In this document: in pieces, positions 1 through 64,000 of the stretch
How the letters are laid out: the number at the start of each line of letters is the position of its first letter
Numbering within the stretch: the stretch's first letter is position 1
Source: Eledone cirrhosa
Taxonomy: Eukaryota
Assembly (NCBI GenBank): GCA_964016885.1
Contig: CAXHJY010001158.1
Coordinates: 109,769-173,768, forward strand
Direction: 5' to 3'
Length of the DNA stretch: 64,000 bases
Notes under the pieces: model-generated
Seen by the model: only the letters and a program-made list of their open reading frames with translations
What the model was told of the DNA's origin: nothing
The model's database searches: none
Program-made: the position numbers and the translations under genes

Positions 1-153
1 TTCGCAAGGCCCTTGTCTATGTGTGGTGTGATTTTCATAAAGAAATTCCGAAAAACCCAGTTTTAAATCTGATTTCGCCAAAGAATTTTGGCTATCAGAT
101 CGGGTTGAAAGGTATGGTTTCAGGTCGATCTGAAAGTCTAAAATGGAATTCAC
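1..153 (+). repeat. Truncated piece of the palindromic satellite
   Basis: Matches 28155-28307 up to AAATGGAATTCAC, then switches to unrelated sequence. Confidence 0.9.
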
Positions 154-852
154 ACATTTTTAGTTATACTTTGAAGCACATTTTTTTTGTTACTATTATA
201 TTAAAAGTTATCTGGTTACGTTATTTGACTGGTATTTCTAGCATTTTACAAGGACCACGTGTGTGTTTTATTTAAGGAAGATCTAGTTGTTATTTCTGAT
301 ATTTTCTTCATCAAGTTAGTTGCTATTTCCTGCATCCTCTTGAAGACAAGAAATAATAATGAATTAGCTGCTGTTTCTAGTAGGTTCTATGGTAGTGATG
401 AGCGTGGGAGGGAGGTTTGACTGCTATTTTTAGCAGGTTCTAAGGCATTGAGGTTTATGTTTTACGAGAGATTTGGCTGTTATTTCTAACATGTTATAAT
501 GGAGAGAGAGAGAGAGTATAAGATATACAGAGAGAGGGAGTATAAGATATAGAGAGAGGGGAAACGGCCGATGTTTACGTTGAGAAAACCTAATAAAATG
601 TTATAAATGGGTTTATAAAGAATAGAATGAGATAAACAAGACAAAGTTAGATAAAATAAATCAGCTGTAAGGATATTATACGATATATTTATAATATTTT
701 AATATATTTTTCCTGGTCGTCTGCTGCCATTGATAGAGAGAGGAGTGGTGGGAGGTAGCCATAACAACCGTGGTAGCAGCACTGAGGTTTGTTTTTAAAG
801 AAGTGAATACAAGAAAAACAAGCAACTAAGAATATTAATCTCTTAAACCCTT

Positions 853-1453
853 CAAGATGTGTATGACAAGAAAGAAGACGTTTTAGAGTCGTATGACATA
901 GATGATAACTGGAAATTCTTACGTGACAACTTACTGCAGGCTACTGAAGAAACTTGTGGCTGGAGCAGAGCTCCGACCAGACAGAGAGTGACCTGGTGGT
1001 GGGACAACACGGTAGATAAGGCCATTAGAGACAAAAGACTAGCATGGAACACTTGAAAAAATGGTGGGAGTAGAGACCGATACACAGCTGCTAAGAGAGA
1101 AGCTAGACGTCAGATGTACTTAGCACGCACGGAGGCTGAGAGTAGGAGGTTTGCCAATGTTCTGTGATGGGAAGATCAGAGGCGTGCGGTGTTCCACATT
1201 GCAAGGCATGGTGTCAGTGTAAATCAGGATGTTGTTGGAGATAAGTGTATCCGGAATGATGCCAGTGTACTTGGTGTCACGAATGATCAAAAAAAGGAGG
1301 CCTGGAAATATCATTATGAGAGGCTGATGAATTGTGGAGAATGAATGGGAGAGAGGGAAACTATCCCCAGTAGACTCAACAGAGGGACCAGCTATTGAGA
1401 TTGGGGAATATAGGGTACAAGAGGCAATTAAGGAAATGAAGAATGGCAAGGCT
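853..1453 (+). mobile_element. Decayed RTE-type LINE fragment (linker between endonuclease and RT)
   Basis: Peptides WKFLRDNLLQATEETCGW...TWWWD and EAIKEMKNGKA, broken by stops and frameshifts. Homologous in reverse orientation to 8790-9070. Confidence 0.7.
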
Positions 1454-1461
1454 ACATTTAA

Positions 1462-1682
1462 CCCTTTAGCATTTAAACCAGCCATACCTAGCCAGAATAC
1501 TCTCACATCTTTCTGTTCAAACCAGCCATAACTGGCCACTCATACTGACGTTAAGGTATTGTTCTCAATATAAATAATATCAAAATCTCATAGATTCGAT
1601 ATTATATGAGATAATTATGTAAGATAAAGCCTTTACCACAAAAATACAATAGTATATATAGAGTAATAAAAATGCTAAAGGG
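1462..1682. mobile_element. piggyBac-like MITE (copy 2 at ~31666-31886)
   Basis: TTAA followed by CCCTTTAGCATTT ... AAATGCTAAAGGG terminal inverted repeats; the right target site is degenerate (TAAA). Confidence 0.65.
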
Positions 1683-1984
1683 TAAAAGTAGCTTATTATT
1701 TTGTGAGCTCTTGCTACTTATTGCTCTTGTGCATCAAGAACATACACAGCTTACATTTTGTTGCTAATCTCACTGAGATCCAACTACATCTCTTGTTTAT
1801 CCATAGTTTGGAATTTCTACCTACTCCTTTCCTTTAGAATGATCAAGGCCATTTTCTTGTGGGGATCTAGGCCCTGTTTTCCTTTCTATTTTGCCAAGTT
1901 ATCTTACATCACTTTCATTCTAGACCATGCTTCCAGGTTTGGAATTTCTCCTCTAATTTTACCACAGATTAAGTGACAAGGGTT

Positions 1985-3640
1985 CAATCATGTGCATACA
2001 GGAGTTCCCATGGACAGCCAGTAATATGTAATAGCCTGCAGGATGATAATAAACAGAAGAGGGTTAATTACAGAGCCCTGATAGAGGGTTAATAACAGAG
2101 CCCTGATAGACTTGTTCACTCAACTCCTCACTATAGCCATCATTACTTTTAACCTTACTGACTGCTCCTCCATACATGGCTTTTACTGCTCTCACAAGCC
2201 ACTCATATACCCCTAGTTTTCTAAGTTATACACCAGATTAGGGAAGGGGGAAGTCTCACAGAAGCTCTCTCTGGGTCAACAAATGCCAAGTAGAGGGGCT
2301 TATTTTAGCTAGGTACTACTCTTGCAGTTGCCACACAAGGAAGAGGACATCAGTGGTACTTTTACCTGGCACAAATCCAAACTTCATCTCATCTAGGTTA
2401 ACTTGGTCCCTAATCAGCTGTGTTATAAATCTAACACCTTCATGAAGTGGTCCATCTAATATCTCTATAGTTTTCTAGCTCTAGTACATCTCCTTTGCCC
2501 TTGTAGCAGTTGATGATGATGATACTACACCATTTATTTGGTATGACACCATTTTGTATTACATGCTGTACGATACCAGTGGTTAAGATGTGACCCACCA
2601 TCCCAGATACTTTCAGTATCTCAGCAACTATCACCAATGGACAAGATACTTTCTCTGTCTTCATATCCTTAATTACCTTACTTCATATCCTTAATTACCT
2701 TACTGCTTACTTGTATGGCTGGACCCTCTGTTGGGCCCACTTTCCGTAGACTATCTTCCTCCCATGCATTCTCCTCATTCAGTAATCTTTCATAAAGGCA
2801 TTTCCATGTTACAAAGGTTGGCTGAAAAGTTCATAGACTATCAATGATAGCATGATGCTAGGCTGTGAAATCTTGCCTGCATTAATTTCAACTCTTCTTA
2901 TTAATAACTGCATTGTTTCCTTCCAGGGACTATGTTGAAAAATAAACCTCATTTGGTCATTCCATGAGTGTATCTTGGTCTGCCTATGAACTTTTCAGCT
3001 GACCCTATTCAGCATCAGTGAGCCCAAATGCCCCATTATCATCCTGGACACACTTTACCCCAACATCACAATTTGCCCTCACACACTGCCTCACAATCCT
3101 GAACATCTCATGTATTTCATCCTCACATCATAAAACCAACTGAAATTATATATTCTCTGCTTCCCTCCTTGCAAAGAATACTTCTTGCCTAGCTTCCTGT
3201 AGTGTACCCTCCAGCTGCCTCCATTCTGCCATTATTCCATGCCTGTCTCTTGGCCTTAACTGTCTCATCTACCCTAGTGTTTCACCACCAAGATACTCTC
3301 CTCTCTGAAGCCCTGCTCCAGCCACAGATCTAGTTTGACACCTTCAGCAAAGGTTCTTTAAGGAACTCCCACTGTTCCCCTATATTGTATGTTTCTATTT
3401 GTTCTTCCTTACTGTTGTAAAGATCAAACAAAATATCTCTAAATTTGGAACTGGCTGAGGGGTCCTTTAACTTCCATATCCTTCTCCTCCAAGTTGCCCT
3501 CAGTCTTCAAGTTCATCTAAGTCTATGAAATCACTAACTACTGGGTTATGTTGGGAGGTGCATTCTTCCCCAGGGGGTGGGGATTGTGTGTTTACAAATG
3601 TCAATATCTCATCTTCTGGTGAGGATAAAAATCTGACTGG
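1985..3640 (-). mobile_element. Decayed RTE-type LINE (endonuclease to RT), interrupted by a MITE (copy 2 at ~32190-33845)
   Basis: Minus-strand peptides such as IPNKWCSIIIINCYKGKGDVLELENYRDI, typical of the RTE RT N-terminus; many disruptions. Confidence 0.65.
2810..3008. mobile_element. Tc1/mariner-type MITE nested in the RTE fragment (copy 2 at ~33013-33213)
   Basis: Inverted repeats GGTTGGCTGAAAAGTTCATAG ... CTATGAACTTTTCAGCTGACC about 200 bp apart, starting at TA. Confidence 0.65.
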
Positions 3641-3720
3641 CATGCTCCTCTGACCAATAGGTGTTGAAGTGGTTGTCGGGTAAACGTTAAGACCCTCTGA
3701 TATACATATATATATATATA

Positions 3721-3775
3721 CTAGCAGTGGTACCCGGCGTTGCACGGGATAACGTATTTCGGAACGCGGGCCGCC
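3721..3775 (-). mobile_element. Helitron-like 3' terminus (hairpin + CTAG) (copy 2 at 33926-33980)
   Basis: Minus strand reads CCCGTGCAACGCCGGG (hairpin), TACCACTG, CTAG, then a (TA)n tract. This fits the canonical Helitron 3' end. Confidence 0.65.
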
Positions 3776-4229
3776 ATCTTCCACTTCAGCCGGTCGCCCT
3801 AAAGTGTTGGCTATTCAGTCTACTTGAGGCCAGTTGGTGAGGGGGGGTAAAGCTTTCAGTGTGCTACTACCCTCACGGTCAAATAGAAAGGGAGAGGAAG
3901 AAAAGTCAGCGTTAATATCGTGCTACACGTTTGAAAGGTTGGATGACCTTAGAGTTCACCAGGGTGGGGGGTTCTAAAAGTATCTATCTTGGTATTTTAT
4001 CTTAGAAGTAATCATTACAGAGTGTACTGGGTGTATTTTAGTGGGCAGTAATTCCATAAAGAACACAGTATAATCTGTGGACACAAGCCTTGCAGTGTGA
4101 TTACAGGCAGGTTAATGGGAAAGATAGATTATATATGTGACATGATGTACATGAGAAGTGAGGACACAGACCACACATGAAATAGATTCCTACAACTGTC
4201 AGGGAGGCTCCCTAGAATTACAGATGACA

Positions 4230-4810
4230 TATTTCAATATCTCGGTGATCAAGTTAGCAGTGGAGGAAGAATCTCTAAAAGTGTAATACCCAGGATAAGG
4301 ACAGGCTGGAAGAAGTTTAGAGTACTGTTCCATCTGTTGACAACAAAGGGCTTCTCTCTCAGAATGGAGGCTAGACTGCTTGATACTTATGTGTGGTCTG
4401 CAATCTACACCCCAGCCATGCCCCTTCCACTACCACTCCTTAGCTATTTCTCTCCATTAATACTCCTCACATTTCAAGCAGTTTTCTCATCTCAATGAAA
4501 GAAAAATATTGGGCTCAAGAGAAGTCTTCAGTTATGCCATGGTGTGGCAACCTCCCTAGGGTTGGGCAGAGTGTAAATGAGAGTGAAATTAGGTATGAGA
4601 GGGATCATATGCAGTATACAAGAGAGTAGATTACATTGGTATGGTCATGTGATGGGTATAAAGGATGACAGCTGTATAAAAATGTGCTGGGCAATCAAAG
4701 TTGATGGAAGTTATGAAGGCGGAAGACCCAGGATGACCTGGGATGAGGTGATAAAAGATGACTTTGCACAATTGCAACTCTCAAAGACAATGACACAGGA
4801 TAGAGATCTT
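4230..4810 (+). mobile_element. Decayed RTE LINE C-terminal region (copy 2 at ~34435-35015)
   Basis: RLHWYGHV...GGRPRMTWDEVIKDD, the RTE ORF C-terminal motif. Confidence 0.7.
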
Positions 4811-4944
4811 GAGATGTATGCAGCAATACAGAAGGCCTGCTTTCCAATGTGCACGGACTCAAACATACATCTAGTAGGCCCCTCCTAACCACTATACTCC
4901 TTTCCAAACTCCCACACTCCCACTTCTGTACACACCACCTTTAG

Positions 4945-5700
4945 ACTGTAAAGTGGTAGTGTACAAGTCACAACAAAAGCACCCAGTCCACTCTGTAAAG
5001 TTGATGTGTTGGTGTCATAACAAAAGGCACTCAGTCCACTCTGTAAAGAGGTTGTGTAAGTGTCACAACAAAGACATCTAGTCCACACTGTAAAGTGGTC
5101 ATGTAGGTGTCACAACAAAAAGTACCAGTCATTATTGTAAAGTGGTTGTATAGGTGTCATAACAAAAAGCACCCAGTCGACACTGTAAAGTGGTTGTGTA
5201 GGTGTCATAACAAAAAGCACCCAGTCGACACTGTAAAGTGGTTGTGTAGGTGTCAGAACCAAAAGCACCCAGTCCACACTGTAAAGTGGTTGTGTAGGTG
5301 TCATGACAAAAAGCACCTAGTCCACACTGTAAAGTGGTCATGCAGGTGTCATGACAAAAAGCACCCAGTCCTCACTGTAAAGTGGTCATGTAGGTGTCAT
5401 GTCAAAAAGCACCCAGTCCACCCTGTAAAGTGGTTGTGTAGGTGTCATGATAAAAAGCACCCAGTCCACACAGTAAAGTGGTCATGTAGGTGTCACTAAA
5501 AAAGCACCCAGTCTACTCTGTAAAGTGGTCATGTAGGTGTCATGACAAATAGCACCCAGTCCACCCTGTAAAGTGTTCATGTAGGTGTCATGATGGAGAG
5601 TAACCAGTCCACAATGTAAAGTAGCCATGTAGCTGTCACAACAAAGCACCCAGTCCACACTGTAAAGTGGTCATGTAGGTGTCATTTCAAAAAGCACCCA
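4945..5700 (+). repeat. 48-bp minisatellite, ~15 copies (copy 2 at ~35150-35857 has one unit fewer)
   Basis: Unit AAAAAGCACCCAGTCCACACTGTAAAGTGGTTGTGTAGGTGTCATGAC. The overlying ORF is 130 aa in copy 1 and 114 aa in copy 2, a difference of 48 bp. Confidence 0.9.
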
Positions 5701-5744
5701 GGTCCATGGCTTGGCCTGCTAACCGACGCTATACCCAAGTCGGT

Positions 5745-5925
5745 CGCCATGCTTTCCAGCATAGAGTTACGTCTCTTTATGGTCTGAGTTCAAATCACGC
5801 CGAGGTTAACTTTGCCTTTCATCCTTACGGGGTCGATAAAATAAAGCACCAGTAATGTACTGGGGTCGATTTAATCGACTTTCCCCTCCTCTGCCAAATG
5901 ACACACACATGCATGGTTCGGGGGA
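5745..5925 (+). mobile_element. tRNA-derived SINE (copy 2 at ~35902-36082)
   Basis: B-box-like GAGTTCAAATC followed by AACTTTGCCTTTCATCC...GGGGTCGATAAAATA...ACCAGT...TGGGGTCGATTTAATCGACT. Related pieces lie at ~13700-13830, 17100-17270, 26290-26352 (-), 26578-26635 and 31500-31580 (-). Confidence 0.75.
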
Positions 5926-5931
5926 ACCTAC

Positions 5932-5979
<48 letters not shown>

Positions 5980-6858
5980 GTAGGTCACTGGTTGAGTCGG
6001 TATTAACCACAGTAACTAAGGTACTCAATACATATTAGATATAGGTGTCTTTCTAATTGCTGGCCTTGTTCATAAGGTATACACAAGTATGATGTGTGTC
6101 TGTTTAACTGTACGTGTGAAAACATCGCGAAATTGCGCCTTTTAATATTTGAATATAAACAGTTAAAAAATAATTATTTTAGTAATTTTTAAATATCGAT
6201 AATGTGTATATAAATATTAGAAATCAATTTAATTAGTTCAGTAACATTACTCGGAGTTAAGATAAACCTTCATTTGAAGAAATTCGAGATTTGACCAAAT
6301 AAATAGATTATGTGATCAATAAAAAAAATATGTATACGCGCTTGAACGACGGGTTGCAGACAGTCAGGCATACAGACACATATTTTAAAGCGTGCGACGT
6401 TAAAAGTGTTACTCTCTCTCTTTTTAGATAGATAGACTTAATTAAAGCAGTTTCACTCTCTCTATATTTCATCAGCTCTCTCTCTCTTAAATTGAAAGAT
6501 TCATTAAGGCTGAAATAATCTAAACAGTAACATCATTTTTCGCCAGCTCTAGCTTGCGTCCAGAGATATACACACACATATATATATATTTTTTTTGTTA
6601 TCGAGTTGAGCTTTGCCAAGCATAGAATTCCAAATTTGACCATCTCCACTGAAAATGTTCGTGAAATAGTCTTTAAGAAGCAATTTAATTTTTTCCAACT
6701 GAAACTGTAAGTATTTTAAAATTTATTTCAACATGGTCTTAAAAGATTGTTGGCTTTTTTTAAATTCATAACTATTTACTATGAAATATAAATTATTAAA
6801 TCCAATTTATTTGATAACCATGATTTGATTTTATAATTACCTGAATCACGTTAACATG

Positions 6859-6899
<41 letters not shown>

Positions 6900-7157
6900 G
6901 TGTGTGTATATATATATATATATAATAATTGTTTCTACGTTACGCAGTGTATTACTGGTACTGTATTTTACGATATTAAATATTAAATATTAACTATTAG
7001 ATATTAAATATTAAATATTAGATATTAGATATTAAATATTAAATATTAAATATGATATCCCTGAAATATATATAATGAAATAAATATGGTTTTATAAATG
7101 TAATTTCCATTTGTTTAATATCAAATATATATATATATATATATGTATTTATGTATA

Positions 7158-7195
<38 letters not shown>

Positions 7196-7420
7196 GCAGA
7201 CACAGACACAGAATATCGTATATATCACACACACACAATTAAGACTTGACGTGTTGCAGACAGCCAGACATACAGAGAGATATTTTAAAGCGTGCGACCT
7301 TAAATGCCTTACTCTTTCTCTTATCAAAAGAGAAAGAGTAATGCTAACACTTACGTCTACTTCACGCTCTCTTGAACCGTTACAGAAATTGCATCACATC
7401 TAATTATAACTTTGTACGTT

Positions 7421-7501
<81 letters not shown>

Positions 7502-7507
7502 GCACAC

Positions 7508-7538
<31 letters not shown>

Positions 7539-7541
7539 CAC

Positions 7542-7601
<60 letters not shown>

Positions 7602-7668
7602 GTGTGTGTGTGTATATATATACACACACACGTGTATATATATATATATATATACACACACACGTGTG

Positions 7669-7701
<33 letters not shown>

Positions 7702-7723
7702 GTGTGTGTATATATATATATAT
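7421..7723. repeat. Compound (TA)n(CA)nCG(TG)n microsatellite; the empty site of the LINE seen in copy 2
   Basis: Read directly. The corresponding tract in copy 2 is 37649-38292 plus 41419-41663. Confidence 0.9.
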
Positions 7724-7724
7724 C

Positions 7725-8062
7725 TGTCTCTCTCCCTGTCTCTCACTCTGCCTCTATCCCCCCTCTCTCTCTCTGTCTCTCCCCCCCCCTCTCTCTCTCT
7801 CTAGTAGTAGAGAGAGAGAGAGATATAAACGTATAACCCTAAACCTAACCCATCTCTCTCACTCTCTCTCTCCCCCTCTCTCTCTCTTCTCTCTCTCACT
7901 CTCCCTCTACCCCTCCCTCTCTCTATTTCTCTCTCTCTCCAGTAGTAGAGAGAGACAAAGAGAGAGAGAGATATAAACGTATAACCCTAACCAAACCCTA
8001 ACCCAACTCTAACCCAACCCTAACCCTAACCCCAACCCTAACTCTAACCTAACCCTAACCCA

Positions 8063-8093
<31 letters not shown>

Positions 8094-8410
8094 ACCCCCT
8101 CTCTCTCTCTCTAGTAGTAGAGAGAGAGACAAAGAGAGAGAGAGAGATATAAACGTATAACCCTAACCCATCTCTCTCTCTCTATTTCTCCCCCCCTCTC
8201 TCTCTCTCTAGTAGTAGAGAGAGAGAGAGATATAAACGTATAACCCTAACCCAACCCTAACCTCTCTCTCTCCCCCCTCTCTCTCTCTATTCCCCCCCTC
8301 TCTCTCTCTCTCTAGTAGTAGAGAGAGAGACAGAGAGAGAGAGAGAGATAGATATAAACGTATAACCCTAACCCAACCCTAACCCATCTCTCTCTCTCTC
8401 TCTCTCTCTC
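7725..8410. repeat. Composite repeat of (CT)n-TAGTAGTA-(GA)n-TATAAACGTATA-(ACCCTA)n modules (shorter in copy 2, ~41665-42135)
   Basis: The module recurs about 5 times and includes telomere-like CCCTAA variants. Confidence 0.85.
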
Positions 8411-8549
8411 TTTGTTTTTAACATTGTTTTGTTTTTCTTTTCTTTTCTTATTCAGATGACAAACGGCAGAGGATACAACAGAAGAAAAGAACAAAGATAA
8501 TTATTATTATTATTACTATTATTATTTGTTTTATTATAATCAAAATATG

Positions 8550-9130
8550 CTGTTAGTTAGATCTGCATTGCGTACATTTTATATAATTTATGCCAGTTCC
8601 TTTTCTGCATATCGAACATGGCCATTTCCCTGACGGAATAGAGTTTTGTCCTCTTTCGTGACACAAAGTACAGCCAGCGGCATCATTGCGGACAGACTTA
8701 ATCCCGAATTGCACTGACACACTGCCTCGCAATACGGAACACCGCACGTCTTTGATCTTCTTCCCGTCGATCAGCCTCCTTGCCATGCTAAGTACACCTG
8801 ACGTCTAGCTTCTCTCTTAGCGGCGGCTTTATATTCTTCTCTACTCCCACTAATTTTCCAAGCATTCCATGCTAGCCTTTAGTCTCCAATGGCCCGATCT
8901 ACCGTGCTGTCCCACCACCATGTCACTCTCTGTCTGGTTGGAACTCTGATCCAGCCACAAGTTTAATCAGTAGCCTGCAATAAGTTGTCACATAAGAAAA
9001 TCGAGTTCTCATGTATGTCATACGACTGTGAATCGTCTTCTTTTTCGTCATACACATATTGAAGGGCTTTCCTAAATTTCTATTTTAGTGAAATCTCTTT
9101 TAGCTTCCAGACCTTTCTTTTTTCCACATC
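8550..9130 (-). mobile_element. Rearranged RTE LINE fragments (copy 2 at ~42275-42855)
   Basis: Peptide SGKWPCSICRKGTGINYIKCTQC; reverse-complement similarity to 853-1120 and 16490-16570. Confidence 0.65.
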
Positions 9131-10138
9131 TTCCTGTATGTCTCAATCATACCTGGAGCTGTCCAACATGACCATTGAAATCCCCTGCTAGCATAACGAT
9201 GTCTCCGTCCTGTCATTGTGGCTGTTTGTAAAAATTGCTTGTAAATGAAGTCTTTCTTTTCTTTACCTAGCAGAAGCAATTAACACTAACCCAACTGTAA
9301 CACTAACCCTAACACTAACTTATGCAGGCCTAGGTAAAGACAAGAAAGATAAAACAAGGAGTGATGCTTCTTGAATTTTGTGATGCAAGTGTTTTAACCA
9401 TTTGCAAAACCAACTTCCACAAACCTGCCTCACTGCCGCCTAATAACCTACAAATCAGGCAAGCACAGAAGCCGGATTTCTCGGTAGTTAGGCAGCGAGA
9501 CAGACAGATGGGGTGTGAAGTACCAGGGTGTGCCCCGGGGAGGAATGTTTCCCACAGCGTGGGTTGGTTGTTGGTGATGTCTCGGTTATCTTGAGACGGA
9601 GTGAGACGTGCAGGAATACTCTCACGGAATCGCCAAATGAGGTTTATTTTTCAACATAGTCCCTGGAATGAAACAATGTGGTTATTAAGAAGAATTGAAA
9701 TTAATGTAAGATTTCACAGATCTATGATCAATCCTTCACAGTCAGCTTACAAAGTTTTCAGCCAAACCTTGTGTATTTCCAACATTTCAAACCCTATCTA
9801 GGACTACATTATCTAATGTACAGTACAGTAGTTAGTATTAGTGGCTATCAGACATAGTGTATCTAAATGCAACATTTTTAACATTGTTTTTTTTTTCTTT
9901 TCTTTTCTTTTCTTATTCAGATGACAGACGGCAGAGGATACAATAGAAGAAAAGAACAATGATAATTATTATTATTATTATTGTTGTTATTCCTTGAATC
10001 TCAGTCATTGATGTTGGTTAACTGGAAAGTCCGTTGGAATGAATATCAAGCCACTACCTGCAGCCTCAGATATTCAGGACGTATCGGAGGGTTCTTGCTG
10101 TTCCAAGCAAGCATGCCTTTTGAAGCGTTCCAAAAAGC

Positions 10139-10385
10139 GTGAAGGGGCCGATTTTCTTTAACCATCCCTGGAAACTTTTGGAGATGGACAAAAAACTGGA
10201 ACACAATAGACCTGACCTGGTGGTTGTGGACAAAGAAAAAAGATCGTGTCTGATTGTGGATGTGGCCTGCCCGTTCAACACGAGAGTGCAAGAGAAGGAG
10301 AGGGAGAAAATTAACCGATACCAGGACCTAAAGTGGGAGGTGAAAAGGATTTGGAACTTCCATGAAGTCAAAGTGATCCCGATTG

Positions 10386-10387
<2 letters not shown>
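10139..10387 (+). mobile_element. Restriction-like endonuclease (RLE) fragment of an R4/Dong/NeSL-type non-LTR retrotransposon
   Basis: HNRPDLVVVDKEKRSCLIVDVACP...EKINRYQDLKWEVKRIW...VIPI matches the PD-x-D..K..Y RLE motif; flanked by (TTA)n tracts. Confidence 0.75.
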
Positions 10388-10429
<42 letters not shown>

Positions 10430-11027
10430 TATTATTTGTTTTATTATAATCAAAATATGCTGTTAGTTAGATCTGCATTGTGTACATTTTATATAATTTA
10501 TGCCAGTTCCTTTTCTACATATCGAACATGGCCATTTCCCTGACGGAATAGAGTTTTGTCCTCTTTTCTACTCATCAACACTCATTCGTGACACAAAGTA
10601 CAGCCAGCGGCATCATTGCGGACAGACTTAATCCTGATTTGCACTGACACACTGCCTCGCAATACGGAACACCGCACGTCTTTGATCTTCTTCCCGTCGA
10701 TCAGCCTCCTTGCCATGCAAAGTACACCTGACGTCTAGCTTCTCTCTTAGCGGCGGCGGCTGTATATTCTTCTCTACTCCCACTAATTTTCCAAGCATTC
10801 CATGCTAGTCTTTAGTCTCCAATGGCCCGATCTACAGTTTCTGTCTCAACTCGTCTATGCTTGGTCGTTCCCGCACATTGACATTGCACATCCAACGGAG
10901 CATGCTTGCTTCATTTCTCTCCAGCCGTCGCATGTCCTCTGCAGTTGCTGCCCGTGTCTCACTACCATGCAGCATCGCGCATCTAAACCTGGCCCTTACC
11001 CTAACCCCAACCTCTTTGGTTTTCGTT

Positions 11028-11863
11028 TTCTCGACGGCTAGCCGCATTTCGTGATCCGCCTTTCGATTGCGCTTCCGTCGCGGCAAAAGAATTGCCTTTC
11101 CAGACCGCCGTCGCCCGACCGGACCCATGATAGAAGACGTTCGTTACCGTTGGAGCAACGCAAATTACTCCTCGGTTGACGCCAAAAACGAACGCCTTCC
11201 CGCCTCGCGCCGCCTTCTCCTCGCCGACCCTCGGCCTCGACGATTAGCCACTTTCCGTCACAGCAGTAGATACGCGTCCGTCGTAATAGCCGTCATTTTA
11301 ACGCAGGAGAAACGCCTAATTGCCCTGCACCGCGTTTGACGGCGATCTACGACGGCGACGATGCGCGCACTCTTCCTTGCTGCGACGAAGGTTTCGGCTT
11401 TTCGTCGTGGACCCGGTCAGGTCATGCCGCTGACCTCGCGTTACGGCGACGCGAGAAGACGTTCGTTACCGCTGGAGCAACGCAAATTACTCCTCGGTTG
11501 ACGCCAAAAACGAACGCCTCGCGCCGCCGCTTCCTCCTCGGCCTCGACGATTAGCCGCTTTCCGTCACAGCAGTAGATACGCGTCCATCGTAATAGCCGT
11601 CATTTTAACGCAGGAGAAACGCCTTGACGACGATATACGACGGGTCGACGACGCGCGCACTCTTTCTGCTGCGACGAAGGTTTTGGCTTTTCGTTGTGGA
11701 CCCGGTCGGGTCATGCCTCTGACCTCGCGTTGCGTCGCCACCGCCGCGGCGGGCTTGGGTTTAGCCGTAGCTACCCTCGTTTTGCCAACGGCGACGCGAG
11801 AAGACGTTCGTTACCGCTGGAGCAACGCAAATTACTCCTCGGATGAGGCCAAAAACGAACGCT
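11028..11863 (+). repeat. Diverged paralog of the rDNA-like spacer repeat and ETS-like leader (copy 2 at ~44749-45584)
   Basis: Shares GAAGACGTTCGTTACCGCTGGAGCAACGCAAATTACTCCTCGG (3 copies) and the leader blocks with 18027-18930; no rRNA sequence follows. Confidence 0.85.
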
Positions 11864-11941
11864 GAAGAGATATTGTCCATGGATATCGGGAATTTTACCC
11901 GCCCTAGATAGATAGATAGATAGGGATGTATGTATGTATGT

Positions 11942-11985
<44 letters not shown>

Positions 11986-12364
11986 GTATGTATCTTTCTC
12001 ATTCTCTCTGTATGTATGTATGTATGTATATATATATAATTATATATTTATAGACATCCTGAAAGCTTTTTAAATGTCTGAGAGATTGGCTAAATATGTT
12101 TTGCAGGTATGACCAGTAAGAGAGAGGTAAGTTATTTCAAAACAATTCTTTGACCATTATTTTAAGGTACTATCTCAGTGTATTTTTAAATTGACCTCTT
12201 GATAGGATGAAATGACCTGTATAATTTTTTTCATATTTAGATGGAATAGAAGAAAAACAAGAAAAATGAAATGAATTCAAACAGAAAATATACACCAATG
12301 CCAATGGAGGTATGATTTCAGTTTAATCTTAACCTAATGACCACTTTACAGAGTGTACTGGATA

Positions 12365-12449
<85 letters not shown>

Positions 12450-12894
12450 AGGAAGCTCCAACCGTTAAGGTTGTCTTTCCATTTATTAATATATTGTGTA
12501 TTTACTCCACTAAACTGTTGAGTGCTTTATATCAGTTATAAAAAAATTTCAGCTTGTTGAATCCCAAAATAGTTGTTGAAACAGCCACAGCTCAGCCGTC
12601 GGGGTCCTGAATATTTATCATATATATATACGTATGAGTGTGTGTGTTTTGAGAATTAATAATTATATAAACAAGTTTGTAATGAACAATTTATTTCTTA
12701 TCAAAACTGTATAAACATGATATTATTTACAGTAAGAATAACAATAATAATGATGGTTTCTAGTAAAGGTGGAAGGCCAGTAATTTGGGGGAGGGGAAAG
12801 TTGATTAAATCGAAGAGAGAAAGAAAGAAAAAACAGAACGGGAAGGAGAGGGGATGGCAAGAGGTCCGGTGTCGCAGGAGAGAGGGGAGGGTGG

Positions 12895-13395
12895 TTGAGC
12901 TTTGAGTCTAGGGCAAGAGGGCAGAAATGCTGCGCCCCACGGATAAGACGGCAAAAATATTCTCGCGGACGATGGCCAGAGATACCCAATGCAACAACCA
13001 CCCAACCTCGCGGTGTTCCCTCCTCAGATGGGCTGCTGACTCTCCGATCTTTTGGAGGAGCTCGGCAGTACAAGGTCCAAGTACTCCTGGGGTCTCGACG
13101 TTGACTGGTGCAGAGAGGAAGTGGCCGGACAATCCTCGGTATTTGTTTATTTTACGTTCTTCTGCGAGGTGGGCTGCGATGCCGGGGTTTGTGACCGAAA
13201 CGACTTGGAAACGAAGTTGTAGGCGGAGATTGTGTCGTAGCTGGTGGTGTCCCAGATGAGGGACCTACGTCCTTCGAATGGGAAGAGAGTGATTCCGTCG
13301 GGGCGCTTGCCATCTCCGGGACCTGTTGGCCCCAGTTGTGATGGGAAGCCAGCTGCGTCCAGGCTTCTTCTCAATATGTCGTTGACAACGACGTG
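12895..13395 (-). mobile_element. CRE-clade-like non-LTR retrotransposon 3' fragment (RLE domain), frameshifted (copy 2 at ~46612-47112)
   Basis: GDGKRPDGITLFPFEGRRSLIWDTTSYDT, and the C-terminal LAIVRENIFAVL resembling the CRE QRGNA..VL motif. Confidence 0.7.
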
Positions 13396-13939
13396 TATCT
13401 ATTCAATAATTATTTGAATATTGAAATTTTAGGTTTAACTACCTTTTAAACCAAATACATTAAGAAAGGCATGACCAACACCACATCATTTTTATTTCTA
13501 TTTTGAAAGTAGGTTTATAAGTATTAAATTTCAGTAGATTCTTATATCCTTCATGGTGGTCTGGTGGGAGATACGAGAGATGGTGGAGGTTCTGGTCTGG
13601 GGTTCAATCCTGCTCAGGAGATACTCTAAGGGGGTTCATACTAAACTTCTTCAGTGTTTCTTATCTCTAGAGACAAATATATATACATAAGGTAATCTGG
13701 TAAAGTTGTTAGAACATCACATAGAATTCTTTGTAGTATTTTTTCCAGTTCTTCAATCTGAGTTCAACTTTACTTTTCTTCCATTCGGGGTTGATAATAA
13801 CGTACCAGTCAAATACTAGGGGTTAATTCTTCCTCTATATCTCTTTCTCACTCTCTGTCTGTTTTATTAAGACCTGGAGAGGTGATGTACTCTACCAGGT
13901 TTTATAATGAGTGATGGGGTCATACCTGCCTGCTACACC

Positions 13940-14262
13940 TCTGTGTACTAAGTGTAGCATATTATATCCTTGTTCAGGGCCTTCCTGACATTACTGTGTA
14001 CTAAGGGTAGCATTTTATATCCTTGTTCAGGGCCATCTTAACATTGCTGTGTACTAAGTGTAGCATATTATATCCTTGTTCGGGGCCTTCCTGACATTAG
14101 TGTGTACTGAGTGTAGATTTTAACATCCTTGTTCTGGGCCTTCCTAACATTACTGTGTACTGAGTGTAGATTTTAACATCTTTGTTCAGAGCCTTCCTTA
14201 CATTACTGTGTACTAAGTGTAGCATTTCATATACTTGTTCTGGGCCTTCCTAACGTTACTGT
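13940..14262 (+). repeat. ~53-bp minisatellite, ~6 copies (copy 2 at ~47657-47979)
   Basis: Unit TGTGTACTAAGTGTAGCATATTATATCCTTGTTCAGGGCCTTCCTGACATTAC. Confidence 0.85.
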
Positions 14263-14264
14263 GG

Positions 14265-15040
14265 AAATAGTAGTTTATATCCAATATGTAATATAGATAT
14301 GGATTCTACAGGACTAAAACTCATTAATATGAGGGGTATTAGTAGATTATATGCCATATTTAATAGAGAAATGGCTTCTACAAGACTAAAACTCATTAAT
14401 ATGAGGGGTATTACAGTTTATATGCCATATTTAATACAGAAATGGCTTCTAAAGGACTAGAACTCTTTAAATTGAATAAAATAGTAGTATATATCCTATG
14501 TTTAATACAGAAATGCCTTCTAAAGGACTCATTAATATGAGGGTATTAGTAGATTATATAACATATTTAATACAGAAATGGCTTTTAAATTCAGGGACTC
14601 GTTAATTTGATGGAAATAGTAGTGTCTATGCAATATTTAATACAGAAATAGCTTCTACAGGACTAAAACTAATTAATATGAGGGGTATTAGTAGTATATG
14701 TGCCATATTTAATACAGAGATGGCTTCTAAATGGAGGTATCTCATTAATTCGATTGAAATGGTAGTGTATATGCAATATTTAATACAGAAATAGCTTCTA
14801 CAAGAATAAAACTCATTAATATGAAGGTTATTATTACATTATATGCCATATTTAATACAGAAATCGGTTCTAAAGGACTAGAACTCTTTAATTCAAATCA
14901 AATAGTAGTATAAAGCAATATTTACTACAGAAATGGCTTCTACAAGACTAAAAATCCTTAATATGAGGGGTATTGTTAGATTATATACCATATTTAATAC
15001 AGAAATGGCTTCTAAATGAAGAAATCTCTTTAATTCGATA
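14265..15040 (+). repeat. ~70-72-bp AT-rich minisatellite, ~10 diverged copies (copy 2 at ~47982-48757)
   Basis: Recurring ATATTTAATACAGAAATGGCTTCTA with alternating variants. Confidence 0.8.
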
Positions 15041-15697
15041 GTAATAGTAATAATAATAATAGTAATAGTAATAATACAGCCAATTTTCCACGCAATACTT
15101 TTAGTTAGCACCCCGAACGCATAATTGGGAATATAATCACTTATTTCCTAATGTTTGTTGAGTGAGTTGGGAAAAAAAACTTGGGAAATATATTTTCAGG
15201 GTCTCAAAATCTTAAAGAGAAAAAAAAGTCCTGTGGAAGGTAGCAAAACAATTAGGAAGAAAATGGTTTGAAGTTGGTTGGTGAGTATAAGATTACAGTA
15301 TCTTGTTGATTTCTATAAAGTTTACTTTTAACTGAATTGGTAAAAATGGATAAATTAGAAGACACAATATAATAACTAATATTGTCTTCTAAAACAGGGA
15401 ATAAAAATATGTTGGTGTATTGGGGGGGGGGGGGGGGGTAAACATGTGAGTTAATGGGAATGTTTTTGTTTGTTTTTATTGAAACATATTCAATCTACAG
15501 ATAGGTTGTTATAGTTATTTAGTCTCGGGTCTGCCATTATCTGCAGATTTATAATTGAGGGGTGTTCCAGGTGTGACCACCCTACATTATTCCTAGAGAT
15601 TGTTACTCCTTCATTCTTCAGTCATCTTGGTCTTCTTATGAGATGGTGGTGTAGTCTTATTTATTGTTAAGGTTATGGTCTTCCTTTGTCCACACTC

Positions 15698-15739
<42 letters not shown>

Positions 15740-15959
15740 AAAGGCTTCCTTCTCTGGAAAAAAATGATTTAATATTCACAACCATCTGTCTAATTGTTTT
15801 CTGATGAGAATAAAGTTAATCTTGCTTGTATGTCTACCTGATCAAATGACTGGCTGATATCTTGAAGTCATTTACACCACAGAACTGTAGGAGTCTTGAT
15901 CCCTCAAGCCATACCTCTAGCCATCATGTACTCCAAAAGAGTCTCACCTTGGTGCTACT

Positions 15960-16765
15960 CAACATGTCCATTAAATTTAGCAGCAAGGATGCCCTCTTCT
16001 TAGTGAGAGACAACTACAAGAGAGGTTCTTAGAGAAGAATAAGCCACTATAGTTAACTTTTGTTGACATAGAGAACCCCGATCTGTCATCTGGTGGTCCT
16101 TAAGGAAACTAGGTGTAGGGGAATGGCTTGTGAGGACAGTGCAAGCTATGTACAAGGGTGCTGTCAGTAAAGTGAGAGGAGGAATTCCAGAAACAAAGTA
16201 GGTGTACATCAGGGTTCGGTCCTCAGTCCGCTCTTGTTCATTATAGTCCTCCCTCCCTCCCTCCCTCCCTCCCTCCAAGCCATAACAGAGGAGGAGTAGT
16301 TTAAGACTGGATGCCCATGGGAACTTCTCTATGCTGACGATCTGGTTCTTATAGCAGAATCAGTAGAGGAGCTAGCTAGAGAATAAATTCTGGCTATGGA
16401 AACAGCAGTAGTTGGAATCAAGAAGACTGAGAGTGAACCTAGCTAAGACAAAAGTGTTTATAAGTAGAAGAGAGGACAAAACTCTGATTCTGTCAGGGAA
16501 ATGGCCATGTTCGATATGTAGGAAAGGAGTTGGCATAAATTCTATGAAATGTAGTACGCAATGCAGATCTTGGCTACACAAGAGATGTAGTGGGATAGCA
16601 GGAAAACTGACTGACAGGTAGGGAGAAATACGTATGCAGTAGATGTACAGGGAAATTTGACAGAGATTGCAGTGATAGACACATTTTTCAAATGCAGGTG
16701 GGATCTATAGAGGGAGTTGATAGCTTCTGATACCTAGGTGATCAGATTAGTAAGGGAGGAGGGTG
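15960..16765 (+). mobile_element. Decayed RTE LINE reverse transcriptase fragment (copy 2 at ~49677-50486)
   Basis: GVHQGSVLSPLLF (16201-16240), ELLYADDLVL (16321-16350), LRVNLAKTKV and WPCSICRKGVG; frameshifted. Confidence 0.8.
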
Positions 16766-17294
16766 ATATAAAATATATTGTTATCATGACTGTCTTTATT
16801 ATTTAAATTACCTCTGTCTATTTACAGATTTTACAGAGTGTACTGGGTGCTTTTATGATGGGAGCAGCAACTCTATACGATTTTACAGAGTGTACTTGGT
16901 GCTTTTATCATGGCACATGGCAGCAGCAGCAGCAGCAACTACGATTTTACAGAGTGTACTTGGTGCTTTTTACTCTGACATCAGCACTGAGGAAGTTGTC
17001 ATATTTTCAGCTAAATTAATGAGTAGAAAAACCAAGTTTCTGCTACAAAAAATTCTCAGATTCAAGGGAGACATTCAGTTTAAGTATGGTATACTGTCAC
17101 TAAGGCAGCAAATTGGCAGAGTCGCTAGAATATCAGATAGCATTCTTTACATTATTTGTTTCAGCTCTCTGTTCTCTCAATTCAAATCCTGCTCAGGTCA
17201 ACTTTGCCTTTCATCCATACAAAATAGATTAATAAAAGTACCAGTGTATTACTGGGGTCAATTCTTCTTCTAACTCTTCTGCACTTCCATTCTC

Positions 17295-17379
<85 letters not shown>

Positions 17380-17941
17380 GCTTCTTTAGAACACATCTGC
17401 TGTATTCAGACCTGGAGCGGAGATGGGCTCCACCAAGTTTTAAAAATTGCCCTTTAAGCGCTGTATGTCAATATGGTGCCCCTATGATTCCCTCCCTCAG
17501 GAGTTATGGGACCATAGATACTGTCAATTGTAAAGAATAACAGAGATATTCAGTGCTAGTGTGGTGTTCTGTCAGTTGTGGAGATTGATGAATCTAAACA
17601 GAAATATCAACAGCACTTTTCATTTCTGAGTAACACATTTGTTACCAAGTGCTGCATGGCTGGAATGAAAATCAGTGCTGTGAAAACCAAGACATTCATC
17701 CTCTCAAGGAAGCTTGTGCAGTGCACTCTACATGTAAATGGAGTCCCACTGAAGCAGGTAGAAAAGTTCATGTATCTCGAAGCTGTGTTCACGAGTGATG
17801 ACAGAGACGGCAAAGGCACAACACACAACAGAAGAAAAGAACAATGACAATTATTATTATTATTATTATTATTATTATTTGTTTTATTAGTTTTATTATA
17901 ATAAAAATTGTGCTGTTAGTTTGCTTGCTATACCATCATGT

Positions 17942-18030
17942 ACCCTAACCCTAAACCTAACCCCAACTCCAACTCTGACCCTAAACCTAACCCCAACCCC
18001 AACCCTAACCCTAACCCTAACCCTAACCCA
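17942..18030. repeat. Telomere-like (CCCTAA)n tract with variants
   Basis: ACCCTAACCCTAAACCTAACCCC...CCCTAACCCTAACCCTAACCC, fused directly to the spacer repeats. Confidence 0.85.
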
Positions 18031-18613
18031 CGATAGAAGACGTTCGTTACCGCTGGAGCAACGCAAATTACTCCTCGGTTGACGCCAAAAACGAACGCCT
18101 TCTCGACGGCTAGCCGCATTTCGTGATCCGCCTTTCGATTGCGCTTCCGTCGCGGAAAAAGAATTGCCTTTATAGGCCGCCGCCGCCCGACCGGACCCAC
18201 GATAGAAGACGTTCGTTACCGCTGGAGCAACGCAAATTACTCCTCGGTTGACGCCAAAAACGAACGCCTTCTCGACGGCTAGCCGCATTTCGTGATCCGC
18301 CTTTCGATTGCGCTTCCGTCGCGGAAAAAGAATTGCCTTTATAGGCCGCCGCCGCCGCCCGACCGGACCCACGATAGAAGACGTTCGTTACCGCTGGAGC
18401 AACGCAAATTACTCCTCGGTTGACGCCAAAAACGAACGCCTTCTCGACGGCTAGCCGCATTTCGTGATCCGCCTTTCGATTGCGCTTCCGTCGCGGAAAA
18501 AGAATTGCCTTTATAGGCCGCCGCCGCCGCCCGACCGGACCCACGATAGAAGACGTTCGTTACCGCTGGAGCAACGCAAATTACTCCTCGGTTGACGCCA
18601 AAAACGAACGCCT
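18027..18613 (+). promoter_or_regulatory. 169-172 bp rDNA intergenic-spacer-like repeats (3 full + 1 partial); candidate RNA polymerase I spacer promoters
   Basis: Units start at 18027, 18196, 18368 and 18540. Each full unit contains CTTTATAGGCC, and the array lies ~360 bp upstream of the 18S 5' end. The promoter role is inferred from position and from similarity to TATAGG Pol I initiation motifs. Confidence 0.55.
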
Positions 18614-18972
18614 TCCGGTTCGGGCGACGTAAAAGTCTGTAGCCTTTTCGCCGATCCTCGACGATTATCCGCCTTCCGAACAACCGCCTTTCCGCCGTCA
18701 CAGCAGTAGGTACTCGTCCGTCGTAATAGCCGTCATTTTAATGCAGGAGAAACGCCTAAATGCACTGCGATTGACGACGATCTACGACGCGCTTACTCTT
18801 CCTTGCTGCGACGAAGGTTTCGTTCGGCTTTTCGTCGTGGACCCGGTCAGGTCATGCCGCTGATCTCGCGTTGCGTCGTTACCGCTGGAGCAACGCAAAT
18901 TACTCCTCGTTTAACGCCAACATCGAACGCGCTTCGGTTCTCGGTCGTCGTTGTTTTGTTTCGTGCGGAAGA
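18614..18972 (+). other. 5' ETS-like leader (copy 2 at ~53164-53514)
   Basis: CpG-rich sequence lying between the spacer repeats and the exact 18S 5' terminus. Confidence 0.55.
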
Positions 18973-19158
18973 TACCTGGGTGATCCTGCCAGTAGTCATA
19001 TGCTTGTCTCAAAGCTTAAGCCATGCAAGTGGAAGTTCATGCCGTAAACGAAAATGGTGAAACCGCGAATGGCTCAGGAACCGGATCTAATCCTCGGGAC
19101 CGTATTCCTCACCGCGAGGAGAGGATAACTGTGGCAATTCTAGAGCTAATACATGCAA
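18973..19158 (+). pseudogene. 18S rRNA 5' fragment (~185 nt)
   Basis: TACCTGGGTGATCCTGCCAGTAGTCATATGCTTGTCTCAAAG, GTGAAACCGCGAATGGCTCA and GGATAACTGTGGCAATTCTAGAGCTAATACATGC are universal eukaryotic 18S 5' motifs. Confidence 0.95.
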
Positions 19159-19164
19159 TTGAGA

Positions 19165-22100
19165 TCGGAGAGGGAGCGATCCGTCTGCTTGATTCCGATA
19201 ACGAACGAGACATTCGTATCCGAAAGAACGTTTGTCTGGAAACTGGTGAGTCAGTGAGTCGAAAAAAAAATATCTCGGTGGTAGTAGCAAATATTCGAAC
19301 GAGACATTCGTATGCGAAAGAACGTTTGTCGGTGGTAGTAGCAAATATTCGAACGAGACATTCGTATGCGAAAGAACGTTTGTCTGGAAGTGGCGATCCA
19401 TGCCCGGTGGATAGTTGGTTCCGGGTTTTACTATGATTGTTGCAAAACAGAAACTTAAAGGGATTGACAGAATTTGCGATTCCGGAGAGGGGGCGATCCG
19501 TCTGCTTGATTCCGATAACGAACGAGACATTCGTATCCGAAAGAACGTTTGTCTGGAAACTGGTGAGTCAGTGAGTCGAAAAAAAAAATATCTCGGTGGT
19601 AGTAGCAAATATTCGAACGAGACATTCGTATGCGAAAGAACGTTTGTCGGTGGTAGTAGCAAATATTCGAACGAGACATTCGTATGCGAAAGAACGTTTG
19701 TCTGGAAGTGGCGATCCATGCCCGGTGGATAGTTGGTTCCGGGTTTTACTATGATTGTTGCAAAACAGAAACTTAAAGGGATTGACAGAATTTGCGATTC
19801 CGGAGAGGGGGCGATCCGTCTGCTTGATTCCGATAACGAACGAGACATTCGTATCCGAAAGAACGTTTGTCTGGAAACTGGTGAGTCAGTGAGTCGAAAA
19901 AAAAAATATCTCGGTGGTAGTAGCAAATATTCGAACGAGACATTCGTATGCGAAAGAAAAATATCTCGGTGGTAGTAGCAAATATTCGAACGAGACATTC
20001 GTATGCGAAAGAACGTTTGTCTGGAAGTGGCGATCCATGCCCGGTGGATAGTTGGTTCCGGGTTTTACTATGATTGTTGCAAAACAGAAACTTAAAGGGA
20101 TTGACAGAATTTGCGATTCCGGAGAGGGGGCGATCCGTCTGCTTGATTCCGATAACGAACGAGACATTCGTATCCGAAAGAACGTTTGTCTGGAAACTGG
20201 TGAGTCAGTGAGTCGAAAAAAAAATATCTCGGTGGTAGTAGCAAATATTCGTATGCGAAAGAAAAGATCTCGGTGGTAGTAGCAAATATTCGAACGAGAC
20301 ATTCGTAGGCGAAAGAAAAATATCTCGGTGGTAGTAGCAAATATTCGAACGAGACATTCGTATTCGAAAGAACGTTTGTCTGGAAGTTGCGATCCATGCC
20401 CGGTGGATAGTTGGTTCCGGGCTTTACTATGATTGTTGCAAAACAGAAACTTAAAGGGATTGACAGAATTTGCGATTCCGGAGAGGGGGCGATCCGTCTG
20501 CTTGATTTCGATAACGAACGAGACATTCGTATCCGAAAGAACGTTTGTCTGGAAACTGGTGAGTCAGTGAGTCGAAAAAAAAAATATCTCGGTGGTAGTA
20601 GCAAATATTCGAACGAGACATTCGTATGCGAAAGAACGTTTGTCGGTGGTAGTAGCAAATATTCGAACGAGACATTCGTATGCGAAAGAACGTTTGTCTG
20701 GAAGTGGCGATCCATGCCCGGTGGATAGTTGGTTCCGGGTTTTACTATGATTGTTGCAAAACAGAAACTTAAAGGGATTGACAGAATTTGCGATTCCAGA
20801 GAGAGGGCGATCCGTCTGCTTGATTCCGATAACGAACGAGACATTCGTATCCGAAAGAACGTTTGTCTGGAAACTGGTGAGTCAGTGAGTCGAAAAAAAA
20901 ATATCTCGGTGGTAGTAGCAAATATTCGAACGAGACATTCGTATGCGAAAGAACGTTTGTCGGTGGTAGTAGCAAATATTCGAACGAGACATTCGTATGC
21001 GAAAGAACGTTTGTCTGGAAGTGGCGATCCATGCCCGGTGGATAGTTGGTTCCGGGTTTTACTATGATTGTTGCAAAACAGAAACTTAAAGGGATTGACA
21101 GAATTTGCGATTCCGGAGAGGGGGCGATCCGTCTGCTTGATTCCGATAACGAACGAGACATTCGTATCCGAAAGAACGTTTGTCTGGAAACTGGTGAGTC
21201 AGTGAGTCGAAAAAAAAAATATCTCGGTGGTAGTAGCAAATATTCGAACGAGACATTCGTATGCGAAAGAACGTTTGTCGGTGGTAGTAGCAAATATTCG
21301 AACGAGACATTCGTATGCGAAAGAACGTTTGTCTGGAAGTGGCGATCCATGCCCGGTGGATAGTTGGTTCCGGGTTTTACTATGATTGTTGCAAAACAGA
21401 AACTTAAAGGGATTGACAGAATTTGCGATTCCGGAGAGGGGGCGATCCGTCTGCTTGATTCCGATAACGAACGAGACATTCGTATCCGAAAGAACGTTTG
21501 TCTGGAAACTGGTGAGTCAGTGAGTCGAAAAAAAAAATATCTCGGTGGTAGTAGCAAATATTCGAACGAGACATTCGTATGCGAAAGAACGTTTGTCGGT
21601 GGTAGTAGCAAATATTCGAACGAGACATTCGTATGCGAAAGAACGTTTGTCTGGAAGTGGCGATCCATGCCCGGTGGATAGTTGGTTCCGGGTTTTACTA
21701 TGATTGTTGCAAAACAGAAACTTAAAGGGATTGACAGAATTTGCGATTCCGGAGAGGGGGCGATCCGTCTGCTTGATTCCGATAACGAACGAGACATTCG
21801 TATCCGAAAGAACGTTTGTCTGGAAACTGGTGAGTCAGTGAGTCGAAAAAAAAAATATCTCGGTGGTAGTAGCAAATATTCGTATGCGAAAGAAAAGATC
21901 TCGGTGGTAGTAGCAAATATTCGAACGAGACATTCGTAGGCGAAAGAAAAATATCTCGGTGGTAGTAGCAAATATTCGAACGAGACATTCGTATTCGAAA
22001 GAACGTTTGTCTGGAAGTTGCGATCCATGCCCGGTGGATAGTTGGTTCCGGGTTTTACTATGATTGTTGCAAAACAGAAACTTAAAGGGATTGACAGAAT

Positions 22101-25040
22101 TTGCGATTCCGGAGAGGGGGCGATCCGTCTGCTTGATTCCGATAACGAACGAGACATTCGTATCCGAAAGAACGTTTGTCTGGAAACTGGTGAGTCAGTG
22201 AGTCGAAAAAAAAAATATCTCGGTGGTAGTAGCAAATATTCGAACGAGACATTCGTATGCGAAAGAACGTTTGTCGGTGGTAGTAGCAAATATTCGAACG
22301 AGACATTCGTATGCGAAAGAACGTTTGTCTGGAAGTGGCGATCCATGCCCGGTGGATAGTTGGTTCCGGGTTTTACTATGATTGTTGCAAAACAGAAACT
22401 TAAAGGGATTGACAGAATTTGCGATTCCGGAGAGAGGGCGATCCGTCTGCTTGATTCCGATAACGAACGAGACATTCGTATCCGAGAGAACGTTTGTCTG
22501 GAAACTGGTGAGTCAGTGAGTCGAAAAAAAAATATCTCGGTGGTAGTAGCAAATATTCGAACGAGACATTCGTATGCGAAAGAAAAATATCTCGGTGGTA
22601 GTAGCAAATATTCGAACGAGACATTCGTATGCGAAAGAACGTTTGTCTGGAAGTGGCGATCCATGCCCGGTGGATAGTTGGTTCCGGGTTTTACTATGAT
22701 TGTTGCAAAACAGAAACTTAAAGGGATTGACAGAATTTGCCATTCCGGAGAGGGGGCGATCCGTCTGCTTGATTCCGATAACGAACGAGACATTCGTATC
22801 CGAAAGAACGTTTGTCTGGAAACTGGTGAGTCAGTGAGTCGAAAAAAAAATATCTCGGTGGTAGTAGCAAATATTCGAACGAGACATTCGTATGCGAAAG
22901 AACGTTTGTCTGGAAGTGGCGATCCATGCTCGGTGGATAGTTGGTTCCGGGTTTTACTATGATTGTTGCAAAACAGAAACTTAAAGGGATTGACAGAATT
23001 TGCGATTCCGGAGAGGGGGCGATCCGTCTGCTTGATTCCGATAACGAACGAGACATTCGTATCCGAAAGAACGTTTGTCTGGAAACTGGTGAGTCAGTGA
23101 GTCGAAAAAAAAATATCTCGGTGGTAGTAGCAAATATTCGTATGCGAAAGAAAAGATCTCGGTGGTAGTAGCAAATATTCGAACGAGACATTCGTAGGCG
23201 AAAGAAAAATATCTCGGTGGTAGTAGCAAATATTCGAACGAGACATTCGTATGCGAAAGAACGTTTGTCTGGAAACTGGTGAGTCAGTGAGTCGAAAAAA
23301 AAATATCTCGGTGGTAGTAGCAAATATTCGAACGAGACATTCGTATGCGAAAGAACGTTTGTCGGTGGTAGTAGCAAATATTCGAACGAGACATTCGTAT
23401 GCGAAAGAACGTTTGTCTGGAAGTGGCGATCCATGCCCGGTGGATAGTTGGTTCCGGGTTTTACTATGATTGTTGCAAAACAGAAACTTAAAGGGATTGA
23501 CAGAATTTGCGATTCCGGAGAGGGGGCGATCCGTCTGCTTGATTCCGATAACGAACGAGACATTCGTATCCGAAAGAACGTTTGTCTGGAAACTGGTGAG
23601 TCAGTGAGTCGAAAAAAAAATATCTCGGTGGTAGTGGCAAATATTCGAACGAGACATTCGTATGCGAAAGAACGTTTGTCGGTGGTAGTAGCAAATATTC
23701 GAACGAGACATTCGTATGCGAAAGAACGTTTGTCTGGAAGTGGCGATCCATGCCCGGTGGATAGTTGGTTCCGGGTTTTACTATGATTGTTGCAAAACAG
23801 AAACTTAAAGGGATTGACAGAATTTGCGATTCCGGAGAGAGGGCGATCCGTCTGCTTGATTCCGATAACGAACGAGACATTCGTATGCGAAAGAACGTTT
23901 GTCGGTGGTAGTAGCAAATATTCGAACGAGACATTCGTATGCGAAAGAACGTTTGTCGGTGGTAGTAGCAAATATTCGAACGAGACATTCGTATGCGAAA
24001 GAACGTTTGTCTGGAAGTGGCGATCCATGCCCGGTGGATAGTTGGTTCCGGGTTTTACTATGATTGTTGCAAAACAGAAACTTAAAGGGATTGACAGAAT
24101 TTGCGATTCCGGAGAGGGGGCGATCCGTCTGCTTGATTCCGATAACGAACGAGACATTCGTATCCGAAAGAACGTTTGTCTGGAAACTGGTGAGTCAGTG
24201 AGTCGAAAAAAAAATATCTCGGTGGTAGTAGCAAATATTCGAACGAGACATTCGTATGCGAAAGAAAAATATCTCGGTGGTAGTAGCAAATATTCGAACG
24301 AGACATTCGTATGCGAAAGAACGTTTGTCTGGAAGTGGCGATCCATGCCCGGTGGATAGTTGGTTCCGGGTTTTACTATGATTGTTGCAAAACAGAAACT
24401 TAAAGGGATTGACAGAATTTGCCATTCCGGAGAGGGGGCGATCCGTCTGCTTGATTCCGATAACGAACGAGACATTCGTATCCGAAAGAACGTTTGTCTG
24501 GAAACTGGTGAGTCAGTGAGTCGAAAAAAAAATATCTCGGTGGTAGTAGCAAATATTCGAACGAGACATTCGTATGCGAAAGAACGTTTGTCTGGAAGTG
24601 GCGATCCATGCTCGGTGGATAGTTGGTTCCGGGTTTTACTATGATTGTTGCAAAACAGAAACTTAAAGGGATTGACAGAATTTGCGATTCCGGAGAGGGG
24701 GCGATCCGTCTGCTTGATTCCGATAACGAACGAGACATTCGTATCCGAAAGAACGTTTGTCTGGAAACTGGTGAGTCAGTGAGTCGAAAAAAAAATATCT
24801 CGGTGGTAGTAGCAAATATTCGTATGCGAAAAAAAGATCTCGGTGGTAGTAGCAAATATTCGAACGAGACATTCGTATGCGAAAGAAAAATATCTCGGTG
24901 GTAGTAGCAAATATTCGAACGAGACATTCGTATTCGAAAGAACGTTTGTCTGGAAGTTGCGATCCATGCCCGGTGGATAGTTGGTTCCGGGCTTTACTAT
25001 GATTGTTGCAAAACAGAAACTTAAAGGAATTGACAGAATT
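19165..25040 (+). repeat. Tandem array (~18 monomers, ~317 bp, with 54-bp subrepeats) built from 18S and 28S rRNA fragments
   Basis: The monomer contains CGATTCCGGAGAGGG (18S), TTCCGATAACGAACGAGAC (18S), TCGGTGGTAGTAGCAAATATTC (28S, LR7 primer region) and GAAACTTAAAGG(G/A)ATTGAC (18S). Confidence 0.92.
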
Positions 25041-25074
25041 TTCGAATCGACATCAACTCGGCTACGGCTATCCC

Positions 25075-25415
25075 GTCGAGTACGAGAGTATCGCGGGATC
25101 AGAGCAACGGTTTGCTAGGCTGCCTCTGAGCGATAACGGCTGAACGCCTCCTCTAAGCCGGAACCCTAGCCGGACCCGAGTTGTTTTTCGACAAGCGTCT
25201 CGACCTTCTTAAGGCCCATGCCTTAGTTTGGCGATTGCCGTCCGTTCGCCGACGGCGGCAGCGTCAGCGGAAATGCCATTCTGTGACGACTACGACGATT
25301 CGTCGTCGTCGTCGTCCATTCGATTTCCTGAAAGAGATAGAGACTAAAGTGATCAAATTGTTCGGAGTTACGTGCTTAGTAGAGCAGCTACCACACTGCA
25401 ATCTATTGAGAGTTT
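25075..25415 (+). pseudogene. 28S rRNA 3'-terminal fragment, degenerate
   Basis: GAGTACGAGAG (sarcin-ricin loop-like), GATAACGGCTGAACGCCTC(CTC)TAAG and GTAGAGCAGCTACCACACTGCAATCTATTGAGAG occur in the correct order for the LSU 3' end. Confidence 0.85.
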
Positions 25416-26154
25416 TCTGACGAACGATACAATCCGCCCACGTGGCGCCAGAAAGGGAGAAGAAAAGAAAAGTTAGACGCCGCCGATCGATCGGTTCGTT
25501 GTTTTACGTGTACACAGCTTGTGTGTGTGTCTGTATGTGATACAAGCCGCCTATCCGTCTTCCAAGTAAGTTTTGTGTGTAGACTGCGGAAAGAAATCCA
25601 ATCCGCCGTCTAGGCGGTTCTGCCGCCGACCCATACTTTTGCGAGTCGCTCCCGGGAAAGACAGGCGGCAAGACGGCGTGTATACACGACGCCTTCCGTC
25701 TTCCGCCTCGAACCCGGCAAACGTTCCTTTATTCGTCCACGCCTTCCCGCTTCGATCGCGAGAAAGTAATCAATCTGTTTTGTGTGTGTGTCTGTGTGTG
25801 ATACAAATTTGTTTTCTTAATTTGATAACCATGAATTGTTTCAACACCGGCCCTTTTAAGGGCCACTTATATTTTCAATAATCAGTTTAAATGGGTTGCA
25901 CCGTAGCCACTTGGTAATACACTGCAAATCTCCCGTCAATCTATGAAGGTTTTGTAGTAGATTAGATCAAAACACAATCAGCAAGACAGTAATGGAATGA
26001 ATAATATAAACATTTGTTTATAATTAAAGCCTTAAGATGTCCCTCCCTCCCTCCCTTCCTTCCTTCCTTCCTTCGTTCCTTCCTTCCTTACGATATACAC
26101 TTTAATAACATTGAAACTTATTTAATAAGTTTAAATTTTAAACACTTTTTATTC

Positions 26155-26290
26155 AGACGTACCGCGATAAGTAACTAGATATGTTCTAACGAATAATCCG
26201 CGATGTGGCGAGGATTACCGCGATAGGAAATTAGATACGTTCCAAAGAAATATCCGCGAAAAGTGAACCGCGATATAGCGGGTTCACCAG
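26155..26290. mobile_element. Possible DNA transposon (pogo/Tigger-like) terminal fragment (copy 2 at ~60588-60723)
   Basis: Repeated CCGCGA motifs ending in GAACCGCGATATAGCGGGTTCAC, reminiscent of Tigger-type subterminal repeats. Confidence 0.3.
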
Positions 26291-26444
26291 CCAGTGTATT
26301 ACTGGTACTTTATTTTATCGACCCCCATAAGGATGAAAGGCAAAGTTAACTGTGCAATAACAAAGGGAGATAACCTCGTCTTTTTTTTTTTACGGAGTTA
26401 TTTCCCTTTAAATTTTATCTATTACTTATGATGATACAATTTAA

Positions 26445-26577
26445 TCAGTTCTTAGCTGTCGAGACACTGCATCCTTTAAAACCTCCATGGAACAAGCTAC
26501 CTGCAACAGTTGTTAGCTGTCGAGACACTGCATCTTTTAAAACCTCCATGGAACAAACTACCTGCATCAGTTGTTAG
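26445..26577 (+). mobile_element. Tandemly duplicated ~61-bp piece of a CR1 3' end (copy 2 at ~60878-61010)
   Basis: TGGAACAAGCTACCTGCAACAGTTGTTAGCTGTCGAGACACTGCATCC matches the WNKLPASIVSCRDTASFK region of the LINE at 38480-38540. Confidence 0.75.
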
Positions 26578-26844
26578 GGTCTGAGTTCAAATCACGCCGA
26601 GGAGGTTAACTTTGCCTTTCATCCTTACGGGGTCGGTCGGAAAACGAACCATTCCCGGTTCGCTTTCGAAGCGGGTTTCCGAAAACAGCGCTTCTCTCGA
26701 CCGGGCCCGTCGTCCGCTCGGCGGTGGTTTTCATCGTCCCAGGCACGGCTAACAGGCGGAGACGGGACAAACGCGCGTGTTCCTTTTTTTATCAGCCGCA
26801 GCGCCGTTCGTATATATGCTTAGGTTGTTTTTTTTTTAAATATC

Positions 26845-27060
26845 CTAAGTTAAGTTGGGGCTAAGTTAAGTTGAGGTTAAGTTGAGTTGGGGTTAAGTTA
26901 AGTGGGGGTTAAGTTAAGCTGGGGTTAAGTTAAGTTGAGGTTAAGTTAAGTTGGGGTTAAGTCAAGTTGGGGTTAAGTTAAGTTGGGGTTAAGTTAGGTT
27001 GGGGTTAAGTTAGGTTGGGGTTAAGTTAAGTTGGGGTTAAGTTAGGTTGCGGTTAAGTTA
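26845..27060 (+). repeat. 16-bp G-rich repeat (TTGGGGTTAAGTTAAG)n, ~13 copies (copy 2 at ~61278-61509)
   Basis: Read directly. Confidence 0.9.
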
Positions 27061-30000
27061 CATTCGCCGCCGGACTTCAGCTTCCTCATTTAGCATGGGC
27101 AGTTTTTCTTGAAAATCACACCACACACAGCAAATGTGTGTCCGCACATGTACCAGTAATTACAGATCGATTCCGGTGAAAATTCACTGAAAACGGGCCA
27201 TCCGGCCCTGTGCGTCGATCGTGGGCCGGCCGGATGTTGACGGATCGATGTGTAATTAGAAGTACATGTGCGGACACTCATTGGCTGTGCGTGGTATGCA
27301 TTTCAGCAAGATATCTCCGTAACATCAAGAGTTATGGCTGTGGAGGCACACCTAGTCAAACGTAAACAAGGTCTGGAGCGTTTACGCTTCGCGATTTTGT
27401 TTACGTTTGACTAGGTGTGCCTCCACAGCCATAACTCTTGATGTTACGGAGATATCTTGCTGAAATGCATACCGCGCACAGCCAATGAGTGTCCGCACAT
27501 GTACTTCTAATTACACATCGATCCGTCAACATCCGGCCGGCCCACGATCGACGCACAGGGCCTGATGGCCCGTTTTCAGTGAATTTTCACCGGAATCGAT
27601 CTGTAATTACTGGTACATGTGCGGAGACACATTTGCTGTGTGTGGTGTGATTTTCAAGAAGAACTGCCCATGCTAAATGAGGAAGCTGAAGTCCGCCGGC
27701 GAATGGTGTGCTTCGAAGAAAACTAATTCGAAAATGACCGTTTGCAGGCGGGGTAACCTTTTCGATCGTGGGCCAGCCGCCCGTGGTGGGATCCATCTGT
27801 AATTACTGGTACATGTGCGGACACACATTTGCTGTGTGTGGTGTGATTTTCGAGAAAGACTGCCCATGCTAAATGAGGAAGCTGAAGTCCGCCGGCGAAT
27901 GGTGTGCTTCGAAGAAAACTAATTCGAAAATGACTATTTGCCGGCGGAATCATCTTTTCGGTCCTGGTCCGGCCGGATCTTGCCGGATCGATCGGAAATT
28001 TGTGGACCATGTTCGGAAGGCCATTGTGCATGTGTGGTGAAAAGAATTTGTGTCGAAATCTTCTCGGAAAATAACGGATCGCCGGCGGAGATTGCCATTT
28101 CGATCGTGGGCCGGCCGGATCTTGTCGGATCGATTCGGACATATGTGCATCGTGTTCGCAAGGCCCTTGTCTATGTGTGGTGTGATTTTCATAAAGAAAT
28201 TCCGAAAAACCCAGTTTTAAATCTGATTTCGCCAAAGAATTTTGGCTATCAGATCGGGTTGAAAGGTATGGTTTCAGGTCGATCTGAAAGTCTAAAATGG
28301 AATTCACTCGGTTAGCTAACTATTGATATATCGGAGATATCTTTCTGAAAATCACACCACACACTCCCAATGAGTGTCTGCACATGTACCAGTAATTACA
28401 GATGGATCCCACCACGGGCGGCCGGCCCACGATCGAAAAGGTTACTCCGAAGCACACCATTCGCCGGCGGAATTCATTTAGCATGGGCAGTTTTTCTCGA
28501 AAATCACACCACACACAGCCAATGAGTGTCCGCACATGTACCAGTAATTACAGATGGATCCCACCACGGGCGGCTGGCCCACGATCGAAAAGGTTACTCC
28601 GCCTGCAAACGGTCATTTTCGAATTAGTTTTCTTCGAAGCACACCATTCGCCGGCGGACTTCAGCTTCCTCATTTAGCATGGGCAGTTTTTCTCGAAAAT
28701 CACACCACACACAGCAAATGTGTGTCCGCACATGTACCAGTAATTACAGATCGATTCCGGTGAAAATTCACTGAAAACGGGCCATTCTGCCCTGTGCGTC
28801 GATCGTGGGCCGGCCGGATGTTGACGGATCGATGTGTAATTAGAAGTACATGTGCGGACACTCATTGGCTGTGCGTGGTATGCATTTCAGCAAGATATCT
28901 CCGTAACATCAAGAGTTATGGCTGTGGAGGCACACCTAGTCAAACGTAAACAAGCTCTGGAGCGTATACGCTTCGCGATTTTGTTTACGTTTGACTAGGT
29001 GTGCCTCCACAGCCACAACTCTTGATGTTACGGAGATATCTTGCTGAAATGCATACCACGCACAGCCAATGAGTGTCCGCACATGTACTTCTAATTACAC
29101 ATCGATCCGTCAACATCCGGCCGGCCCACGATCGACGCACAGGGCCGGATGGCCCGTTTTCAGTGAATTTTCACCGGAATCGATCTGTAATTACTGGTAC
29201 ATGTGCGGACACACATTTGCTGTGTGTGGTGTGATTTTCACGAAAAACTGCCCATGCTAAATGAGGAAGCTGAAGTCCGCCGGCGAATGGTGTGCTTCGA
29301 AGAAAACTAATTCGAAAATGACCGTTTGCAGGCGGAGTAACCTTTTCGATCGTGGGCCAGCCGCCCGTGGTGGGATACATCTGTAATTACTGGTACATGT
29401 GCGGACACACATTTGCTGTGTGTGGTGTGATTTTCGAGAAAGACTGCCCATGCTAAATGAGGAAGCTGAAGTCCGCCGGCGAATGGTGTGCTTCGAAGAA
29501 AACTAATTCGAAAATGACTATTTGCCGGCGGAATCACCTTTTCGGTCCTGGTCCGGCCGGATCTTGCCGGATCGATCGGAAATTTGTGGACCATGTTCGG
29601 AAGGCCATTGTGCATGTGTGGTGAAAAAAATTTGTGTCGAAATCTTCTCGGAAAATAACGGATCGCCGGCGGAGATTGCCATTTCGATCGTGGGCCGGCC
29701 GGATCTTGTCGGATCGATTCGGACATATGTGCATCGTGTTCGCAAGGCCCTTGTCTATGTGTGGTGTGATTTTCATAAAGAAATTCCGAAAAACCCAGTT
29801 TTAAATCTGATTTCGCCAAAGAATTTTGGCTATCAGATCGGGTTGAAAGGTATGGTTTCAGGTCGATCTGAAAGTCTAAAATGGAATTCACTCGGTTAGC
29901 TAACTATTGATATATCGGAGATATCTTTCTGAAAATCACACCACACACTCCCAATGAGTGTCTGCACATGTACCAGTAATTACAGATGGATCCCACCACG

Positions 30001-30693
30001 GGCGGCCGGCCCACGATCGAAAAGGTTACTCCGAAGCACACCATTCGCCGGCGGAATTCATTTAGCATGGGCAGTTTTTCTCGAAAATCACACCACACAC
30101 AGCCAATGAGTGTCCGCACATGTACCAGTAATTACAGATGGATCCCACCACGGGCGGCTGGCCCACGATCGAAAAGGTTACTCCGCCTGCAAACGGTCAT
30201 TTTCGAATTAGTTTTCTTCGAAGCACACCATTCGCCGGCGGACTTCAGCTTCCTCATTTAGCATGGGCAGTTTTTCTTGAAAATCACACCACACACAGCA
30301 AATGTGTGTCCGCACATGTACCAGTAATTACAGATCGATTCCGGTGAAAATTCACTGAAAACGGGCCATTCGGCCCTGTGCGTCGATCGTGGGCCGGCCG
30401 GATGTTGACGGATCGATGTGTAATTAGAAGTACATGTGCGGACACTCATTGGCTGTGCGTGGTATGCATTTCACTAAGATATCTCCGTAACATCAAGAGT
30501 TATGGCTGTGGAGGCACACCTAGTCAAACGTAAACAAGGTCTGGAGCGTTTACGCTTCGCGATTTTGTTTACGTTTGACTAGGTGTGCCTCCACAGCGAC
30601 AACTCTTGATGTTACGGAGATATCTTGCTGAAATTCATACCACGCACAGCCAATGAGTGTCCGCACATGTACCTGTAATTACACATCGATCCG
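27061..30693. repeat. Palindromic satellite with a 1,584-bp period; symmetry centres at ~27384, 28968 and 30552
   Basis: ...CCTAGTCAAACGTAAACAA [27-bp spacer] TTGTTTACGTTTGACTAGG... with arms up to ~480 bp. ORF pairs are offset by 1584, and there are internal ~195-bp subrepeats. Confidence 0.92.
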
Positions 30694-30780
30694 ACGACGG
30701 ACAGAGTATTCGGTTTATTTTCTTGACATATTTCTTTACATATTGTCCAGGCATGCACTTTTTCCATGATTAGTTCTGTT

Positions 30781-30835
30781 GACGGCCCGCTTTCCAAAAT
30801 ACCTTATCCTGTGCAACGCCGGGTACCACTGCTAG
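30781..30835 (+). mobile_element. Helitron-like 3' terminus (hairpin + CTAG) closing the palindromic satellite
   Basis: CCTGTGCAACGCCGGGTACCACTGCTAG followed by TATATA; an inverted near-copy of 3721-3775. Confidence 0.65.
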
Positions 30836-31054
30836 TATATATATGTGTATGTATATATATATATATATATTGGTAAACGGAATAGAAAATTGTGACAAAT
30901 TGTTCACAGTGAAAAATAGTTTAATTAGGAATAAGTGATAATTAGTAATAGTATTGGTTAGTATTAAGTTTTGGTTTTAAGTTTTACCGGTTGCGCATTT
31001 CTAATGCTTTTCAAAAATAATTTTGAGATAGAGCGTCCGTGATGTTTGCTCTGA

Positions 31055-31100
<46 letters not shown>

Positions 31101-31249
31101 AACAGTAGAAAGGAAAAAGATTTTTTCAGTAGAAATTGCTGAAGAGATTCTTTCAGTGTAATTTCAAAACATTAATTTATTTATAAAGTGGATATTTCCA
31201 CATTTAATAATGGCACTGGGTTCAGCATTATATACATTGTCAATTGTGG

Positions 31250-31580
31250 ATTCTACTTTTGGCACAAGGGCTGCAATTATCCAGTACATTACTGGTACTT
31301 TATTATTTATACAAATAATAATTGTTTCTACTTTTGGCACAAGGGCAGCAATTACCCAGTACATTACTGGTACTTTATTATTTATACAAATAATAATTGT
31401 TTCTACTTTAGGCACAAGGTCAGCAATTACCCAGTACATTACTGGTACTTTATTATTTATACAAATAATAATTGTTTCTACTTTAGGCACAAGGTCAGCA
31501 ATTACCCCAGTACTTTATTTTATCGACCCCGTAAGGATGAAAGAAAAGTTAACCTCAACGGGATTTGAACTCAGTCTGTA
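31250..31580 (-). repeat. 84-bp tandem triplication joined to a SINE fragment
   Basis: TTCTACTTT(T/A)GGCACAAGG...CCAGTACATTACTGGTACTTTATT repeated 3-4 times, running into minus-strand SINE sequence. Confidence 0.75.
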
Positions 31581-34500
31581 AAGGGAGGTAACTGCTGGAT
31601 TAATTTGGTTAATTAAGTTAACAGAAATTATGAACCGGTTTCTACAGAGCCTTCTGGACATTTAACCCTTTAGCATTTAAACCAGCCATACCTAGCCAGA
31701 ATACTCTCACATCTTTCTGTTCAAACCAGCCATAACTGGCCACTCATACTGACGTTAAGGTATTGTTCTCAATATAAATAATATCAAAATCTCATAGATT
31801 CGATATTATATGAGATAATTATGTAAGATAAAGCCTTTACCACAAAAATACAATAGTATATATAGAGTAATAAAAATGCTAAAGGGTAAAAGTAGCTTAT
31901 TATTTTGTGAGCTCTTGCTACTTATTGCTCTTGTGCATCAAGAACATACACAGCTTACATTTTGTTGCTAATCTCACTGAGATCCAACTACATCTCTTGT
32001 TTATCCATAGTTTGGAATTTCTACCTACTCCTTTCCTTTAGAATGATCAAGGCCATTTTCTTGTGGGGATCTAGGCCCTGTTTTCCTTTCTATTTTGCCA
32101 AGTTATCTTACATCACTTTCATTCTAGACCATGCTTCCAGGTTTGGAATTTCTCCTCTAATTTTACCACAGATTAAGTGACAAGGGTTCAATCATGTGCA
32201 TACAGGAGTTCCCATGGACAGCCAGTAATATGTAATAGCCTGCAGGATGATAATAAACAGAAGAGGGTTAATTACAGAGCCCTGATAGAGGGTTAATAAC
32301 AGAGCCCTGATAGACTTGTTCACTCAACTCCTCACTATAGCCATCATTACTTTTAACCTTACTGACTGCTCCTCCATACATGGCTTTTACTGCTCTCACA
32401 AGCCACTCATATACCCCTAGTTTTCTAAGTTATACACCAGATTAGGGAAGGGGGAAGTCTCACAGAAGCTCTCTCTGGGTCAACAAATGCCAAGTAGAGG
32501 GGCTTATTTTAGCTAGGTACTACTCTTGCAGTTGCCACACAAGGAAGAGGACATCAGTGGTACTTTTACCTGGCACAAATCCAAACTTCATCTCATCTAG
32601 GTTAACTTGGTCCCTAATCAGCTGTGTTATAAATCTAACACCTTCATGAAGTGGTCCATCTAATATCTCTATAGTTTTCTAGCTCTAGTACATCTCCTTT
32701 GCCCTTGTAGCAGTTGATGATGATGATACTACACCATTTATTTGGTATGACACCATTTTGTATTACATGCTGTACGATACCAGTGGTTAAGATGTGACCC
32801 ACCATCCCAGATACTTTCAGTATCTCAGCAACTATCACCAATGGACAAGATACTTTCTCTGTCTTCATATCCTTAATTACCTTACTTCATATCCTTAATT
32901 ACCTTACTGCTTACTTGTATGGCTGGACCCTCTGTTGGGCCCACTTTCCGTAGACTATCTTCCTCCCATGCATTCTCCTCATTCAGTAATCTTTCATAAA
33001 GGCATTTCCATGTTACAAAGGTTGGCTGAAAAGTTCATAGACTATCAATGATAGCATGATGCTAGAGCTGTGAAATCTTGCCTGCATTAATTTCAACTCT
33101 TCTTATTAATAACTGCATTGTTTCCTTCCAGGGACTATGTTGAAAAATAAACCTCATTTGGTCATTCCATGAGTGTATCTTGGTCTGCCTATGAACTTTT
33201 CAGCTGACCCTATTCAGCATCAGTGAGCCCAAATGCCCCATTATCATCCTGGACACACTTTACCCCAACATCACAATTTGCCCTCACACACTGCCTCACA
33301 ATCCTGAACATCTCATGTATTTCATCCTCACATCATAAAACCAACTGAAATTATATATTCTCTGCTTCCCTCCTTGCAAAGAATACTTCTTGCCTAGCTT
33401 CCTGTAGTGTACCCTCCAGCTGCCTCCATTCTGCCATTATTCCATGCCTGTCTCTTGGCCTTAACTGTCTCATCTACCCTAGTGTTTCACCACCAAGATA
33501 CTCTCCTCTCTGAAGCCCTGCTCCAGCCACAGATCTAGTTTGACACCTTCAGCAAAGGTTCTTTAAGGAACTCCCACTGTTCCCCTATATTGTATGTTTC
33601 TATTTGTTCTTCCTTACTGTTGTAAAGATCAAACAAAATATCTCTAAATTTGGAACTGGCTGAGGGGTCCTTTAACTTCCATATCCTTCTCCTCCAAGTT
33701 GCCCTCAGTCTTCAAGTTCATCTAAGTCTATGAAATCACTAACTACTGGGTTATGTTGGGAGGTGCATTCTTCCCCAGGGGGTGGGGATTGTGTGTTTAC
33801 AAATGTCAATATCTCATCTTCTGGTGAGGATAAAAATCTGACTGGCATGCTCCTCTGACCAATAGGTGTTGAAGTGGTTGTCGGGTAAACGTTAAGACCC
33901 TCTGATATACATATATATATATATACTAGCAGTGGTACCCGGCGTTGCACGGGATAACGTATTTCGGAATGCGGGCCGCCATCTTCCACTTCAGCCGGTC
34001 GCCCTAAAGTGTTGGCTATTCAGTCTACTTGAGGCCAGTTGGTGAGGGGGGGTAAAGCTTTCAGTGTGCTACTACCCTCACGGTCAAATAGAAAGGGAGA
34101 GGAAGAAAAGTCAGCGTTAATATCGTGCTACACGTTTGAAAGGTTGGATGACCTTAGAGTTCACCAGGGTGGGGGGTTCTAAAAGTATCTATCTTGGTAT
34201 TTTATCTTAGAAGTAATCATTACAGAGTGTACTGGGTGTATTTTAGTGGGCAGTAATTCCATAAAGAACACAGTATAATCTGTGGACACAAGCCTTGCAG
34301 TGTGATTACAGGCAGGTTAATGGGAAAGATAGATTATATATGTGACATGATGTACATGAGAAGTGAGGACACAGACCACACATGAAATAGATTCCTACAA
34401 CTGTCAGGGAGGCTCCCTAGAATTACAGATGACATATTTCAATATCTCGGTGATCAAGTTAGCAGTGGAGGAAGAATCTCTAAAAGTGTAATACCCAGGA

Positions 34501-36088
34501 TAAGGACAGGCTGGAAGAAGTTTAGAGTACTGTTCCATCTGTTGACAACAAAGGGCTTCTCTCTCAGAATGGAGGCTAGACTGCTTGATACTTATGTGTG
34601 GTCTGCAATCTACACCCCAGCCATGCCCCTTCCACTACCACTCCTTAGCTATTTCTCTCCATTAATACTCCTCACATTTCAAGCAGTTTTCTCATCTCAA
34701 TGAAAGAAAAATATTGGGCTCAAGAGAAGTCTTCAGTTATGCCATGGTGTGGCAACCTCCCTAGGGTTGGGCAGAGTGTAAATGAGAGTGAAATTAGGTA
34801 TGAGAGGGATCATATGCAGTATACAAGAGAGTAGATTACATTGGTATGGTCATGTGATGGGTATAAAGGATGACAGCTGTATAAAAATGTGCTGGGCAAT
34901 CAAAGTTGATGGAAGTTATGAAGGCGGAAGACCCAGGATGACCTGGGATGAGGTGATAAAAGATGACTTTGCACAATTGCAACTCTCAAAGACAATGACA
35001 CAGGATAGAGATCTTGAGATGTATGCAGCAATACAGAAGGCCTGCTTTCCAATGTGCACGGACTCAAACATACATCTAGTAGGCCCCTCCTAACCACTAT
35101 ACTCCTTTCCAAACTCCCACACTCCCACTTCTGTACACACCACCTTTAGACTGTAAAGTGGTAGTGTACAAGTCACAACAAAAGCACCCAGTCCACTCTG
35201 TAAAGTTGATGTGTTGGTGTCATAACAAAAGGCACTCAGTCCACTCTGTAAAGAGGTTGTGTAAGTGTCACAACAAAGACATCTAGTCCACACTGTAAAG
35301 TGGTCATGTAGGTGTCACAACAAAAAGTACCAGTCATTATTGTAAAGTGGTTGTATAGGTGTCATAACAAAAAGCACCCAGTCGACACTGTAAAGTGGTT
35401 GTGTAGGTGTCAGAACCAAAAGCACCCAGTCCACACTGTAAAGTGGTTGTGTAGGTGTCATGACAAAAAGCACCTAGTCCACACTGTAAAGTGGTCATGC
35501 AGGTGTCATGACAAAAAGCACCCAGTCCTCACTGTAAAGTGGTCATGTAGGTGTCATGTCAAAAAGCACCCAGTCCACCCTGTAAAGTGGTTGTGTAGGT
35601 GTCATGATAAAAAGCACCCAGTCCACACAGTAAAGTGGTCATGTAGGTGTCACTAAAAAAGCACCCAGTCTACTCTGTAAAGTGGTCATGTAGGTGTCAT
35701 GACAAATAGCACCCAGTCCACCCTGTAAAGTGTTCATGTAGGTGTCATGACGGAGAGTAACCAGTCCACAATGTAAAGTAGCCATGTAGCTGTCACAACA
35801 AAGCACCCAGTCCACACTGTAAAGTGGTCATGTAGGTGTCATTTCAAAAAGCACCCAGGTCCATGGCTTGGCCTGCTAACCGACGCTATACCCAAGTCGG
35901 TCGCCATGCTTTCCAGCATAGAGTTACGTCTCTTTATGGTCTGAGTTCAAATCACGCCGAGGTTAACTTTGCCTTTCATCCTTACGGGGTCGATAAAATA
36001 AAGCACCAGTAATGTACTGGGGTCGATTTAATCGACTTTCCCCTCCTCTGCCAAATGACACACACATGCATGGTTCGGGGGAACCTAC

Positions 36089-36148
<60 letters not shown>

Positions 36149-37027
36149 GTAGGTCACTGGTTGAGTCGGTATTAACCACAGTAACTAAGGTACTCAATAC
36201 ATATTAGATATAGGTGTCTTTCTAATTGCTGGCCTTGTTCATAAGGTATACACAAGTATGATGTGTGTCTGTTTAACTGTACGTGTGAAAACATCGCGAA
36301 ATTGCGCCTTTTAATATTTGAATATAAACAGTTAAAAAATAATTATTTTAGTAATTTTTAAATATCGATAATGTGTATATAAATATTAGAAATCAATTTA
36401 ATTAGTTCAGTAACATTACTCGGAGTTAAGATAAACCTTCATTTGAAGAAATTCGAGATTTGACCAAATAAATAGATTATGTGATCAATAAAAAAAATAT
36501 GTATACGCGCTTGAACGACGGGTTGCAGACAGTCAGGCATACAGACACATATTTTAAAGCGTGCGACGTTAAAAGTCTTACTCTCTCTCTTTTTAGATAG
36601 ATAGACTTAATTAAAGCAGTTTCACTCTCTCTATATTTCATCAGCTCTCTCTCTCTTAAATTGAAAGATTCATTAAGGCTGAAATAATCTAAACAGTAAC
36701 ATCATGTTTCGCCAGCTCTAGCTTGCGTCCAGAGATATACACACACATATATATATATTTTTTTTGTTATCGAGTTGAGCTTTGCCAAGCATAGAATTCC
36801 AAATTTGACCATCTCCACTGAAAATGTTCGTGAAATAGTCTTTAAGAAGCAATTTAATTTTTTCCAACTGAAACTGTAAGTATTTTAAAATTTATTTCAA
36901 CATGGTCTTAAAAGATTGTTGGCTTTTTTTAAATTCATAACTATTTACTATGAAATATAAATTATTAAATCCAATTTATTTGATAACCATGATTTGATTT
37001 TATAATTACCTGAATCACGTTAACATG

Positions 37028-37074
<47 letters not shown>

Positions 37075-37327
37075 GTGTGTGTATATATATATATATATAA
37101 TAATTGTTTCTACGTTACGCAGTGTATTACTGGTACTGTATTTTACGATATTAAATATTAAATATTAACTATTAGATATTAAATATTAAATATTAGATAT
37201 TAGATATTAAATATTAAATATGATATCCCTGAAATATATATAATGAAATAAATATGGTTTTATAAATGTAATTTCCATTTGTTTAATATCAAATATATAT
37301 ATATATATATATATGTATTTATGTATA

Positions 37328-37420
<93 letters not shown>

Positions 37421-37650
37421 GAGGCAGACACAGACACAGAATATCGTATATATCACACACACACAATTAAGACTTGACGTGTTGCAGACAGCCAGACATA
37501 CAGAGAGATATTTTAAAGCGTGCGACCTTAAATGCCTTACTCTTTCTCTTATCAAAAGAGAAAGAGTAATGCTAACACTTACGTCTACTTCACGCTCTCT
37601 TGAACCGTTACAGAAATTGCATCACATCTAATTATAACTTTGTACGTTTG

Positions 37651-37684
<34 letters not shown>

Positions 37685-37687
37685 TAC

Positions 37688-37797
<110 letters not shown>

Positions 37798-37830
37798 GTG
37801 TGTGTGTGTATATATATACACACACACGTG

Positions 37831-37892
<62 letters not shown>

Positions 37893-37943
37893 AATACACA
37901 CACACGTGTGTGTGTATATATATATATATATACACACACACAC

Positions 37944-38026
<83 letters not shown>

Positions 38027-38116
38027 CACACACACGTGTGTGTGTATATATATATATACACACACACACGTGTGTGTGTATATATTTATATATATATATA
38101 TACACACGTGTGTGTG

Positions 38117-38161
<45 letters not shown>

Positions 38162-38165
38162 GTGA

Positions 38166-38196
<31 letters not shown>

Positions 38197-38441
38197 CACG
38201 TGTGTGTGTGTATATATATATATATACACACACACGTGTGTATATATATATATATACATATATATATATACACACACACGTGTGTGTGTATATAATAATA
38301 ATAATAATAATGAAATGATTGTGTACAGTGCTCAGGTGCACTACAACTCATCAAAGGTGCATGTATAGTACATAGAATAATGTACAAACATCAGTAAAAT
38401 GAACAGTGCACACATGTGTGCATGTGTATGGAAGGGGCACA

Positions 38442-41207
38442 TCAGGTGTAGTTTTGGCGTATTTCGGGAAGCATGAGTGTCTTAAAGGATGCAGTGTCTC
38501 GGCAGCTAACAATTGACGCAGGCAGTTTGTTCCATGTTTCAGCAACTCTGAGCGTGAAAAAATGTCTGCGAAAGTCATGGGAGCTGTGCTGTTTTCTTAT
38601 CTTGTAGGCATGTCCACGTGTGTTAGACACATGGAGATCAAAGAGGCGCTCAGGGTTGCAGTTGGCGAGATGGTTAAAAACTTTGTGGGTATTCACCAAG
38701 TCCACTGCCAGATGTCGGAGCTTCAATGAATCCATGCCCAGGGAAGCAAGGCGTTCAGAGTATGGTAGGTGTCTGATGGAGGGTATGCGCTTGGTTGCAC
38801 GTCTCTGAACAGCTTCCAGGAGGTCAATGTTCCGAGCAAGATAGGGGTTCCAGACTGATGATGCGAATTCCAAGTGTGGTCGCACCATAGCTGTATACAG
38901 TTTTAAATAGATGGCTGGAGAGCGGCTAACAAAGGTCTTGCTGAGTGATGCCAAGACACCCTCGGCCTTCTTGACAATCTTAGAGACATGCTTTGTCCAA
39001 CGCAAATCGTTGCCGACAGTAATGCCCAGGTCACGTTCACAAGAGGACTTTTTGATGTCAGTGTTGTGGAGGGAGTATGTGGACGCTGGATTTTTCCTTC
39101 CAAAATGCATGGTGGTACACTTGTCCACAGCCAGCTTCAGTTGCCAGTCTGTGATCCATTGCTGCATTGTGTCCAGGTCTGATTTTAGGAAAGAGTTGTA
39201 AATTTCAGGATCAGTCCTTTTGATTTCAAGGTACAGCTTGATGTCATCTGCATATTTTAGTACCGTGGCATTCTGTAAGTTGGCATCTATGTCATTAATA
39301 TATGCCACAAACAAAAGAGGACCAAGAACAGATCCCTGTGGTACACCAGATGACATCTCATATGGTGAAGAATGCTGTCCTAGAACCGTGACTACTTTCC
39401 TTCGGCTGAGAATGAAGGATTTCAGCCAGTCGAAAAGATCATCCCTCACACCCATTGCAGAGAGTTTTGCCATAAGTCTTTTGTGTGGCACAGAATTAAA
39501 AGCCTTAGCAAAGTCAAGGTAAACAACATCCACCCATGAGCCGCTGTCAGTGATCCGGGTGATGTCCTCAAGGAACTCGATAAGCTGATCACAGCAGCTG
39601 GAGTTAGGGATAAATCCAAACTGTGAGGGCCGGATGAGGCTGTGAGAGCTCCAGAAGTTCCAAAGTGTTTCTCTGACACAGGATTCCATCAGTTTGGCCA
39701 TACAGCTAGTAAGACTGACTGGACGATAGTTGACAGGTGACATGCGGTTGCCCTTTTTGAACAGGGGAATGACACTGGCAGTTTTCCACTGCTCCGGAGT
39801 AGCACCATTGCTGAGACAGTATTGAAAGAAAAAAGAAAGCTGGCGCAAAAGGAAATCCCCGCCACGTTTGAGAAGCAGGTATGTCACACCATCAAGACCA
39901 GGGGAGGCATAGTTGCGCTTATTCTTAAGGTGACGTCGCAACATTGCAGGTGTAAATTCCATAGTTGTTATGGAATTTGATGTTAGAGATGGTGGAGATG
40001 GTACATTCTGGTTTTCAACAGTAAAAATACTTGCATAGCACTCAGCAATGAGTTCTGCGCATTCCTTGGGATCGTCAGTGATCTGGCTTGTGTGGGGATT
40101 GCGAAGAGGACCAACTGGAGAGTGAGGTCTCTGCTTTGAATGAACATATTTCCAGAACACCTTACTGTCAGGATTGGTTGCGATGCACTGTTCAAATTCA
40201 AGCACTGCCTTCTTTGTCACTTGCTTGAGATGGTTAGAAGATTTATTCCGCTTTTTTCTGTTGGCATCTGATCTATGCAGTTTATATTCCCGTTCAGCGT
40301 TCCGACGTTCTTTCCTGGCAAGTCGGACTGCTGAAGTTTCCCAGATTGCACTTTTGGGGTGGTTATTTTTCCGCTTCCGTGGCACTGATGCTGCACACGC
40401 TATCCATATTGAGTCCAGGATGCTCTGGAGTATAGAGTTCACATCTCCAGAGTTATACATCTCATGCCAGTTTGGGCGCTGTAGCTCAGTGCAGTACAAG
40501 TTCCAATCCGCCCTCTTCCAATCAAAGCAAGCAGATTGGAGATGGCTCTGGTTTTTGTTGCTGCCCTCAAGTGCCAGATTGGCAATGATCATAGCATGAT
40601 CAGAGTCGCCTAGAGGTTCCTCAGTAGTACAACTGATAACCACTTCAGGAGTAGTGGTGAAGATCAGGTCCAAAGTGTTGTCACCTCTTGTTGGAGAGGT
40701 GACTACTTGTGACCAGTTTGAGTCCAGCACTAGTTCAAGGAAATCGTTTGCACCCTGTGGCCAACGAAAGGTTTCCCAATCGATCTCAGGATGATTGAAG
40801 TCACCTGCAATAAACACATAAGTGGCTGTTTTCTTGGCAGCAACTCTGAGGATATCGCAAAGCTGTGTGTCCTGATGGTAGTTTGGGGGGCGATAAACAA
40901 CACCAAGCAGAAGTGTTGACATGGTCATACGTATGTCACAGAAAAAAACTTCTTCCTGTGATTCGTTCAAATCAACGCAAGGAATTACCGAAAAGTTTGA
41001 ACGAACGTAGACCATCACACCACCACCACGGCGGTTAATGCGGTCCTTGCGGAAAAGGTTGTACCCAGTAATGGTGAAAACCCCATCACAGAGTAAGGAA
41101 TGTGCCCATGTTTCCGTGACTGTGATGAAGTCAGGGTCGATGCTTCTGACGTAGGATTCGAACAGATGTATCTTGTTGCATAAACTGCGAGCATTTAAGG
41201 ACAACAA
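38442..41207 (-). CDS. LINE ORF2: apurinic-like endonuclease plus reverse transcriptase (921 aa)
   Basis: Endonuclease motifs LNARS, VTETW, GGGV, VYRPP, GDFN, LDLIF and SDH. RT motifs YRPVSLTS, QFGF, YLDFAKAF, GVPQGSVLGP and YADD. CR1-type C-terminus RPHLEF..VWNP and TRGH...WNKLP. Confidence 0.96.
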   Translation of the reverse strand: MLSLNARSLCNKIHLFESYVRSIDPDFITVTETWAHSLLCDGVFTITGYNLFRKDRINRRGGGVMVYVRSNFSVIPCVDLNESQEEVFFCDIRMTMSTLLLGVVYRPPNYHQDTQLCDILRVAAKKTATYVFIAGDFNHPEIDWETFRWPQGANDFLELVLDSNWSQVVTSPTRGDNTLDLIFTTTPEVVISCTTEEPLGDSDHAMIIANLALEGSNKNQSHLQSACFDWKRADWNLYCTELQRPNWHEMYNSGDVNSILQSILDSIWIACAASVPRKRKNNHPKSAIWETSAVRLARKERRNAEREYKLHRSDANRKKRNKSSNHLKQVTKKAVLEFEQCIATNPDSKVFWKYVHSKQRPHSPVGPLRNPHTSQITDDPKECAELIAECYASIFTVENQNVPSPPSLTSNSITTMEFTPAMLRRHLKNKRNYASPGLDGVTYLLLKRGGDFLLRQLSFFFQYCLSNGATPEQWKTASVIPLFKKGNRMSPVNYRPVSLTSCMAKLMESCVRETLWNFWSSHSLIRPSQFGFIPNSSCCDQLIEFLEDITRITDSGSWVDVVYLDFAKAFNSVPHKRLMAKLSAMGVRDDLFDWLKSFILSRRKVVTVLGQHSSPYEMSSGVPQGSVLGPLLFVAYINDIDANLQNATVLKYADDIKLYLEIKRTDPEIYNSFLKSDLDTMQQWITDWQLKLAVDKCTTMHFGRKNPASTYSLHNTDIKKSSCERDLGITVGNDLRWTKHVSKIVKKAEGVLASLSKTFVSRSPAIYLKLYTAMVRPHLEFASSVWNPYLARNIDLLEAVQRRATKRIPSIRHLPYSERLASLGMDSLKLRHLAVDLVNTHKVFNHLANCNPERLFDLHVSNTRGHAYKIRKQHSSHDFRRHFFTLRVAETWNKLPASIVSCRDTASFKTLMLPEIRQNYT

Positions 41208-41263
41208 TTTGTACCCTGCTCGCAGTCTATGATGGTGTGTAGAGGGTGGCAGGTTGTTCTGGT

Positions 41264-41418
41264 TTAGTTTCCCAGAGTTGTAGCAGTTTTTACATTGCCA
41301 GTTATTGTGGGTAGATCACACTCAGACCAGCTGGTATCTCTCTTCCACGTTTCACCCGCCTTGACAAACCTCCAGATCTGCCCATCATCACGCAGACTGA
41401 AACTTTCATCTTGTGCTG
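41264..41418 (-). pseudogene. Probable C-terminal remnant of LINE ORF1
   Basis: An open frame of ~50 codons (AQDESFSLRDDGQIWRF...TLGN-stop) lies immediately upstream of ORF2 and overlaps its reading frame; it is cut off by the microsatellite. Confidence 0.55.
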
Positions 41419-41481
41419 TATATATATATATATACACACGTGTGTGTGTATTTATGTATATATATATATATACACACACAC

Positions 41482-41523
<42 letters not shown>

Positions 41524-43862
41524 GTGTGTGTGTGTATATATATTTATATATATATACACACACGTGTGTGTGTATATATATATATATATATACACGTGTG
41601 TGTGTATTTATATATATATATATACACACACACGTGTGTATATATATATGTATATATATATATCTGTCTCTCTCCCTGTCTCTCACTCTCCCTCTATCCC
41701 CCCTCTCTCTCTCTGTCTCTCTCTCCCCCCCCCCCCTCTCTCTCTAGTAGTAGAGAGAGACAAAGAGAGAGAGATATAAACGTATAACCCTAACCAAACC
41801 CTAACCCAACCCTAACCCCAACCCTAACCCTAACCTAACCCTAACCCATCTCTCTCTCTCTCTCACCCCCTCTCTCTCTCTCTAGTAGTAGAGAGAGAGA
41901 CAAAGAGAGAGAGAGATATAAACGTCTAACCCAACCCTAACCTCTCTCTCTCTTCTCTCTCTCTCTCTCTCCCCTCTCTCTCTCTATTCCCCCCTCTCTA
42001 TTTCCCCCCCCCCTCTCTCTCTAGTAGTAGAGAGAGAGAGAGAGAGAGAGATATAAACGTATAACCCTAACCCAACCCTAACCCTAACCCAACCCCAACC
42101 CTAACCCATCTCTCTCTCTCTCTCTCTCTCTCTCTTTGTTTTTAACATTGTTTTGTTTTTCTTTTCTTTTCTTATTCAGATGACAAACGGCAGAGGATAC
42201 AACAGAAGAAAAGAACAAAGATAATTATTATTATTATTACTATTATTATTTGTTTTATTATAATCAAAATATGCTGTTAGTTAGATCTGCATTGCGTACA
42301 TTTTATATAATTTATGCCAGTTCCTTTTCTGCATATCGAACATGGCCATTTCCCTGACGGAATAGAGTTTTGTCCTCTTTCGTGACACAAAGTACAGCCA
42401 GCGGCATCATTGCGGACAGACTTAATCCCGAATTGCACTGACACACTGCCTCGCAATACGGAACACCGCACGTCTTTGATCTTCTTCCCGTCGATCAGCC
42501 TCCTTGCCATGCTAAGTACACCTGACGTCTAGCTTCTCTCTTAGCGGCGGCTTTATATTCTTCTCTACTCCCACTAATTTTCCAAGCATTCCATGCTAGC
42601 CTTTAGTCTCCAATGGCCCGATCTACCGTGCTGTCCCACCACCATGTCACTCTCTGTCTGGTTGGAACTCTGATCCAGCCACAAGTTTAATCAGTAGCCT
42701 GCAATAAGTTGTCACATAAGAAAATCGAGTTCTCATGTATGTCATACGACTGTGAATCGTCTTCTTTTTCGTCATACACATATTGAAGGGCTTTCCTAAA
42801 TTTCTATTTTAGTGAAATCTCTTTTAGCTTCCAGACCTTTCTTTTTTCCACATCTTCCTGTATGTCTCAATCATACCTGGAGCTGTCCAACATGACCATT
42901 GAAATCCCCTGCTAGCATAACGATGTCTCCGTCCTGTCATTGTGGCTGTTTGTAAAAATTGCTTGTAAATGAAGTCTTTCTTTTCTTTACCTAGCAGAAG
43001 CAATTAACACTAACCCAACTGTAACACTAACCCTAACACTAACTTATGCAGGCCTAGGTAAAGACAAGAAAGATAAAACAAGGAGTGATGCTTCTTGAAT
43101 TTTGTGATGCAAGTGTTTTAACCATTTGCAAAACCAACTTCCACAAACCTGCCTCACTGCCGCCTAATAACCTACAAATCAGGCAAGCACAGAAGCCGGA
43201 TTTCTCGGTAGTTAGGCAGCGAGACAGACAGATGGGGTGTGAAGTACCAGGGTGTGCCCCGGGGAGGAATGTTTCCCACAGCGTGGGTTGGTTGTTGGTG
43301 ATGTCTCGGTTATCTTGAGACGGAGTGAGACGTGCAGGAATACTCTCACGGAATCGCCAAATGAGGTTTATTTTTCAACATAGTCCCTGGAATGAAACAA
43401 TGTGGTTATTAAGAAGAATTGAAATTAATGTAAGATTTCACAGATCTATGATCAATCCTTCACAGTCAGCTTACAAAGTTTTCAGCCAAACCTTGTGTAT
43501 TTCCAACATTTCAAACCCTATCTAGGACTACATTATCTAATGTACAGTACAGTAGTTAGTATTAGTGGCTATCAGACATAGTGTATCTAAATGCAACATT
43601 TTTAACATTGTTTTTTTTTTCTTTTCTTTTCTTTTCTTATTCAGATGACAGACGGCAGAGGATACAATAGAAGAAAAGAACAATGATAATTATTATTATT
43701 ATTATTGTTGTTATTCCTTGAATCTCAGTCATTGATGTTGGTTAACTGGAAAGTCCGTTGGAATGAATATCAAGCCACTACCTGCAGCCTCAGATATTCA
43801 GGACGTATCGGAGGGTTCTTGCTGTTCCAAGCAAGCATGCCTTTTGAAGCGTTCCAAAAAGC

Positions 43863-44109
43863 GTGAAGGGGCCGATTTTCTTTAACCATCCCTGGAAACT
43901 TTTGGAGATGGACAAAAAACTGGAACACAATAGACCTGACCTGGTGGTTGTGGACAAAGAAAAAAGATCGTGTCTGATTGTGGATGTGGCCTGCCCGTTC
44001 AACACGAGAGTGCAAGAGAAGGAGAGGGAGAAAATTAACCGATACCAGGACCTAAAGTGGGAGGTGAAAAGGATTTGGAACTTCCATGAAGTCAAAGTGA
44101 TCCCGATTG

Positions 44110-44111
<2 letters not shown>
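43863..44111 (+). mobile_element. RLE non-LTR fragment, copy 2
   Basis: Same peptide as 10139-10387. Confidence 0.75.
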
Positions 44112-44150
<39 letters not shown>

Positions 44151-45662
44151 TATTATTTGTTTTATTATAATCAAAATATGCTGTTAGTTAGATCTGCATT
44201 GTGTACATTTTATATAATTTATGCCAGTTCCTTTTCTACATATCGAACATGGCCATTTCCCTGACGGAATAGAGTTTTGTCCTCTTTTCTACTCATCAAC
44301 ACTCATTCGTGACACAAAGTACAGCCAGCGGCATCATTGCGGACAGACTTAATCCTGATTTGCACTGACACACTGCCTCGCAATACGGAACACCGCACGT
44401 CTTTGATCTTCTTCCCGTCGATCAGCCTCCTTGCCATGCAAAGTACACCTGACGTCTAGCTTCTCTCTTAGCGGCGGCGGCTGTATATTCTTCTCTACTC
44501 CCACTAATTTTCCAAGCATTCCATGCTAGTCTTTAGTCTCCAATGGCCCGATCTACAGTTTCTGTCTCAACTCGTCTATGCTTGGTCGTTCCCGCACATT
44601 GACATTGCACATCCAACGGAGCATGCTTGCTTCATTTCTCTCCAGCCGTCGCATGTCCTCTGCAGTTGCTGCCCGTGTCTCACTACCATGCAGCATCGCG
44701 CATCTAAACCTGGCCCTTACCCTAACCCCAACCTCTTTGGTTTTCGTTTTCTCGACGGCTAGCCGCATTTCGTGATCCGCCTTTCGATTGCGCTTCCGTC
44801 GCGGCAAAAGAATTGCCTTTCCAGACCGCCGTCGCCCGACCGGACCCATGATAGAAGACGTTCGTTACCGTTGGAGCAACGCAAATTACTCCTCGGTTGA
44901 CGCCAAAAACGAACGCCTTCCCGCCTCGCGCCGCCTTCTCCTCGCCGACCCTCAGCCTCGACGATTAGCCACTTTCCGTCACAGCAGTAGATACGCGTCC
45001 GTCGTAATAGCCGTCATTTTAACGCAGGAGAAACGCCTAATTGCCCTGCACCGCGTTTGACGGCGATCTACGACGGCGACGATGCGCGCACTCTTCCTTG
45101 CTGCGACGAAGGTTTCGGCTTTTCGTCGTGGACCCGGTCAGGTCATGCCGCTGACCTCGCGTTACGGCGACGCGAGAAGACGTTCGTTACCGCTGGAGCA
45201 ACGCAAATTACTCCTCGGTTGACGCCAAAAACGAACGCCTCGCGCCGCCGCTTCCTCCTCGGCCTCGACGATTAGCCGCTTTCCGTCACAGCAGTAGATA
45301 CGCGTCCATCGTAATAGCCGTCATTTTAACGCAGGAGAAACGCCTTGACGACGATATACGACGGGTCGACGACGCGCGCACTCTTTCTGCTGCGACGAAG
45401 GTTTTGGCTTTTCGTTGTGGACCCGGTCGGGTCATGCCTCTGACCTCGCGTTGCGTCGCCACCGCCGCGGCGGGCTTGGGTTTAGCCGTAGCTACCCTCG
45501 TTTTGCCAACGGCGACGCGAGAAGACGTTCGTTACCGCTGGAGCAACGCAAATTACTCTTCGGATGAGGCCAAAAACGAACGCTGAAGAGATATTGTCCA
45601 TGGATATCGGGAATTTTACCCGCCCTAGATAGATAGATAGATAGGGATGTATGTATGTATGT

Positions 45663-45702
<40 letters not shown>

Positions 45703-46097
45703 GTATGTATCTTTCTCATTCTCTCTGTATGTATGTATGTATGTATATATATATAATTATATATTTATAGACATCCTGAAAGCTTTTTAAATGTCTGAGA
45801 GATTGGCTAAATATGTTTTGCAGGTATGACCAGTAAGAGAGAGGTAAGTTATTTCAAAACAATTCTTTGACCATTATTTTAAGGTACTATCTCAGTGTAT
45901 TTTTAAATTGACCTCTTGATAGGATGAAATGACCTGTATAATTTTTTTCATATTTAGATGGAATAGAAGAAAAACAAGAAAAATGAAATGAATTCAAACA
46001 GAAAATATACACCAATGCCAATGGAGGTATGATTTCAGTTTAATCTTAACCTAATGACCACTTTACAGAGTGTACTGGATATCTCTCTCTCTCTCTA

Positions 46098-46166
<69 letters not shown>

Positions 46167-49100
46167 AGGAAGCTCCAACCGTTAAGGTTGTCTTTCCATT
46201 TATTAATATATTGTGTATTTACTCCACTAAACTGTTGAGTGCTTTATATCAGTTATAAAAAAATTTCAGCTTGTTGAATCCCAAAATAGTTGTTGAAACA
46301 GCCACAGCTCAGCCGTCGGGGTCCTGAATATTTATCATATATATATACGTATGAGTGTGTGTGTTTTGAGAATTAATAATTATATAAACAAGTTTGTAAT
46401 GAACAATTTATTTCTTATCAAAACTGTATAAACATGATATTATTTACAGTAAGAATAACAATAATAATGATGGTTTCTAGTAAAGGTGGAAGGCCAGTAA
46501 TTTGGGGGAGGGGAAAGTTGATTAAATCGAAGAGAGAAAGAAAGAAAAAACAGAACGGGAAGGAGAGGGGATGGCAAGAGGTCCGGTGTCGCAGGAGAGA
46601 GGGGAGGGTGGTTGAGCTTTGAGTCTAGGGCAAGAGGGCAGAAATGCTGCGCCCCACGGATAAGACGGCAAAAATATTCTCGCGGACGATGGCCAGAGAT
46701 ACCCAATGCAACAACCACCCAACCTCGCGGTGTTCCCTCCTCAGATGGGCTGCTGACTCTCCGATCTTTTGGAGGAGCTCGGCAGTACAAGGTCCAAGTA
46801 CTCCTGGGGTCTCGACGTTGACTGGTGCAGAGAGGAAGTGGCCGGACAATCCTCGGTATTTGTTTATTTTACGTTCTTCTGCGAGGTGGGCTGCGATGCC
46901 GGGGTTTGTGACCGAAACGACTTGGAAACGAAGTTGTAGGCGGAGATTGTGTCGTAGCTGGTGGTGTCCCAGATGAGGGACCTACGTCCTTCGAATGGGA
47001 AGAGAGTGATTCCGTCGGGGCGCTTGCCATCTCCGGGACCTGTTGGCCCCAGTTGTGATGGGAAGCCAGCTGCGTCCAGGCTTCTTCTCAATATGTCGTT
47101 GACAACGACGTGTATCTATTCAATAATTATTTGAATATTGAAATTTTAGGTTTAACTACCTTTTAAACCAAATACATTAAGAAAGGCATGACCAACACCA
47201 CATCATTTTTATTTCTATTTTGAAAGTAGGTTTATAAGTATTAAATTTCAGTAGATTCTTATATCCTTCATGGTGGTCTGGTGGGAGATACGAGAGATGG
47301 TGGAGGTTCTGGTCTGGGGTTCAATCCTGCTCAGGAGATACTCTAAGGGGGTTCATACTAAACTTCTTCAGTGTTTCTTATCTCTAGAGACAAATATATA
47401 TACATAAGGTAATCTGGTAAAGTTGTTAGAACATCACATAGAATTCTTTGTAGTATTTTTTCCAGTTCTTCAATCTGAGTTCAACTTTACTTTTCTTCCA
47501 TTCGGGGTTGATAATAACGTACCAGTCAAATACTAGGGGTTAATTCTTCCTCTATATCTCTTTCTCACTCTCTGTCTGTTTTATTAAGACCTGGAGAGGT
47601 GATGTACTCTACCAGGTTTTATAATGAGTGATGGGGTCATACCTGCCTGCTACACCTCTGTGTACTAAGTGTAGCATATTATATCCTTGTTCAGGGCCTT
47701 CCTGACATTACTGTGTACTAAGGGTAGCATTTTATATCCTTGTTCAGGGCCATCTTAACATTGCTGTGTACTAAGTGTAGCATATTATATCCTTGTTCGG
47801 GGCCTTCCTGACATTAGTGTGTACTGAGTGTAGATTTTAACATCCTTGTTCTGGGCCTTCCTAACATTACTGTGTACTGAGTGTAGATTTTAACATCTTT
47901 GTTCAGAGCCTTCCTTACATTACTGTGTACTAAGTGTAGCATTTCATATACTTGTTCTGGGCCTTCCTAACGTTACTGTGGAAATAGTAGTTTATATCCA
48001 ATATGTAATATAGATATGGATTCTACAGGACTAAAACTCATTAATATGAGGGGTATTAGTAGATTATATGCCATATTTAATAGAGAAATGGCTTCTACAA
48101 GACTAAAACTCATTAATATGAGGGGTATTACAGTTTATATGCCATATTTAATACAGAAATGGCTTCTAAAGGACTAGAACTCTTTAAATTGAATAAAATA
48201 GTAGTATATATCCTATGTTTAATACAGAAATGCCTTCTAAAGGACTCATTAATATGAGGGTATTAGTAGATTATATAACATATTTAATACAGAAATGGCT
48301 TTTAAATTCAGGGACTCGTTAATTTGATGGAAATAGTAGTGTCTATGCAATATTTAATACAGAAATAGCTTCTACAGGACTAAAACTAATTAATATGAGG
48401 GGTATTAGTAGTATATGTGCCATATTTAATACAGAGATGGCTTCTAAATGGAGGTATCTCATTAATTCGATTGAAATGGTAGTGTATATGCAATATTTAA
48501 TACAGAAATAGCTTCTACAAGAATAAAACTCATTAATATGAAGGTTATTATTACATTATATGCCATATTTAATACAGAAATCGGTTCTAAAGGACTAGAA
48601 CTCTTTAATTCAAATCAAATAGTAGTATAAAGCAATATTTACTACAGAAATGGCTTCTACAAGACTAAAAATCCTTAATATGAGGGGTATTGTTAGATTA
48701 TATACCATATTTAATACAGAAATGGCTTCTAAATGAAGAAATCTCTTTAATTCGATAGTAATAGTAATAATAATAATAGTAATAGTAATAATACAGCCAA
48801 TTTTCCACGCAATACTTTTAGTTAGCACCCCGAACGCATAATTGGGAATATAATCACTTATTTCCTAATGTTTGTTGAGTGAGTTGGGAAAAAAAACTTG
48901 GGAAATATATTTTCAGGGTCTCAAAATCTTAAAGAGAAAAAAAAGTCCTGTGGAAGGTAGCAAAACAATTAGGAAGAAAATGGTTTGAAGTTGGTTGGTG
49001 AGTATAAGATTACAGTATCTTGTTGATTTCTATAAAGTTTACTTTTAACTGAATTGGTAAAAATGGATAAATTAGAAGACACAATATAATAACTAATATT

Positions 49101-49415
49101 GTCTTCTAAAACAGGGAATAAAAATATGTTGGTGTATTGGGGGGTGGGGGGGGGGGGGGTAAACATGTGAGTTAATGGGAATGTTTTTGTTTGTTTTTAT
49201 TGAAACATATTCAATCTACAGATAGGTTGTTATAGTTATTTAGTCTCGGGTCTGCCATTATCTGCAGATTTATAATTGAGGGGTGTTCCAGGTGTGACCA
49301 CCCTACATTATTCCTAGAGATTGTTACTCCTTCATTCTTCAGTCATCTTGGTCTTCTTATGAGATGGTGGTGTAGTCTTATTTATTGTTAAGGTTATGGT
49401 CTTCCTTTGTCCACA

Positions 49416-49456
<41 letters not shown>

Positions 49457-51015
49457 AAAGGCTTCCTTCTCTGGAAAAAGATGATTTAATATTCACAACC
49501 ATCTGTCTAATTGTTTTCTGATGAGAATAAAGTTAATCTTGCTTGTATGTCTACCTGATCAAATGACTGGCTGATATCTTGAAGTCATTTACACCACAGA
49601 ACTGTAGGAGTCTTGATCCCTCAAGCCATACCTCTAGCCATCATGTACTCCAAAAGAGTCTCACCTTGGTGCTACTCAACATGTCCATTAAATTTAGCAG
49701 CAAGGATGCCCTCTTCTTAGTGAGAGACAACTACAAGAGAGGTTCTTAGAGAAGAATAAGCCACTATAGTTAACTTTTGTTGACATAGAGAACCCCGATC
49801 TGTCATCTGGTGGTCCTTAAGGAAACTAGGTGTAGGGGAATGGCTTGTGAGGACAGTGCAAGCTATGTACAAGGGTGCTGTCAGTAAAGTGAGAGGAGGA
49901 ATTCCAGAAACAAAGTAGGTGTACATCAGGGTTCGGTCCTCAGTCCGCTCTTGTTCATTATAGTCCTCCCTCCCTCCCTCCCTCCCTCCCTCCCTCCAAG
50001 CCATAACAGAGGAGGAGTAGTTTAAGACTGGATGCCCATGGGAACTTCTCTATGCTGACGATCTGGTTCTTATAGCAGAATCAGTAGAGGAGCTAGCTAG
50101 AGAATAAATTCTGGCTATGGAAACAGCAGTAGTTGGAATCAAGAAGACTGAGAGTGAACCTAGCTAAGACAAAAGTGTTTATAAGTAGAAGAGAGGACAA
50201 AACTCTGATTCTGTCAGGGAAATGGCCATGTTCGATATGTAGGAAAGGAGTTGGCATAAATTCTATGAAATGTAGTACGCAATGCAGATCTTGGCTACAC
50301 AAGAGATGTAGTGGGATAGCAGGAAAACTGACTGACAGGTAGGGAGAAATACGTATGCAGTAGATGTACAGGGAAATTTGACAGAGATTGCAGTGATAGA
50401 CACATTTTTCAAATGCAGGTGGGATCTATAGAGGGAGTTGATAGCTTCTGATACCTAGGTGATCAGATTAGTAAGGGAGGAGGGTGATATAAAATATATT
50501 GTTATCATGACTGTCTTTATTATTTAAATTACCTCTGTCTATTTACAGATTTTACAGAGTGTACTGGGTGCTTTTATGATGGGAGCAGCAACTCTATACG
50601 ATTTTACAGAGTGTACTTGGTGCTTTTATCATGGCACATGGCAGCAGCAGCAGCAGCAACTACGATTTTACAGAGTGTACTTGGTGCTTTTTACTCTGAC
50701 ATCAGCACTGAGGAAGTTGTCATATTTTCAGCTAAATTAATGAGTAGAAAAACCAAGTTTCTGCTACAAAAAATTCTCAGATTCAAGGGAGACATTCAGT
50801 TTAAGTATGGTATACTGTCACTAAGGCAGCAAATTGGCAGAGTCGCTAGAATATCAGATAGCATTCTTTACATTATTTGTTTCAGCTCTCTGTTCTCTCA
50901 ATTCAAATCCTGCTCAGGTCAACTTTGCCTTTCATCCATACAAAATAGATTAATAAAAGTACCAGTGTATTACTGGGGTCAATTCTTCTTCTAACTCTTC
51001 TGCACTTCCATTCTC

Positions 51016-51084
<69 letters not shown>

Positions 51085-51646
51085 GCTTCTTTAGAACACA
51101 TCTGCTGTATTCAGACCTGGAGCGGAGATGGGCTCCACCAAGTTTTAAAAATTGCCCTTTAAGCGCTGTATGTCAATATGGTGCCCCTATGATTCCCTCC
51201 CTCAGGAGTTATGGGACCATAGATACTGTCAATTGTAAAGAATAACAGAGATATTCAGTGCTAGTGTGGTGTTCTGTCAGTTGTGGAGATTGATGAATCT
51301 AAACAGAAATATCAACAGCACTTTTCATTTCTGAGTAACACATTTGTTACCAAGTGCTGCATGGCTGGAATGAAAATCAGTGCTGTGAAAACCAAGACAT
51401 TCATCCTCTCAAGGAAGCTTGTGCAGTGCACTCTACATGTAAATGGAGTCCCACTGAAGCAGGTAGAAAAGTTCATGTATCTCGAAGCTGTGTTCACGAG
51501 TGATGACAGAGACGGCAAAGGCACAACACACAACAGAAGAAAAGAACAATGACAATTATTATTATTATTATTATTATTATTATTTGTTTTATTAGTTTTA
51601 TTATAATAAAAATTGTGCTGTTAGTTTGCTTGCTATACCATCATGT

Positions 51647-51735
51647 ACCCTAACCCTAAACCTAACCCCAACTCCAACTCTGACCCTAAACCTAACCCCA
51701 ACCCCAACCCTAACCCTAACCCTAACCCTAACCCA
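51647..51735. repeat. Telomere-like (CCCTAA)n tract, copy 2
   Basis: Same as 17942-18030. Confidence 0.85.
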
Positions 51736-53163
51736 CGATAGAAGACGTTCGTTACCGCTGGAGCAACGCAAATTACTCCTCGGTTGACGCCAAAAACGAA
51801 CGCCTTCTCGACGGCTAGCCGCATTTCGTGATCCGCCTTTCGATTGCGCTTCCGTCGCGGAAAAAGAATTGCCTTTATAGGCCGCCGCCGCCCGACCGGA
51901 CCCACGATAGAAGACGTTCGTTACCGCTGGAGCAACGCAAATTACTCCTCGGTTGACGCCAAAAACGAACGCCTTCTCGACGGCTAGCCGCATTTCGTGA
52001 TCCGCCTTTCGATTGCGCTTCCGTCGCGGAAAAAGAATTGCCTTTATAGGCCGCCGCCGCCCGACCGGACCCACGATAGAAGACGTTCGTTACCGCTGGA
52101 GCAACGCAAATTACTCCTCGGTTGACGCCAAAAACGAACGCCTTCTCGACGGCTAGCCGCATTTCGTGATCCGCCTTTCGATTGCGCTTCCGTCGCGGAA
52201 AAAGAATTGCCTTTATAGGCCGCCGCCGCCCGACCGGACCCACGATAGAAGACGTTCGTTACCGCTGGAGCAACGCAAATTACTCCTCGGTTGACGCCAA
52301 AAACGAACGCCTTCTCGACGGCTAGCCGCATTTCGTGATCCGCCTTTCGATTGCGCTTCCGTCGCGGAAAAAGAATTGCCTTTATAGGCCGCCGCCGCCG
52401 CCCGACCGGACCCACGATAGAAGACGTTCGTTACCGCTGGAGCAACGCAAATTACTCCTCGGTTGACGCCAAAAACGAACGCCTTCTCGACGGCTAGCCG
52501 CATTTCGTGATCCGCCTTTCGATTGCGCTTCCGTCGCGGAAAAAGAATTGCCTTTATAGGCCGCCGCCGCCCGACCGGACCCACGATAGAAGACGTTCGT
52601 TACCGCTGGAGCAACGCAAATTACTCCTCGGTTGACGCCAAAAACGAACGCCTTCTCGACGGCTAGCCGCATTTCGTGATCCGCCTTTCGATTGCGCTTC
52701 CGTCGCGGAAAAAGAATTGCCTTTATAGGCCGCCGCCGCCCGACCGGACCCACGATAGAAGACGTTCGTTACCGCTGGAGCAACGCAAATTACTCCTCGG
52801 TTGACGCCAAAAACGAACGCCTTCTCGACGGCTAGCCGCATTTCGTGATCCGCCTTTCGATTGCGCTTCCGTCGCGGAAAAAGAATTGCCTTTATAGGCC
52901 GCCGCCGCCCGACCGGACCCACGATAGAAGACGTTCGTTACCGCTGGAGCAACGCAAATTACTCCTCGGTTGACGCCAAAAACGAACGCCTTCTCGACGG
53001 CTAGCCGCATTTCGTGATCCGCCTTTCGATTGCGCTTCCGTCGCGGAAAAAGAATTGCCTTTATAGGCCGCCGCCGCCGCCCGACCGGACCCACGATAGA
53101 AGACGTTCGTTACCGCTGGAGCAACGCAAATTACTCCTCGGTTGACGCCAAAAACGAACGCCT
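51732..53163 (+). promoter_or_regulatory. 169-172 bp spacer repeats, copy 2 (8 full + 1 partial)
   Basis: Units start at 51732, 51901, 52070, 52239, 52411, 52580, 52749, 52918 and 53090. Confidence 0.55.
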
Positions 53164-53514
53164 TCCGGTTCGGGCGACGTAAAAGTCTGTAGCCTTTTCG
53201 CCGATCCTCGACGATTATCCGCCTTCCGAACAACCGCCGTCACAGCAGTAGGTACTCGTCCGTCGTAATAGCCGTCATTTTAATGCAGGAGAAACGCCTA
53301 AATGCACTGCGATTAACGACGATCTACGACGCGCTTACTCTTCCTTGCTGCGACGAAGGTTTCGTTCGGCTTTTCGTCGTGGACCCGGTCAGGTCATGCC
53401 GCTGATCTCGCGTTGCGTCGTTACCGCTGGAGCAACGCAAATTACTCCTCGTTTAACGCCAACATCGAACGCGCTTCGGTTCTCGGTCGTCGTTGTTTTG
53501 TTTCGTGCGGAAGA

Positions 53515-53700
53515 TACCTGGGTGATCCTGCCAGTAGTCATATGCTTGTCTCAAAGCTTAAGCCATGCAAGTGGAAGTTCATGCCGTAAACGAAAATGGT
53601 GAAACCGCGAATGGCTCAGGAACCGGATCTAATCCTCGGGACCGTATTCCTCACCGCGAGGAGAGGATAACTGTGGCAATTCTAGAGCTAATACATGCAA
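53515..53700 (+). pseudogene. 18S rRNA 5' fragment, copy 2
   Basis: Same motifs as 18973-19158. Confidence 0.95.
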
Positions 53701-53706
53701 TTGAGA

Positions 53707-56700
53707 TCGGAGAGGGAGCGATCCGTCTGCTTGATTCCGATAACGAACGAGACATTCGTATCCGAAAGAACGTTTGTCTGGAAACTGGTGCAGTCAGTGA
53801 GTCGAAAAAAAAATATCTCGGTGGTAGTAGCAAATATTCGAACGAGACATTCGTATGCGAAAGAACGTTTGTCGGTGGTAGTAGCAAATATTCGAACGAG
53901 ACATTCGTATGCGAAAGAACGTTTGTCTGGAAGTGGCGATCCATGCCCGGTGGATAGTTGGTTCCGGGTTTTACTATGATTGTTGCAAAACAGAAACTTA
54001 AAGGGATTGACAGAATTTGCGATTACGGAGAGGGGGCGATCCGTCTGCTTGATTCCGATAACGAACGAGACATTCGTATCCGAAAGAACGTTTGTCTGGA
54101 AACTGGTGAGTCAGTGAGTCGAAAAAAAAAAATCTCGGTGGTAGTGGCAAATATTCGAACGAGACATTCGTATGCGAAAGAACGTTTGTCGGTGGTAGTA
54201 GCAAATATTCGAACGAGACATTCGTATGCGAAAGAACGTTTGTCTGGAAGTGGCGATCCATGCCCGGTGGATAGTTGGTTCCGGGTTTTACTATGATTGT
54301 TGCAAAACAGAAACTTAAAGGGATTGACAGAATTTGCGATTACGGAGAGGGGGCGATCCGTCTGCTTGATTCCGATAACGAACGAGACATTCGTATCCGA
54401 AAGAACGTTTGTCTGGAAACTGGTGAGTCAGTGAGTCGAAAAAAAAATATCTCGGTGGTAGTAGCAAATATTCGAACGAGACATTCGTATGCGAAAGAAC
54501 GTTTGTCGGTGGTAGTAGCAAATATTCGAACGAGACATTCGTATGCGAAAGAACGTTTGTCTGGAAGTGGCGATCCATGCCCGGTGGATAGTTGGTTCCG
54601 GGTTTTACTATGATTGTTGCAAAACAGAAACTTAAAGGGATTGACAGAATTTGCGATTACGGAGAGGGGGCGATCCGTCTGCTTGATTCCGATAACGAAC
54701 GAGACATTCGTATCCGAAAGAACGTTTGTCTGGAAACTGGTGAGTCAGTGAGTCGAAAAAAAAATATCTCGGTGGTAGTAGCAAATATTCGAACGAGACA
54801 TTCGTATGCGAAAGAACGTTTGTCGGTGGTAGTAGCAAATATTCGAACGAGACATTCGTATGCGAAAGAACGTTTGTCTGGAAGTGGCGATCCATGCTCG
54901 GTGGATAGTTGGTTCCGGGTTTTACTATGATTGTTGCAAAACAGAAACTTAAAGGGATTGACAGAATTTGCGATTCCGGAGAGGGGGCGATCCGTCTGCT
55001 TGATTCCGATAACGAACGAGACATTCGTATCCGAAAGAACGTTTGTCTGGAAACTGGTGAGTCGAAAAAAAAATATCTCGGTGGTAGTAGCAAATATTCG
55101 TATGCGAAAGAAAAGATCTCGGTGGTAGTAGCAAATATTCGAACGAGACATTCGTAGGCGAAAGAAAAATATCTCGGTGGTAGTAGCAAATATTCGAACG
55201 AGACATTCGTATGCGAAAGAACGTTTGTCGGTGGTAGTAGCAAATATTCGAACGAGACATTCGTATGCGAAAGAACGTTTGTCGGTGGTAGTAGCAAATA
55301 TTCGAACGAGACATTCGTATGCGAAAGAACGTTTGTCTGGAAGTGGCGATCCATGCCCGGTGGATAGTTGGTTCCGGGTTTTACTATGATTGTTGCAAAA
55401 CAGAAACTTAAAGGGATTGACAGAATTTGCGATTCCGGAGAGAGGGCGATCCGTCTGCTTGATTCCGATAACGAACGAGACATTCGTATCCGAAAGAACG
55501 TTTGTCTGGAAACTGGTGAGTCAGTGAGTCGAAAAAAAAATATCTCGGTGGTAGTAGCAAATATTCGAACGAGACATTCGTATGCGAAAGAACGTTTGTC
55601 GGTGGTAGTAGCAAATATTCGAACGAGACATTCGTATGCGAAAGAACGTTTGTCTGGAAGTGGCGATCCATGCTCGGTGGATAGTTGGTTCCAGGTTTTA
55701 CTATGATTGTTGCAAAACAGAAACTTAAAGGGATTGACAGAATTTGCGATTCCGGAGAGGGGGCGATCCGTCTGCTTGATTCCGATAACGAACGAGACAT
55801 TCGTATCCGAAAGAACGTTTGTCTGGAAACTGGTGAGTCAGTGAGTCGAAAAAAAAAATATCTCGGTGGTAGTAGCAAATATTCGAACGAGACATTCGTA
55901 TGCGAAAGAACGTTTGTCGGTGGTAGTAGCAAATATTCGAACGAGACATTCGTATGCGAAAGAACGTTTGTCTGGAAGTGGCGATCCATGCCCGGTGGAT
56001 AGTTGGTTCCGGGTTTTACTATGATTGTTGCAAAACAGAAACTTAAAGGGATTGACAGAATTTGCGATTCCGGAGAGGGGGCGATCCGTCTGCTTGATTC
56101 CGATAACGAACGAGACATTCGTATCCGAAAGAACGTTTGTCTGGAAACTGGTGAGTCAGTGAGTCGAAAAAAAAATATCTCGGTGGTAGTAGCAAATATT
56201 CGAACGAGACATTCGTATGCGAAAGAACGTTTGTCGGTGGTAGTAGCAAATATTCGAACGAGACATTCGTATGCGAAAGAACGTTTGTCTGGAAGTGGCG
56301 ATCCATGCTCGGTGGATAGTTGGTTCCAGGTTTTACTATGATTGTTGCAAAACAGAAACTTAAAGGGATTGACAGAATTTGCGATTCCGGAGAGGGGGCG
56401 ATCCGTCTGCTTGATTCCGATAACGAACGAGACATTCGTATCCGAAAGAACGTTTGTCTGGAAACTGGTGAGTCAGTGAGTCGAAAAAAAAAATATCTCG
56501 GTGGTAGTAGCAAATATTCGAACGAGACATTCGTATGCGAAAGAACGTTTGTCGGTGGTAGTAGCAAATATTCGAACGAGACATTCGTATGCGAAAGAAC
56601 GTTTGTCTGGAAGTGGCGATCCATGCTCGGTGGATAGTTGGTTCCGGGTTTTACTATGATTGTTGCAAAACAGAAACTTAAAGGGATTGACAGAATTTGC

Positions 56701-59473
56701 GATTCCGGAGAGGGGGCGATCCGTCTGCTTGATTCCGATAACGAACGAGACATTCGTATCCGAAAGAACGTTTGTCTGGAAACTGGTGAGTCAGTGAGTC
56801 GAAAAAAAAATATCTCGGTGGTAGTAGCAAATATTCGAACGAGACATTCGTATGCGAAAGAACGTTTGTCGGTGGTAGTAGCAAATATTCGAACGAGACA
56901 TTCGTATGCGAAAGAACGTTTGTCTGGAAGTGGCGATCCATGCCCGGTGGATAGTTGGTTCCGGGTTTTACTATGATTGTTGCAAGACAGAAACTTAAAG
57001 GGATTGACAGAATTTGCGATTCCGGAGAGGGGGCGATCCGTCTGCTTGATTCCGATAACGAACGAGACATTCGTATCCGAAAGAACGTTTGTCTGGAAAC
57101 TGGTGAGTCGAAAAAAAAATATCTCGGTGGTAGTAGCAAATATTCGAACGAGACATTCGTAGGCGAAAGAAAAATATCTCGGTGGTAGTAGCAAATATTC
57201 GAACGAGACATTCGTATGCGAAAGAACGTTTGTCGGTGGTAGTAGCAAATATTCGAACGAGACATTCGTATGCGAAAGAACGTTTGTCGGTGGTAGTAGC
57301 AAATATTCGAACGAGACATTCGTATGCGAAAGAACGTTTGTCTGGAAGTGGCGATCCATGCCCGGTGGATAGTTGGTTCCGGGTTTTACTATGATTGTTG
57401 CAAAACAGAAACTTAAAGGGATTGACAGAATTTGCGATTCCGGAGAGAGGGCGATCCGTCTGCTTGATTCCGATAACGAACGAGACATTCGTATCCGAAA
57501 GAACGTTTGTCTGGAAACTGGTGAGTCAGTGAGTCGAAAAAAAAATATCTCGGTGGTAGTAGCAAATATTCGTATGCGAAAGAAAAGATCTCGGTGGTAG
57601 TAGCAAATATTCGAACGAGACATTCGTAGGCGAAAGAAAAATATCTCGGTGGTAGTAGCAAATATTCGAACGAGACATTCGTATGCGAAAGAACGTTTGT
57701 CGGTGGTAGTAGCAAATATTCGAACGAGACATTCGTATGCGAAAGAACGTTTGTCGGTGGTAGTAGCAAATATTCGAACGAGACATTCGTATGCGAAAGA
57801 ACGTTTGTCTGGAAGTGGCGATCCATGCCCGGTGGATAGTTGGTTCCGGGTTTTACTATGATTGTTGCAAAACAAAAACTTAAAGGGATTGACAGAATTT
57901 GCGATTCCGGAGAGAGGGCGATCCGTCTGCTTGATTCCGATAACGAACGAGACATTCGTATCCGAAAGAACGTTTGTCTGGAAACTGGTGAGTCAGTGAG
58001 TCGAAAAAAAAATATCTCGGTGGTAGTAGCAAATATTCGAACGAGACATTCGTATGCGAAAGAACGTTTGTCGGTGGTAGTAGCAAATATTCGAACGAGA
58101 CATTCGTATGCGAAAGAACGTTTGTCTGGAAGTGGCGATCCATGCCCGGTGGATAGTTGGTTCCGGGTTTTACTATGATTGTTGCAAAACAAAAACTTAA
58201 AGGGATTGACAGAATTTGCGATTCCGGAGAGAGGGCGATCCGTCTGCTTGATTCCGATAACGAACGAGACATTCGTATCCGAAAGAACGTTTGTCTGGAA
58301 ACTGGTGAGTCAGTGAGTCGAAAAAAAAAATATCTCGGTGGTAGTAGCAAATATTCGAACGAGACATTCGTATGCGAAAGAACGTTTGTCGGTGGTAGTA
58401 GCAAATATTCGAACGAGACATTCGTATGCGAAAGAACGTTTGTCTGGAAGTGGCGATCCATGCTCGGTGGATAGTTGGTTCCGGGTTTTACTATGATTGT
58501 TGCAAAACAGAAACTTAAAGGGATTGACAGAATTTGCGATTCCGGAGAGGGGGCGATCCGTCTGCTTGATTCCGATAACGAACGAGACATTCGTATCCGA
58601 AAGAACGTTTGTCTGGAAACTGGTGAGTCAGTGAGTCGAAAAAAAAATATCTCGGTGGTAGTAGCAAATATTCGAACGAGACATTCGTATGCGAAAGAAC
58701 GTTTGTCGGTGGTAGTAGCAAATATTCGAACGAGACATTCGTATGCGAAAGAACGTTTGTCTGGAAGTGGCGATCCATGCCCGGTGGATAGTTGGTTCCG
58801 GGTTTTACTATGATTGTTGCAAAACAGAAACTTAAAGGGATTGACAGAATTTGCGATTCCAGAGAGAGGGCGATCCGTCTGCTTGATTCCGATAACGAAC
58901 GAGACATTCGTATCCGAAAGAACGTTTGTCTGGAAACTGGTGAGTCAGTGAGTCGAAAAAAAAATATCTCGGTGGTAGTAGCAAATATTCGAACGAGACA
59001 TTCGTATGCGAAAGAACGTTTGTCTGGAAGTGGCGATCCATGCCCGGTGGATAGTTGGTTCCGGGTTTTACTATGATTGTTGCAAAACAGAAACTTAAAG
59101 GGATTGACAGAATTTGCGATTCCGGAGAGAGGGCGATCCGTCTGCTTGATTCCGATAACGAACGAGACATTCGTATCCGAAAGAACGTTTGTCTGGAAAC
59201 TGGTGAGTCAGTGAGTCGAAAAAAAAATATCTCGGTGGTAGTAGCAAATATTCGTATGCGAAAGAAAAGATCTCGGTGGTAGTAGCAAATATTCGAACGA
59301 GACATTCGTATGCGAAAGAAAAATATCTCGGTGGTAGTAGCAAATATTCGAACGAGACATTCGTATTCGAAAGAACGTTTGTCTGGAAGTTGCGATCCAT
59401 GCCCGGTGGATAGTTGGTTCCGGGCTTTACTATGATTGTTGCAAAACAGAAACTTAAAGGAATTGACAGAATT
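53707..59473 (+). repeat. rRNA-fragment mosaic tandem array, copy 2 (~17 monomers)
   Basis: Same monomer as 19165-25040, with a different order of length variants. Confidence 0.92.
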
Positions 59474-59507
59474 TTCGAATCGACATCAACTCGGCTACGG
59501 CTATCCC

Positions 59508-59848
59508 GTCGAGTACGAGAGTATCGCGGGATCAGAGCAACGGTTTGCTAGGCTGCCTCTGAGCGATAACGGCTGAACGCCTCCTCTAAGCCGGAACCCT
59601 AGCCGGACCCGAGTTGTTTTTCGACAAGCGTCTCGACCTTCTTAAGGCCCATGCCTTAGTTTGGCGATTGCCGTCCGTTCGCCGACGGCGGCAGCGTCAG
59701 CGGAAATGCCATTCTGTGACGACTACGACGATTCGTCGTCGTCGTCGTCCATTCGATTTCCTGAAAGAGATAGAGACTAAAGTGATCAAATTGTTCGGAG
59801 TTACGTGCTTAGTAGAGCAGCTACCACACTGCAATCTATTGAGAGTTT
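59508..59848 (+). pseudogene. 28S rRNA 3'-terminal fragment, copy 2
   Basis: Same as 25075-25415. Confidence 0.85.
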
Positions 59849-61509
59849 TCTGACGAACGATACAATCCGCCCACGTGGCGCCAGAAAGGGAGAAGAAAAG
59901 AAAAGTTAGACGCCGCCGATCGATCGGTTCGTTGTTTTACGTGTACACAGCTTGTGTGTGTGTCTGTATGTGATACAAGCCGCCTATCCGTCTTCCAAGT
60001 AAGTTTTGTGTGTAGACTGCGGAAAGAAATCCAATCCGCCGTCTAGGCGGTTCTGCCGCCGACCCATACTTTTGCGAGTCGCTCCCGGGAAAGACAGGCG
60101 GCAAGACGGCGTGTATACACGACGCCTTCCGTCTTCCGCCTCGAACCCGGCAAACGTTCCTTTATTCGTCCACGCCTTCCCGCTTCGATCGCGAGAAAGT
60201 AATCAATCTGTTTTGTGTGTGTGTCTGTGTGTGATACAAATTTGTTTTCTTAATTTGATAACCATGAATTGTTTCAACACCGGCCCTTTTAAGGGCCACT
60301 TATATTTTCAATAATCAGTTTAAATGGGTTGCACCGTAGCCACTTGGTAATACACTGCAAATCTCCCGTCAATCTATGAAGGTTTTGTAGTAGATTAGAT
60401 CAAAACACAATCAGCAAGACAGTAATGGAATGAATAATATAAACATTTGTTTATAATTAAAGCCTTAAGATGTCCCTCCCTCCCTCCCTTCCTTCCTTCC
60501 TTCCTTCCTTCCTTCCTTCCTTACGATATACACTTTAATAACATTGAAACTTATTTAATAAGTTTAAATTTTAAACACTTTTTATTCAGACGTACCGCGA
60601 TAAGTAACTAGATATGTTCTAACGAATAATCCGCGATGTGGCGAGGATTACCGCGATAGGAAATTAGATACGTTCCAAAGAAATATCCGCGAAAAGTGAA
60701 CCGCGATATAGCGGGTTCACCAGCCAGTGTATTACTGGTACTTTATTTTATCGACCCCCATAAGGATGAAAGGCAAAGTTAACTGTGCAATAACAAAGGG
60801 AGATAACCTCGTCTTTTTTTTTTTACGGAGTTATTTCCCTTTAAATTTTATCTATTACTTATGATGATACAATTTAATCAGTTCTTAGCTGTCGAGACAC
60901 TGCATCCTTTAAAACCTCCATGGAACAAGCTACCTGCAACAGTTGTTAGCTGTCGAGACACTGCATCTTTTAAAACCTCCATGGAACAAACTACCTGCAT
61001 CAGTTGTTAGGGTCTGAGTTCAAATCACGCCGAGGAGGTTAACTTTGCCTTTCATCCTTACGGGGTCGGTCGGAAAACGAACCATTCCCGGTTCGCTTTC
61101 GAAGCGGGTTTCCGAAAACAGCGCTTCTCTCGACCGGGCCCGTCGTCCGCTCGGCGGTGGTTTTCATCGTCCCAGGCACGGCTAACAGGCGGAGACGGGA
61201 CAAACGCGCGTGTTCCTTTTTTTATCAGCCGCAGCGCCGTTCGTATATATGCTTAGGTTGTTTTTTTTTTAAATATCCTAAGTTAAGTTGGGGCTAAGTT
61301 AAGTTGGGGCTAAGTTAAGTTGGGGCTAAGTTAAGTTGAGGTTAAGTTAAGTGGGGGTTAAGTTAAGCTGGGGTTAAGTTAAGTTGAGGTTAAGTTAAGT
61401 TGGGGTTAAGTCAAGTTGGGGTTAAGTTAAGTTGGGGTTAAGTTAGGTTGGGGTTAAGTTAGGTTGGGGTTAAGTTAAGTTGGGGTTAAGTTAGGTTGCG
61501 GTTAAGTTA

Positions 61510-64000
61510 CATTCGCCGCCGGACTTCAGCTTCCTCATTTAGCATGGGCAGTTTTTCTTGAAAATCACACCACACACAGCAAATGTGTGTCCGCACATGT
61601 ACCAGTAATTACAGATCGATTCCGGTGAAAATTCACTGAAAACGGGCCATCCGGCCCTGTGCGTCGATCGTGGGCCGGCCGGATGTTGACGGATCGATGT
61701 GTAATTAGAAGTACATGTGCGGACACTCATTGGCTGTGCGTGGTATGCATTTCAGCAAGATATCTCCGTAACATCAAGAGTTATGGCTGTGGAGGCACAC
61801 CTAGTCAAACGTAAACAAGGTCTGGAGCGTTTACGCTTCGCGATTTTGTTTACGTTTGACTAGGTGTGCCTCCACAGCCATAACTCTTGATGTTACGGAG
61901 ATATCTTGCTGAAATGCATACCGCGCACAGCCAATGAGTCTCCGCACATGTACTTCTAATTACACATCGATCCGTCAACATCCGGCCGGCCCACGATCGA
62001 CGCACAGGGCCGGATGGCCGGTTTTCAGTGAATTTTCACCGGAATCGATCTGTAATTACTGGTACATGTGCGGAGACACATTTGCTGTGTGTGGTGTGAT
62101 TTTCAAGAAAAACTGCCCATGCTAAATGAGGAAGCTGAAGTCCGCCGGCGAATGGTGTGCTTCGAAGAAAACTAATTCGAAAATGACCGTTTGCAGGCGG
62201 AGTAACCTTTTCGATCGTGGGCCAGCCGCCCGTGGTGGGATCCATCTGTAATTACTGGTACATGTGCGGACATACATTTTCTGTGTGTGGTGTGATTTTC
62301 AAGAAGAACTGCCCATGCTAAATGAGGAAGCTGAAGTCCGCCGGCGAATGGTGTGCTTCGAAGAAAACTAATTCGAAAATGACCGTTTGCAGGCGGGTAA
62401 CCTTTTCGATCGTGGGCCAGCCGCCCGTGGTGGGATCCATCTGTAATTACTGGTACATGTGCGGACACACATTTGCTGTGTGTGGTGTGATTTTCGAGAA
62501 AGACTGCCCATGCTAAATGAGGAAGCTGAAGTCCGCCGGCGAATGGTGTGCTTCGAAGAAAACTAATTCGAAAATGACTATTTGCCGGCGGAATCACCTT
62601 TTCGGTCCTGGTCCGGCCGGATCTTGCCGGATCGATCGGAAATTTGTGGACCATGTTCGGAAGGCCATTGTGCATGTGTGGTGAAAAAAATTTGTGTCGA
62701 AATCTTCTCGGAAAATAACGGATCGCCGGCGGAGATTGCCATTTCGATCGTGGGCCGGCCGGATCTTGTCGGATCGATTCGGACATATGTGCATCGTGTT
62801 CGCAAGGCCCTTGTCTATGTGTGGTGTGATTTTCATAAAGAAATTCCGAAAAACCCAGTTTTAAATCTGATTTCGCCAAAGAATTTTGGCTATCAGATCG
62901 GGTTGAAAGGTATGGTTTCAGGTCGATCTGAAAGTCTAAAATGGAATTCACTCGGTTAGCTAACTATTGATATATCGGAGATATCTTTCTGAAAATCACA
63001 CCACACACTCCCAATGAGTGTCTGCACATGTACCAGTAATTACAGATGGATCCCACCACGGGCGGCCGGCCCACGATCGAAAAGGTTACTCCGAAGCACA
63101 CCATTCGCCGGCGGAATTCATTTAGCATGGGCAGTGTTTCTCGAAAATCACACCACACACAGCCAATGAGTGTCCGCACATGTACCAGTAATTACAGATG
63201 GATCCCACCACGGGCGGCTGGCCCACGATCGAAAAGGTTACTCCGCCTGCAAACGGTCATTTTCGAATTCGTTTCTTCGAAGCACACGATTCGCCGGCGG
63301 ACTTCAGCTGCCTCATTTAGCATGGGCAGTTTTTCTCGAAAATCACACCACACACAGCAAATGTGTGTCCGCACATGTACCAGTAATTACAGATCGATTC
63401 CGGTGAAAATTCACTGAAAACGGGCCATCCGGCCCTGTGCGTCGATCGTGGGCCGGCCTGATGTTGACGGATCGATGTGTAATTAGAAGTACATGTGCGG
63501 ACACTCATTGGCTGTGCGTGGTATGCATTTCAGCAAGATATCTCCGTAACATCAAGAGTTATGGCTGTGGAGGCACACCTAGTCAAACGTAAACAAGGTC
63601 TGGAGCGTTTACGCTTCGCGATTTTGTTTACGTTTGACTAGGTGTGCCTCCACAGCCATAACTCTTGATGTTACGGAGATATCTTGCTGAAATGCATACC
63701 GCGCACAGCCAATGAGTGTCCGCACATGTACTTCTAATTACACATCGATCCGTCAACATCCGGCCGGCCCACGATCGACGCACAGGGCCGGATGGCCCGT
63801 TTTCAGTGAATTTTCACCGGAATCGATCTGTAATTACTGGTACATGTGCGGAGACACATTTGCTGTCTGTGGTGTGATTTTCAAGAAAAACTGCCCATGC
63901 TAAATGAGGAAGCTGAAGTCCGCCGGCGAATGGTGTGCTTCGAAGAAAACTAATTCGAAAATGACCGTTTGCAGGCGGAGTAACCTTTTCGATCGTGGGC
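61510..64000. repeat. Palindromic satellite, copy 2 (centres at ~61833 and ~63611; one extra ~195-bp subunit)
   Basis: The offset to copy 1 changes from 34449 to 34644 inside the array. Confidence 0.92.

Follow-up and report, generated by a model that had tools for sequence, protein, structure and literature searches.

The question raised by this stretch of Eledone cirrhosa DNA (64,000 nucleotides, hereafter the window) is whether an rDNA unit that has exchanged its interior for an amplified array of rRNA fragments is a working imitation of the ribosomal transcription unit, as the original prediction had considered, or a passenger of repeat amplification.

Structure of the cassette relative to the true 45S unit

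The true 45S unit of the same genome (loci L004/L005), with its genes delimited with Rfam, served as the reference for donor assignment; the host genes measure 2872-2876 nt (18S), 159 nt (5.8S) and ~6.2 kb to 6343 nt (28S), with 10.4-10.5 kb from 18S start to 28S end. Alignment to this unit confirmed the predicted architecture, a collapsed rDNA cassette with an amplified rRNA mosaic, together with its recurrence in the second half of the window (Table 1). The outer blocks lie in native order and all of the 91 rDNA matches in the first 34 kb of the window are sense, as had been claimed, whereas the interior of the mosaic unit is scrambled. The cassette retains 286 of 2876 nt of 18S, none of the 159 nt of 5.8S and 429 of 6343 nt of 28S, and, as predicted, cannot make a ribosome. 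The repeats at its left, which had been taken for spacer repeats, are 5' ETS sequence and number 8.5 in the second cassette.

Table 1. Positions of the cassette, its parts and its surroundings in the window.
Feature	Position	Strand	Match or remark
Shared macro-unit core	8158..31599	+	Holds the cassette, retroelement remnants, microsatellites and 196-bp inverted repeats
Upstream block of duplicated 5' ETS pieces	11020..11862	+	84-95% to ETS -1555..-800
Degenerate telomere-type hexamer run	17942..18029	+	4-nt overlap with ETS at joint
172-bp repeats, 3.4 copies	18026..18615	+	90-95% to ETS -1564..-1176 (C4 unit, relative to 18S)
5' ETS remnant	18616..18972	+	~800 nt missing ahead of final 43 nt
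18S rRNA nt 1-191	18973..19163	+	95%, E 9e-85; 5 substitutions, 2 indels
Minisatellite, ~318-bp units	19164..25049	+	Six sense scraps of 18S, ITS1 and 28S
28S rRNA 3' end, nt 5745 to just past end	25050..25452	+	76%, E 4e-111
Trailer	25453..25806	+	3' ETS and spacer sub-repeat pieces (~+200, +600, +930..+1232); 25500-25806 aligned
73-bp piece from centre of dispersed ~620-bp fold-back repeat	25805..25877	+	Right edge of trailer
Out-of-order 28S fragment, nt 684-878	26640..26846	+	93%
Second cassette	51731..60297	+	Repeats 51731-53165, 18S from 53515, array to 59482
Second cassette, right part	28S tail from 59483, trailer to 60239, stem-loop 60282-60297	+	Alignment

The cassette ends differ from the true unit by 2.6-9.9%, with indels inside rRNA sequence. 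The 18S portion does begin at its first nucleotide, but it is not the exact terminus that had been described (Table 1), and one indel, at nt 8, leaves the first predicted hairpin with 4 pairs instead of 5; the 28S tail has 7.8% substitutions and four deletions (26, 33, 15 and 3 nt). Parts of the 3' ETS repeats and the 43 nt preceding 18S are kept and may carry terminator or processing signals. Neither the window nor the array stretches examined contain a full rRNA gene, and an Rfam search of the window gave no rRNA match reaching the gathering score. The upstream ETS block belongs to the same macro-unit as the cassette and its left junction is array-specific, with 61 exact matches, 60 of them adjoining cassettes and one on contig C1549; the block is also represented by a contig in sequencing run X13.

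The true spacers carry a 16-nt motif containing TATATAGGG, which recurs with a period of ~700 bp across three of them and has its last copy 1779 nt upstream of 18S (C4 unit). From its position and its resemblance to the initiators of plants and arthropods, this motif is likely the Pol I initiator. A search of both strands of the 64-kb window, allowing up to 3 mismatches, gave no match to it: the left edge of the cassette corresponds to ~200 nt 3' of the last motif and the trailer ends short of the next one. The initiation region, if the motif is rightly identified, was therefore not kept, contrary to what had been proposed, and as the likely start signal of the real gene is absent the cassette is likely a passenger satellite. 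Nor does its length imitate that of the gene: the ~6.4 kb that had been taken for a normal pre-rRNA length falls short of the true 10.4-10.5 kb, and the span from 18S start to 28S end varies from 1.3 to 19.6 kb among copies (median 6.4), only 2 of 57 lying in the 9.5-11.5 kb range.

The mosaic unit and the stem-loop at the right end

The ~318-bp unit was assembled from 18S 575-592, 18S 2038-2076, ITS1 275-293, 28S 2062-2100, 28S 1375-1392 and 18S 1839-1896, that is, from sense rRNA scraps of 18-58 nt in scrambled order. Exact sense matches of at least 11 nt span 185 of its 318 nt, against 14 nt antisense and a chance level of 8.3 nt (maximum 36) in 60 shuffles. An inner repeat of 54-55 bp, variable in number, lies inside the unit, the unit pattern varies between the arrays of different copies, and the minisatellite as a whole ranges from 0.7 to 19 kb. 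The array is tandem and homologous to rDNA, and is thus rDNA-derived satellite DNA, with monomer sources in 18S/ITS1/28S and the 5' ETS rather than in an intergenic-spacer sub-repeat. Here a satellite monomer is seen emerging from fragments of the rRNA coding sequence of the large and the small subunit; its donors and junctions can still be read, as can three nested levels of amplification. Satellites derived from rDNA spacers and 5S genes and single-fragment retro-chimeras are known, and the portions of the literature drawn upon here contain no such mosaic.

The predicted RNA fold of the unit, on either strand, is no better than that of shuffled sequence (-83.8 vs -80.9 +/- 4.9 kcal/mol in 60 shuffles). 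Strict extension gave a clean exact overlap of at least 4 nt at 1 of 10 junctions, with 2 more if one substitution is tolerated, which rules out microhomology as a general junction rule; most cassette junctions hold small inserts, as do those of the dispersed rDNA loci. A preference for AT-rich donors (P = 0.09) and hairpin-driven deletion (unusual stability in 1 of 3 deleted 28S pieces) were likewise rejected, and the long open reading frames of the array, which reach 674 aa and change frame from copy to copy, are a by-product of repetition.

Twelve dispersed rDNA loci were examined, of which seven have internal deletions or gaps and five are short fragments, and none holds a precursor of the ~318-bp unit. 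Two loci carry a tRNA-like SINE head fused to 18S nt 1-411, which starts at the mature 5' end, and this makes it likely that the host genome produces rRNA retro-chimeras.

At the right end of the cassette a histone 3' stem-loop (25849-25864; Rfam RF00032, 36.6 bits against a cut-off of 34) lies within the fold-back piece. In the host, 21 of 25 distinct histone 3' ends carry a 4-nt motif 13-17 nt past the stem-loop, which we infer to be the downstream element of the host histone genes, and this motif is truncated away in the cassette piece. The fold-back repeat has 97 exact matches in all, and the 20 non-cassette copies examined have no rDNA within 10 kb. The stem-loop is an arm of this repeat and hence its by-product, not an adopted histone 3' end; a histone gene cluster was also rejected, since tblastn with host histones found no histone ORF in the window.

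A recent macrosatellite and its traces in sequencing runs

The cassette is not free-standing, as had been assumed, but part of a larger tandem macro-unit. The core of this unit repeats ~33.7 kb further on, with 98.9% identity over 10.5 kb between the two copies in the window, and has the same order on C28. The assembly holds 59 copies, 43 of them in one 1.7-Mb array on C28 (one strand, 28-91 kb spacing), with array sequence also scattered across five unplaced contigs; of the 44 copies placed on chromosomes, a single one is found elsewhere, having relocated together with its flanks. These multi-kb, head-to-tail units of high identity are a macrosatellite. None of the 23 true-18S marker hits falls on C28, which places the array apart from the rRNA gene arrays. 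Both ends of the cassette are kept in the window, as predicted, but not throughout: among 11 other copies or stretches examined, the 18S end is missing from one and the 28S end from the C18 copy. Divergence between copies is 0-1.5 substitutions per kb, the cassette differing about as much as its flanks (4-11 copies per segment), and this level of at most 0.15% in both indicates recent amplification and leaves selection unreadable; the copies have had too little time to diverge for neutrality to be demonstrated.

C28 carries Amnionless, which is Z-linked in Octopus vulgaris according to the part of that report consulted (10.1101/2024.12.09.627507), and from this one marker C28 is likely the cephalopod Z. 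A profile search of the host genome for a second Z marker (PF16471) gave no match, and another (PF09744) matched C1 and the unplaced C1420, the latter match being the JIP3/SPAG9-type exon.

In run X1, contigs of the cassette tail have depths of 4062-4107 with zero differences, compared with 4128-4244 for true-28S alleles, contig depth being a rough guide and this ratio coming from X1 alone. The unlabelled run X13, RNA-like in appearance (strand and library unrecorded), also contains array-specific contigs. There the ETS-block contig has a depth of 508 (3576 in X1) and the mosaic contig one of 114 (at least 17350 in X1), the alleles being the same in both runs, so that DNA carry-over alone would not yield 508. 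The deeper X13 contig stems from the upstream block and not from the cassette; the cassette tail, the cassette alleles of the 172-bp repeat and 18S, and the spacer sub-repeats are not covered by X13 contigs, which cannot show absence. Run X13 hints weakly at RNA made from the array, conceivably from a start other than a retained Pol I promoter. Presence in related species was rejected as unproven: in runs labelled as organisms B, C, G and P the mosaic has a low depth and 0-4 differences, and runs X4 and X5 have rDNA variants that the host genome also contains, which fits same-species DNA in those runs.

Origin, alternatives and relation to known systems

Our data suggest that the cassette is probably a collapsed rDNA copy that lacks the likely Pol I start motif, was shredded by break repair, and travels as a passenger in a recent macrosatellite, itself probably on the Z. 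An rDNA orphon would have lost its promoter and most of its interior; repeated break repair with template switching could then have built the unit by same-strand jumps, some via 4-10-nt microhomologies and most with small inserts; by slippage and unequal exchange, three repeats of variable number would have grown, namely the unit, the 54-bp inner repeat and the 172-bp repeat; and the whole 28-91 kb region may have been multiplied by unequal crossing-over or rolling-circle copying, with read-through, or a cryptic start somewhere in the macro-unit, as the source of any RNA in place of a retained Pol I promoter. This reading is supported by the missing spacer motif, the unconstrained span, the decayed and sometimes lost ends, the lack of a fold, the uniform divergence, the internally deleted dispersed loci with their small junction inserts, the trailer spacer sequence beyond the 3' ETS repeats, the out-of-order downstream 28S piece and the by-product nature of the histone stem-loop. 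Against it count an X1 depth near that of true 28S, which is a lot for a passenger, the array-specific contigs of X13, the 91 of 91 sense matches, which an RNA template would explain equally, and the single clean microhomology junction in ten.

An RNA template is the core of a retrocopy origin, in which a LINE reverse transcriptase hopping along one pre-rRNA or between rRNA fragments would have made the mosaic in one event before tandem amplification. All donors are indeed sense and fall within the interval bounded by the last promoter-like motif on one side and the first spacer motif on the other, the two 18S/SINE-head loci offer a parallel in the host, and sense 28S/LINE-1 chimeras made by template switching or RNA ligation are among those described in the consulted part of PMC13174262. 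The present ends, however, show no poly(A), retroelement tail or target-site duplication, the left abutting telomere-type repeats and the right the fold-back fragment; spacer sequence up to +1232 would require read-through; and the separate ETS piece 7 kb upstream and 28S piece 0.8 kb downstream point to a DNA copy that decayed step by step, so that we regard this origin as rather unlikely. We also consider it unlikely that the array is a selected Z-linked element that places or regulates the Z or buffers rDNA dosage, through repeat-rich or small RNAs with rRNA motifs or by binding nucleolar factors as a pseudo-NOR does. The concentration of 43 of 59 copies on the Amnionless-bearing C28, the near-rDNA depth in X1, the X13 depth of 508 for the ETS-block contig, beyond what carried-over DNA alone would give, and the sex-biased Z-linked lncRNAs in octopus, as given in the consulted part of 10.1101/2024.12.09.627507, speak for it, but no fold or length is conserved, either end can be lost, the deeper X13 contig is the upstream block in one run known from contigs of unrecorded strand and library, and the Z assignment comes from one marker, with the JIP3/SPAG9-type exon on an unplaced contig. 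A Pol I-transcribed, defective-interfering mimic, competing with true units and still equipped with signals for initiation, processing and termination, would account for the retained 5' ETS pieces, rRNA termini and 3' ETS repeats, the near-rDNA abundance in one run and the 6-nt match to the spacer-motif core that the 172-bp repeat acquired via two transitions. That match is within chance, however, no full rRNA gene accompanies the cassette in the stretches examined, and the missing 16-nt motif and failed length match remove the two supports of this idea, which now appears very improbable. As for an assembly artefact, array sequence also lies on the five unplaced contigs and no contig of the runs examined bridges an entire cassette; against this, the mosaic junctions occur in short-read contigs of six runs from five studies with 0-4 differences, X1 contigs (perhaps from the assembled individual) span the cassette tail and flank exactly, and unit patterns differ among copies, which makes an artefact hardly credible.

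A bolder proposal, which we think quite improbable, is that of a young Z macrosatellite, as numerous as rDNA and transcribed without a Pol I promoter, whose product would be an rRNA-mimic RNA or which would serve as a nucleolar tether. If true, the dose of an rDNA decoy would differ two-fold between ZZ males and Z0 females, which would amount to a natural pseudo-NOR connected with sex-chromosome regulation, and if the hint of RNA holds there would be a testable tie between rDNA-derived repeats and regulation of the cephalopod Z. In practice, the array could act as a Z-dosage marker, and a repeat perhaps as abundant as rDNA, with conserved 18S/28S stretches, would mislead rDNA FISH, copy-number estimates and the filtering of rRNA reads in this species.

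Functions have been tested for the sex-chromosome macrosatellites DXZ4 and the chicken MHM region, which resemble the array in their large tandem unit, likely sex-chromosome location and possible non-coding RNA but are not rDNA-derived. Judged from its sequence, the array appears to be a variant of the rDNA-derived satellites, any function being putative. Satellites of this class typically vary erratically in abundance between related species. Satellites derived from the intergenic spacer are known in tomato, potato, tobacco and legumes, and, as far as the consulted part of that source goes (PMC2679016), are likewise tandem arrays from an rDNA unit that escaped concerted evolution outside the rRNA cluster, with coding sequence lost and sub-repeats expanded; their monomer, however, is a spacer sub-repeat, whereas ours is an 18S/ITS1/28S patchwork between both gene ends inside a 28-91 kb macro-unit. 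SINE28 and the 28S rRNA/LINE-1 chimeras, in the excerpts used here (PMC10946416, PMC13174262), share the fusion and multiplication of sense rRNA pieces with other sequence, but are dispersed and join a single rRNA piece to a retroelement tail, while the cassette is tandem and tailless and draws on at least six internal donors in addition to both ends. Like rDNA pseudogenes and orphons (PMC10946416, in part; 12 host loci), it is decayed, internally deleted and away from the main array; host orphons, in contrast, keep the native order, show one to three deletions and are few in number, against the backward jumps and internal minisatellite of the cassette and its 59 near-identical copies. Pseudo-NORs bind UBF and decondense at metaphase. 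These synthetic promoterless arrays, covered in the consulted part of PMC4973289, are also megabase arrays related to rDNA that have neither a promoter nor complete coding sequence, but they consist of enhancer repeats with demonstrated UBF binding.

Reference rDNA and anatomy of the cassette

In the host assembly (3.0 Gb, 1796 contigs), 29 of 40 scored candidates matched 5.8S, and reference units were taken from chromosomes C4, C12 and C25. The host is read as a coleoid cephalopod, probably an octopod: its 18S measures 2.87 kb, cephalopod rRNAs being long, and within that 18S a published cephalopod 18S primer (PMC8074623) has a site with 3 mismatches, as against none in 200 shuffles. The true unit spans 10.4 kb (C4) or 10.5 kb (C12) between the first base of 18S and the last of 28S. 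All three true spacers (3/3) repeat a 16-nt motif containing TATATAGGG at ~700-bp intervals, with its last copy 1779 nt (C4) or 2173 nt (C12) before 18S; from this position, and from a resemblance to the Pol I initiators of plants and arthropods, it is the putative spacer/gene promoter core. rDNA orphons and short arrays lie on at least eight chromosomes (C1, C2, C3, C4, C6, C10, C12 and C25; loci L003-L022 and L071-L090), many of them internally deleted; in several, the sequence near 28S 3700-4900 is divergent or gapped. Among 12 dispersed loci examined, seven had internal deletions or gaps, five were short fragments and none (0/12) held the ~318-bp mosaic unit of the cassette's inner array. 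A true-18S marker matched 23 times over eight chromosomes, with none of these genome-wide matches on C28.

Features of the first cassette and its surroundings (window coordinates), with the reference unit
Feature	Position	Strand	Description
Upstream ETS block	10955-11920		fused to retroelement remnant
Exon-like stretches	near 12109-12128 and 12241-12309	+	splice-like edges, by eye
Telomere-type C-rich repeats	17942-18029		adjoin ETS on left, 4-nt overlap
172-bp repeats	18026-18615	+	90-95% like 5' ETS -1564 to -1176
5' ETS remnant	18616-18972	+	~800 nt deleted
18S nt 1-191	18973-19163	+	5 substitutions, 2 indels
28S 3' end	25050-25452	+	30 substitutions/383 aligned nt; deletions of 26, 33, 15 and 3 nt
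16-bp G-rich repeat	26846-27060		adjoins 28S fragment on right
196-bp unit	27061-30693		nested direct and inverted repeats
857-aa ORF	38442-41015	-	endonuclease/reverse transcriptase (PF14529, PF00078), open
C4 true unit			18S of 2872 nt, 5.8S and 28S (Rfam)

The cassette retains 286 nt of 18S, 19 nt of ITS1 and 429 nt of 28S, with 0 nt of 5.8S or ITS2, and its trailer consists of 3' ETS and spacer pieces reaching +1232; rDNA-derived blocks were sense in 91/91 matches in the window's first 34 kb. The original prediction of an 18S 5' terminus at 18973 held for its presence but not for its exactness, and the leader repeats described as spacer repeats match the 5' ETS instead, and therefore lie downstream of the last spacer motif. 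Each 172-bp repeat carries two transitions relative to the true ETS (e.g. 18167-18176), fixed across 53 fetched repeat copies. They give the minus strand a TATA-like word and the plus strand a 6-nt match to the spacer motif; both may be chance. The C-rich repeats on the left and the G-rich repeats on the right are oriented as healed ends, and three perfect telomere hexamers in a row were absent from 308 kb of unrelated loci, a weak lead that an rDNA fragment might have been healed by telomere addition.

The mosaic unit begins with 18S 575-592, 18S 2038-2076, ITS1 275-293 and ~40 nt of no assigned donor, continues through 28S 2062-2100 plus ITS1 (a 54-55-bp inner module of variable copy number), 28S 1375-1392 and 18S 1839-1896, and then returns to its start, so that donor order is native in the first half and jumps backward in the second. 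Sense exact matches of at least 11 nt to true rDNA cover 185/318 nt (antisense 14), against a mean of 8.3 and a maximum of 36 nt in shuffled units (n=60). Under strict extension, the ten junctions comprised one clean 5-nt overlap, one 1-nt overlap and eight in which 1-15 letters were inserted or changed. Inspected by eye, the inner module is explained by a 10-nt word that the scraps ending at 18S 2076 and 28S 2096 have in common, together with a 4-nt 28S/ITS1 overlap. The unit folded no better than its shuffles.

The macro-unit array and its chromosome

Exact matching of the 18S/array junction recovered 59 copies, 43 on C28, one on C18 and 15 over five unplaced contigs. Those on C28 occupy 124.72-126.45 Mb on a single strand, spaced 28-91 kb apart, and the repeated macro-unit takes in the cassette flanks. 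In the 57 copies followed by a stem-loop (excluding the C18 copy and one at a contig end), the inner array is 0.7-19 kb long, and the distance from 18S to 28S is 1.3-19.6 kb, with a median of 6.4 kb. Copies differ by 0-1.5 substitutions per kb, within the cassette as in its flanks (4-11 copies per segment); one C28 unit lacks the leader and 18S end, and the C18 copy the 28S end. The 857-aa ORF interrupts a TA microsatellite in just the second macro-unit and marks a LINE that inserted into the array recently, and the extent of the 196-bp unit differs among macro-units.

At 136.5 Mb, C28 is numbered behind contigs of 22-31 Mb, and sex chromosomes are often numbered out of size order in curated assemblies. 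It carries three exon matches to Amnionless, a gene that is Z-linked in Octopus vulgaris according to 10.1101/2024.12.09.627507; the cephalopod Z is described as ancient and syntenic in PMC10925132. A second Z marker, a JIP3/SPAG9-like exon, fell on an unplaced contig, with another RH1 match on C1. C28 is likely the Z chromosome, which would place the array on it.

The adjoining stem-loop and the sequencing runs

Rfam places a histone 3' stem-loop directly after each cassette. Its 22-nt context has 97 exact matches in the genome (21/97 on C18), and all 20 non-cassette matches fetched belonged to a dispersed repeat and had no rDNA in their surroundings. In the five copies self-compared this repeat is a fold-back reaching ~620 bp, and the cassette holds 73 bp from its centre. 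Of 25 real histone 3' ends, 21 have a 4-nt motif 13-17 nt beyond the stem-loop; the cassette has lost this motif, and the window contains no histone ORF. We read the stem-loop as a neighbour rather than an adopted 3' end. Each arm of the fold-back repeat (C18:7196392-7206391 and 19 further loci) bears a 3' stem-loop like that of histone H4, and a related end adjoins a broken IS1595/Merlin-type transposase (L050:7116-7954, minus strand; PF12762, E 2e-11); a histone 3' end was therefore likely taken up by a DNA transposon family.

All runs were examined as assembled contigs of unrecorded library kind. X1, with zero differences over cassette tail and flank at depth 4062-4107 (true-28S alleles 4128-4244, contig depth being a rough guide only to copy number), may be the assembled individual. 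Mosaic junctions were also present, at depth 2-384, in X4, X9, X5 and X19, which carry the labels of other organisms; because the host genome itself contains the rDNA variants seen in X4 and X5, these runs were not counted as relatives. Run X13 looks like RNA, because its ETS-to-18S depth (212) is far below that of 18S (3903), unlike X1 (4350 and 5343). X13 yielded a 289-nt mosaic contig at depth 114 (X1 at least 17350). It also yielded, as its deepest array-specific contig, 226 nt of the upstream ETS block at depth 508 (X1 3576), whose junction is array-specific (61 matches in the genome). If X13 is RNA, the upstream ETS block is likely transcribed, and the mosaic contig may reflect either a low level of RNA or carry-over of DNA; for array transcription this is a hint from a single run.

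Origin and relation to known systems

The simplest chain, which we regard as probable, would begin with an rDNA orphon that was shredded through same-strand repair, followed by variable-number expansion of repeats and recent amplification as a macrosatellite. A one-step retrocopy is possible given that every donor is sense and that rRNA retro-chimeras likely occur in this genome, although we consider it unlikely. Two loci on different chromosomes (L077:4200-4610 and L088:4534-4944) carry 18S nt 1-411 from the mature 5' end at 100% identity, with a TA microsatellite before it and a tRNA-like SINE head attached; these are likely recent 18S/SINE retro-chimeras (for comparison, see PMC13174262). 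Abundance, location and the X13 hint would suit a function under selection, as a Z-linked RNA or at the nucleolus, which we also hold to be improbable.

Very doubtful is a Pol I-transcribed mimic of the rDNA. A retained initiation region had been proposed, but neither strand of the whole 64-kb window matches the spacer motif, even with 3 mismatches allowed, and the supposed agreement with pre-rRNA length does not survive comparison with the true unit, as just 2/57 copies fall within 9.5-11.5 kb.

The macrosatellite has its nearest kin in spacer-derived satellites (PMC2679016), SINE28 and rDNA by-products (PMC10946416) and pseudo-NORs (PMC4973289), with sex-linked or centromeric rDNA as context (PMC10087745, PMC7598501 and PMC9031259). 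Searches of open-access texts, judged mostly on the listed matches, showed no multi-donor coding-rRNA monomer within a collapsed rDNA unit. We place the array among rDNA-derived satellites, from whose spacer type it differs by its multi-donor coding-rRNA monomer.

What the first reader, a model, noticed from the sequence alone, without database searches (positions are those of the whole stretch)
19165..19485. The array monomer is a mosaic of non-adjacent 18S and 28S segments joined at microhomologies
One ~317 bp monomer reads as follows (positions are approximate, recalled yeast-type numbering). CGATTCCGGAGAGGGAGC (18S ~370) is fused through a shared GGAGC to GGAGCGAT..GTCTG.TT.ATTCCGATAACGAACGAGAC (18S ~1300). 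CATTCGTAT/GCGAAAG follows (18S ~880-940, weaker match). GATCTCGGTGGTAGTAGCAAATATTC.AACGAGA (28S LR7 region) is joined through a shared AACGAGA. Last comes GTTCCGGG..TATG..TTGCAAA...GAAACTTAAAGGAATTGAC (18S ~1110-1145). The pieces come from two different rRNAs, are out of native order and are all in the sense orientation. Inference: they were assembled by repeated microhomology-mediated deletion or RT template switching on rRNA, then amplified.
Basis: partly seen in the sequence, partly recalled or inferred. Interest (0 to 1): 0.82.

Follow-up and report, generated by a model that had tools for sequence, protein, structure and literature searches.

The report
Satellite stitched from scrambled rDNA scraps
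This animal genome holds at least 59 copies of a gutted ribosomal RNA gene whose middle is a tandem repeat stitched from 18-62-base scraps of 18S, spacer and 28S sequence; the scraps were likely joined by DNA repair at short shared words, and the array is likely an inert passenger, although whether it makes RNA is untested.

Summary
The mosaic is real. Against the genome's own rDNA, the ~317-bp monomer tiles as 18S 575-592, 18S 2042-2080, ITS1 (19/19), a probably inverted ITS1 piece, 28S 2083-2121, 28S 1396-1413 (weak) and 18S 1843-1900. Four pieces beat all 500 shuffles. Three junctions share 5, 10 and 4 bases (random: 0.7%, 0.006%, 2%). The array (18 monomers) sits inside a cassette that runs 5'ETS, 18S start, array, 28S end, IGS. 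It lacks the putative Pol I start, is ~6% diverged, and lies in a ~34-kb macro-repeat: 59 cassettes and 922 monomers in the assembly, against 21 canonical 18S hits. End monomers keep ancestral bases, so one pre-built monomer expanded in place. Best reading: DNA-level microhomology template switching in a displaced rDNA unit, then two rounds of tandem amplification. Open points: pieces are enriched for conserved rRNA core (P~0.01), and expression is untested. This scan noted the same cassette before on other stretches of this genome. New variant of rDNA-derived satellites.

The parts
17942..18029 (+). (TAACCC)n telomere-like tract; left end of the cassette, joined to the ETS repeat through ACCC (4 bp)
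18026..18615 (+). 169-172-bp tandem repeats built from host 5'ETS subrepeats that lie downstream of the putative Pol I start
   Evidence: 93-95% to C12 stretch 2076-2501; start motif at 1896 absent from the window
18616..18972 (+). rearranged 5'ETS remnant: 2943-3186, a jump back to an ETS subrepeat (3-bp TCG), then the last 44 nt of ETS; ~830 nt of ETS lost
18973..19163 (+). 18S 5' end (nt 1-191), ~4% substitutions including conserved positions
   Evidence: Rfam RF01960 weak hit
19166..25049 (+). mosaic satellite array, 18 monomers of about 263-410 bp (mode 317-318), with a variable 54-bp internal repeat
19166..19177 (+). piece A: 18S 581-592 (full form 575-592 at 19477-19494); ends in GGAGC shared with piece B
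19173..19211 (+). piece B: 18S 2042-2080 (38/39); ends in CGAACGAGAC, shared with 28S
19213..19231 (+). ITS1 piece, 19/19 exact; repeated at 19307-19325 and 19361-19379
19230..19272 (-). block D: probably an inverted, internally deleted copy of the ITS1 stretch that follows the forward ITS1 piece; its middle ~20 nt are unassigned
19272..19310 (+). piece E: 28S 2083-2121 (38/39), joined to ITS1 through TTCG; repeated at 19329-19364
19391..19408 (+). piece F: 28S 1396-1413 (17/18; E 0.045, weak)
19411..19472 (+). piece G/H: 18S 1843-1900, with a clustered change in the G-run
25050..25474 (+). 28S 3' end (sarcin-ricin loop region to terminus) with 26-, 33- and 15-nt deletions and ~8% substitutions
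   Evidence: Rfam RF02543 61.6 bits
25521..25802 (+). IGS-derived pieces, stopping ~300 nt before the first spacer copy of the putative start motif
25805..25877 (+). 73-bp arm of a dispersed palindromic (MITE-like) repeat; carries the Rfam Histone3-like hairpin; right end of the cassette
51731..60310 (+). second cassette in the next macro-unit (8.5 ETS repeats, 17 monomers)

Best explanation
The monomer is a mosaic of host 18S, ITS1 and 28S scraps inside a gutted rDNA cassette that lacks the putative Pol I start; it was likely built on DNA by serial microhomology-mediated template switching or end joining in one displaced rDNA unit, was then expanded in place and again within a ~34-kb macro-repeat, and is likely an inert passenger satellite. 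Shown: the donors, the shared words at three junctions, the collinear ETS/18S and 28S/IGS flanks, the absence of the start motif, the copy numbers and the edge effect. Inferred: the repair pathway (MMBIR/FoSTeS or Pol-theta type), the inversion, the order of events and the lack of function. One burst cannot be told from several steps.
For: Donors include sequence absent from mature rRNA: ITS1 19/19, 5'ETS, and IGS 2-2.3 kb past the 28S end. A probably inverted ITS1 piece abuts the forward ITS1 piece (top of 3050 windows); passages or abstracts on repair-made templated insertions describe short pieces, few-base overlaps and same-locus inverted pairs (PMC13065848; PMC11724301 abstract). Overlaps of 5, 10 and 4 bp against a null of 0.7%, 0.006% and 2.1%. 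The outer joins are to DNA repeats: (TAACCC)n through 4 bp and a dispersed palindromic repeat through 2 bp. Edge effect: 8 of 8 first monomers keep the ancestral A in GGAGC while 92 of 92 inner ones have G; 8 of 8 last monomers keep ancestral GGAATTGAC while 135 of 135 inner ones have GGGATTGAC (exact-match monomers in 9 fetched arrays). Monomer number varies from 4 to 24 per cassette. Decay: 80 of 1313 flank positions substituted, transversions as common as transitions, against <=1.2% between canonical units. The putative start motif is absent from the window, and its 18 exact hits lie on contigs with canonical units, none on C18, C28 or C1185. No fold signal (z -1.0). 59 cassettes: 44 in tandem on C28, 1 on C18, 14 unplaced; 922 monomers. 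Read-derived contigs of run X1 bridge the 18S-start/A/B junction (X1 may be the assembled sample).
Against: Donor pieces favour the conserved rRNA core: 5 of 6 at >=0.6 conservation where 34% is expected (P 0.018); mean 0.71 against 0.35 (P 0.007; 0.02-0.03 without the piece used as search word) (13 of 17 long metagenome rDNA contigs used; post hoc). Lower GC (P 0.07) and weaker ssDNA hairpins explain this only weakly. 5 of 8 monomer junctions show 0-3 bp overlap or short unassigned inserts. About a quarter of the monomer is unassigned. No intermediate with the unmutated A/B junction was found (0 hits). One inner-position exception to the edge effect is visible in the list. The Pol I start is inferred from a recalled plant-like TATATAGGG motif repeated in the IGS, not mapped. 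Lacking a promoter fits a retrocopy equally well. Expression is untested.
Confidence: 0.7

Rival explanations
1. A retroelement RT, most plausibly the resident R2, copied pre-rRNA and rRNA breakdown fragments with serial template jumps, giving a promoterless concatemer that was inserted and later amplified.
For: The cassette covers only sequence between two putative Pol I starts. Five of six confidently placed donors are sense-strand conserved core, as protected rRNA fragments might be. A full-length R2-like ORF (1214 aa, RVT_1) sits in a 28S copy. R2 RT jumps to small RNAs in vivo (PMC3414825, passages) and across >=10 templates in vitro (PMC8594491, passages). One flank deletion removes a strong hairpin (top 1%).
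Against: R2-type jumping is end to end, with overhangs above 2 nt inhibitory, unlike the 4-10-bp overlaps here. The probable inverted ITS1 piece and the IGS pieces do not fit a sense RNA template. No A-tail or target duplication was seen at the ends, and there is no informative match to R2 itself (one 10-mer). Only 1 of 6 flank gaps is an outstanding hairpin.
Confidence: 0.13
2. The array is transcribed and selected: a concatemer of conserved rRNA cores that acts as a decoy for snoRNPs or assembly factors, a source of rRNA-matching small RNAs, or a nucleolus-associating chromatin domain.
For: Core enrichment (P 0.007-0.03). All monomers face one way between native ETS and 28S/IGS ends. Cassettes outnumber assembled canonical units, 59 to 21. 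Cassettes are highly homogeneous (40 of 40 scored copies 100% over 206 bp).
Against: No putative Pol I start. Substitutions hit conserved rRNA positions and two of them swept through the inner monomers. Monomer number and make-up vary freely. No fold signal. Recent amplification explains the homogeneity. The macro-unit is otherwise LINE/SINE scraps and simple repeats.
Confidence: 0.13
3. Assembly or library artefact (chimeric rRNA reads).
For: rDNA is hard to assemble; the window is on an unplaced contig.
Against: 44 copies are spaced 28-50 kb apart in unique order on C28 with different monomer strings. The flanks carry ~6% fixed substitutions. Read-derived contigs hold the junctions.
Confidence: 0.02

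Closest known systems
rDNA-derived satellites from the 35S/45S IGS (tomato, PMC2679016, abstract and outline seen; review list in PMC12692304, passages seen)
   Same: A tandem repeat born inside degenerate rDNA units and homogenised by amplification.
   Different: There the monomer is an IGS subrepeat and coding sequence is eliminated; here the monomer is a chimera of 18S, ITS1 and 28S pieces, and the IGS promoter repeats are lost.
Capsicum 35S rDNA 'mega-satellite' (Grabiele 2018, as described in PMC13655049, passages seen)
   Same: Large rDNA-derived units with coding parts and spacers, amplified outside active loci and likely to light up with rDNA probes.
   Different: Described as larger contiguous fragments; no nested satellite of 18-62-nt scrambled pieces is described in the passages seen.
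5S rDNA-derived satellites (PcP190 of frogs, Hoplias 5S-derived repeat; reference titles seen in PMC12692304)
   Same: Satellite monomer made from rRNA coding sequence.
   Different: One donor gene, contiguous; not a multi-donor mosaic.
Displaced, degrading rDNA pseudogenes (human, PMC5381670, abstract seen)
   Same: rDNA units with IGS outside the arrays, decaying neutrally.
   Different: Those fade; this one was scrambled and re-amplified at two scales.
Chromoanasynthesis / MMBIR templated-insertion chains (PMC13065848, abstract and passages; PMC11724301, abstract)
   Same: Chains of short templated pieces, few-base overlaps, same-locus inverted pairs, next to a telomere-type repeat.
   Different: Somatic or experimental single events; here fixed in the germline, drawn from one locus type and turned into a satellite.

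Membership tests
rDNA-derived satellite DNA | Head-to-tail tandem array of a homogenised monomer | tested here: met
   18 monomers, 96-99% matches between neighbours; 922 in the assembly
rDNA-derived satellite DNA | Monomer homologous to the host's rDNA beyond chance | tested here: met
rDNA-derived satellite DNA | Amplified apart from intact rDNA units | tested here: met
   44 cassettes on C28 124.7-126.5 Mb, with no 18S 30-mer or start-motif hit there
rDNA-derived satellite DNA | Monomer taken from one contiguous IGS (or 5S) segment, as in described cases | tested here: not met
   six or seven non-adjacent donors from 18S, ITS1 and 28S; this is the variant feature
rDNA-derived satellite DNA | Heterochromatic block seen by FISH or methylation | not testable with these tools
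   no cytology or methylation data; no CpG-transition excess in the flanks (11 of 299 CpG sites, 24 of 1014 others)
functional 45S rDNA unit or variant | Complete 18S, 5.8S and 28S | tested here: not met
   no 5.8S; only 191 nt of 18S start and ~420 nt of 28S end
functional 45S rDNA unit or variant | Pol I promoter / start site | tested here: not met
   putative start motif absent; the motif's role is inferred, not mapped
fragmented, scrambled rRNA genes (Plasmodium-mitochondrion type) | Fragments together cover the rRNA core and keep its structure | tested here: not met
   <200 nt of core, mutated, while intact genes exist elsewhere; family features recalled, papers seen only as a listing
processed rRNA retrocopy / R2 template-jump product | Only sense, RNA-borne sequence | tested here: inconclusive
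   probable inverted ITS1 and IGS pieces argue against; the inversion is degenerate and the terminator is unmapped
processed rRNA retrocopy / R2 template-jump product | End-to-end joins with <=2-nt overlap, A-tail or target duplication | tested here: not met
   4-10-bp overlaps at three joins; no tail or duplication seen
MMBIR/TMEJ templated-insertion chain | Short templated pieces with microhomology above chance | tested here: met
MMBIR/TMEJ templated-insertion chain | Dependence on Pol theta / Pol delta, single event | not testable with these tools
   historical event; no intermediates found

The most novel reading that the evidence does not exclude
The array is a selected, transcribed 'ribosome-core concatemer': a mini rDNA, about as abundant as the real genes, whose RNA strings together conserved 18S/28S core motifs and works as a snoRNP or assembly-factor decoy, or as a source of rRNA-directed small RNAs. 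This would be a new kind of regulatory or selfish locus made from rRNA parts.
Probability: 0.1. Interest if true: 0.85.

Novelty: new variant of a known kind. Interest (0 to 1): 0.45.

Why it matters
It is an unusually legible case of satellite birth. Donors, junction words, a probable inversion, ancestral end monomers and two nested scales of amplification can all be read from the sequence, which links repair-type template switching to the origin of a new satellite monomer, a step that is usually erased. In practice such arrays would inflate rDNA copy-number estimates, give false rDNA FISH signals and offer primer sites in conserved 18S/28S motifs. If the core enrichment reflects selection on an RNA, it would point to a new class of rRNA-mimic locus; that is directly testable with RNA data.

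Tried and rejected
18S ~880-940 origin of the CATTCGTAT piece: rejected, ITS1 matches 19/19. A separate 18S 1976-1986 piece (11-mer GGATTGACAGA): dropped; terminal monomers keep GGAATTGAC, and one CpG change explains the rest. Histone mRNA origin of the Rfam Histone3 hit: rejected; in 12 loci fetched of 128 hits it is mostly the arm of a palindromic repeat, and no histone peptide motif was found. R2 or its short 28S insertion as donor of block D: only a 9-10-mer, left unassigned. Ancestral A/B junction elsewhere in the genome: 0 hits (no proof of absence). Protein coding: minus-strand ORFs up to 674 aa are repeat read-through and shift frame with poly-A length; not pursued. RNA fold: z -1.0. 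Hairpin skipping or GC bias as the cause of core enrichment: weak. Organism B run X4 holds the monomer without listed differences at depth ~12 while its sibling runs hold next to none, read as likely trace carry-over rather than a second species. Runs of organisms C and D showed only native rRNA pieces running on into native sequence, with no chimeric join (not proof of absence). In X1 the junction contig has depth 3770 and the native 18S-start contig 4526, a hint of similar abundance but not a copy number. Three junction 20-mers were absent from the 79 metagenome rDNA loci listed. Paper searches (open-access PMC and bioRxiv only) listed no multi-donor 18S/ITS1/28S satellite; subscription papers were not searched and no supplements were read.

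Full report
Setting. The window is G000:C1185:109769-173768 in a 3.0-Gb animal assembly. The 2.9-kb 18S and the repeat text recall a coleoid cephalopod; this is recalled and was not tested. The finding is the first monomer of an array at 19166-25049. Rfam sees a weak 18S start just upstream and a 28S end just downstream, so the array sits inside an rDNA-like frame. A second copy lies ~34 kb on.

Host reference. 5.8S and 18S searches located canonical units (21 exact hits of an 18S 30-mer). I fetched six places: five are near-complete units and one (C28 97.76 Mb) holds two swapped 18S fragments. The C12 stretch served as reference: 18S 4066-6941, 5.8S 7476-7634, 28S from 8263. 28S numbers below count from 8263 and lie upstream of a 1.2-kb insertion at the R2 site.

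Tiling. A = 18S 575-592; B = 18S 2042-2080 (38/39); ITS1 19/19; block D; E = 28S 2083-2121 (38/39); ITS1 again; an optional 54-bp repeat of E+ITS1; F = 28S 1396-1413 (17/18); G/H = 18S 1843-1900. In 500 dinucleotide shuffles the best score was 16, against 36, 33, 28 and 19 for E, B, H and ITS1; A and F do not clear that bar alone. A is supported by its 5-bp overlap with B and by its place in native order; F remains weak. Block D (19230-19272) begins and ends with words from the reverse strand of the ~75 nt of ITS1 that follow the forward piece, and that window ranks first of 3050 and first in the four other units (narrowly in C25). This is best read as an in-place inversion later eroded. About a quarter of the monomer stays unassigned.

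Junctions. A/B share GGAGC (5), B/E share CGAACGAGAC (10) and E/ITS1 share TTCG (4). Random junctions in this rDNA reach 5, 10 and 4 bp in 0.7%, 0.006% and 2.1% of draws. The other five monomer joins, read by eye, show about 2, 1, 3, 0 and 0 bp, the last two with 2- and 6-nt inserts. Three of eight at >=4 bp has a binomial chance near 5e-4 (hand calculation; B/E and E/ITS1 are linked). The order A, B, ITS1, D, E is native, so deletions suffice for the first half. The 10-bp word shared by 18S and 28S then explains the back-jump and the internal repeat. F and G/H need two more backward switches.

Cassette. Left: a (TAACCC)n tract joined by ACCC to 5'ETS subrepeats, a rearranged ETS and 18S 1-191. 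Right: the 28S end with 26-, 33- and 15-nt deletions, IGS pieces, and a 73-bp arm of a dispersed palindromic repeat. Canonical units repeat a TATTATATAGGG motif in the IGS, with the last copy 2170 nt before 18S; I take it as the Pol I start from its likeness to the plant motif (recalled). The cassette begins ~220 nt after it and ends ~300 nt before the next copy, and the window has none. Its 18 genome-wide exact hits are all away from the cassettes. Flanks differ from canonical at 80 of 1313 sites, without CpG excess, while canonical units differ by <=1.2% in two of these segments.

Amplification. 59 cassettes carry the exact 18S-start/A junction: 44 in tandem over 1.73 Mb of C28, 1 on C18 and 14 on five unplaced contigs. 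There are 922 monomers. Nine fetched arrays all read S-[monomer]n-L where the ends were in view, with 4-24 monomers. First and last monomers keep ancestral bases (8 of 8 each) where all 92 and 135 inner exact-match monomers are derived (one exception is visible). One assembled monomer therefore expanded in place, and the macro-unit then multiplied. Read-derived contigs of run X1 bridge the junctions, which argues against an assembly chimera, though X1 may be the assembled sample.

Mechanism. ITS1, ETS and IGS donors, the probable inversion, 4-10-bp overlaps and joins to DNA repeats point to DNA-level template switching or end joining, as described for templated-insertion chains (PMC13065848, abstract and passages; PMC11724301, abstract). 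RT on mature rRNA is disfavoured. RT on pre-rRNA remains possible, because the cassette is promoterless and a full-length R2-like element exists; but R2 jumping is end to end with <=2-nt pairing (PMC8594491 and PMC3414825, passages).

Unexplained. Scored against 13 outside eukaryote rDNA contigs (13 of 17 long loci), five of six donors lie in conserved core where a third is expected (P 0.018; mean conservation 0.71 against 0.35, P 0.007; 0.02-0.03 without E). The test is post hoc and n is small, and unassigned pieces may be decayed non-core. GC and hairpin biases explain little. This keeps a functional-RNA reading alive at ~10%. Expression was not tested.

Known relatives. Satellites from the IGS (PMC2679016, abstract), from 5S (titles in PMC12692304), rDNA mega-satellites (PMC13655049, passages) and decaying rDNA orphons (PMC5381670, abstract) are known; PMC10946416 (passages) added nothing closer. 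Searches of open-access papers listed no satellite whose monomer is a multi-donor 18S/ITS1/28S mosaic. Two earlier notes of this scan on other stretches of the same genome reached the same reading (seen after I had recorded mine); they are not independent support.

Verdict. A real, new variant of rDNA-derived satellite; likely inert, and informative about how satellites are born. Interest 0.45.

Noticed in passing
L042 ~2074-7042 (G000 C2 28S copy): Full-length R2-like retrotransposon at the canonical 28S site; 1214-aa open frame with C2H2 fingers and RVT_1.
   Followed up: partly
C12, C25 and C6 stretches (e.g. L034 ~1963-3200); the same 5' start in C4: A ~1.2-kb insertion at the R2 site that shares only ~31 bp with the R2 5' end (possible ribozyme region): a candidate SIDE-like non-autonomous element. 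All 5 near-complete 28S copies fetched carry an insertion there, so the active rDNA arrays may be missing from the assembly.
   Followed up: partly
window 11027-11862 and 44748-45583: Second, separately rearranged relic of the 5'ETS subrepeats in the same macro-unit, 81% alike to 18441-18930 and also preceded by a short TAACCC-type tract.
   Followed up: partly
window 26641-26846 and 61074-61279: Isolated 206-bp piece of a 28S expansion segment (97-99% at aligned sites) between a SINE-like piece and a 16-bp repeat.
   Followed up: partly
window 25805-25877: Rfam Histone3 hit is the arm of a dispersed palindromic repeat (128 exact hits, many as inverted pairs 67 bp apart on C18); a false histone signal or a histone-derived foldback element.
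   Followed up: partly
window 27060-30700 and from 61510: Array of ~1584-bp period made of long perfect palindromes and 196-bp subrepeats, variable in copy number between macro-units.
   Followed up: no
window 38442-41015 (-): Intact 857-aa endonuclease-RT LINE frame inside a (TA)n tract, present in only one of the two macro-units: a recent insertion.
   Followed up: partly
L037 5659-6309 (G000 C28 97.76 Mb): Solitary 18S orphon of two overlapping fragments in swapped order (5781-6149, then 5665-5940 of the C12 stretch); other orphons carry 0.4-2.6-kb deletions.
   Followed up: no
L045-L047 (G000 C18 6.71-6.74 Mb): The lone C18 cassette is cut ~300 bp into the 28S end and followed by a 3.3-kb duplication of the upstream flank and ETS repeats.
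   Followed up: no
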